Assembly (NCBI GenBank): GCA_934098345.1
Contig: CAKONX010000002.1
Span: forward strand, 1 to 39,706
DNA length: 39,706 nt
Direction: 5' to 3'
Source: an uncultured Bacilli bacterium
Lineage (GTDB): Bacteria; Bacillota_I; Bacilli_A; RF39; UBA660
Shown: positions 1 through 39,706 of the stretch, piece after piece
Position numbering within the stretch: position 1 is the first letter of the stretch
Layout of the letters: each line of letters begins with the position of its first letter
Program-made: the position numbers and the translations under genes
Notes under the pieces: generated by a model
The model's input: only the letters and a program-made list of their open reading frames with translations
What the model was told of the DNA's origin: nothing
The model's database searches: none

Positions 1-44
1 TATGTTGTGCAAAGATGCATATACTAATAATGCCTTATGGCAAT

Positions 45-159
45 AAAAAAGCTAGTGATTCCCACTATAAGAGGAACTAAAAAAAGAAGCGATTCCGGCT
101 TTAACAGGAACTAAAAAAAGCGGCGATTCCGGCCATAACAGTGAACTAAAAAAAGAACT
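45..159 (+). ncRNA. Tandem-repeat antitoxin RNA array of a type III toxin-antitoxin system (ToxI/antiQ-like): three 34-35 nt units plus a partial fourth
   Basis: Units 45-78, 79-112 and 113-147 share the pattern aaaaaaag..gcgattcc..aaca..gaact. A partial unit (148-159) runs into a terminator hairpin. The array lies directly upstream of a ToxN/AbiQ-family ORF, which is the canonical type III TA layout. Confidence 0.8.
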
Positions 160-190
160 AGAGAGCACACTCTAGTTTTATTATTTTTTT
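156..190 (+). terminator. Intrinsic terminator between the antitoxin repeats and the toxin gene (the leaky terminator typical of type III TA loci)
   Basis: Stem aactagag (156-163) pairs with ctctagtt (170-177) around a 6-nt loop. A T-rich run (ttattattttttttt) follows. Confidence 0.75.
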
Positions 191-220
191 TAGTGTACAA
201 TAGTTATTGAAGGTGATATT

Positions 221-733
221 ATGAAAGAATCTTTAATTTTAGTTAGATTAGATACAGAATATTGTAACTATTTAAGAAAATTTGATGATAAGGTTCCTTA
301 TAATTATAACGAAAAAGAGTTAAGACCTTTTGTAGGTATATTATTTGAAGTAAATAATTGTAAGTATTTTGCACCTTTATCTAGTCCTAAACCAAAACAT
401 TTAAAATTGAAATCTAAATTAGATTTTTTAAAAATAGATAATGGTAAGTTAGGAGCGATTAATTTTAATAATATGTTACCTGTTACTGAAAATAATATTA
501 TTAAATTAGATTTAGACAAAGAATGTTTAACTAGGTCGGAAGAAAAATACACAAAATTATTAAAAGAGCAAATCTATTGGTTAAATCGTAATGATGAAAA
601 GTTATATGGAAGATCTAAAAAATTATATGATAAATACATAAATGGTACATTAAATTTGAGCATTGCTGAAAGATGTTGCAATTTTAAATTATTGGAAGAA
701 AAATGTATTGAATATAACAATAAGGTAGTATAA
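221..733 (+). CDS. abiQ: Type III TA system toxin, ToxN/AbiQ-family endoribonuclease (abortive infection)
   Basis: The 170-aa product has the family pattern: YLRKFDDKVP near the N-terminus, KYFAPLSSPKPKH, and CNFKLLEEK near the C-terminus. Size and the upstream repeat array plus terminator match AbiQ/ToxN loci. RBS gaaggtga lies upstream. Confidence 0.85.
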   Translation: MKESLILVRLDTEYCNYLRKFDDKVPYNYNEKELRPFVGILFEVNNCKYFAPLSSPKPKHLKLKSKLDFLKIDNGKLGAINFNNMLPVTENNIIKLDLDKECLTRSEEKYTKLLKEQIYWLNRNDEKLYGRSKKLYDKYINGTLNLSIAERCCNFKLLEEKCIEYNNKVV

Positions 734-957
734 ATTCTAGATATTAAATGTTATATATTTAATTGATAAAAATAATAATAAATAGTATATTATTAGTTGA
801 GATAGTTTAATTGAACATGTTAGCCACTTATGGATGGTGTTAGTTATAAATGATCTCGGTTGAAAATGTTTAAAACTTTATTTTTTAAAATATAGTTTTC
901 TTTTTTTCTAATATTAATAAATCTGAAAGTTTTGGGTAAAAATGCTAATTTATGTAA

Positions 958-986
958 TTGACTTAAATATTTTTTTGTTTTAAAAT
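958..986 (+). promoter_or_regulatory. Sigma-A type promoter for the pheST leader
   Basis: TTGACT (958-963), 17-nt spacer, TAAAAT (981-986), immediately upstream of the T-box leader. Confidence 0.55.
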
Positions 987-992
987 AGCATT

Positions 993-1201
993 AGTGATGC
1001 ATTGAATGTGCCTAAGTAGTAATATAATACATTAGAAGAGATAAGATATCATTGGCTGAAAGTATCTTAATTAAGGTTATATTATGAAATTCAACACAGG
1101 AGCAAAACCGTTAATTTCGCGTTAAGAAAAATAAGATGATTAATAAGTCATGAAATAAGGTGGTACCACGGTAGTTCGTCCTTAGCTCATGGCTTTTTTT
1201 G
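993..1201 (+). promoter_or_regulatory. T-box riboswitch leader, Phe-specific (specifier UUC)
   Basis: Conserved T-box sequence aataaggtggtaccacgg lies at about 1154-1171. AGAGA-like agaagaga sits at about 1034 and an AGTA-like box at about 1015. The specifier-loop context gaaaTTCa places UUC at 1090-1092. The terminator helix pairs agtcatgaaataagg (1146-1160) with ccttagctcatggct (1180-1194), followed by a T run. It lies directly upstream of pheS. Confidence 0.85.
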
Positions 1202-1219
1202 TTTATAAGGAGGATATTT

Positions 1220-2269
1220 ATGAAAGAAAAATGCGAATCAATTAAAACAAATATTTTGAATGATATTGAAAATGTTAATACTTTACAAGACGTAGTTGAT
1301 ATTAAAGCAAAATATATTGGTAAATCAGGTTTAATAACAGAACTTACTAAAAATATGAAAGAATTAACTATTGAAGAAAGAAAAGAAGTTGGAGCTTTAG
1401 CTAATACTTTAAAAAATGAAGTACAAAGTATAATAGAAGAAAAAGAAAATTCTATTAAACAAAGTATATTAAATGAAAAGTTAAAATCTGAAAGTATAGA
1501 TGTTACTTTACCAAGCACAAAATTTAATTATGGAAGAGCAAATATTCTTGAAAGAGTTATTGAAAATATTGAAAGTATATTTATGTCCATGGGTTATGAT
1601 GTTGTTGATGGACCGGAAATTGAAGAAGATAGATTTAACTTTGAGCTTTTAAATATTCCAAAAGGTCATGCTGCAAGAGATGCTCAAGATACATTTTATT
1701 TAAAAGACGATGAGATTTTACTTAGAAGTCAAACTAGTCCAGTTCAAGCAAGAACAATGTTAAAAGGTGAAGGTAAAACTCCAATAAGAATGATTTGTCC
1801 AGGTAAAACTTATAGAAGAGATGATGATGATGCAACTCATTCACATCAATTTATGCAAATTGAAGGATTACTTGTTGATAAAGATATTAGCTTATGTGAT
1901 TTAAAAGGAACATTTGATGTATTTGCTCAAAATATATTTGGAAGTGAACTTAAAACAAGATTTCGCCCTTCATATTATCAATTTACTGAACCAAGTGTAG
2001 AAATGGATATTGAATGTTTTGAATGTCATGGTAAAGGTTGTGCACTTTGTAAAAACACTGGTTGGATTACTGTTGGTGGAGCTGGTTTGGTTCATCCAAA
2101 TGTATTAAGAAATTGTGGATATGATCCAAATGTTTGGTCTGGATTTGCATTTGGTTTTGGTGCTGAAAGAGTTGCAATGTTAAAATATGGAATAAAAGAT
2201 ATTCGTGCATTTTATAATTTAGATTTAAGAGAAGTTGAAAACTTTGATAGAGTGGATGGTGAAGTATAA
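1220..2269 (+). CDS. pheS: Phenylalanine--tRNA ligase alpha subunit
   Basis: Class II aaRS motifs (FRPSYYQFTEPS, GAGLVHPNVL, GFAFGFGAERVAM). The likely start is ATG 1220, preceded by aaggagg, rather than the track start at 1199. Confidence 0.97.
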   Translation: MKEKCESIKTNILNDIENVNTLQDVVDIKAKYIGKSGLITELTKNMKELTIEERKEVGALANTLKNEVQSIIEEKENSIKQSILNEKLKSESIDVTLPSTKFNYGRANILERVIENIESIFMSMGYDVVDGPEIEEDRFNFELLNIPKGHAARDAQDTFYLKDDEILLRSQTSPVQARTMLKGEGKTPIRMICPGKTYRRDDDDATHSHQFMQIEGLLVDKDISLCDLKGTFDVFAQNIFGSELKTRFRPSYYQFTEPSVEMDIECFECHGKGCALCKNTGWITVGGAGLVHPNVLRNCGYDPNVWSGFAFGFGAERVAMLKYGIKDIRAFYNLDLREVENFDRVDGEV

Positions 2270-4638
2270 TGATAAGTATGAATTGGGTTAAAGATTATGT
2301 AGATCTAGATGGAATAGATTTAAATGATCTTGCTGTTAAAGTTACTAAAGGTGGACTTAATGTTGAAGCTGTTATTAATCATCATATAGATAACCTAGTT
2401 GTTGGTGAAGTCGTTGAATGTATAAAACACCCAGATTCAGACCATTTACATGTTTGTAAAGTTAATGATGGAACTGGCATTAGACAAATTGTATGTGGAG
2501 CTAGTAATGTTCGTGAAGGTATAAAAGTAATAGTTGCTTTACCAGGAGCTATTTTACCAGGAGACTTTCAAATTAAAGAAGGTAAAATTAGAGGTGTAGA
2601 ATCTAATGGTATGATTTGTGCTTTATTTGAACTTGGTCTTGAAGAAAAAAATGATGAAACTTATGCTGCAGGTATTACCGAGTTACCAGAAAGTGCAGTT
2701 GTTGGAACTGACCCAATGATTGCTCTTGGATTAGATGATACAATATACGATTTAGATAACCATAAACGTCGTAATAATGACTGCTATTATCATATTGGAT
2801 TTGCTTATGAAGTAGCGACTGTTTTAAATAAAAAAGTAACATTACCAGAAAGTAATTATAAAGAATGTGATGAATCTATTAAAGATAAATTCTCATTAAG
2901 TGTTGAAACTGATAAATGTCCTTATTATATAGCTAAAATGGTTAAAAATGTTAAAATAGGTGAATCTCCTGAATTTATTAAACAAAGATTAAAATCTGCA
3001 GGTATGCGTTCAATTAACAATGTTGTAGATATTTCAAATTATGTAATGCTTGAATATGGTCAACCTTTACATTTCTTTGATTATGACAAACTTGGAGAAA
3101 AAGTTGTTGTAAGAGATGCTCATGATGATGAAAAAATTATTACTTTAGATGGTAAAGAAAGAGTTTTAACTAAAAATGATATAGTTATAACTGATGGAGA
3201 AAAAAGTGTTTGTATTGCTGGTGTCATGGGTGGAGAAAATACTGAAGTTGATGAAACTACATGCAACATATTAATAGAATCGGCAATATTTAATGCAGTT
3301 TCAATTAGACTTACAGCTCAAAGACTTGATTTAAAAAGTGAAGCAAGCATTAGATATGGTAAAGGTTTAAATTTTGAATATACTGAAGAAGCTATAAAAA
3401 GAGCTTGTTACTTACTAGAAAAATATGCTGGTGGAGAAGTATTAAAAGACGAAGTCAAATATGATAATATTGATAAAACTGAAAAATGTGTAGATTTTAA
3501 AGTTGAAGATATTAATAAAATGTTGGGCATTAAATTATCTGAAAATGATGTAAAGACTGAACTAGATAGACTTGATTTTAAATATGAATACAATAATGGA
3601 GTATTCCATACAACTATTCCTAGAAGAAGATTAGACGTTGATGCTAATATTAATGATATAGCAGAAGAAATTGGTAGATTCTATGGATATGAAAATTTAG
3701 TTTCTACTATACCACGTGTACCAATTCGTATGGGAGTTTATTCTAAGGATGTAAACTCTAGAAAACTAGTTTCTAGAAGATTAAGAAGTGCAGGTTTAAA
3801 TGAAGCCAAAACATATACGTTAGTAAGTCCAGAAATGGCTAAATTATTTAAATATGATAAAAAAGAAAATGCTATTTTACCTAATCCGATGAGTGCAGAT
3901 AAAAGTGTTATTAGAACAACTATTTTACCTTCACTTTTAAATGTATATGAATATAATAAAGCTAGAAAAGTAAATGATGTATTGATTTATGAAATAGCTA
4001 AAACTTATGATAAAGATTATGAAGAAACTACTAAAGCAGCCATTTTAATGAAAGGTAATTATTTAGTAAACCCTGCATTAAATGTAAATGTAAAAGTTGA
4101 TTTCTTTGTATTAAAAGGAATTATTGAAAATCTATTAGATTTCTTAGGATACAAGAATAGATATTCATTTGTTAAAGATGAAAATATTGATAGTATGCAT
4201 CCTAATATGAGTGCAAGAATTATGCTTGATAGAAATGAAATTGGTATAATTGGTAGAGTTCATCCATCACTTAAAAAAGATGAAATATATGTATGTGAAA
4301 TAAATTTAAATGCACTTTTAGGTAATATTAAACCAATAAAATATAAAGTTGCATCTAAATATCCAAGTATTGAAAAAGACTTTGCTTTTATTGTTGATAA
4401 TAATGTAACTAATAAGGAACTTATGGATGTAATTAAGAAAAGTGCTGGTAGAATGCTTGATTCAGTTAATGTATTTGATATATATGAGAACATTGAAGAA
4501 GGTAAAAAATCCATGGCATATAAGCTTATATTTAAAGATGAAACTCGTACATTAAGTGATGAAGAAGTAATGGAAGTATTTAATAAAGTTATAAATGATG
4601 TTGAAACTAAATTAAATGCTAAGTTAAGAAATCAATAA
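2269..4638 (+). CDS. pheT: Phenylalanine--tRNA ligase beta subunit
   Basis: 789 aa. N-terminal tRNA-binding domain (NWVKDYV, HPDSDHLHVC), B3/4 and B5 regions, and a C-terminal FDX-ACB-like domain (YPSIEKDFAF). The start overlaps the pheS stop (TAATG). Confidence 0.97.
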   Translation: MISMNWVKDYVDLDGIDLNDLAVKVTKGGLNVEAVINHHIDNLVVGEVVECIKHPDSDHLHVCKVNDGTGIRQIVCGASNVREGIKVIVALPGAILPGDFQIKEGKIRGVESNGMICALFELGLEEKNDETYAAGITELPESAVVGTDPMIALGLDDTIYDLDNHKRRNNDCYYHIGFAYEVATVLNKKVTLPESNYKECDESIKDKFSLSVETDKCPYYIAKMVKNVKIGESPEFIKQRLKSAGMRSINNVVDISNYVMLEYGQPLHFFDYDKLGEKVVVRDAHDDEKIITLDGKERVLTKNDIVITDGEKSVCIAGVMGGENTEVDETTCNILIESAIFNAVSIRLTAQRLDLKSEASIRYGKGLNFEYTEEAIKRACYLLEKYAGGEVLKDEVKYDNIDKTEKCVDFKVEDINKMLGIKLSENDVKTELDRLDFKYEYNNGVFHTTIPRRRLDVDANINDIAEEIGRFYGYENLVSTIPRVPIRMGVYSKDVNSRKLVSRRLRSAGLNEAKTYTLVSPEMAKLFKYDKKENAILPNPMSADKSVIRTTILPSLLNVYEYNKARKVNDVLIYEIAKTYDKDYEETTKAAILMKGNYLVNPALNVNVKVDFFVLKGIIENLLDFLGYKNRYSFVKDENIDSMHPNMSARIMLDRNEIGIIGRVHPSLKKDEIYVCEINLNALLGNIKPIKYKVASKYPSIEKDFAFIVDNNVTNKELMDVIKKSAGRMLDSVNVFDIYENIEEGKKSMAYKLIFKDETRTLSDEEVMEVFNKVINDVETKLNAKLRNQ

Positions 4639-4666
4639 AGTCTCAAAATTGAGACTTTTTCTTTTG
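4639..4666 (+). terminator. Intrinsic terminator after pheT
   Basis: agtctc (4639-4644), loop aaaatt, gagact (4651-4656), then tttttctttt. Confidence 0.8.
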
Positions 4667-4712
4667 GGGTTTTTATGCTATACTAGTTGAAATTTTTATG
4701 AGAAGGGATTGT

Positions 4713-6260
4713 ATGAAGAAATATAAACCAACAAAAAAACATATTAATAGAACTAATTACAACAAATCTAAACAAAATATGATAGATGAAGCTAATAGGC
4801 TTAAAGAATCAGGTGCAATAGAGGAAGGAATAGAAATACTTAAAAATGAAGCAGCTTTATCAGACGATGAACACCTTATTTTTGCACTTGCTAAATTTTA
4901 TATGGCTGCATTAAATTATGAATCTGCTTTAGAAGAGTTAAAAAAAATAGAAAATGTTTCTACAATTAATCACTTTTTTATATATAGTTTAATGGCTCAA
5001 TGTTATTTTGAAAAGAAAGAATATTCTAAATCTTATGAATATAATGTAAAAGCATATGAAGCGGATGAAAGAAAATCTGATAAATCTTTAAAATACATTT
5101 TGATATCTGCTCGAAATGCTAAAATTGGTAAAAGTTGTCTTAAATATATAGATAGTCATCCAAAGATTAAAGATAAAAAAACTCAATTTGAAGTTATCTT
5201 TATCTATAGGGATTTAGATATGTTTCAAGAAGCTTTAGACTATATAAATCAAAATGAATTAGTTCCAGATAATTATAGACAATATATATTATTTGCTGAA
5301 GTATGTTATGAAGCTGAAGATTTAGAAAAAGCTAATTTTTACATTAGAAAAATATGTGATTTAAATGATAGTTTTTATATTCTTTTGAAAGCAAAAATTC
5401 AATTTAAAAATGAAAATTATAACGAAAGTATAGAGTTATTAAATATGTTACTTGAAAAAAAAGAATTAGTTGGAATAGCTCATATTTGGTTAATTGAAAA
5501 TTATCTTAGGTTGGGAAGGCTTTCAGAAATTCAAAACATTTTGAATGGTGGCTATTTATATGACGATGTAAAGAAAATCTTTCAGGCTAATTTGGATATA
5601 TATAACAAAAATTATGTTCATGCTAGAGAATTAATATATGATGTTATTAAAAGACAACCTACAGTACTAAATATGTTTTTTTTAGTTAGTTTGGATTTAA
5701 GAGAAAAAAAGTATGAAGAAACTTTAATGGATGCAGAAAGAACTTTAGATCTATTTGGTGCCTCATTATCTAGGCCACAACGATCTTCCTTGTTTAGAAT
5801 GATAGCTGTTGCTAAAGTGAATTTGGGTATTCCAGTTACTGGAAATGGCTATTATTTCAATCAAATAATTAATTATTCTAAAGAAAGAGCCATTGAACAT
5901 ATAAGAAAACATTATGAATCTATTGGAAGTAAAGGAATATTTTTTCCTGATATGAATTTAGAAGAAACATTTGAAATAATTGAAAAGAGAATATCGGTTA
6001 TTGATCCAAGTTATTTGGGTGTAAGGTCTTCAGGTGATTCATATTTAATTGATTTTGAAAATGCTGGAATAGTTGGAAGTACAATATTAAATAAAATGCA
6101 AGTTGTAACAATTATTAACACAAAGAAAATTATAACTTTTTATCCAGTTAGCAAACTTTCTTTTAACTATGAAACTGAGGAAGAAGTAAGAAAAGAAAAG
6201 GCACCAATTAAAAGATTAAGTCAAATCGAAAAATTTAATCAAAGATATAATAAAAAATAA
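4713..6260 (+). CDS. TPR-like repeat protein, function unknown
   Basis: Repeated A/Y/L-rich helical units typical of TPR (ALAKFYMAALNYESALEEL, MAQCYFEKKEYSKSYEY, and others). ATG 4713 has better RBS spacing than 4698. No catalytic motif was recognised. Confidence 0.55.
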   Translation: MKKYKPTKKHINRTNYNKSKQNMIDEANRLKESGAIEEGIEILKNEAALSDDEHLIFALAKFYMAALNYESALEELKKIENVSTINHFFIYSLMAQCYFEKKEYSKSYEYNVKAYEADERKSDKSLKYILISARNAKIGKSCLKYIDSHPKIKDKKTQFEVIFIYRDLDMFQEALDYINQNELVPDNYRQYILFAEVCYEAEDLEKANFYIRKICDLNDSFYILLKAKIQFKNENYNESIELLNMLLEKKELVGIAHIWLIENYLRLGRLSEIQNILNGGYLYDDVKKIFQANLDIYNKNYVHARELIYDVIKRQPTVLNMFFLVSLDLREKKYEETLMDAERTLDLFGASLSRPQRSSLFRMIAVAKVNLGIPVTGNGYYFNQIINYSKERAIEHIRKHYESIGSKGIFFPDMNLEETFEIIEKRISVIDPSYLGVRSSGDSYLIDFENAGIVGSTILNKMQVVTIINTKKIITFYPVSKLSFNYETEEEVRKEKAPIKRLSQIEKFNQRYNKK

Positions 6261-6301
6261 TTTAAAACTTAAAAAATTCATTTCTCTTTAAGTAGCAATT
6301 A

Positions 6302-6310
6302 TGTTATAAT
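6302..6310 (+). promoter_or_regulatory. Candidate extended -10 promoter (TGtTATAAT) for parAB
   Basis: tgttataat lies at 6302-6310, about 38 nt upstream of the parA start. The -35 is weak. Confidence 0.35.
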
Positions 6311-6347
6311 CTAATATGTAGACAATAATTTAGGAATGAGTGGTATT

Positions 6348-7136
6348 ATGGCTAAAGTTATATCGTTAGTAAATCAAAAGGGTGGAGTTGGAAAAACAAC
6401 AACTAGTATTAATTTATCAGCATCATTAGGTAAATTAGGAAAACGTACTCTTTTAATAGATTTGGATCCTCAAGGTAATACGTCTACTGGCTTAGGTATA
6501 AATAAGGGTGATATAACTGCAAGTGTATACGATTGCTTAAATGGAAGTGTTACAGCTAAGAAAGCTATAATAAAAACTAGATTTACAAACCTATTTATAA
6601 TGCCTGCAACAATTAATCTAGCAGGAATAGATATAGAATTAATAGAAATGACACATGAAAATAATGATTTTAAAATGAATGAACAATTAAAACATGTGTT
6701 AGAACCAATAAGAGATAATTTTGATTATATAATAATTGACTGTCCACCTAGTTTAGGACTTCTTACAACTAATGCCTTAGTAGCAAGTGATTCGGTAATT
6801 ATACCAGTTCAATGTGAATTCTTTGCTCTTGAAGGTATAACTCAACTTTTAAATACAATTATTATGACTCAAACAAGACTAAATCCAAGATTAAGAATTG
6901 AAGGTGTTTTATTAACTCTTTTAGATTCTAGAACAAACTTAGGTCTTGAAGTTGTAGAAGAAGTGAGAAGATTCTTTAATGAAAAAGTGTTTGATACAAT
7001 TATTCCTCGTTTAATACGTTTAGTAGAAGCACCAAGTCATGGTGAGCCAATTAATGAATATGATCCAGAAAGTAGAGCAGCAAAAGCATATAACAATTTA
7101 GCTGAGGAGGTTATAAGAAGAGATGAGTCAAACTAA
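6348..7136 (+). CDS. parA: ParA/Soj chromosome partitioning ATPase
   Basis: Deviant Walker A NQKGGVGKTTT, then LIDLDPQGN and IIIDCPPSLG. The start is probably ATG 6348 (MAKVISLVNQKGG); the track ORF begins at 6336. Confidence 0.95.
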   Translation: MAKVISLVNQKGGVGKTTTSINLSASLGKLGKRTLLIDLDPQGNTSTGLGINKGDITASVYDCLNGSVTAKKAIIKTRFTNLFIMPATINLAGIDIELIEMTHENNDFKMNEQLKHVLEPIRDNFDYIIIDCPPSLGLLTTNALVASDSVIIPVQCEFFALEGITQLLNTIIMTQTRLNPRLRIEGVLLTLLDSRTNLGLEVVEEVRRFFNEKVFDTIIPRLIRLVEAPSHGEPINEYDPESRAAKAYNNLAEEVIRRDESN

Positions 7137-8007
7137 TACAAGAAAAGCTTTAGGAAAAGGGTTGGAACAATTATTCAACAGTGAAATGGATTTTAATACA
7201 TTTGAAAAGGATATAGTTGAAAATACAAATAAATCTGATATTGTTGAAATTGATATTGCTGATATTAGATCAAATCCTTATCAACCAAGAACACATTTTG
7301 ATGAAGAAGCATTAAAAGAACTTGCTGAATCAATAAAAGAACATGGATTACTTGAACCAATTATAGTTAAAAAAAGTATTAAAGGTTATGAACTTGTTGC
7401 TGGTGAAAGAAGAACTAAAGCAAGTAAGTTAGCTGGTTTAAAAACAATTCCAGCAATTATAAAAGATTTTAATGATTTACAAATGATGGAACTTGCATTG
7501 ATTGAAAATATTCAAAGAGAAGATTTAAGCGCAATAGAAGAAGCAAATGCTTATAAAAAATTTATTGATAACATGGGTTATACTCAAGAAGAGTTAGCTA
7601 ATAGATTTAATAAATCAAGAACATATATTACAAATTTACTTGGTTTACTTAAACTTCCTGTAAGTGTTCAAAATATGGTTATGGATGGAAGTATTACTTC
7701 AAGTCATGCTCGTGTTTTAAGTAAAATGGAAGATGAAAATGAAATTATTAAACTTGCAGAAAGAATTAAAAATGAGTCACTTACTGTAAGAGATATTGAA
7801 GATATTTCAAGAGATACTGAAATACCAAAAAGAAAACAAATAAAAAAGGAAGAAAAAGATTTAAAACTAAAGATTTATGAAAATACTTTAAGAGATGTTA
7901 TTGGTACTAAAGTAAAAGTCTCTAAAAATAAAGTAGTTATTCCTTTTGATAGTAATTCTGATTTAGATAGAATTATGGAAATATTAAATATTAATATTGG
8001 AGACTAG
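7123..8007 (+). CDS. parB: ParB/Spo0J chromosome partitioning protein
   Basis: ParB box motifs (IRSNPYQPR, LVAGERRTKASKLAG) and an HTH region (QEELANRFNKSRTYITN). Overlaps the parA 3' end. Confidence 0.95.
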   Translation: MSQTNTRKALGKGLEQLFNSEMDFNTFEKDIVENTNKSDIVEIDIADIRSNPYQPRTHFDEEALKELAESIKEHGLLEPIIVKKSIKGYELVAGERRTKASKLAGLKTIPAIIKDFNDLQMMELALIENIQREDLSAIEEANAYKKFIDNMGYTQEELANRFNKSRTYITNLLGLLKLPVSVQNMVMDGSITSSHARVLSKMEDENEIIKLAERIKNESLTVRDIEDISRDTEIPKRKQIKKEEKDLKLKIYENTLRDVIGTKVKVSKNKVVIPFDSNSDLDRIMEILNINIGD

Positions 8008-8010
8008 TAT

Positions 8011-8883
8011 ATGGATTACATAAGTAAAGGTAAAGAAATTATTAATTCAAAAGATGGTATAGTAGCTGCTTTTGGATATGGATCTAGTTTTTTTCATCAA
8101 GCAGGTTATAGTGAAAAAACTGTTAAAAGTATGGACTTTATATTTGTAGTTGATGATTTAAAAGAATGGTTTAAAAATGATATTTCTAAAAATGGTGAGT
8201 GTTATACTGATAATAGTAAAAAAAGACTTTTAAAAATACGTACTAAAAAATTAAGAGGAAAAACTGGTATAATTTATAATGTTGTAAGAAATACAGATGT
8301 TAAATATAAATTTGGAGTTATTGAAAAAGAAGACTTTTTAAATCATTTAAACACATGGGATAGTTTTTATGTAACAGGAAGAATGCAAAAACCAGTTTAT
8401 ATTTTTAAATCAACTGAAGAAATTGATGAGGCCATTGATAATAATAGAAAAAATGTATTAGTTGCAACTTTAGCTATTTTAAATAAAAAAGAAACAACAT
8501 TACATGAAATGTTTAATGAACTATGTTCACTTTCTTATATTGGAGATATTAGATTTATTATTGAAAATCCAAATAAAGTTTCTAATATAGTTAATGGTAG
8601 TTTAGAAAATTTAGTTTCTATATATTCTAAATATTCAGAATATATAAAAATAGATGGAGAAAATGTTTTAGTATACTTAGATAAAGTTCTTAGTGATATA
8701 AAATTATTACCAAGTAATATAAAAATAAATAATAAAAATATAAGTAATTCCTTATATAAGCATATAAAAAGAGTCAATTTTAAAGAAAGTGTATGTCAAC
8801 CTTTAAAAGGTTTAAAAGTTACTGGAATTAAAGATTCACTTTCTTATTTAAAAGAAAAAGCTAAAAAGAAGAAACTCAAGTAG
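8011..8883 (+). CDS. Tam41/Mmp37-like protein (putative phosphatidate cytidylyltransferase-type nucleotidyltransferase)
   Basis: AAFGYGSSFFHQAGY, MDFIFVVDD and FYVTGRMQKPV resemble conserved blocks of the Tam41/Mmp37 family as I remember them. Starts 3 nt after the parB stop. Confidence 0.5.
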   Translation: MDYISKGKEIINSKDGIVAAFGYGSSFFHQAGYSEKTVKSMDFIFVVDDLKEWFKNDISKNGECYTDNSKKRLLKIRTKKLRGKTGIIYNVVRNTDVKYKFGVIEKEDFLNHLNTWDSFYVTGRMQKPVYIFKSTEEIDEAIDNNRKNVLVATLAILNKKETTLHEMFNELCSLSYIGDIRFIIENPNKVSNIVNGSLENLVSIYSKYSEYIKIDGENVLVYLDKVLSDIKLLPSNIKINNKNISNSLYKHIKRVNFKESVCQPLKGLKVTGIKDSLSYLKEKAKKKKLK

Positions 8884-8907
8884 TTTATGAACACTTGAGT
8901 TTTTTAT
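8874..8907 (+). terminator. Intrinsic terminator after the parAB-tam41-like unit
   Basis: actcaagt (8874-8881) pairs with acttgagt (8893-8900), followed by tttttta. Overlaps the stop codon. Confidence 0.75.
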
Positions 8908-8940
8908 ATTAAGTAATGTATAATATAGATGGTGAATAAA

Positions 8941-9756
8941 ATGAATAAATTTGATACATTTATGGATTTTATTTTAAGTCCAAAATGCTATGTTCCGATA
9001 GTAGTTTTTTTAATAGATTTTATTATTATAAAAATATTATCTAAAGCAATTAAGAAAATATTAATTAATGACCCAAATAAACTTGAGGAAAAGAAAAGAA
9101 ATACTATAGTTGTACTTGTAAGTAATATATTAAGATATGTATTAATATTAGTTGGTATATGCGTTGTACTTGCAACTTATGGTGTTAATGTAAGAGGTAT
9201 TCTGGCTGGATTAGGAATTGCTGGAGCTATCGCTGGTCTTGCTTTTCAGGATTTACTTAAAGATATTATAAGTGGATGCAATATTATAATGGATAATTAT
9301 TTCATTATAGGTGATTTAGTTAAGATAAATGATTTTACTGGCTATGTAATTGAATTTGGTTTAAAAAACACTAAAGTTAAAGATTTTGATGGTAATGTTT
9401 TAGTTATATCTAATAGGGAAATATCACACATTATAAACATGAGTCAAAAACATGCGAGTGTACCAATAATGGTTGGTGTTTCTTATGATGCAAGTGAAGA
9501 TGAGGTTAAAAAATCTTTAGGCAAAGCCATTAATGAGATAAATAAATTAGATCGTGTTATAAAAAAATGTGAATATTTAGGTATAGATGAACTAGGAGAT
9601 TCAGCTGTAACTTATGTTATAAGGGTTCATACTAAGCCTGATTATAAATATGAAGTAAAAAGGGCAAGTCTTGCTATTATAAAAAATCAATTTGATAAGG
9701 ATGGAATAAAAATACCTTATCCTCAAGTGGAGGTTCATAATGGAAAAAGAGTTTAA
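8941..9756 (+). CDS. Small-conductance mechanosensitive channel (MscS family)
   Basis: TM helices are followed by GLGIAGAIAGLAFQDLLKDIISG and the beta-domain GDLVKINDFTGYVIEFGLKNTKVKDFDGNVLVISN. ATG 8941 has a ggtga RBS; the alternative start is 8929. Confidence 0.85.
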   Translation: MNKFDTFMDFILSPKCYVPIVVFLIDFIIIKILSKAIKKILINDPNKLEEKKRNTIVVLVSNILRYVLILVGICVVLATYGVNVRGILAGLGIAGAIAGLAFQDLLKDIISGCNIIMDNYFIIGDLVKINDFTGYVIEFGLKNTKVKDFDGNVLVISNREISHIINMSQKHASVPIMVGVSYDASEDEVKKSLGKAINEINKLDRVIKKCEYLGIDELGDSAVTYVIRVHTKPDYKYEVKRASLAIIKNQFDKDGIKIPYPQVEVHNGKRV

Positions 9757-9931
9757 TATTGGAAGTGTAGTAATAATGAAAAAAAATCACGCTTGTGGAG
9801 AAAATAAATGGGTTATTACTCGTAATGGTGTTGATATAAAAATTAAATGCTTAGGTTGTGGACATGAAGTTATGATGGATAGAATTGAATTTAAAAGAAA
9901 GTTGAAAGGTGTTATCGATGAAAAAGATTAG
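9740..9931 (+). CDS. DUF951 family small protein (YyzM-like)
   Basis: 63 aa with a CxxC...CxxC arrangement (HACGENKW, CLGCGHEV). This family typically lies near parB in Bacillota. Confidence 0.7.
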   Translation: MEKEFNIGSVVIMKKNHACGENKWVITRNGVDIKIKCLGCGHEVMMDRIEFKRKLKGVIDEKD

Positions 9932-11459
9932 AAAATTTCAAGAAAAAGTATTATTACACCCAATAATGGCATTCTTGTTAATGAGTGGTGTAGTAGTTTT
10001 ATTAAGTGGTATTTTAGATTTATTTGATGCATCTATAACATATAATAAAATAAATGTTAAAACTGGTAATTATGAATCAACGCTTGTAACAGTAGAGTCA
10101 CTTTTAAATTTAAGTGGAATTAAGTATATATTTTCAAATACGGTTTCATCATTTGTATCTTTTACTCCATTATCAATGTTATTAATTGTTTTAATTGGTA
10201 TTGGAATAATGGATAAAAGTGGATTTTTAGATACATTATTCTTTGTATTAACTAAAAATGTTTCTAAAACAACAGTTACTTTTGTACTTATGCTTATATG
10301 TGTACTTGCATCTTTAACTGGAGATTTGTGTTTTGTTGTAATAATTCCTTTAGCAGCTTTACTATTTAAATATGGTAAACGTAATCCAACAGTTGGAATT
10401 ATAAGTTCATTCGCAGCTTTATCTTTAGGTTATGGAATGAACTTTATGTTAAGTAGTGTTGGTTCGTCACTTGCAAGTTATACAGAGATGTCTGCTAATA
10501 CTATTTCATCTGGATATGTTATTTTTTCATTTTCATTCTTTATAATAATGATAGCAGCTATATTTATTGGAACAAGTTTACTTACATATGTTACTGAAAG
10601 AATAATAGCTCCTAAAATGGGTAAATATGAAGTTGAAGAAGAGATAGTTGATCCAAAAGAGAAACTAACTAAACGTGAAAAACGCGGATTATTTCTTGCT
10701 ATATTAGGTGGCGCGATATATTTAATAATATTTATTTATAATATTATTCCTTATGCTCCTTTAGGTGGAAACTTCTTGGATTATTCACAAGCTAGATATA
10801 TTGATAAATTATTTGGATATGATTCATTTTTCAACAGTGGTTTTGTATTTGTTGTTACTATTTTATTTTTCTTACTTGGTCTTTTATACGGACTTGGAAC
10901 AAAGAATATAAATAATCATCGTGATATATGTGACTTTTTATCACATTCACTTGATGGAATTGGAAAGATAATAGTTTTAATATTTTGTGCAAGCATGTTT
11001 ATTAGTTTACTTAAATATACAAATATAGGTGCTTTAGTAACAGCTGGACTTGCTAAGATTTTAAGTAATACAAATTTTGGTGGAGTACCTTTAATATTAC
11101 TTGTGTTCTTTATAAGTATGATTTCAGTTATATTACTACCATCATTTGTTAATAGATGGGCAATACTTTCTGGTACAGTTGTGCCAATGATGATGACTGC
11201 TGGATTTACACCAGAGTTTGCTCAATTAATATTTACAAGTGCTTCTAGTATAATGTATCCGTTAACGCCTGCAATGGCATATTTTGTAATCTATGTATCA
11301 TTCATGGAGAAATATGAAAAAGACGGAACTGGACTTGTAAAATCAACTAAGTATTTACTTCCTTATTCATTTGCAATTTTAGCTATGTGGATAGTATTAA
11401 TACTAATTTGGTATTTTGTTGGTATTCCTTTAGGAATAAATTCAAAAGTAATTTTATAA
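9918..11459 (+). CDS. AbgT-family transporter (p-aminobenzoyl-glutamate/antimetabolite exporter type)
   Basis: About 510-aa polytopic membrane protein. The N-terminal segment LLHPIMAFLL and the overall size and topology fit AbgT. ATG 9918 follows gaaaggtg; the track start is GTG 9909. Confidence 0.6.
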   Translation: MKKIRKFQEKVLLHPIMAFLLMSGVVVLLSGILDLFDASITYNKINVKTGNYESTLVTVESLLNLSGIKYIFSNTVSSFVSFTPLSMLLIVLIGIGIMDKSGFLDTLFFVLTKNVSKTTVTFVLMLICVLASLTGDLCFVVIIPLAALLFKYGKRNPTVGIISSFAALSLGYGMNFMLSSVGSSLASYTEMSANTISSGYVIFSFSFFIIMIAAIFIGTSLLTYVTERIIAPKMGKYEVEEEIVDPKEKLTKREKRGLFLAILGGAIYLIIFIYNIIPYAPLGGNFLDYSQARYIDKLFGYDSFFNSGFVFVVTILFFLLGLLYGLGTKNINNHRDICDFLSHSLDGIGKIIVLIFCASMFISLLKYTNIGALVTAGLAKILSNTNFGGVPLILLVFFISMISVILLPSFVNRWAILSGTVVPMMMTAGFTPEFAQLIFTSASSIMYPLTPAMAYFVIYVSFMEKYEKDGTGLVKSTKYLLPYSFAILAMWIVLILIWYFVGIPLGINSKVIL

Positions 11460-11524
11460 TAAATTAAAAAAAATAGTACAATTTATTTATATTATGATAT
11501 AATTTTATTTAGGAGGATATGGTA

Positions 11525-12190
11525 ATGAAAAAGTTTTTTAAAATTTTGATGGTTATGGTTTTGGTTGTATTTCCTGTTTTGACAGTTAATGCAAAGACTA
11601 CTAAGAAAGCAAGCAAAGACCCAATTAATTTTTATATATTTTATGGATCAACTTGTGGATATTGTCAAAAACTACATAATTATACTGCTGAATTAGAGAA
11701 AGATAAAACAATGAATTCTAAATTCCGTATAGTTGATTATGAAGTATGGGGAAACCAAGATAATAATAATTTAATGACTAAAGTTGGTACATACTTTAAT
11801 TTTGATGTTGATGGTGTTCCATTCTATGTAATTGGAGATCAATATTTTACAGGATTCTCAAGTGAAACTAGTCCTGAACAAATTGTTAAAGCTATCAATG
11901 AAGAATATGAAGACAAAGACTATGTTGATGTTGTAGCTGGTATTCAAAATGGAACTATTGAAGTTAAAGACAAAACTAGTAAAGATAATGGAACAACTAA
12001 GAAAAGTGATGTAGTTAGTTATATTGTTTTAGGTGTAACTGCTGCTATCGTTGTTGCTATTCTATTTGGAAGAAGATCAACAGGTGCTTATACTGAAGCA
12101 GAAAGTGAATCTGAAGAAGTAAAAGAAAAAACTTCAGAAAAAGAGAAAAAAACAGAAGCAAAAAAAGCGACAAAAAAGAGTAAAAAATAG
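11525..12190 (+). CDS. Secreted or membrane-anchored thioredoxin-fold protein (CGYC active site)
   Basis: Signal peptide, FYGSTCGYCQKLH CxxC motif, C-terminal TM helix and a K/E-rich tail. aggagga lies 7 nt upstream of ATG 11525. Confidence 0.65.
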   Translation: MKKFFKILMVMVLVVFPVLTVNAKTTKKASKDPINFYIFYGSTCGYCQKLHNYTAELEKDKTMNSKFRIVDYEVWGNQDNNNLMTKVGTYFNFDVDGVPFYVIGDQYFTGFSSETSPEQIVKAINEEYEDKDYVDVVAGIQNGTIEVKDKTSKDNGTTKKSDVVSYIVLGVTAAIVVAILFGRRSTGAYTEAESESEEVKEKTSEKEKKTEAKKATKKSKK

Positions 12191-12219
12191 ATTTAGAAAT
12201 TTCTAAATCTGTTTTTTTT
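12189..12219 (+). terminator. Intrinsic terminator
   Basis: agatttagaa pairs with ttctaaatct, followed by gtttttttt. Confidence 0.75.
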
Positions 12220-12298
12220 ATAATTCAAATGATATAATTAATATACAATGTGGAGATGATTTTGCTGGATGGCGACTGAGTAGTTTTAAAATTATATT

Positions 12299-12327
12299 GA
12301 TTTAGCAGTAGCTAAATCTTTTTTTTT
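12299..12327 (+). terminator. Terminator-like hairpin inside the mgtE leader region
   Basis: gatttagc (12299-12306), loop agta, gctaaatc (12311-12318), then nine T. It sits about 105 nt upstream of the mgtE start. Confidence 0.6.
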
Positions 12328-12374
12328 GAATAAATATATATTATAATTAGTTTATGACTTTTGGAGGTGATATT

Positions 12375-12434
12375 ATGGATTCGGATCCGAGTAGTAATAG
12401 GTTAAAAAATAATATCATTTTTTGGAGGTTATAA
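12375..12434 (+). CDS. Candidate 19-codon leader ORF (MDSDPSSNRLKNNIIFWRL) overlapping the mgtE start
   Basis: A strong SD (ggaggtga) lies 6-7 nt upstream of ATG 12375. The ORF reads through the mgtE SD, and its TAA (12432-12434) overlaps the mgtE ATG (12434-12436). There is no homology evidence. Confidence 0.25.
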   Translation: MDSDPSSNRLKNNIIFWRL

Positions 12435-13768
12435 TGTTAGAAAGAGTAAAAAAATTAATTGATTCTAAAAATGTTTTAGAATTAAAAAAAATTATTGACG
12501 AATTAAATGAAAATGATTTAGCTGAGTTATTGAGTGATTTATCATATGATGATTTAGCTAAAGTATTTAGAATAATTCCTAAGGATAAGGCTGTTGCTGT
12601 TTTTGCTGAATTTGACGTAGTTGTAGCTACTAATTTGTTAAGACAATTAAGTGAAAGTGAAACAGTTAATTTAATAGATGAAATGTATGCTGATGATGCT
12701 ACAGATATCTTGGAAGAAATGCCAGCAAATATTGTTGATAAGATTCTTAAAAACTGTAGTGATGAAACTAGAAAAGATATAAATAAATTACTAAAATACG
12801 AAGAAGATACAGCTGGTTCTATAATGACAGTTGAATATGTTGAATTTAAAGGACAAACAACTGTTAAAGAAGCTGTTTCTCAACTTGAAAATGAAATAAC
12901 TTACTTTGAAACTATCAATACTTGTTATGTAGTTGATCATAAAAGAAAATTATATGGTAGTATTGAAGCAACTGATTTACTTTTTGCAGATGAAAACGAC
13001 ACGATTAAAAATGTATGTAAAACTAATATAATTTATGTAAGTACATATACGGATCAGGAAGAAGTTGCTAATATGTTCCATAAATACAATTTGACTGTTA
13101 TGCCAGTTGTTGATTCTGAAGAAAGACTAGTTGGTATAATTACTATTGATGATGTTTTGGATGTTCTTGAAAGTGAAGCAACTGAAGATATTAAGAAAAT
13201 GGCGGCTATAATTCCAGTTGATAAACCTTATGATAAAACTGGAGTCTTTGAAACTTTTTTAGCAAGAATTCCATGGTTACTACTTCTTATGATTTCAGCT
13301 ACTTTTACTGGTAAAATAATTGAAAGCTTTGAATCTGCTTTATCAAAAATGACTATTTTAACAGCATTTATTCCAATGCTTATGGATACAGGTGGTAATG
13401 CTGGTGGCCAATCAAGTGTAAGTGTTATTCGTGCTTTATCTTTAAATGATATAAAATTTAAAGATATTTTTAAAGTTATGTTTAAAGAATTTAGAGTTTC
13501 TATTCTTTGTGCTGTTACTTTAGCAATATGCAATTATTTTAAATTATTAATTGTTGATCGTGTTAGTACAAGTGTTGCATTATGTGTATGTTTAACTTTA
13601 ATTGTAACAGTTATATTGGCTAAACTAATTGGATGTACATTACCTATGATTGCTAAAAAATTAGGATTTGATCCAGCTGTTATGGCAAGTCCATTTATCA
13701 CTACTATTGTTGATGCTTGTAGTCTAATTATTTATTTTAACTTTGCAACATTTATTTTAGGTTTATAA
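12434..13768 (+). CDS. mgtE: Magnesium transporter MgtE
   Basis: MgtE N domain, tandem CBS domains and a TM domain with PMLMDTGGNAGGQSS. ATG 12434 is preceded by ggagg; the track start TTG 12422 is unlikely. Confidence 0.95.
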   Translation: MLERVKKLIDSKNVLELKKIIDELNENDLAELLSDLSYDDLAKVFRIIPKDKAVAVFAEFDVVVATNLLRQLSESETVNLIDEMYADDATDILEEMPANIVDKILKNCSDETRKDINKLLKYEEDTAGSIMTVEYVEFKGQTTVKEAVSQLENEITYFETINTCYVVDHKRKLYGSIEATDLLFADENDTIKNVCKTNIIYVSTYTDQEEVANMFHKYNLTVMPVVDSEERLVGIITIDDVLDVLESEATEDIKKMAAIIPVDKPYDKTGVFETFLARIPWLLLLMISATFTGKIIESFESALSKMTILTAFIPMLMDTGGNAGGQSSVSVIRALSLNDIKFKDIFKVMFKEFRVSILCAVTLAICNYFKLLIVDRVSTSVALCVCLTLIVTVILAKLIGCTLPMIAKKLGFDPAVMASPFITTIVDACSLIIYFNFATFILGL

Positions 13769-13824
13769 TGTTTTTATTGATAAAAATTAGAAACTTATAT
13801 ATAATCAAAGTGTGAGGTAATTAT

Positions 13825-14952
13825 ATGAAAAAGGTGTCGTTGATTGTATCTATTGTAATATTTGCTTTTTCTTGTTTTCATGGATACAATTTGGTATTTG
13901 AGCATAAAGAAAATATAAGTGTTCCTGTATTTAATGAAGTAAAAGACAGTGTTACTAATATAAAATTTAATGTTGATACTTATTATTTAGCAGTTGGTGA
14001 AAAAGCTAAGCTTAATTATACAGTTGAAAGTAAAGATGATAATTACAAACTTACTTTAGAAAGTGAAAATAATGATGTTGTTTCTATAAATGAAGGATAT
14101 ATTGAAGGTGTTTCTTTAGGTACTTCAAAAGTTACTTTAAAAAGTGAGTCAGGTAAAAAAAGCGAAGTATTAGTTACTGTTACTGATTTAATTAGAAAAC
14201 CAGAACTTGATGATAAAAAGAGTTTTTTACCATGTCATGCTTATACTGATAAAGATGCTCATATTATTGATGAGGCATTAAGAACTAGAGTTTTAAATAA
14301 AGGTGAAGGAACACGTGCTGCTTTAATAGAAACAATTAGATTTATGACTTTATCATTTAAATATAAAGTATCTTATTTTTATGAAAATGGAAGAATGCAT
14401 GAATCTGGATTAAGAAAAGCAGATGGAGAAGGAAGATATTATCATAAAGGATTATATTTAAGTGAAGATAAATTTAAAGATATACAAGTTTCATATAAGG
14501 GACCAGCTATCTGGGGTTGTCCTTTAACAAACTTACAAGATCACAACAGATATAAACCTGGAGCTAAAATGCCAAATGGATTGGATTGTTCGGGATTTGT
14601 TACTTGGTCTTTATATAACTCCGGTTTAGATGTTGGTGATATTGGGGCAGGAATAAATGATAAATATAAAGATATGAGTGATGTTGGTGAAATGCATTCT
14701 CTTACTTATGAATATGCTAATTCTAATGATTATAAAGTGGGAGATATCATAGCTCGTTGGGGACATACAGCTCTTATTGCTGGAAAAGATTCTGAATATT
14801 TATATATTGCTGAATCACTTTTAAAAGGTGTTAGAATTGAAAAGATAAGTTATAAGAAATCAAACAGCGGTTTATATAAATATTATGCATATATAAATAA
14901 AATGGACAATGAATATAGTAAGAATGATGATTACACAGATATGTGGGAATAA
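13825..14952 (+). CDS. NlpC/P60-family peptidoglycan endopeptidase with an N-terminal anchor and a Big_2 Ig-like domain
   Basis: Big_2-like segment (YYLAVGEKAKLNYTV...GTSKVTLKS). Catalytic Cys context GLDCSGFVTWSLYNSG and His context GHTALIAG. Confidence 0.85.
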   Translation: MKKVSLIVSIVIFAFSCFHGYNLVFEHKENISVPVFNEVKDSVTNIKFNVDTYYLAVGEKAKLNYTVESKDDNYKLTLESENNDVVSINEGYIEGVSLGTSKVTLKSESGKKSEVLVTVTDLIRKPELDDKKSFLPCHAYTDKDAHIIDEALRTRVLNKGEGTRAALIETIRFMTLSFKYKVSYFYENGRMHESGLRKADGEGRYYHKGLYLSEDKFKDIQVSYKGPAIWGCPLTNLQDHNRYKPGAKMPNGLDCSGFVTWSLYNSGLDVGDIGAGINDKYKDMSDVGEMHSLTYEYANSNDYKVGDIIARWGHTALIAGKDSEYLYIAESLLKGVRIEKISYKKSNSGLYKYYAYINKMDNEYSKNDDYTDMWE

Positions 14953-15174
14953 GATCTTAGTTCTTATTTTTTTATATTTTCTATTAGCATAAGTAGGTAC
15001 ATATCTTGTTACTGAATTATTTATTCCTGTTTTATAATAATTTCTTTTTAATTCTCTAGAGATTGTAGAGACATTTCTATTTAAATGTTTAGCCATTTCT
15101 CTTAAACTCATGTTCATTTCTTTAAATTTACTTATACAAGCTCGTTCTTCTATGGTAAGATGTATATAGTTCAT
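14953..15174 (-). pseudogene. IS30-family transposase, N-terminal HTH fragment only (truncated remnant)
   Basis: LTIEERACISKF..MSLREMAKHLNRNVSTISRELKRN is the signature IS30 HTH start. Homology lasts about 70 aa and there is no DDE domain. The rest of the track ORF (14872-14952) is read-through antisense to the NlpC/P60 gene. Confidence 0.75.
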
Positions 15175-15347
15175 ATTTATTACTCCTTAATGTTTGATTA
15201 GACACCAACATTATATCATGAGTAATAATATGAACTTTTTTATTGAGTTAATTATATGTTGCACTTGTTATTATAAATTATCTTGCAAAAAAAGTATTTT
15301 TAATAACATTTTTTTTCTATATTCATAAACTAATATAGGTGATTATA

Positions 15348-15632
15348 ATGAGCAAGAAAATAGTCATAGATCCTGGCCATGGTGGAACTGATAGTGGTGC
15401 TAGTGGAAATGATATAATTGAAAAAAATATGACTTTAGCTATTAGTAGAATAATGTATGATGAATTAAAAAGACTTGGTATTCCTGTATATATTACGAGG
15501 GAAACGGATGAAACTTTGAGTCCAACTCAAAGAATCAATAGAATTAAAAATGCATTTGGAAGTGATGATAATGTTATTGTTATATCTAATCACATAAATG
15601 CAGGAGGTCGAGCAGTTACATTGTTAATCTAA
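15348..15632 (+). pseudogene. N-acetylmuramoyl-L-alanine amidase (Amidase_3), 5' fragment of a gene split by an insertion
   Basis: IVIDPGHGGTDSGA...ISNHINAGG is the N-terminal half of the Amidase_3 fold. Homology stops at 15608 (..AGG), followed by 7 unrelated codons and a stop. The matching continuation AEGAEVIY lies at 24704. Confidence 0.85.
15604..15608. repeat. Left copy of the 5-bp direct repeat gaggt at the element junction (candidate attL core)
   Basis: gcaggaGGTcgag (left) versus actgaGGTgctg (right). gaggt is present at both breakpoints of the amidase reading frame. Confidence 0.5.
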
Positions 15633-15712
15633 ATAAGTTAAAAAGTTAATATTTAATATAAATTGTACAAATTTAAAAAGTGTATCTAATATCTATTAAA
15701 AAAAGGCAAGTC

Positions 15713-15722
15713 ATGATATAAT
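15713..15722 (+). promoter_or_regulatory. Candidate extended -10 promoter (TGaTATAAT) for the defence operon
   Basis: tgatataat lies at 15713-15722, about 33 nt upstream of the dcm ATG. No good -35 was found. Confidence 0.35.
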
Positions 15723-15754
15723 TATCATAGTAAAATGTCTTAAAGGTGATTATT

Positions 15755-16972
15755 ATGAAGTATATAGATTTATTTTGTGGAATTGGAGGTTTTCATCAAG
15801 GAATAGAAAGAATTTTCCCTGATTCTAAATGCATTTTTGCGTCTGATTTTGATTTTCCAGTGTCTGAGGTTTATAAAAATACTTATGGTATTGATTGTTA
15901 CAATAACATCAAATTGGAAGAAACACATAGAAAGTTAGAGCAAAAAGTTGTTGAAAACGGGGGTGGTTTTGATGTACTTTTTGCAGGTTTTCCTTGTCAA
16001 TCTTTTTCTAAGGCTGGAAATCAACTAGGATTCAAAGACACTAATAAGGGAATACTTTTTTTTCAAGTGGCAGATATATTAGAAAAATATCATCCAAAAT
16101 TTGCAATTTTAGAAAATGTTAGAAATCTTGTTTCACATGATAAAGGTAAAACTTGGTTGAGAATAAAGGCGGAATTAGAACGTATAGGTTATGTTGTTGA
16201 TAAACATATGATTAGTCCACATTATTTAGGTATTCCACAATTAAGGGAAAGGATTTTTATTGTTTGTATATATGATCCAAATCACAAAATTGATAAAATT
16301 AATATTAAATGGCCTGAGAAAAAAAATTTAAATACATACAATTTTGAAGGAAAAAGCATAAATGAATACTTGGACAAAAACGTTGATGCTAAATATTATA
16401 TAGATAATGAAAAGATAAAAATAATTAATATATGGGAAGAATTACGTGTTTCAATAAAGTGTAATGGCGGCAATTTTATTTCTCCAATTTGGTTATATTA
16501 TTTAAATGATAAACCAATTCCTAAAAGTTATCCTGAGTGGAAGAAAAAACTTATTAAAAAAAATAAAAACTTTTATTTTGAAAATAGAGAAATAATTGAT
16601 GCTTGGAAGGAAAAATATGATTCATTAAAATTTACTGCTAGGTCTAATAGAAAATTTGAATGGAATGCTAATACTTCTATTGACAGTGTATGGGATGGGA
16701 TTATTCAATTTAGACCTTCTGGTATACGAGTAAAAAATAATAAATGTTTCCCAACATTTGTTGCTATTAATCAGACACCTATTATAGGTAAATATAAAAG
16801 ATATATTACACCTTTGGAAATTTCAAGACTATATGGATTTAATAATTTGATTTTGAATAAAAATGATGATCAACAGTCATATAAACAATTAGGCAATACA
16901 GTTTGCGTTGATATTGTTGCTTATGTGATAAATGAATTTATAAATAATTATAATGATGGGGGAGAAGTATGA
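15755..16972 (+). CDS. dcm: DNA (cytosine-5)-methyltransferase
   Basis: Motif I DLFCGIGGF, motif IV GFPCQSFSKAG, motif VI ILENVRNL, motif X YKQLGNTVCV. ATG 15755 follows aaaggtga. Confidence 0.95.
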   Translation: MKYIDLFCGIGGFHQGIERIFPDSKCIFASDFDFPVSEVYKNTYGIDCYNNIKLEETHRKLEQKVVENGGGFDVLFAGFPCQSFSKAGNQLGFKDTNKGILFFQVADILEKYHPKFAILENVRNLVSHDKGKTWLRIKAELERIGYVVDKHMISPHYLGIPQLRERIFIVCIYDPNHKIDKINIKWPEKKNLNTYNFEGKSINEYLDKNVDAKYYIDNEKIKIINIWEELRVSIKCNGGNFISPIWLYYLNDKPIPKSYPEWKKKLIKKNKNFYFENREIIDAWKEKYDSLKFTARSNRKFEWNANTSIDSVWDGIIQFRPSGIRVKNNKCFPTFVAINQTPIIGKYKRYITPLEISRLYGFNNLILNKNDDQQSYKQLGNTVCVDIVAYVINEFINNYNDGGEV

Positions 16973-18486
16973 TGGAACAAATTGATATTACACCATCTAC
17001 GGGGGTATATGGTACATATAAAAGATTAAGTTATAAACCATGGTATGCAATTGCAGAGTTTGTAGATAATTCTACGCAAAGTTATTATGATCATAAAGAA
17101 GAATTAAAATCACAAGAAGGATTCAAAAAATTATATATAAATATAAATTATAGTTTAGAAAATGATTTTTTAGAGATTACAGATACTGCTTATGGTATGG
17201 ATTTTTATGATTTTAAAAGAGCATTAATACTTGATAAACCGCCAAAAAATAATACGGGAAGAAATGAGTTTGGTATGGGTTTAAAAACTGCTGCTTGCTG
17301 GTTTGGTAATTTATGGTCTGTCGAAACTACAAGATTAGGTTCAAATGAAAAATTTAAAGCTACTATAGATGTTTTTGATTTACAAGAAAATAATACTAGT
17401 AATATAGATTATTCAACAAGTTATGTTGATGAAAAAGAGCATTATACAAGAATTTATATTACTGGTCTTAACCAAAAAATGGTAAAGAAAACACTATCAA
17501 GAATTAAAGAACAATTGTCCAGTATTTATAGAAACGATATACGAAATGGTGAAATAGAGATTATCTGGAATGGTGAGTCTTTGGTTTACACTGATCCTAG
17601 TATTCTTGTCGAATCGTTAGAAGATGGCTCTTTTATAGAGTGGAAAAAGAATATAGATTTTGATGTAATTTCATCTAATGGTAAAAAATATTCTGTTGAT
17701 GGTTGGATTGGAATAATGGATCCAGGAAGTACTAGTAATGCAGGATTTACGCTTATGCGTAGAGGTAGAGTTATTATTGGTGGGCCTGGTGAAAACTACA
17801 GACCTGATGAAATATTTGGAAAGTCAAATTCGTTTACTTATCAGAGATTATTTGGAGAAATTAATTTAGATAATTGGGAGGTTACACAAGCAAAAGATGG
17901 ATTTGATTGGAATAATGGTTTAGAAGAATTATTAATTGAAAATTTACTTCGTGTATCTAGTGAATTTAGGTATAAAGCCGAAAATTATAGAAAAAATTTG
18001 AGTAAAAAAATAGCTGATATAACTGAAGAAGAAAAAAGTGATATTGTATCTGAAACAGTTAATAATATAACGTCTGCTATTTATGAAATAAATGAAGAAC
18101 CTATAATATATGACCATGTAAATAAGGTGGAGACAATTTCAGCCTTAGAAATTCCTGAAGAAAAAACTCAAGAAATGTACTCATATTCTGTTGATGATTA
18201 TGATTTAACAGTTAAATGGTATAGCGATAACGAAAATGGAGCATGGATTACTACAAAGGAATTATCAGATAATAGGATAGAAATATCTTTAAATATACGT
18301 CATGCATTTTTTGTACCATATATCAATGATACTAATTTTTTGAAAATTATGAATAAATTAGCTTGCGCTATGATTATAGCAGAAAGAAATGCAAAAAAGG
18401 TTTCAAAAAATCCAGATGGTTCTGTTGATCCTTCAGATATTAGAACCTATATGAATAAACTATTAGATAAATTATCAAAAAAATGA
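16969..18486 (+). CDS. GHKL-superfamily ATPase (HATPase_c_3 / MutL-MORC-like)
   Basis: N box AEFVDNS, G1 box ITDTAYGM, G2 box NEFGMGLKTA. The start overlaps the dcm stop (ATGA). Confidence 0.85.
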   Translation: MMEQIDITPSTGVYGTYKRLSYKPWYAIAEFVDNSTQSYYDHKEELKSQEGFKKLYININYSLENDFLEITDTAYGMDFYDFKRALILDKPPKNNTGRNEFGMGLKTAACWFGNLWSVETTRLGSNEKFKATIDVFDLQENNTSNIDYSTSYVDEKEHYTRIYITGLNQKMVKKTLSRIKEQLSSIYRNDIRNGEIEIIWNGESLVYTDPSILVESLEDGSFIEWKKNIDFDVISSNGKKYSVDGWIGIMDPGSTSNAGFTLMRRGRVIIGGPGENYRPDEIFGKSNSFTYQRLFGEINLDNWEVTQAKDGFDWNNGLEELLIENLLRVSSEFRYKAENYRKNLSKKIADITEEEKSDIVSETVNNITSAIYEINEEPIIYDHVNKVETISALEIPEEKTQEMYSYSVDDYDLTVKWYSDNENGAWITTKELSDNRIEISLNIRHAFFVPYINDTNFLKIMNKLACAMIIAERNAKKVSKNPDGSVDPSDIRTYMNKLLDKLSKK

Positions 18487-18494
18487 GGTGAATT

Positions 18495-20636
18495 ATGAGA
18501 AAAGGAATCGTCGAATTATGTGAAGAAAATAATTGTTTTGATAATTGGGAAGTATATTTAGACGGGAAAGAAACATCACGTATTAAGAAAAATTTGAATT
18601 ATATGTCAGAAGATGAAAAATTTGAAACGATTTTGACTGCAGCAAAAATTTTATCTAATTGTCCGAGTCCGAATTCTAGTGGCGGAAAGAAAACAGGATT
18701 AGCAATTGGTAAAATTCAAAGTGGTAAAACTTCTAATTTTATTTCATTAATGGCTTTAGCGTTTGATAACAATTATAATATAATCGTTGTATTTGGAGGA
18801 ACAAAAAATAACTTATTATCTCAAACCGAGGAAAGAATAAGAAAAATGTTTGATATTGATAATAATAAACGAGATGATAGAGATGTTGTTGTTTTAAGTA
18901 CTACTAATAAATTTGATTCTATAAGTCCTGAGCAATTGAATAGGATGTATAATAGCGGTAGAAAAATAATAATAGTCGCTTTAAAACATCAAAAACATAT
19001 TAAGAATGTTAAGTCATATATTACAGATGCAAATTTGGATAAAAAACCAATATTGTTAATAGACGATGAAGGCGATCAAGCTTCGTTAAATGCAAAAGTT
19101 GTACATAACGAAAAAACAGTTATATATAATGAATTGTTGCAATTAAAAGAGAGCTTAAATCATGTTTGTTTTATTTCAATTACTGCTACTCCACAAGCTA
19201 ATTTGCTAATTGATACTATAGATAGTTTATCTCCAGATTTTTGCCAATTAGTTGAGCCCGGAAAAGAATATACCGGTGGATCTATGTTTCATGGAGATAA
19301 CCAAGATTTTTACGTTATTGAATTACCTGAAGATGAAACCGAGATGTTAGAAGGAGATGGTGTTCCTGAATCATTCTATAATTCTTTAGGAGTGTTTTTT
19401 GTTGGGAGTATTATCAGAAAATTTAGAAATGATGGTAAAAATCATGTCATGTTAATTCATCCTAGCCAAAAGAAATTTGATCACAAAGAGGTAGAAAAAA
19501 AGGTAAATTTAATACTTGAAAATTGGCTAAATAGTTCTGAACAAGATCATTCAGAAAATGGCTATCAAAAACTGAGTGAATATTTAAAATATGGTTATGA
19601 TGAATTATCACGAACTGTTGATGATATGCCAGAATTCCAATTGATTTTAGATAATATAAATGATCAATTAAATGATTCACGTGTTCTTGTAGTAAACAGT
19701 GATAAAAATACAGATATAGATTACTATAAGACACGAAATATTATTATTGTTGGAGGTAATTTAGTAGAACGTGGGTTAACAATTAATGATTTGGCTGTTA
19801 CCTACATCGTTAGAAGAAGTAAATCAAGAGCGAATGCTGATGTAGTAGAACAGAGAGCTAGATGGTTTGGATATAGAAAAAAATATTTTGACTTGTGTAG
19901 GGTTTATTGTACTAAACAAATTAAGGAAGACTTTTCTAATCTTTTAAGTCACGAAGATGATATATGGGGTTGGATTAAGTATTGTAAAAAAAATAACATC
20001 AGAATAAAAGACATGCCAAGATTGTTTGAACTTGATAATAATTTAAATCCTACAAGAAAGGCTGTTGTTCCTAATGTAGATGAAATAAAATTTGGTATAT
20101 GGACTGAACAAAAAAAGATTAATATTAATAAAAATTATTTACTAGAATTAGATAATGCTTGGAATGATTTATTATCAAAATATGAATATAATGATGTAAC
20201 ATATGGTAATTTAACGCATAGAAAATATATTAAAATTCCATTATCAGATATTAATGCTATTATTTCTAAGTATTATATTAATGATATAGGATTTAATTAT
20301 AAATATCCATATGCTGTTGAGCAAAGGAATATACAAGATGGCGCTAATCCTTGTGTTACAGTTCTTAAGATGAGAATTAAAAGTGGAGAAGAGCGTAGTT
20401 TTGATGACAATAATTCAATAACATCAAATCTTATGCAAGGACATTCACAAAATAGATATATCAGTGATCCATTATATTATCCTGGTGATAGATATATATG
20501 TTTGAATGAAACACAATTGCAAATCCATTTAGTTCATCCTAGAATTAAGGATACTGTTTTGAGCGATATAATAATACCTATGATAGCATTTTATTCTCCT
20601 GTTACAAATGCAAAAAGAATTATTGGGAGGTTGTGA
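18495..20636 (+). CDS. Z1 domain-containing P-loop NTPase (helicase-like)
   Basis: Walker A GKIQSGKTSN, Walker B LLIDDEGDQAS, TAT-type motif ISITATPQAN, and the Z1-typical VEQRARWFGYRKKY. gaggtga RBS; 8-nt gap after the GHKL gene. Confidence 0.85.
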   Translation: MRKGIVELCEENNCFDNWEVYLDGKETSRIKKNLNYMSEDEKFETILTAAKILSNCPSPNSSGGKKTGLAIGKIQSGKTSNFISLMALAFDNNYNIIVVFGGTKNNLLSQTEERIRKMFDIDNNKRDDRDVVVLSTTNKFDSISPEQLNRMYNSGRKIIIVALKHQKHIKNVKSYITDANLDKKPILLIDDEGDQASLNAKVVHNEKTVIYNELLQLKESLNHVCFISITATPQANLLIDTIDSLSPDFCQLVEPGKEYTGGSMFHGDNQDFYVIELPEDETEMLEGDGVPESFYNSLGVFFVGSIIRKFRNDGKNHVMLIHPSQKKFDHKEVEKKVNLILENWLNSSEQDHSENGYQKLSEYLKYGYDELSRTVDDMPEFQLILDNINDQLNDSRVLVVNSDKNTDIDYYKTRNIIIVGGNLVERGLTINDLAVTYIVRRSKSRANADVVEQRARWFGYRKKYFDLCRVYCTKQIKEDFSNLLSHEDDIWGWIKYCKKNNIRIKDMPRLFELDNNLNPTRKAVVPNVDEIKFGIWTEQKKININKNYLLELDNAWNDLLSKYEYNDVTYGNLTHRKYIKIPLSDINAIISKYYINDIGFNYKYPYAVEQRNIQDGANPCVTVLKMRIKSGEERSFDDNNSITSNLMQGHSQNRYISDPLYYPGDRYICLNETQLQIHLVHPRIKDTVLSDIIIPMIAFYSPVTNAKRIIGRL

Positions 20637-20637
20637 A

Positions 20638-21573
20638 ATGATTGATAATATTATTGATTTTTTAAAAACAAAATATGATGGAGAAGGATATTTTGCACAA
20701 GAATTTGAAAACGAAATATTTTTTGGTATTGATAAAAATGAAAATATAATATGTTTAAAAAAAGTTTATGATCAGTTGGAAATGACTAAAATAAAAACTA
20801 ATTATTTAGAATTATTTCAAAATACCAAAGTTACATTAAATTTAGAAAGTGAATCAATTACTGATTATTTTAATGTAATAATATGTAGTAGACAAGAAAA
20901 AGAAAATATTGAAACTTTTGTTAGATTGTGTCTTTGTTATTTAACTGATAATGATAATAGTGAAATGTTGAATTTAATGAGAAATTTAATTGAATTATTT
21001 CAAATAACTTCTACTAAAAACACAGAATATGAAAAAGGTTTATGGGGTGAATTGTTTACTATATATTATTTGAAAGATAAATATGATGTTGATATTTCAT
21101 CTTATTGGCATAATGATTTCTTTTTGAAATATGATTTTTCATTGAATGATCAAACTAAAATAGAGGTAAAAACAACTTCAAATGTTGCTAGAATTCATAG
21201 AGTTAATCATGAACAAGTATTTACAAACAATGATGTTATTTTATCATCTGTTATGGTTCGTAAAGATGATAATGGATTAACGGTGTTTGACTTATTCTCA
21301 AAAGTAAAAGACTTATTTACAGGTGACTATAATAAAATAGTTGAATATGAAAAAATGCTTCGAAAGGTAAAAGAGGATGAAGCGGAAAAATTTGAATTAA
21401 ATTATTCTTATACACACATTAAATTATTTAAAGTTGATTCTATACCAAAGTTTGAAATGAAAGAACCAGAAGGTGTATATCGCACAGAATATGATATTGA
21501 CTTATCAAATATAAATGCATTGAATGATTGCGAAATAAAAAATTTTTTTAATAAGGTATTTGAAAATGAATAA
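20638..21573 (+). CDS. PD-(D/E)XK motif protein (DUF4420-like putative nuclease)
   Basis: GLWGELFTIYYL...YWHNDFFLKYDF...KIEVKTTS gives a D...ExK core. ATG 20638 lies 1 nt after the Z1 stop with a gggagg RBS. The track start at 20608 overlaps Z1 and is unlikely. Confidence 0.75.
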   Translation: MIDNIIDFLKTKYDGEGYFAQEFENEIFFGIDKNENIICLKKVYDQLEMTKIKTNYLELFQNTKVTLNLESESITDYFNVIICSRQEKENIETFVRLCLCYLTDNDNSEMLNLMRNLIELFQITSTKNTEYEKGLWGELFTIYYLKDKYDVDISSYWHNDFFLKYDFSLNDQTKIEVKTTSNVARIHRVNHEQVFTNNDVILSSVMVRKDDNGLTVFDLFSKVKDLFTGDYNKIVEYEKMLRKVKEDEAEKFELNYSYTHIKLFKVDSIPKFEMKEPEGVYRTEYDIDLSNINALNDCEIKNFFNKVFENE

Positions 21574-22795
21574 AAATAAATTTGAAGACATTGTGAGTGG
21601 TAAAATCTCATCTCTGTTTGTGGATGCCATTTATGAAAATAAAAAGCCGTATATTAATAAAAGTTGCGAAGTTCTTTCAAAATTAATGAAGGTTAAAAAT
21701 GGTGGGGGATTTAGACCAATAGGGCAATGGAAAAATGTATTTGATGTTAAATATGTTGTATTATATTCAACTAATGAAGATATTTATTGGCAGGATGTAT
21801 TAGATGAAGAATTTGGAATGTATACATATTTTGGGGATAATCAAACAGCTGGTAGAGAATTGCATGATACAAATTTAGGTGGAAACGTAATCTTGCGTGA
21901 ATCATTCAATTATGCTATGTCTGATAATATTTATGATAGGAAGAAGATTCCACCATTTTTTCTGTTTGAAAAAACTGAGACGGGGGATATTAAATTTTCT
22001 GGTTTGTTAGTTCCAGGCTATAAAGGCATAAATTCTAAGGAATGGCTTACAGCGCTTTGGGCTAAAAGAAATGAGGGCGGTAGATTTCAAAATTATAAAG
22101 CTATATTTACAGTTCTTAATACAGATTCTGGTTCATTAAATAAACCAAATGATTCGTATATTGATTTAAGATGGCTTGATGATTTAAAAATTGGCAAAGG
22201 ATATGATAGTGTATATGCACCAACGTCTTGGAAAAAATTTATTGATTCAGGATTATATACCCCACTTACTGTTAGTGTTGAAAAACAAATAAGAACTAAA
22301 AATGAACAGTTGCCAAATAGTAAATATAAAATGGAAATGTTAGATATAATAATAAATTATTTTCGGGATTATCCATATTTATTTGAAGAATTTGCAATAT
22401 TAATAACTACTTTGTCAGATTCAAATATTATTAATTGTCAAAACACACGTCCTTCTAAAGATGGAGGAAGAGATGGTATTGGCGAATATAGAATTTTAAA
22501 TAATTTATCTGTTGGTTTGAAAACTACTTTTGCACTTGAGGCTAAATGTTATAGTTTATCAAATTCAGTTGGTGTTAAAGAAACGTCACGTTTAATTTCA
22601 AGAATTAAGCATAGGGAGTTTGGAGTTTTTGTTACTACATCATATGTGGCCAATCAAGCTTATGAAGAAATTGTCGAAGATAATCATCCTATTGCTATTA
22701 TTTCTGGTGCGGATATAATTGATATTTTATATAAAAATGATGTAACAGATAAAGATGAATTAATAAAGTTTTTAATAAGCAATTTTCATAAATAA
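21566..22795 (+). CDS. Two-domain restriction endonuclease: N-terminal SRA/PUA-like putative modified-base reader plus C-terminal Mrr-type PD-(D/E)XK nuclease
   Basis: The C-terminus (SKDGGRDGIGEY...FALEAKCYS...FGVFVTTSYVANQAYEEI...IAIISGADIIDIL) matches the Mrr catalytic domain pattern. The N-terminus (YVVLYSTNEDIYWQD...YTYFGDNQTAGRELHDTNLGGNVIL...PPFFLFEK) resembles the YxG/Q-L-x-GN-x-L blocks of SRA domains. The start overlaps the previous gene by 8 nt (ATGAATAA). Confidence 0.7.
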   Translation: MNKNKFEDIVSGKISSLFVDAIYENKKPYINKSCEVLSKLMKVKNGGGFRPIGQWKNVFDVKYVVLYSTNEDIYWQDVLDEEFGMYTYFGDNQTAGRELHDTNLGGNVILRESFNYAMSDNIYDRKKIPPFFLFEKTETGDIKFSGLLVPGYKGINSKEWLTALWAKRNEGGRFQNYKAIFTVLNTDSGSLNKPNDSYIDLRWLDDLKIGKGYDSVYAPTSWKKFIDSGLYTPLTVSVEKQIRTKNEQLPNSKYKMEMLDIIINYFRDYPYLFEEFAILITTLSDSNIINCQNTRPSKDGGRDGIGEYRILNNLSVGLKTTFALEAKCYSLSNSVGVKETSRLISRIKHREFGVFVTTSYVANQAYEEIVEDNHPIAIISGADIIDILYKNDVTDKDELIKFLISNFHK

Positions 22796-22819
22796 AGTTC
22801 ATTATGTTTTTGTTTGAAG

Positions 22820-22850
22820 CATACCTTTAAAATAGGAGGTATGTTTTTTT
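22820..22850 (+). terminator. Intrinsic terminator ending the five-gene operon
   Basis: catacct (22820-22826) pairs with aggtatg (22837-22843), followed by seven T. Confidence 0.7.
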
Positions 22851-22970
22851 ATGCCAAAAAATAAAAAAATAGTGTATTCGGAAGATAGATTTAATAAAGA
22901 GAAAAATATAAAAGATATTTTAATAGAATTTTTAATAAAAAAATTAAATGATGATCAGATTTCTTTTTAG
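22851..22970 (+). CDS. Candidate 39-aa ORF (MPKNKKIVYSEDRFNKEKNIKDILIEFLIKKLNDDQISF) upstream of the recombinase
   Basis: An open frame with an aggagg about 11 nt upstream, embedded in the terminator stem. No homology was recognised. Confidence 0.25.
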   Translation: MPKNKKIVYSEDRFNKEKNIKDILIEFLIKKLNDDQISF

Positions 22971-23057
22971 ATGATTTGTTTTTTTTGAAAAATGATGATA
23001 ACATCAAATTGTCTTAGAAAGGAATCTAGTGAATTAAAAAAATAAGAAGGAGGAAAA

Positions 23058-24659
23058 ATGTATAATAATTTACTAGAAAATTATGAGTATAAAGCAGGAA
23101 TATATATAAGATTATCTCAAGAAGACCGAGATAAAAAATATGAGTCTGAAAGTGAAAGTGTAATTAATCAAAGGGATATTTTAATGAGTTACATTAAAAA
23201 TAATGGTTTTGCTTTTGTGGAAGAGTATGTAGATGATGGATACTCTGGAACTAACTTTGATAGACCAGCTTTTCAAAAGATGATAAAGGATATTCATACT
23301 AAAAAAATAAATTTAGTTATTGTTAAAGATTTATCAAGGTTGGGTAGGGATCATGTTAATACAGGATATTTTATGGAGAGATTTTTTCCGGAGAATAGAG
23401 TTAGGTTTATTTCAATTATGGAAAGTTATGATAGTGCTAAAATTCAAGCTTGTAATGATTCTTCAACTTTTATAGTTGCTTGTAATGATTATTATAGTAA
23501 ACAAAATTCTAATAAGATAAGAGATGTTTTACGTTCAAAAAAAGTTCAAGGTAAGTATATAGGAAGTGTTCCATGTTATGGATATATGAGAGATCTAGAA
23601 GATAAAGGACATTTAGTACCAGATCCTAATACAGCACCAATAGTAAAAGATATATTTAGTTGGTTTATATCTGGAATGAGTATTTCGGATATAGCATCAG
23701 TATTAAATAGTAGAGGAATTTTAACTCCTAGTGCTTATAAAAAAATAAATTTAAGTAGTGATGATAGAAGATTAAATGAATGGTGTTCTACTTCAATAAG
23801 GAAGATATTAACTAATAGAATGTATACTGGTGATATGGTACAAAATACTCAAACTAAAGTTAATTATAAAAGTAAGAAAAGAATTAATCTTGATAAAAGT
23901 TTATGGATTATAGTTGAAAATACTCACGAGCCATTAGTAGATAGGCACGTTTTTGAAACAATTCAAAAAAATAGATTAGTAATACCTAAAACAAAAACAT
24001 ATAGAGAAAAAAGATTATTTGAAAATTTATTGTTTTGTAAAGAATGTGGTAATTATTTAAGTATAAGTCATAAAAAGAAATATGATTATTGGACTATAAA
24101 TTGCAATAAATATGCCAGGGATCCTAAAAAACATAGATGTGAATCTCATTTTATGCCTTATGATGAATTGGAAAAATCTTTATTGAACCGTATAAAATCT
24201 ACTGTTTCTATATATATTAAAAACATATCAATTGAAGATATAAATAAAAAATTGATTAAACAGGGTGAACTATTAGAGACAAATAAGAATAACGATTTAA
24301 TAAGATTAAATAAAGAAAAAGAAAAACATATGAAGAAATTAGATATATTAATATGTGAAATGTCAGATAAAATAGACAAAGATACATTGAGCGGATTAAT
24401 TAGAGCAGAAGATAAAGCATTATTAGATGTTGTAAAAAAAATAAAAGAATTAGAAAATAAGAAAGATAATTCTAAGGAACAAATAGAAAAACTTCCTGAT
24501 TATACAAAAACAATAAAAAAATTTTTAGATATTAATAATCCGAGTAGAGATTTATTGTTTGCTTTAATAGATAGGATTGAAATAGATAAAGATAGAAATA
24601 TACAAATTACATATAAGTTTAATCTTATAGATGAAGATAAGTATGAATATAATAAATAA
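23058..24659 (+). CDS. Large serine recombinase (resolvase/invertase N-domain, recombinase domain, zinc ribbon, coiled coil)
   Basis: Catalytic Ser context GIYIRLSQED, then YVDDGYSGTNFDRPAF and VKDLSRLGRD. Recombinase domain (GSVPCYGY...), Cys cluster CKECGNYL...CNKY...C, and a long K/E-rich coiled coil. aaggagga RBS. Confidence 0.93.
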   Translation: MYNNLLENYEYKAGIYIRLSQEDRDKKYESESESVINQRDILMSYIKNNGFAFVEEYVDDGYSGTNFDRPAFQKMIKDIHTKKINLVIVKDLSRLGRDHVNTGYFMERFFPENRVRFISIMESYDSAKIQACNDSSTFIVACNDYYSKQNSNKIRDVLRSKKVQGKYIGSVPCYGYMRDLEDKGHLVPDPNTAPIVKDIFSWFISGMSISDIASVLNSRGILTPSAYKKINLSSDDRRLNEWCSTSIRKILTNRMYTGDMVQNTQTKVNYKSKKRINLDKSLWIIVENTHEPLVDRHVFETIQKNRLVIPKTKTYREKRLFENLLFCKECGNYLSISHKKKYDYWTINCNKYARDPKKHRCESHFMPYDELEKSLLNRIKSTVSIYIKNISIEDINKKLIKQGELLETNKNNDLIRLNKEKEKHMKKLDILICEMSDKIDKDTLSGLIRAEDKALLDVVKKIKELENKKDNSKEQIEKLPDYTKTIKKFLDINNPSRDLLFALIDRIEIDKDRNIQITYKFNLIDEDKYEYNK

Positions 24660-24698
24660 TATTTTTTTTAATTCAGTTGCTACGTATTTTTTGTGACT

Positions 24699-24703
24699 GA
24701 GGT
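24699..24703. repeat. Right copy of the 5-bp direct repeat gaggt (candidate attR core)
   Basis: It sits 40 nt after the recombinase stop. The amidase frame resumes immediately (ggt gct gaa ggt gct gaa gta = GAEGAEV). Confidence 0.5.
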
Positions 24704-25459
24704 GCTGAAGGTGCTGAAGTAATTTATGCATTAAGAAATAATGAAACTCTATCTTCTAAAGTATTAAATGAACTTGCAAAAAATGGACAAATAATTAGAA
24801 AATATTATCAAAAAAGAGGTACAACAAATCCTAATAAAGATTATTACTTTATGTTAAGAGATACAGCTCCTTATGAATCAATAATAGTTGAATATGGTTT
24901 TTTAGATAATGTAGAAGATGCTGCTAGATTAAAGAAAAATTATGAACGTTATGCATATGCAACATTAGAAGCACTTTTAGATTACATGGGTTATTCAAAA
25001 GATGATTTGGATTATTATACAGTTAAATCAGGAGATACATTATATTCGATTGCTAAAAAATATGGAATAAGTGTTGATAAGTTAAAAGATTTGAACAATT
25101 TAAAATCAAACATGATTTCAGTTAATCAAAAACTATTAGTTAATGATCAAAAGAAAAATCAAGATACAAATGCATATATAGTTGAAAAAGGAGATACACT
25201 TTATTCAATAGCTAAAAAGTATAATACAACTGTAAATAAAATAAAAGAGTTAAATAATTTAAAAAGTGATACTTTATCTATTGGTCAAGAAATTACTATA
25301 CCAAGTAGCTTTGATGTTAAAACACATATAGTTAAATCAGGAGATACATTATACTCAATAGCAAGAATGTATAATACAACAGTAAATGCAATTAAGGTAG
25401 CTAATAATTTAAATAGCGATATTTTAAGTATAGGAAAAGAATTAATAATACCAGTATAA
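24701..25459 (+). pseudogene. N-acetylmuramoyl-L-alanine amidase, 3' fragment (rest of Amidase_3 plus three LysM domains)
   Basis: The frame is open from 24701: GAEGAEVIYALRN...DYYFMLRDT...VEYGFLDN completes Amidase_3. Three LysM repeats follow (Y/HxVKSGDTLYSIAKKY...LSIGQ). The track only reports from the internal Met at 24851. Confidence 0.85.
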
Positions 25460-25475
25460 TCTGGTATTTTTTTAA
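25450..25475 (+). terminator. Intrinsic terminator after the amidase gene
   Basis: taccag pairs with ctggta around the stop codon, followed by ttttttt. Confidence 0.7.
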
Positions 25476-25700
25476 TTTGTAAAAAATATGATATTTTATT
25501 GAATAAAAAGTTAAGACTTTATATAAAACTTTATAATAAAAATACAGGTATAATATATAATTTGCTTAGATGTGATTATTATGATTCAAGAAAATAATTT
25601 AACTTATGAAGAATATGTAGATATTATTAAAACTGTTGTATGGAAATGTATAAGTGGATAGATAAGAATAATTGAAAGCAGGCGATTAATTTGAGATTAG

Positions 25701-25941
25701 TTCAATTCAGTTTTATATGTAATTGGGAATGCCAAAATTACTTGTGAGAAAAGTGATTATAAAGTAAGTTACCATTTTCCTCAAGTCAGGAAAATGGTTG
25801 ACATAGGATCAAAGACAAAAAGAAAAACTTTTGATTTTCGTTTATCTAGACACACATCTTGTTTAATAGTTTAAAATGCAAATCCTAGAAAAAAGTCATT
25901 TATTCTTGGACAAATACATTTTACAATGTTAATTTAATGTT
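25701..25941 (+). pseudogene. DinD-like (DNA-damage-inducible protein D family) gene remnant with an in-frame stop
   Basis: The frame reads ..CEKSDYKVSYHFPQVRKMVDIGSKTKRKTFDFRLSRHTSCLIV*NANPRKKSFILGQIHF. This parallels E. coli DinD ..CENSGHTIDDHFEEILDMVKIGSNAKRALKDIVLSRYACYLVVQNGDPAKPVIAAGQTYF, recalled from memory. It is truncated at both ends. Confidence 0.55.
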
Positions 25942-25984
25942 GGTATTTTTTTGTAAAAATGATAATATTAATATAGGTGATAAT

Positions 25985-26791
25985 ATGAATTTCGATGATG
26001 AAGATAAATTTGTTTTAAATAAATCTAATATAGTGATGATTATTATAACTTCTGTATTATTAATTATTTCTATAGTTCTAGGATTTTTCTTATATAAATC
26101 CTTAAGTAATGAAGTAAAGACTCTTCCTGATCTAGAAACAACTTTAGGAAGAACTTCAACTATTTCTAAAAGGACAACAACTATTGAAACTACAACAACT
26201 GTTACAACAACAATTCCACCTGATAAATCACCATATTACAAAGTTGATGTTAATAATATATTAACAGATGAGATATTAACAAAAGAGAATATATCTAGAG
26301 ATGATGCAAAAAAGATAGTTGAAGTTATGTTTGATTTCTTAAACAAATTTTATAACATGGGTGATGATTCTTTATTTAATATAACTGATGTAATTAAATT
26401 TGCTCATAAAGGCGAAACTGATAAAATAACTTATAAAGATGCTACATATGGTGAAATATATCAAGCAAAAGAAATTCTTGATAAAGCATATGTTAAATCA
26501 TATATCTACACTGTTACATATCCTAAATATGATAAATATCAAGTTATATATGCAGCAAACAACAAATACTACAGACTAGAAAATAAACTAGATGGTGCTG
26601 AATTAGTATTCTCAACTGTTACAATAAATCAATATAATAATGGTTATATTTCAGCTGATGTTAAGTACTATAAGTCAAATTATGAAAGTGAAGGATATAC
26701 AGCTCCTGTCTATAAAAGTGTTCCAATTGAGTTAATGTATGAAAATGGAAGATGGAAAACTAAATCATATGTTTTTCCATTATATAAGTAG
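25985..26791 (+). CDS. Membrane-anchored extracellular protein with a Thr-rich linker, function unknown
   Basis: N-terminal TM helix (IVMIIITSVLLIISIVLGFFLY), a TTTIETTTTVTTT linker and a globular C-terminus. ATG 25985 follows aggtga; the track start is 25937. Confidence 0.6.
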   Translation: MNFDDEDKFVLNKSNIVMIIITSVLLIISIVLGFFLYKSLSNEVKTLPDLETTLGRTSTISKRTTTIETTTTVTTTIPPDKSPYYKVDVNNILTDEILTKENISRDDAKKIVEVMFDFLNKFYNMGDDSLFNITDVIKFAHKGETDKITYKDATYGEIYQAKEILDKAYVKSYIYTVTYPKYDKYQVIYAANNKYYRLENKLDGAELVFSTVTINQYNNGYISADVKYYKSNYESEGYTAPVYKSVPIELMYENGRWKTKSYVFPLYK

Positions 26792-26799
26792 GTGAAAAT

Positions 26800-27159
26800 A
26801 TGACTAATAGAAAATTTAATTTAATATTTGGTATTATTTCATTTTGTATTTTAATAATAATATCTATAATGGCATATATGTTAATTCGAAATGAATCATC
26901 AAGAGTTTACTTTAATATAAAAGAGATAGAAAACTATAATTGGAAAAGTAATAATGTATTATTTAATTACATAGATGGAAAAGTAACTTTGGAAGTAAAT
27001 GGTGACAAAATGTATAATGAAAAAGAAGCAACAATTGATACTCAAACTGGAGAAATATTAAAAGATAAATTATATATAAGAAGTGTTACAAATAACAATT
27101 TAGTTATATGGTACGAAAAAGAAGAATATAGATTACAAAAAGAAATTATTGCAAGATAA
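26800..27159 (+). CDS. Small membrane-anchored protein, function unknown
   Basis: 119 aa with a single N-terminal TM helix. Lies 8 nt downstream of the previous gene with an aggtga RBS. Confidence 0.55.
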   Translation: MTNRKFNLIFGIISFCILIIISIMAYMLIRNESSRVYFNIKEIENYNWKSNNVLFNYIDGKVTLEVNGDKMYNEKEATIDTQTGEILKDKLYIRSVTNNNLVIWYEKEEYRLQKEIIAR

Positions 27160-27184
27160 AAGACTGGTTATCCAGTCTTTTTTA
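27158..27184. terminator. Bidirectional terminator between convergent genes
   Basis: aaagactgg, loop ttat, ccagtcttt, with A and T runs on either side. Confidence 0.75.
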
Positions 27185-28984
27185 GTTGTTTACAACATCA
27201 AATGTAATTGTTTGAACATTAGTAGTAAGAACACCATTTCTAACACTTTGATTAATAATTGTTCCATTTGTATAATCTTCACTTGTAGTAACATTTACAA
27301 ATACTTCAATGCCTCTAGCTTCACACCAACTTTTAGCATATTCAATTGATTTATTTTTAAAATTTGGAATTGATTCTTGTCTTTTAACTGTGTAGTATTT
27401 TTTTCCAATTACTGGAACTTCATAAGTGTCATTAACTGAGAAGTTAAATGTTTTAACTGGTTCATTTTTTTCAAGTTCTAAAGTAACTTTTAATGCATGT
27501 TTTATCTCTTCAAGACTTTGTTCATAATATTGGAATGTATAAACCGAACTTCTTAAATTATTTACATACATTGTTAAATCATAACCAGTTAAATATGTTT
27601 TTTGAATATTTATCATTGATCCTGAGTTACCACTAAATATCATTGATTTACCAACATTATACAAGTTCATCATTTGATTAGTAGACATATTAGTATCAAT
27701 ATTTGCTGATATAGAATCTAATACTTTAAAGAAAGCATCAACATTTTTTAAATTCTTTGCTGAATTGGCAATTGCTTCAACAACTAATTGCTGATGTTGT
27801 ACCCTTTGGAAGTCCCCTGCAGGAAGAGTGTGTCTATGTCTTGCAAATGCAAGTGCTTGTTCACCATCCATATGTTGGAATCCGCTTTTTATACATTGTA
27901 AATCCTCAGGCTTTTTACTTCTTTTTGAATTTTGCTCACAGAAATTTATTTTTTCTGGAACCGTTATATCAATACCATCAAGGGCATTAACTAAATCAAC
28001 AACACCTTTAAAATTAATTTTTACATAATAATCTATTTTAATATCAACTAAATTTTCAACTGTATTAATAACGCACGTTGAACCATAAGCTGCTGAAGAA
28101 TTTATTTTTGATGATTCTCCTTTTAAACAAGCAATTGGTACATAAGTATCTCTTGGAATTGAAAATACTGTGGCATTTAATGTGTTAGGATTAAAACTCA
28201 TAAGCATTAATGTGTCTCCATTAAAAGCTTGATTAGCGTTTAATACATCACTTGTTGAATCAACTCCCATTATAAGAACAGTGAAAGGTTTATCAACAGT
28301 TCCAGGATTTTCAATATAATCTTGATTTTTCATTTCTTTAGAATAGGTAAATTGAACTTTGACTTCATTTTCTATATTCTTATAAGCATCATAACCTTCA
28401 AATTTTATAATATAATTACTTGTAATAAATATAGCATCAAGTTCACCACCATAAAGTTTTTCTAATAGTTCAAAGTTTGAATCATACTCTGTAACGTTTA
28501 CTTTTAATTTTTCCTTTTTTATATATTCTTTTGGTAGAATATTACCTTCAACATCAGTTTCATTATTTAAAATACCTACTTTAAAATCATTAGTATTGGA
28601 AAATTCTTTATCATTTAATAAAATCATATTGGTTGTATAAAGTATTTTATCTTTACTCATACTATCTAAAATACCATATACTTTATTAATTGTAAGTGAA
28701 CCAACAAGGGAAACAGCTGCAATTAGAAGTACTATAAAGGATAAAAATATAACTGTTTTATTTTTTTTACTCATAAGTAGAAGTAAATTACCAATAATAT
28801 AAAGTAGAAGTAATACTCCTAATACAGAAAGAGCAATAACTCTAAGAGTTGTTTCAATATTATTAAGTAGTAAAAGTGATCTAAAAAGATAACCATAACT
28901 AAAGATAAAAATTATTGAAACAAATATATATACTAAACGAATACTTAATTTGGTATTGTTAAATTTCTTTAAGAATTTTTTCAT
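27182..28984 (-). CDS. LCP-family (LytR-CpsA-Psr) cell-wall glycopolymer transferase with a C-terminal PASTA-like domain
   Basis: N-terminal TM helices. LCP core FTVLIMGVDS...GDTLMLMSFNP...FSIPRDTYV...YYVKINFKGVVDLVNALDGIDITVP...ALAFARHRH. The last ~60 aa (IPNFKNKSIEYAKSWCEARGIEVFVNV..GTIINQSV..G....TITFDV) fit the PASTA pattern. Confidence 0.85.
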   Translation of the reverse strand: MKKFLKKFNNTKLSIRLVYIFVSIIFIFSYGYLFRSLLLLNNIETTLRVIALSVLGVLLLLYIIGNLLLLMSKKNKTVIFLSFIVLLIAAVSLVGSLTINKVYGILDSMSKDKILYTTNMILLNDKEFSNTNDFKVGILNNETDVEGNILPKEYIKKEKLKVNVTEYDSNFELLEKLYGGELDAIFITSNYIIKFEGYDAYKNIENEVKVQFTYSKEMKNQDYIENPGTVDKPFTVLIMGVDSTSDVLNANQAFNGDTLMLMSFNPNTLNATVFSIPRDTYVPIACLKGESSKINSSAAYGSTCVINTVENLVDIKIDYYVKINFKGVVDLVNALDGIDITVPEKINFCEQNSKRSKKPEDLQCIKSGFQHMDGEQALAFARHRHTLPAGDFQRVQHQQLVVEAIANSAKNLKNVDAFFKVLDSISANIDTNMSTNQMMNLYNVGKSMIFSGNSGSMINIQKTYLTGYDLTMYVNNLRSSVYTFQYYEQSLEEIKHALKVTLELEKNEPVKTFNFSVNDTYEVPVIGKKYYTVKRQESIPNFKNKSIEYAKSWCEARGIEVFVNVTTSEDYTNGTIINQSVRNGVLTTNVQTITFDVVNN

Positions 28985-29117
28985 TTATATCTTCCCCTTT
29001 ATACTTCTATATAGTATAGGAAAATTATACTACAAAGAAGAAAGTAACACAATTAATTTTTATATTTATTTTTTCTTATATGTTTGTTATAATTATTTTG
29101 TGAAGTGAGGAAAAACA

Positions 29118-29882
29118 ATGAACAAGAAGACTAGAACAATTATATTTATAATATGTTTATTTTTATTAGTAAGTTTTGGAATAATATATATTTTTAGTGA
29201 GTTATATGCAGAACATGATATTCCAATAACAACAGTAACTGATGCATATAAATTTAAAAATGAATATGAAAGCGTTAATGATCAAGAAACTAGCAGTGGT
29301 AAAAAAATCAGAAATTTAACTATAGCTGATAATAATCCATTTGTTTATAAAACACCTGAAGAATTAGTTAAGATGATTGAGGATAAGAAAACATTTGTTG
29401 TTTACTTTGGATTTAGTACTTGTCCTTGGTGTAGAAGTGTTATAGATTCGTTAGTTGATGCATCTTTAGAAAAAGAAGTTAAAAAGATTTATTATGTAGA
29501 TGTTAAAGAAATTCGTGATACATTTGAATTAAATGATAATAATGAAGCTGTTAGAACTAAAGAAGGAACAGAAGCTTATTATAAATTACTTGAACTATTA
29601 AATCCTGTATTACAAGATTATAGTCCACTTACTTATGAAACTAAAAAAGGTAAGACTAAAGAAGTTAAAATTGATGAAAAAAGAATTTATGCTCCAAGTG
29701 TTGTAATAGTTAAAAATGGAGAAGCAATTAGTTTAGAAACTGGTATAGTTGAAAAATTAACTGATCCTTATATGGAATTAACTGATGAAATAAAATGTGA
29801 AATCAAAGAAGCGTTTGCTTGTATGTTTGATAAACTTGAAAGTGAAGAAAATACTTGCTCAGTAGAAAATAAAACTTGTTAA
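29118..29882 (+). CDS. Membrane-anchored thioredoxin-like protein (CPWC motif)
   Basis: N-terminal TM helix and FVVYFGFSTCPWCRSV. It resembles the thioredoxin-fold bacteriocin-transport-accessory type family. Confidence 0.6.
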   Translation: MNKKTRTIIFIICLFLLVSFGIIYIFSELYAEHDIPITTVTDAYKFKNEYESVNDQETSSGKKIRNLTIADNNPFVYKTPEELVKMIEDKKTFVVYFGFSTCPWCRSVIDSLVDASLEKEVKKIYYVDVKEIRDTFELNDNNEAVRTKEGTEAYYKLLELLNPVLQDYSPLTYETKKGKTKEVKIDEKRIYAPSVVIVKNGEAISLETGIVEKLTDPYMELTDEIKCEIKEAFACMFDKLESEENTCSVENKTC

Positions 29883-29892
29883 AAAAAGAAAA

Positions 29893-30639
29893 TCATTTTT
29901 TAGAAGATTTTCTTTTTTTTGCTTTAATTTTGGTTTCGTTTAATTCTTTATTTAATTTTACTTTGTCTTTATTAAGCTTATTTTTTAATAAATATATTTT
30001 ATTAAATACTTTCATATCTGGAAATGATGCAATAAGTCTTTTATGTAGGAAAGTTTTTGAATTTAATATTTCTTTTACTTTTTTAGTAATTACTTCTGTT
30101 GAATCGCATCTTATTGAACTTGATATATTTTTTAAAGAAATAATAATGTTAAACGATAAAATTATATCAATTAACGTGATTACTAGTAATAGTATAGTAA
30201 TTATTTTTAATGCTAAATCACTAAATGATGTTAATAAAGTTATTAAAATAGGATTTATTCCATAGAACATTACAATACCACCAATTCCAAAAGGAATAGC
30301 GCATTCTAGACAAATACGACCATTAATATTAAATTTTTGATCACTGTAATCCCACCAACGATTTTTAAATACTTTTTCCATTACATATGAAGTAATATAT
30401 TCAAGTACGGCACATAATATAATTGCCATTATAAATAAGACTAATGGATCACTTGCATACTTGTTTAAAAGAAGTGTAATTAAAACTCCACCAAAACCAT
30501 ATATTGGGCAAAGGGGACCAATTAGAAATCCTCTGTTTACAAATTTATGCATTTTTAAGAGAGTTACTATTATTTCAATTACCCATCCAATAAATGAGTA
30601 ACAATAAAATAATAAAATTAGAATACAAAGTTCTTTCAT
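29893..30639 (-). CDS. Polytopic membrane protein of the 'putative ABC-transporter type IV' (CmpB-like) family
   Basis: The N-terminus has SFIGWVIEI...NRGFLIGPLCPIYGFGGVLI, characteristic of that family, followed by multiple TM helices. Confidence 0.6.
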   Translation of the reverse strand: MKELCILILLFYCYSFIGWVIEIIVTLLKMHKFVNRGFLIGPLCPIYGFGGVLITLLLNKYASDPLVLFIMAIILCAVLEYITSYVMEKVFKNRWWDYSDQKFNINGRICLECAIPFGIGGIVMFYGINPILITLLTSFSDLALKIITILLLVITLIDIILSFNIIISLKNISSSIRCDSTEVITKKVKEILNSKTFLHKRLIASFPDMKVFNKIYLLKNKLNKDKVKLNKELNETKIKAKKRKSSKK

Positions 30640-30721
30640 ATCATCACCTATAAAAATTATATCATAATGTTTGATTATTAGGGAATAGGTGTTATAATAT
30701 TCATGAGAGGATTGATTAGAT

Positions 30722-31153
30722 ATGAAAAAATCTAAATTAATGTTTTTTAGTATAGCAGTAATGTTCTTGGTTTGTTCTTGTTTTGTTTCAGCATCGTTTT
30801 CTTACTTTATAAAACCTTCAACAAATGAGACAGATTTATTAACTGCTAGTTTAATAAGTAATGAAATTAGTTATGATTATATAGAAGGATTAAATTCAGG
30901 TGAAGAAAAAAGTGTTGTTGTTACAATTATGAGTAATAATAACTTTGATACATTTTTTAAATTATATTATAAAGGAAATGTAATAGTTACTTCAGAAGAA
31001 AGAACAACTGATAAATTAGAAAGTTTTCAAAATAAAGCTATAACAGTAAATGTAAAAAATGATACCAATGAATATCAAACATTTAAAATAGATGCTAAAA
31101 GTGGACTAAATTTTGGAGAACTTGAATTAAATGATGAGGAAAATGAAATATAA
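30722..31153 (+). CDS. Small secreted protein with a SipW-dependent-type signal peptide (TasA/camelysin-like leader)
   Basis: MKKSK..h-region..ASFSYFIKPSTNETDLLTASL resembles the A-x-F-A-Y-F-T/S-D...N.F.AG.L motif of SipW-type signal peptides. Confidence 0.5.
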   Translation: MKKSKLMFFSIAVMFLVCSCFVSASFSYFIKPSTNETDLLTASLISNEISYDYIEGLNSGEEKSVVVTIMSNNNFDTFFKLYYKGNVIVTSEERTTDKLESFQNKAITVNVKNDTNEYQTFKIDAKSGLNFGELELNDEENEI

Positions 31154-31208
31154 TTTTCCTTTTTGTTTGTTTTATATTTTATATTTGATATAATTAGATA
31201 GATAGGAA

Positions 31209-32216
31209 GTGCTTAATGTGAAATATATATCTTTTGTTGTTCCATGTTATAATTCAGAAAAGTATATGGAAAATTGTATTGATTCTTTACTAATTGGTGG
31301 AGAAGATGTTGAAATAATTATTATAGATGATGGATCAACTGATAAAACTGGAAAAATTGCAGATAAATATCAAAAAAAATATCCAAGTATAATAAAAGCT
31401 ATTCATCAAGAAAATGGTGGACATGGTGCTGGAATAATGACTGGTTTAAAAGCTGCAACTGGAAAATACTTTAAAGTTCTTGACAGTGATGACTGGGTTG
31501 ATAAAAAAGCTTATAAAACATTACTTAAAAAAATAAAGAAAATTGATTCAGATTTAATAATCATGAATTATGTTTATACTTATACTGATGGTAGGACAAA
31601 TCAAACTATTTCATTTAAAAATGTTTTTAAAGAGGAAGAAGAAATGACTTGGGATGAAATGAAAAGATTTAAACCAACTCAATATTTATCTCTTCATTCT
31701 CTTATGTATAAGAAAAGCGTATTAGATGCATCTAATATGGAATTACCACTTCATACTTTTTATGAAGATAACTTATTTATTTATATTCCATTTGTTAATA
31801 CTAAAACAATTTATTATCTAGATTTAGATTTCTATAGATATTTTATTGGAAGAGAAGATCAATCAGTTCAAGAACCACAATTAATAAAAAGAAGTTCACA
31901 TCAAGTTCTTGTTACTAAACTTGTATGTAATAAATATGATTTAAATACAGTAGAATCTAAAAAATTAAGAAATATGATGTATCGAGAATGTGTATTCTGT
32001 ATGACTATTGGTACAATATTTTCGCGTCTTGCTATGAATGAAGAGGGAGAAAAACAATATAAAGAATTATGGAATAGTATTAAAGAAAATAATCCAAAAC
32101 TTTATAAGAAATTACGTTTTTCAAAAGCAGGATTTGTATCTCTTCCTGGTAAGTTTGGTAGATTCATAGCTATAAAAGGTTATAGATTTGCTCATAGTCT
32201 AGTTAAATTTAACTAG
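31209..32216 (+). CDS. Family 2 glycosyltransferase
   Basis: SFVVPCYNSEKYMENCIDSLL, IIIIDDGSTDKT and LDSDDW (DxD). The start is either GTG 31209 or GTG 31218. Confidence 0.9.
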   Translation: MLNVKYISFVVPCYNSEKYMENCIDSLLIGGEDVEIIIIDDGSTDKTGKIADKYQKKYPSIIKAIHQENGGHGAGIMTGLKAATGKYFKVLDSDDWVDKKAYKTLLKKIKKIDSDLIIMNYVYTYTDGRTNQTISFKNVFKEEEEMTWDEMKRFKPTQYLSLHSLMYKKSVLDASNMELPLHTFYEDNLFIYIPFVNTKTIYYLDLDFYRYFIGREDQSVQEPQLIKRSSHQVLVTKLVCNKYDLNTVESKKLRNMMYRECVFCMTIGTIFSRLAMNEEGEKQYKELWNSIKENNPKLYKKLRFSKAGFVSLPGKFGRFIAIKGYRFAHSLVKFN

Positions 32217-32241
32217 GCTTTTATATTAAGGAGACTAAATT

Positions 32242-34449
32242 ATGAAAGAATTACTTGTACCAGTTGGTAGTGTGGATTCCCTAAAAGCTGCGGTTATGAA
32301 TGGTGCAGATGCTATATATTTAGGTGGAAAAAAATTTGGAGCAAGAGCTCGTGCAGTAAATTTTACAGATGAAGAAATGGAAGAAGCAATTAAATTTGCT
32401 CATCTTTATGGTGTAAAAATATACGTAACTGTTAATACATTAATCTATGAAAGTGAATTGGAAAGTGTCTATAAATATTGTAAATTTTTACATAATATAG
32501 GAGTTGATGCTTTAATTGTTCAAGATATTGGACTTATGAATTTACTTCATAATTGTTTACCTAATTTAGAAATTCATGCTTCTACTCAAGTTCATAATAT
32601 ATGTGGGTTTGGTTTAAAAATTTTAGAAGATTTAAATGTAAAAAGAGTTGTTTTTGCAAGAGAATTATCTCTTGAAGAAATAAACAATATTAAAACTAAC
32701 ATGGAAAAAGAAATATTTATTCATGGAGCATTATGTATAAGTTACTCTGGAGAGTGTTTGTTTTCTTCAATGCTTTTAAATAGAAGTGGCAATAGAGGTG
32801 AATGTGCTCAAGTTTGTAGATTACCATATAAAATAAAAGAAAATAATGAATTTGTAACAACTAATGGAGAATATTTATTGTCAACTAGAGAACTTAATAC
32901 AATTTCTAGGTTTAAAGAAATAATGGAAAGTGGTGTTAAATCTTTAAAAATAGAAGGTCGTATGAAAGACTCTACGTATGTTGCCTGTGTTACAAGAATG
33001 TATAGAAATTTAATTGATTATTATTATGGTAAAGATACTTTAAAAATAGATGAATATATGCATGATATAGAGGTTATTTTCAATAGAAAATACATAACTG
33101 GATTTTTGTTTAATGCAACTAATGAAAACCTTATGAATATTGAAACTTCAAATCATGTTGGAGTTAAAATTGGTAAAGTTATTAATAAAGACCATAAATA
33201 TATTTATATAAAATTGGTGGAACCATTAAATCAAGAAGATGGTATTAGAATAAAAGAAACTAATGATGGAATGATTGTTAATTATCTTTATGATAAAAAA
33301 GGTAAACTTGTATCTTCTTCTAATGATATAGCTATAATTGACAATAAGATTAATGCTTCTGTTGGTGATTCAGTTTATAAAACAAGTGATATATTACTAA
33401 AGAAAAAATATGAAATATTACCAAATAGAAAAGTAGATATTGATGTTTTTGTTAAAGCAAGTTTAAATGAAGTTTATATAAAAATAAATGATGGAGAAAA
33501 TGAAGTAAGCGAAAGTAAAACAATTGCTAGTAAAGCAATAAATGCTCCAATTACAAAAGAAACTATTTTAAAACAAATAAATAAACTCGGTAACACTCCT
33601 TTTAATTTAAAAAATATTGATATTACATTAGAAGATAATATATTTATTAATATTAAAGATTTAAATGAATTAAGAAGAGAGTTAATAGAAAAACTTATAA
33701 ATATAAGAGAAAATAAAAAGAAACAAGTAATTGAAAAAGAATATATATCTAAAAAAGAGCTTGATTATAATAATAAAGTAAATTATTCTATTTTAGTAAG
33801 AAATGAAGAACAATTAAAATGTGCACTTACATTCTTTGATCGTATATATGTAGATGAAAAGTATCTTTATTTAAAATATAAGGATAATGATAAAGTATAT
33901 TTTAGAAGTAGTCGTATTTTTAGTAAAATAGATTATCAAAATGTTTTATCTACTGAATTAGGTTCTTTATATTTAAATCATGGTATAGCAGATTATTATT
34001 TAAATATAACTAATCATGAAACTATAAACTACTTAAGTAACTATAGTAAAATTTTAACTTTATCTGTTGAGTTAAGTGATGAAGAAATAAGTAATATTAT
34101 GAATTACTATAATAATAAAGCTAATTTGGAAGTGGTTGTTTATTCAAGAATTGAACTTATGATTACTAAATATTGTCCAGTTAATTTTTTAACAAATAAA
34201 GATAAAGTTTGTACAAAATGTCATCATAATGAATACAAACTTGTTGATAGAAACAATGAAGAATATCCAATTTTAACAGATAAAGATAAGCATTTAACAC
34301 ATATTCTGGATTATAAGATTACAAATAAACTATTAAATTTAAAATATTATTATGATTTAGGTATACGTAATTTTAGGATAGAACTTACAAATGAAACAAG
34401 TGAAAGTATTAACGAGTTAATTAATGAAATCAAAAAAAGCAACATTTAG
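32242..34449 (+). CDS. U32-family peptidase-like protein (long form with a C-terminal extension)
   Basis: ELLVPVGSVDSLKAAVMNGADAIYLGG..FGARA, IHASTQ and E..IHGALCISYSGECLFS are the U32 signature blocks. Confidence 0.9.
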   Translation: MKELLVPVGSVDSLKAAVMNGADAIYLGGKKFGARARAVNFTDEEMEEAIKFAHLYGVKIYVTVNTLIYESELESVYKYCKFLHNIGVDALIVQDIGLMNLLHNCLPNLEIHASTQVHNICGFGLKILEDLNVKRVVFARELSLEEINNIKTNMEKEIFIHGALCISYSGECLFSSMLLNRSGNRGECAQVCRLPYKIKENNEFVTTNGEYLLSTRELNTISRFKEIMESGVKSLKIEGRMKDSTYVACVTRMYRNLIDYYYGKDTLKIDEYMHDIEVIFNRKYITGFLFNATNENLMNIETSNHVGVKIGKVINKDHKYIYIKLVEPLNQEDGIRIKETNDGMIVNYLYDKKGKLVSSSNDIAIIDNKINASVGDSVYKTSDILLKKKYEILPNRKVDIDVFVKASLNEVYIKINDGENEVSESKTIASKAINAPITKETILKQINKLGNTPFNLKNIDITLEDNIFINIKDLNELRRELIEKLINIRENKKKQVIEKEYISKKELDYNNKVNYSILVRNEEQLKCALTFFDRIYVDEKYLYLKYKDNDKVYFRSSRIFSKIDYQNVLSTELGSLYLNHGIADYYLNITNHETINYLSNYSKILTLSVELSDEEISNIMNYYNNKANLEVVVYSRIELMITKYCPVNFLTNKDKVCTKCHHNEYKLVDRNNEEYPILTDKDKHLTHILDYKITNKLLNLKYYYDLGIRNFRIELTNETSESINELINEIKKSNI

Positions 34450-34461
34450 TTGCTTTTTTTC
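34436..34461 (+). terminator. Intrinsic terminator after the U32 gene
   Basis: aaagcaac, loop attta, gttgcttt, followed by a T run. Overlaps the stop codon. Confidence 0.75.
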
Positions 34462-34910
34462 AACATTATATTATTTATTAATACAAAAAGTTTTTAATAA
34501 AATAGGGGAATGAACAAAAAATATTCCACGTATTAATAAATAATTAAATCTCAACACATGAGATATACTACATAAAATAATTTCGACATTAAGTCATTTA
34601 ATAAATTGTTTAAATGCATTTACTACGCCATAGCCTAGCCCTCATATTCGAAAATATAAGAATGCAACACTAGTAATAAAAATAAATCACATCCTGTGTT
34701 TATAATTATTTGTGGTTTAAGTCTGTTATGTCACCGTTGTTTTTATCTATTACTAAATCCAAACTGGTTTATTCACATTGTTTTCATCGTGAAAAACCTT
34801 TTAGCGCACCACCTAGTATAATTATAATATAAATATTTTTAAAAGAAAGTATAAATTTACTAGTAGACATTTTATTTTACATTATTTATAATTTATTTAT
34901 GGAGGTAATT

Positions 34911-35114
34911 ATGGAATTAGAAGAATTATGTGAAAAATATGTTTATATTACCTTTCATGATGGTACAACTTTGGAAGGATTACTTGTAGATGTAAAGTCA
35001 GTAGAAGATTATGAAGATATGATTTTTTATAAAACTTTAACTATAAGAGATGAAGATGCCAAGTATAACGTTGTTTATTTAAATGAAATAGAAAGTATTG
35101 AAGAAATAAAATAA
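34911..35114 (+). CDS. Small acidic protein, function unknown
   Basis: 67 aa from ATG 34911, with ggagg 5 nt upstream. No motif was recognised. Confidence 0.5.
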   Translation: MELEELCEKYVYITFHDGTTLEGLLVDVKSVEDYEDMIFYKTLTIRDEDAKYNVVYLNEIESIEEIK

Positions 35115-35130
35115 ATTTAGTATAATTAAG

Positions 35131-35155
35131 TTGCAGTGCCTACTGCATTTTTTTT
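35131..35155 (+). terminator. Intrinsic terminator
   Basis: tgcagt, loop gcct, actgca, followed by nine T. Confidence 0.8.
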
Positions 35156-35215
35156 TGCTTTTTTTCGTATAATTTTCATGATTATAGTGATATAATAAAT
35201 TTAGGATGTGATAAT

Positions 35216-35800
35216 ATGTTATATAATAGTGCTAAAAGATATAGAAAGACTTGTTTAATCTCTTCTATAGCGACATTAATTTTAGGTGTTGTATTAATGA
35301 TGGAACCAGCTAGTTCTTTAAAAATCATTACTTTAATAATTGGCCTTATGACTTTAATTACTGGATGCTTTTGGATATATGATTATATAAAAGCACCACA
35401 AGAAGAAAAAATGATTAGTAAATCATTACTTCTTGGATTAGTATCTGCTTGTGTAGGAATATATTTAATTATTAATACTGAATCACTTGTAAACTTTATA
35501 ACTGTTATAATTGGTTTAACTATAACAATAAAATCAATTGTTAAATTACAATTTGCAGTTAATATTAGAAATTTTTCTACAACATGGAAATATAATTTAG
35601 TATTTGCTCTTTTAGGTATTACTTTAGGAATTCTTCTACTTGCAAATCCATTTAAAGGAGCAGAAGTATTCTTTAGAATAATTGGAGTAGTTATGATAGT
35701 GGGTTCAGTTATGGAATTAATTGAATGTGCATTTATAATGAAAAATTTAAATATAAAAGAAGCTAAAAAAGAATTGCGTTGGGTTGATAAAGATGAATAA
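35216..35800 (+). CDS. HdeD/DUF308-family membrane protein
   Basis: Six predicted TM helices built from the short DUF308 repeat (LILGVVLMMEP, ITLIIGLMTLITGCFWI, GIYLIINT, and others). Confidence 0.6.
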   Translation: MLYNSAKRYRKTCLISSIATLILGVVLMMEPASSLKIITLIIGLMTLITGCFWIYDYIKAPQEEKMISKSLLLGLVSACVGIYLIINTESLVNFITVIIGLTITIKSIVKLQFAVNIRNFSTTWKYNLVFALLGITLGILLLANPFKGAEVFFRIIGVVMIVGSVMELIECAFIMKNLNIKEAKKELRWVDKDE

Positions 35801-37751
35801 AAAATTAAATAATTTGGGATATTTACTTAACTTTTCTTCAGTAGTGATGCTAATTGCACTACTTGGTATTTTGTTTTCAAATACAGGTATTGCTTATGAA
35901 ATCAAATCACTTGTATTAGTTGTATTTTCTATTACTCAATTTGTAATAACTTATATATGTAAGAAAAAAATGAATTTAGAAAACTCAGCTAATTGGTTTT
36001 ATTCAATAGGTTTTATTTCATTACTTATATCTATATTTTCTTTTAGTAATAGTAATTTACTAAATCAATTTTTTAAGATAAATGGAAGTGAATATATATA
36101 TTTAGCAATAATATTTTTATTTATTGGATCTTTTTTCTTAATAACAGCATTAATATATGATAATGAGAAATTTATTAAAGTTACTTATGTATCCCTATTT
36201 ATAATAGCGTCTCTTTTACTAATATTTTATAAGATAGAATTAACTTTAATACTTTTAATTGTTGAATGTATTTGTTTAATAACTAATATATGTTTTAAAA
36301 AGAATAATATATATCCAGTATCTAAAATGTTTACATATATAATTCCATTTATAATTTTCTTAATTATAGATGATATATCACTTTTAAGTTTAATTGAGTT
36401 AATTAGTATAGAAATAATTGGTTTAATAGTTATTTTAAAAGATAATAAAGATTTTGAAACTAGTTTATTATGTTTACTACTAATATTTGGAACTTTATTT
36501 ATAAATGATATTCAATTTTTTAATAGCTTAGATAATGATATATGTATTCCAATTGTAATATCTTTACATTTATTAGTATTCTTACTTGTAGATTATTTTG
36601 ATTTAGTTAAAGATAAATTCTTATATTATGCATATAAAATAATTAATTATTTAGCAATTATTTTTGTGATTGTAGTTGCTACAAAAGAAAGCAACAGTGC
36701 GTATATAGTTGCATCAAGTTTATTCTTAATAGATATTATATCTGAAATGATCTTATTTAAAAATAAAAAGATAAGTGATTTCTTTTTACCAGTAGCTATT
36801 TTACTAGAGATAGCATGCTCGTTAATATTTGTTCATTATAATTTTATTAAAATAGATTATTCAGTTGGATTATTTATTGTAAATATAGTTTTATTAATTT
36901 TATACAAATTTAATAAAAGATATGATCTTAAAGTTGTTTACTCAATTTTATTAGTTTTAGTTTTATCAAATTTAGTATATACAACTGATCACACATTATT
37001 AAGTTATCTAGTTAATTTAGGTGTTTTAATAGTTGATTATGTATATTTAACTATATTTGATGATAAAAAAGATAGTGCTATTGATTATATGTTATATGTA
37101 TTCCTACTTGGTCTTTCATTAGTTGAATTAAGATTCTTAGATATTAATTATATTAAATATTTAATTTTATCTATATTCTATATGGGACTTTTATATAAGA
37201 ATATGAATAATAGATTTAAAAGTTCAATATCTTTAATGTTCTTACTTGTAAGTACATCTTTATATATTAAAGGTGTTATAGCAAATTATTATGTAATTAA
37301 TATATTAATTGAGATTTTAACTATATCAGTAATAATTGCTTTAGGTTATATTAATTTTAAAAATGAAAATAATAGGGTTATTTTCAGTACTATTTTAATA
37401 GATTTAAGTATGTTAGATTATTTAGTATTAGATAAGAATATTTATACAATTATATTTAGTTTAATAGTTTCTTTAGTAATGTTACTATATGGAATAAAAA
37501 ATGAAGAACATAAGTGTTCATTAATATCTGGTTTAATATTACTAGCAATATCTATATTTAATGTATTAATGTTTATATCAAATGTACCATTTTTAATATA
37601 TCTATTCATAATAGGTTTTGCATTAATGTTAGCTGTTATGTTTTTAATCAATAATGAAAAAGCTGAAGAAATAAATTATTGTAGTAATTGTGGTAATAAG
37701 TTAGATAAAAAAGATACATACTGCAGTGAATGTGGAGAAAAAGTAAAATGA
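35793..37751 (+). CDS. Large polytopic membrane protein (about 20 TM helices) with a C-terminal cytoplasmic zinc ribbon, function unknown
   Basis: Almost entirely hydrophobic helices, ending in YCSNCGNKLDKKDTYCSECGEKV. ATG 35793 overlaps the HdeD-like gene by 8 nt. Confidence 0.6.
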   Translation: MNKKLNNLGYLLNFSSVVMLIALLGILFSNTGIAYEIKSLVLVVFSITQFVITYICKKKMNLENSANWFYSIGFISLLISIFSFSNSNLLNQFFKINGSEYIYLAIIFLFIGSFFLITALIYDNEKFIKVTYVSLFIIASLLLIFYKIELTLILLIVECICLITNICFKKNNIYPVSKMFTYIIPFIIFLIIDDISLLSLIELISIEIIGLIVILKDNKDFETSLLCLLLIFGTLFINDIQFFNSLDNDICIPIVISLHLLVFLLVDYFDLVKDKFLYYAYKIINYLAIIFVIVVATKESNSAYIVASSLFLIDIISEMILFKNKKISDFFLPVAILLEIACSLIFVHYNFIKIDYSVGLFIVNIVLLILYKFNKRYDLKVVYSILLVLVLSNLVYTTDHTLLSYLVNLGVLIVDYVYLTIFDDKKDSAIDYMLYVFLLGLSLVELRFLDINYIKYLILSIFYMGLLYKNMNNRFKSSISLMFLLVSTSLYIKGVIANYYVINILIEILTISVIIALGYINFKNENNRVIFSTILIDLSMLDYLVLDKNIYTIIFSLIVSLVMLLYGIKNEEHKCSLISGLILLAISIFNVLMFISNVPFLIYLFIIGFALMLAVMFLINNEKAEEINYCSNCGNKLDKKDTYCSECGEKVK

Positions 37752-38377
37752 AAAAAGGAATTATTTTTATAATTCTTTTTCTATTGTTTATAAGTCCAGC
37801 TAGTGCAGATGAGTTGCTAAGTGTAAAGCTAGAAAAGTGTGTAGATGGAGATACAGCATATTTTAAAATAAATAATGAAAAAGTAAAATATAGATTTTTA
37901 GCAATTAATACACCAGAAAAGAATGAAGATTATGGGGATATAGCAAGTGAAGTTACATGTGAAATGCTTACTAATGCTAAAAAAATAGAAATTGAAATAG
38001 ATTCCAAAGCTAGTAAAACTGATAAATATGGAAGAAGTTTAGGTTGGATTTATGTGGATGGAGTTTTACTTCAAAAATATTTAGTAGAAAATGGATATGC
38101 TCATGTTGCTTATATATATGGAAATTATAAATATACAGAAGAGTTATGTAGTTTAGAAAAAGATGCAATTTATAAAAAAATTAATATTTGGAGTAAAAAA
38201 GAAGAATATGACGGATATTGTAATAGTTATAAAAAAAGTAAAACTAATGAAAAAAATATAGATAATTTAGATGAACTTGATAATTTTTTAAAAGAAAATT
38301 ATCGAGAAGTAATTTGTTTATTATTTACAATTAATATTATATTAGTAATAAAGTTATATAAAAAGAAGAAATCCTGA
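37748..38377 (+). CDS. Thermonuclease (staphylococcal nuclease/SNase family), with a signal peptide and a C-terminal membrane anchor
   Basis: CVDGDTAYFKIN...YRFLAINTPE...DKYGRSLGWIYVDG..LQKYLVENGYAHV are SNase blocks. N-terminal signal, C-terminal TM plus KKKKS. ATG 37748 overlaps the upstream stop (ATGA). Confidence 0.85.
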   Translation: MKKGIIFIILFLLFISPASADELLSVKLEKCVDGDTAYFKINNEKVKYRFLAINTPEKNEDYGDIASEVTCEMLTNAKKIEIEIDSKASKTDKYGRSLGWIYVDGVLLQKYLVENGYAHVAYIYGNYKYTEELCSLEKDAIYKKINIWSKKEEYDGYCNSYKKSKTNEKNIDNLDELDNFLKENYREVICLLFTINIILVIKLYKKKKS

Positions 38378-38393
38378 TTAGATTTCTTCTTTT
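38362..38393. terminator. Bidirectional terminator hairpin spanning the abutting stops of convergent genes
   Basis: aagaagaaatc, loop ctgatta, gatttcttctt. Confidence 0.6.
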
Positions 38394-38812
38394 AGTTTTT
38401 CTTCTTCTTTTTTTCTAGCAATTATATTTATTATAATAATTGGAACAAATAGAAGTAAAGTCATTAAATTATCCATTATAGGCTTAGTTAAGTTAATAGA
38501 AAGTATAAGCATTAAAAACCAAAGGCATAAACTTATAAATGAAAACTCTTTTTTCTTATAAACCATGGATGTTACATTAAATATAACAATGAATGCAAGT
38601 ATTAAAAGAATAAGTCCCCAAAATGTTGAAGAGTAAAGAGTTTCTAACAATTTTTCTACTCCTAAAGCATTATATACTAAAGAATCATTATAAGAAAGTG
38701 AATCCGAATATACAAATGCAAGTGTAGAAACAATACTTACTATAAATTCTATTCCTGTTAAAATTAATAAATAAAGACTATGAGTACTTATAATACTCTT
38801 TATTTTTTTCAT
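38378..38812 (-). CDS. Small integral membrane protein (4 TM helices), function unknown
   Basis: 144 aa, hydrophobic helices, aggtga RBS. Confidence 0.55.
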   Translation of the reverse strand: MKKIKSIISTHSLYLLILTGIEFIVSIVSTLAFVYSDSLSYNDSLVYNALGVEKLLETLYSSTFWGLILLILAFIVIFNVTSMVYKKKEFSFISLCLWFLMLILSINLTKPIMDNLMTLLLFVPIIIINIIARKKEEEKLKEEI

Positions 38813-38971
38813 TATATCACCTAATTTATTATAACATAAGATTTATAAAAATAATGTGAAAAAAGCTATTTTTTTTATCAAATTCTATAATTATATTACC
38901 ATAAAATCGTGATTTTTTCAAGATTGTATATCTATTTAATATGTTGTATTAAGTATTAGGAGGCGATTTTT

Positions 38972-39706
38972 ATGGATAGTAGTATGACTGCAAAAATGTG
39001 TTTATTTGTAAATGCTTATCACAGTGAGTGTGCAAATATTCATATTATAAATAATACATATGCTCATAGTATGTTAGGAAAAGATTATGACATTATATAT
39101 AAATTTTTAGAGGAAGGAATAAGTTTCTTTGATCCATTTTATAATGGTGATGATAAAGTATTACATATTGTAAATAAAGTTATTGGTCCATCAGTATTAG
39201 GAAGAAGTGCTTGGCTAGAAGATAAAATTAAAGTAGAAGAAAAACTAGGACTAAAACAATATTTAATATTAGCATCAGGATATGATACAAGTGGTTTAAA
39301 TCATCAAAATCTAAATGTGTTTGAAGTAGATCGAAGTGATGTTATTGATGATAAACTAAGAAGACTAAAAAATATAAAAAGTAATGTTAAATATATTAGA
39401 AGTGATTTAAAAAATAATTTTGAAGAAAAAATTATTAATGAAGGTTTTGACAAAAATAAAAAAACATTAGTTTCTTTATTGGGTTTAAGTTATTATCTTG
39501 AAAAAGAAGAATTTTTAAACTTGCTTGAAAGAATTTTAAAAATTGTAAATGAGGGAAGTGTAATATTATTTGATTATCCAAATAATATTGTTGATGAAGA
39601 AAAAATAAAATTAAAAAGTCTTGCTGCTGAAAGTAAAGAAGAAATGAAAACTAACTATGATGCAAAAGAGTTTATTCCAACTCTTGAAAGAAACAATGCT
39701 TATATA
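38972..39706 (+). CDS. Class I SAM-dependent methyltransferase of the leucine-carboxyl/O-methyltransferase (LCMT-like) family, 3'-truncated by the window edge
   Basis: Not in the ORF track because there is no stop in the window. aggagg lies 8 nt upstream of ATG 38972. The frame is open to 39706 and reads MDSSMTAKMC..RSAWLEDKI...QYLILASGYDTSGL...VFEVDRSDVIDDK, matching the LGAGxDTR...VFEVD pattern of this family. Confidence 0.65.
   Translation, partial: MDSSMTAKMCLFVNAYHSECANIHIINNTYAHSMLGKDYDIIYKFLEEGISFFDPFYNGDDKVLHIVNKVIGPSVLGRSAWLEDKIKVEEKLGLKQYLILASGYDTSGLNHQNLNVFEVDRSDVIDDKLRRLKNIKSNVKYIRSDLKNNFEEKIINEGFDKNKKTLVSLLGLSYYLEKEEFLNLLERILKIVNEGSVILFDYPNNIVDEEKIKLKSLAAESKEEMKTNYDAKEFIPTLERNNAYI

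Follow-up and report, generated by a model that had tools for sequence, protein, structure and literature searches.

Enzymes of the MspJI/AspBHI family (Type IIM/IV), whose members include MspJI, AspBHI, LpnPI, FspEI, RlaI and SgrTI, have been structurally solved and biochemically characterised, and AspBHI, a homotetramer, needs no partner for activity in vitro. About half of the MspJI relatives adjoin a C5-methyltransferase (C5-MTase) gene, a linkage that Zheng et al. (2010) called "unusual" and left unexplained. No activity was seen in tests of M.MspJI, the MTase adjoining the family's founding member, so an MTase beside such an enzyme need not function. Iyer et al. (2008) predicted that operons encoding a MORC/paraMORC GHKL ATPase, a Z1-type SFII helicase, a "novel RE-fold" protein and a DCM are restriction-modification (R-M) systems, and Miller et al. 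(2022) re-found the same core and called it a "putative defence system". The nearest tested systems, Mza and CglI/NgoAVII, are both distant from the operon described here. Mza (mzaABCDE), which the one paper we found to tabulate it lists among the systems of one earlier study, contains a GHKL ATPase resembling MutL, together with a Z1 protein and a protein of the DUF4420 type. CglI and NgoAVII, ATP-dependent Type II R-M systems, contain a C5-MTase and, as a subunit needed for cleavage, a DEAD-Z1 ATPase; they are the sole biochemical precedent we found for a Z1 protein as a restriction motor.

Herein, we analysed a stretch of 39,706 nucleotides (the window), in which positions 15755-22795 were confirmed as a genuine five-gene defence operon. 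The five open reading frames (g1 to g5) are co-directional on the + strand, as are all features given below, with spacings of -4, +8, +1 and -8 nt: g1 and g2 share a 4-nt overlap (ATGA), gaps of 8 nt and 1 nt follow g2 and g3, and g4 and g5 overlap by 8 nt. The coordinates and all four spacings reported in an earlier note on this DNA were reproduced, and independent gene calls on metagenome contigs gave the same five proteins (405, 505, 713, 311 and 409 aa). Shine-Dalgarno-like motifs precede g1 to g4 (AGGTGA, GGGGGAG, GAGGTGA and GGGAGG), and that of g5 is weaker (AAGGT). Intergenic distances in the same-order operons of other taxa are also small (-8 to +45 nt).

The earlier note proposed one promoter and one terminator for the five genes. 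A candidate extended -10 element, TGATATAAT, is a perfect match at 15714-15722, and other copies of the mobile cassette described below keep it or differ from it by one base. However, a promoter consensus scan of the region returned 69 promoter-like sites against 77 expected from shuffled sequences, no excess, so the element carries no statistical weight. Transcription of the operon by read-through from the interrupted amidase gene upstream is possible. At 22816-22850 lies a candidate intrinsic terminator, a hairpin of 13 bp and then a U7 tract (-14.7 kcal/mol, z = -3.06), which overlaps with the Shine-Dalgarno motif of the small ORF that follows. L007, a locus that holds a cassette variant of only 80% identity, conserves the hairpin, but the consensus scan tool reported no terminator in the region, this hairpin included.

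Profile searches (Pfam-type profiles and PADLOC) assigned domains to all five proteins, and the catalytic motifs, which the earlier note had described as intact, proved conserved when the proteins were aligned with homologues. g1 (15755-16972) encodes a C5 cytosine DNA methyltransferase (DNA_methylase PF00145, 2e-58; TIGR00675, 9e-62). Its catalytic half matches M.HhaI (1e-33), its target-recognition half found no match in the same comparison, and it is 30-47% identical to the MTases of other Z1 clusters. g2 (16969-18486) encodes a GHKL ATPase of the MORC/paraMORC type (HATPase_c_3, 1.6e-13) with invariant N, G1 and G2 boxes (E30/N34, D72-G76 and G102-K106); a structure search found none with a solved structure among its relatives. 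g3 (18495-20636) encodes an SF2 (DEAD-like) ATPase with a Z1 domain (Z1, 1.4e-44; ResIII, 1e-4), which PADLOC matched to a "Type II helicase domain protein" (1e-64). Its GxxQSGKT (72-79, Walker A), DDEGD (190-194, Walker B), TATP (230-233) and QxxRWFGY (453-460) motifs are invariant among homologues, and neither the protein nor its profile had a sequence-level match among PDB chains. g4 (20638-21573) encodes a DUF4420 protein (9e-17) predicted to be a PD-(D/E)XK nuclease, with invariant E138, D166 and E176-x-K178; a search with its AF2 model (pLDDT 92) found no solved structural relative.

Given the match of both the DThhQXuRhFG helicase motif (DVVEQRARWFG in g3) and the E-D-ExK "novel RE" protein, g1-g4 can be assigned to the operon type predicted as R-M by Iyer et al. 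(2008), with which they agree in every feature. The R-M-like reading with a GHKL/Z1/PD-(D/E)XK restriction arm, advanced in the earlier note, is supported and agrees with the literature prediction. Vsr and/or AIPR are usual in that operon type, whereas neither is present here and an AspBHI-type gene forms the end instead. In CglI/NgoAVII, by contrast, the nuclease partner is no DUF4420 protein: the R protein there belongs to the PLD family and carries a B3-like DNA-binding domain, and there is no GHKL subunit. The Mza identity suggested in the earlier note was rejected by family thresholds: g3 reached 120 bits against the MzaC cut-off of 1500, g4 reached 29.6 against the MzaD cut-off of 420, g2 had no MzaB match, and PADLOC returned no match for g2 or g4. 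The operon also differs from Mza in having neither AIPR (MzaE) nor MzaA, and the Z1 proteins of the AIPR-linked clusters sampled are about 900 aa long, compared with 713 aa for g3.

The fifth gene, g5 (21566-22795), had been noted as an SRA-like/Mrr nuclease. The domains stand (RE_AspBHI_N, 1.4e-46; Mrr_cat, 1.9e-13), and the type is a familiar one: by sequence homology, g5 belongs over its full length to the MspJI/AspBHI family, whose restriction endonucleases are 5mC-dependent. It matches AspBHI (PDB 4oc8) at 1.6e-74 over residues 16-391, LpnPI at 6.8e-32, MspJI at 6e-18 and the PADLOC family mREase_II at 8e-127. It has the SRA-like N-terminal domain and Mrr-type catalytic domain of the family, with the 5mC-pocket aspartate (D77) and the D303...E325-A-K327 motif conserved, and no additional domain was seen relative to stand-alone relatives and AspBHI. 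AspBHI is about half identical to g5 over the aligned region, as judged by eye, and its specificity residues Ser41/Arg42 are Lys/Asn in g5; the sequence context of g5 therefore probably differs from that of AspBHI.

g5 can be lost while g1-g4 stay intact. A G5 run at 21982-21986 reads G4 in a natural allele (L172-L174, at least 24 contigs), and this 1-base deletion splits g5 into 147 and 263 aa; in L007, g5 carries an in-frame stop. A frameshift in a short homopolymer could partly be sequencing or assembly bias, yet it recurs across many independent samples.

Gene neighbourhoods were compared from both sides, using 79 species-level loci with a g5 relative and 80 Z1-centred loci. In nearly all of the latter the order MTase-GHKL-Z1-DUF4420 is found, which agrees with the recurrence of these genes beside C5-MTases stated in the earlier note. 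A g5 homologue is absent from all 80. The earlier note had taken g5 as the replacement for a usual AIPR gene and had asked how often each occupies the fifth position; among 42 downstream genes tested, AIPR accounted for 15 and MTaX1 for 9, and the rest were assorted or absent. AIPR is indeed missing from the operon, but the fifth position is variable, and an AspBHI-like gene co-occurs with AIPR in L020, L022 and L041. From the g5 side, a Z1 gene lies nearby in 17 of the 79 loci, a C5-MTase lies within 8.5 kb in 46, and 29 have neither. Other neighbours of g5 relatives include Sau3AI/MutH-like, NgoMIV-like and AIPR-containing C5-MTase systems, and in some loci the C5-MTase partner is a classical REase of the Sau3AI/MutH-like or NgoMIV-like type; here, the C5-MTase is present as for about half of the family, whereas g5 closes a Z1/GHKL operon as its last cistron and does not adjoin a classical Type II system.

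The five-gene order of the window is identical in seven of the 17 Z1-bearing g5 loci and one further contig (Lachnospiraceae, Clostridia, Treponema and an unassigned contig; g5 identity 45-59%). Nor is the composite as such confined to the window: it is also present in Lachnospiraceae, other Clostridia, Treponema, Erysipelotrichaceae, Anaeroplasma, Myxococcus and Microbacterium. The earlier note did not recognise this architecture as described; the linkage of MspJI-family and C5-MTase genes had already been published by Zheng et al. (2010), and the earlier interpretation as a whole is partly supported. Identities of g5 and g3 are incongruent (54% and 23% in L013; 47% and 36% in L024). Collectively, g5 is a modular add-on, and its linkage to the operon is still non-random.

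We consider that the operon probably comprises two separable restriction modules with one promoter and one mobile cassette in common. In the first, g1 would mark a host site and unmarked DNA would be attacked by an NTP-driven complex of g2, g3 and g4. We infer the roles within this predicted complex as follows: g3 may be the translocating motor, like the H/N subunit of CglI/NgoAVII; g2 may be a dimerising clamp operated by ATP, or a looping factor worked in that way; and g4 would give the E-D-ExK nuclease site, with an N-terminal beta-rich domain that may recognise the target. The second module, g5, would be a self-sufficient AspBHI-type enzyme, expected by homology with AspBHI and MspJI to form a homotetramer, which would flip 5mC or 5hmC into its SRA-like pocket and cut at a fixed distance. 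The first arm would be blocked by methylation and the second would depend on it. g5 must then act in contexts not made by g1, and we assume that the site methylated by g1 is compatible with the sequence context read by g5; with contexts so distinct, g5 would catch DNA that escapes the first arm through foreign cytosine methylation or hydroxymethylation. Linkage may hold a compatible methyltransferase and a 5mC-dependent nuclease together through horizontal transfer, the 9.1-kb large-serine-recombinase cassette moving the whole five-gene set. The operon thus links a cytosine methyltransferase and a restriction complex predicted to be driven by ATP with a nuclease of a well-known, methylated-DNA-cutting type; since the parts and their association were previously described, it serves as a useful model and does not represent a novel class of system.

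Alternatively, the conserved 8-nt overlap of g4 and g5 and the recurring gene order could reflect a physical partnership, in which an AspBHI-like g5 would be the DNA sensor or nuclease subunit of one integrated five-protein machine, loaded, moved or activated by the Z1 motor and the GHKL clamp. In that case, unmodified DNA and foreign-modified DNA would both be inspected by one ATP-driven complex. The overlap is common to the window, L007 and L171 (40-59% diverged), the order occurs in at least four lineages, a Z1 gene near g5 in 17 of 79 loci is far above chance for a rare gene family, and a sequence-recognition domain was identified in no protein of the first arm. We nevertheless regard the integrated machine as unlikely. 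Not one of the 80 Z1 clusters has a g5 homologue, 62 of the 79 g5 homologues lie without a Z1 gene nearby, and the position of g5 varies by locus (downstream of g4, upstream of g1, or following AIPR and the MTase). The incongruent divergence of g5 and g3, the persistence of g5-null alleles beside intact g1-g4, the function of AspBHI-family enzymes alone as tetramers, and a g5 with no extra domain all argue against it as well.

It is similarly doubtful that the two systems are mere cargo neighbours, or that g2-g4 form an abortive-infection or repair-type module for which methylation is only a signal. The gene order is found in different phyla with genes that overlap or nearly abut, the C5-MTase is always first in Z1 clusters, just as classical R-M pairs a C5-MTase with a restriction enzyme, and CglI/NgoAVII show that a Z1 ATPase can serve as a true restriction subunit. 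These points stand against the clustering of defence genes and compaction of cassettes, the other recombinase-linked R-M cassettes at the amidase hotspot, the frequency of AIPR, named for abortive infection, in related Z1 clusters, and the fact that solved relatives of g2-g4 were sought and none was found, the functions of these proteins being predictions from sequence. A pair in which g1 methylates incoming DNA (or, when triggered, the chromosome) for g5 to cleave, or which enforces cassette retention, under regulation by g2-g4, is very improbable even though the MTase is the partner common to both modules (46 of 79 g5-type loci), the association was left unexplained by Zheng et al. (2010) and McrBC offers the precedent of a methyl-specific nuclease killing cells after new methylation: with constitutive co-expression from one operon, cutting of g1-methylated DNA by g5 would be lethal to the host, LpnPI coexists with an active linked MTase whose sites LpnPI presumably leaves uncut, many g5 homologues lack a nearby MTase, and the Lys/Asn replacement in g5 fits family members with their own sequence contexts.

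The operon is carried by a serine-recombinase cassette of 9,095 bp (15609-24703), whose boundaries were obtained from alignments across host contexts. Besides the operon, it contains a 39-aa ORF and a recombinase gene, and nothing else; its full-length identity is 97.3-99.4% in five different host contexts. Against L001, L002, L005 and L012, the flanks of the window are divergent through GCAGGAGGT and near-identical from CGAGCAG on, which places the left GAGGT crossover core (attL) at 15604-15608, at the end of host amidase sequence. The right copy (attR) lies at 24699-24703, where element identity stops at GTGACTGAGGT and the host flanks diverge beyond. An Amidase_3 N-terminal fragment (15339-15608; profile positions 1-78 of 174, 5.7e-19) precedes the cassette, and the reading frame resumes to its right as AEGAEVIYALRNN..., giving the C-terminal part of the same amidase with three LysM repeats (24704-25459; LysM, 8e-54, and the Amidase_3 C-terminal end). 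Integration of the cassette takes place where this Amidase_3/LysM gene encodes its conserved NAGG motif, and the gene is split in several host backgrounds.

The large serine recombinase (23058-24659, 533 aa) has Resolvase, Recombinase and Zn_ribbon_recom domains and matches CcrB-like (4.5e-29) and XisF-like (9e-27) profiles, both under the equivalog cut-offs. Gene calls on metagenome contigs include the 39-aa ORF just upstream (22851-22970), of which L007 has a 51-aa version conserved at the protein level. By analogy with the gin element, whose serine recombinase GirC works together with the 42-aa GirX, this ORF is a candidate recombination directionality factor. Like the gin/skin elements of spore formers, the cassette is non-phage, is bordered by short core repeats, splits a coding sequence, couples a large serine recombinase to a tiny adjacent ORF and carries R-M cargo; in one cassette host context, yabP/yabQ adjoin the target gene. 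It differs in its target, an amidase/LysM gene and not a proven sporulation gene, and in size; gin is 28.6 kb long, whereas the cargo here is a single operon within 9.1 kb. Other recombinase-linked R-M cassettes are present at the same amidase hotspot.

The five genes of the operon lie on the forward strand at 15755-16972 (g1, C5 methyltransferase; DNA_methylase PF00145, 2e-58), 16969-18486 (g2, GHKL ATPase; HATPase_c_3, 1.6e-13), 18495-20636 (g3, Z1 ATPase; Z1, 1.4e-44), 20638-21573 (g4, predicted nuclease; DUF4420, 9e-17) and 21566-22795 (g5, AspBHI-type enzyme; RE_AspBHI_N and Mrr_cat), all by Pfam match. Genes g1 and g2 overlap by 4 nt (ATGA), g2 and g3 are separated by 8 nt and g3 and g4 by 1 nt, and g4 and g5 overlap by 8 nt. 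A Shine-Dalgarno-like sequence is found 5' of all five starts, that of g5 being the weakest, and independent gene calling on metagenome contigs gave the same five proteins. The five co-directional, nearly abutting genes described in the earlier note are thus borne out, and so are the catalytic motifs that it judged intact, which are all present and invariant or nearly so in the homologue alignments.

One shared promoter and one terminator had also been proposed. A perfect extended -10 element, TGATATAAT, can be read from the sequence at 15714-15722 (+), but a consensus scan found 69 promoter-like sites against 77 expected from shuffled sequence. Since matches in DNA this AT-rich are no commoner than in shuffles, the element is taken as a candidate promoter only, and transcription of the operon by read-through out of the interrupted upstream gene is possible. 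At the other end, a 13-bp hairpin followed by U7 (22816-22850, +) is a candidate terminator; it folds with -14.7 kcal/mol (z = -3.06) and is kept in L007, an 80%-identical variant of the element. The scan tool reported no terminator, and the assignment comes from a separate RNA fold.

By their sequence features, g1-g4 belong to an operon type known from the work of Iyer, Abhiman and Aravind (2008). In these operons a MORC/paraMORC GHKL ATPase adjoins a cytosine methylase, an uncharacterised RE-fold protein bearing E-D-ExK and a distinct SFII helicase that has DThhQXuRhFG in its C-terminal domain; Vsr or AIPR is often present as well. The authors predicted that such operons are restriction-modification (R-M) systems and that DNA is looped by the GHKL protein. 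All four features are matched here. The Bergerat-fold motifs of g2 (E30/N34, D72xAxG76 and G102-K106) are invariant in the homologue alignment. g3 has Z1 and ResIII matches with Walker A and B motifs, and its D449-VVE-Q453-RA-R456-WFG, in which Q, R, W, F, G and Y are invariant among homologues, corresponds to the published helicase motif; E138, D166 and E176xK178 of g4, invariant in 31 sequences, correspond to E-D-ExK. The view that this is an R-M-like system with a GHKL/Z1/nuclease restriction arm is supported by this match to the predicted R-M operon. Miller et al. (2022) re-found the same core by machine learning and termed it a putative defence system. Our literature search turned up no biochemical work on the GHKL-Z1-DUF4420 arm later than the 2008 prediction, and nothing on this operon type in the literature since 2020 on MORC and phage defence.

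PDB searches by sequence and by profile found no solved relatives of g2, g3 or g4. The AlphaFold (AF2) model of g4 is confident (pLDDT 92, pTM 0.87); its motif residues lie in a core that a helical linker joins to an N-terminal beta-rich domain. Foldseek returned nothing from the PDB for this model at E <= 1e-3 (best TM 0.10), so the predicted PD-(D/E)XK assignment of g4 is drawn from the Pfam match together with the conserved motif. Among solved methyltransferases, none matched the target-recognition half of g1. Methyltransferases linked to Sau3AI/MutH-like enzymes beside g5 homologues seemed close to g1 under the iterated profile; they are only ~24% identical to g1, and the g1 site suggested by way of them was rejected.

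The earlier note had linked this neighbourhood to Mza, an identity that we reject. Against the NCBIfam equivalog cut-off of 1500 bits for MzaC, g3 scores 120 bits, and against that of 420 bits for MzaD, g4 scores 29.6 bits. PADLOC matched MzaC only at 2e-26 over residues 375-484 and gave no match for g2 or g4. Mza includes an AIPR protein (MzaE) and MzaA, whereas the cassette has neither an AIPR nor a sigma-factor-like gene. One tabulating paper lists mzaABCDE among systems from a single earlier study, and no other paper tabulating it was found in the literature. The sole biochemical Z1 precedent that we found is CglI/NgoAVII, in which a Z1 ATPase subunit works with a PLD-family nuclease. Its DEAD-Z1 ATPase subunit is the counterpart of g3, yet neither g3 nor its profile matches any PDB chain. 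The PLD-family R subunit with its B3-like domain is absent here, where the nuclease candidates are the DUF4420 protein and the Mrr_cat domain.

From its sequence, g5 is a modification-dependent restriction enzyme of the MspJI/AspBHI family, for which cleavage that depends on 5mC or 5hmC and falls at a fixed distance is predicted by homology. Residues 33-229 match PF18062 (RE_AspBHI_N, the SRA-like 5mC-binding domain) at 1.4e-46, and the C-terminal part is an Mrr-type catalytic domain (Mrr_cat, 1.9e-13). The match to the AspBHI crystal-structure sequence (4oc8) reaches 1.6e-74 over residues 16-391, with weaker PDB matches to LpnPI (6.8e-32) and MspJI (6.2e-18), and the PADLOC profile mREase_II (Type II methyl-directed REases) is matched at 8e-127 over positions 12-391 of 393. 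D77 is the counterpart of AspBHI D71, the pocket aspartate that holds the flipped 5mC, and is invariant in 16 homologues; D303-X21-E325-A-K327 aligns with DX20EAK of AspBHI and is one residue longer. Both domains of the SRA-like/Mrr reader nuclease proposed from the sequence are therefore present, but the protein is not an unfamiliar one, given its end-to-end AspBHI/mREase_II match. In AspBHI, Ser41 and Arg42 tune the sequence context, as determined by mutagenesis; given that Lys and Asn replace them in g5, the context recognised by g5 probably differs from that of AspBHI.

How regularly g5 accompanies the arm depends on the gene from which the neighbourhoods are viewed. The GHKL-Z1-DUF4420 arm is widespread, with at least 583 relatives in one metagenome scan for Z1, and is kin to the eukaryotic MORC ATPases. 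Of these Z1-centred loci, nearly all of the best 80 keep the order g1-g2-g3-g4, and the methyltransferase comes first in nearly all. As to how often AIPR rather than an SRA-Mrr gene follows, the gene directly 3' of g4 was AIPR in 15 of 42 cases and MTaX1 in 9 of 42, the rest being assorted, and an AspBHI-like gene was found at none of the 80 loci (best 80 of at least 583). Position five is an accessory slot of variable content, of which the AspBHI-type gene is a minority occupant, and the replacement of a usual fifth component proposed in the earlier note is only partly borne out.

For the reverse view, one genome per species was scanned with g5, giving 279 relatives; the best 79 loci were annotated by iterated profiles seeded with the window's genes, the neighbourhood being 8.5 kb around the g5 relative. 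Among these best 79 of 279, a Z1 gene was near the g5 relative at 17 loci, all of g1-g4 at 13 and a C5 methyltransferase at 46, and 29 had neither a methyltransferase nor any g2-g4 relative nearby. The order g1-g2-g3-g4-g5 was found in two members of the window's own element family (L007 and L012) and also in Pseudobutyrivibrio (L024), Lachnospiraceae (L025 and L028), Clostridia (L027), Treponema (L031) and L171, where g4 and g5 likewise overlap by 8 nt and an additional MTaX1 gene lies upstream. Gene spacing across all exact-order loci ranges from -8 to +45 nt. L017 has the circular permutation g5-g1-g2-g3-g4, and in L026 g5 precedes g1-g4, from which two other genes separate it.

Other neighbours of g5 relatives include pairs of a C5 methyltransferase and a Sau3AI/MutH-like enzyme (L008, L009 and L029), AIPR-containing Z1 clusters (L020, L022 and L041), a GmrSD-like gene (L054) and, beside others, further GHKL proteins. 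The MspJI orthologue of M. phlei adjoins Vsr, a C5 methyltransferase and an NgoMIV-like enzyme, and that of Tessaracoccus has no methyltransferase nearby. For the idea that the 'putative helicase' beside MspJI is a Z1 protein, these orthologue loci gave no support; the helicases near that of M. phlei are not Z1. Zheng et al. (2010) noted that about half of the MspJI relatives adjoin a 5mC methyltransferase gene, which they called unusual and left unexplained. In agreement with their report, AspBHI-type genes join C5-methyltransferase systems of several kinds, among them the Z1 clusters. As a separate observation, Proteobacterial AspBHI-like genes adjoin another kind of HATPase_c_3 protein, which is larger at 630-780 aa (L056, L077 and L085, around 7900-15300; L046, L055, L069, L073 and L074), some with a C5 methyltransferase alongside and others amid very large ORFs of 1000-1400 aa; this larger GHKL protein with a 5mC-dependent nuclease is another recurrent pairing.

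Considered together, the evidence favours g5 and g1-g4 being two separable modules. The position of g5 shifts between loci and its divergence does not track that of g3; it carries no extra domain, and AspBHI acts as an autonomous tetramer. Moreover, g5-null alleles occur naturally: the G5 run at ~21982-21986 is shortened to G4 in at least 24 contigs of other samples, and in this allele (L172-L174, around 7980) g5 is split while g1-g4 are intact and the element is otherwise 99.4% identical. The g5 of L007 has an in-frame stop. The G5/G4 run could be a plain loss-of-function allele or a crude on/off switch. With two modules, the g1-g4 arm would attack DNA without the g1 mark, and g5 would attack DNA bearing foreign cytosine methylation or hydroxymethylation. 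The linkage of the two is clearly non-random, and its most economical reading is functional complementarity with co-transfer of a compatible methyltransferase/5mC-nuclease pair.

The tight coupling of g5 to the operon could instead mean that the five proteins form one integrated machine; the varying position of g5, its divergence uncoupled from that of g3 and the persistence of null alleles with g1-g4 intact make this improbable. We infer the roles of g2-g4 from homology, the CglI precedent and the 2008 proposal, and it is conceivable that g2-g4 do something other than restriction, or that the modules are neighbours without any relation to each other; we consider this unlikely. That the methyltransferase and the nuclease make up a mark-then-cut or addiction pair is very unlikely indeed.

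The observation behind the earlier note is confirmed and its interpretation partly supported. The architecture that it thought undescribed recurs in public genomes and is built from known families, with the core predicted in 2008 and the linkage of methyltransferases to the MspJI family published in 2010, but no description of an AspBHI-type gene fused with a Z1 operon was found in the literature. No new principle is shown, and every part would be recognisable to a specialist. The cassette is a compact natural test bed for two problems, the working of the GHKL-Z1-DUF4420 arm and why 5mC-dependent nucleases travel with C5 methyltransferases, both held in 7 kb under one candidate promoter without other cargo and with a natural g5-null allele for comparison.

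The operon is carried on a 9,095-bp element (15609-24703) that interrupts a gene for an Amidase_3 protein with three LysM domains at the codons of its conserved NAGG motif (parts 15339-15632 and 24704-25459). The N-terminal amidase fragment stops at 15608, the frame picks up at 24704, and a GAGGT core is found at both junctions (15604-15608 and 24699-24703); the predicted attB is AATGCAGGAGGT followed directly by GCTGAAGGTGC. Alignments across assemblies show near-identical DNA from 15609 to 24703 and visibly divergent amidase flanks on both sides, the element being 97.3-99.4% identical in five different host contexts. Copies 97-99% identical occupy this position in amidase genes that are themselves clearly divergent, which indicates recent spread between hosts, and their presence in several host backgrounds suggests recent acquisition of a cassette that probably still functions. 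The left-end sequence, searched for phage carriage, had no match in viral contigs, an empty attB was found neither in the window nor in 171 loci, and repeats inside the cassette were only chance matches typical of AT-rich DNA.

Besides g1-g5, the cassette holds only a 39-aa ORF and the gene of a large serine recombinase. The 39-aa ORF (22851-22970), between the operon terminator and the recombinase gene, has its Shine-Dalgarno sequence AGGAGG inside the 3' arm of the terminator hairpin and is conserved at the protein level as a 51-aa version in L007. By analogy with the gin element, its product is a candidate for the recombination directionality factor. Gin, which is not a phage, interrupts gerE of B. 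cereus and carries R-M genes, and its 42-aa GirX is the directionality factor acting with the serine recombinase GirC. Sharing with gin/skin-type elements the precise interruption of a coding sequence and a site-specific recombinase of its own, the cassette may be a similar intervening element excised during sporulation, in which case the cell-wall amidase gene would carry the defence operon as an insert that can be removed in development. A further possibility is that the tightly coupled AspBHI-type gene ending GHKL/Z1/DUF4420 operons reflects physical partnership. The restriction machine would then read epigenetic state both ways, one ATP-driven motor complex serving two opposite sensors for 'no mark' and 'wrong mark', and the association of the MspJI family with C5 methyltransferases, unexplained since 2010, would be accounted for. 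It is quite unlikely, in our estimate, that either proposal holds, the physical partnership or the excision.

The window flanks contain pheT, AbgT, MgtE, an LCP protein, a glycosyltransferase and a U32 peptidase, with no sporulation genes. In L172 (291-871), yabP and a yabQ-sized gene (sporulation) lie just upstream of the interrupted amidase, a hint of skin/gin-type behaviour. In L001 (1-4100) and L005 (14000-20400), further recombinase-linked R-M cassettes adjoin this one at the same locus, one with Bro-N and a DpnII/MboI-type gene and the other with a PycTM protein, two methyltransferases, DpnII and a second serine recombinase, which suggests a hotspot for tandem serine-recombinase defence cassettes. 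Just upstream of the amidase, a 100-aa ORF at 14872-15174 (-) resembles by eye the N-terminal helix-turn-helix of an IS30-type transposase and is probably an IS remnant. Finally, L012, a species-representative contig labelled Bacteroidaceae, carries a 97%-identical cassette; the 26% GC of this cassette and the Firmicute-type amidase that it interrupts suggest that the contig is mis-binned.
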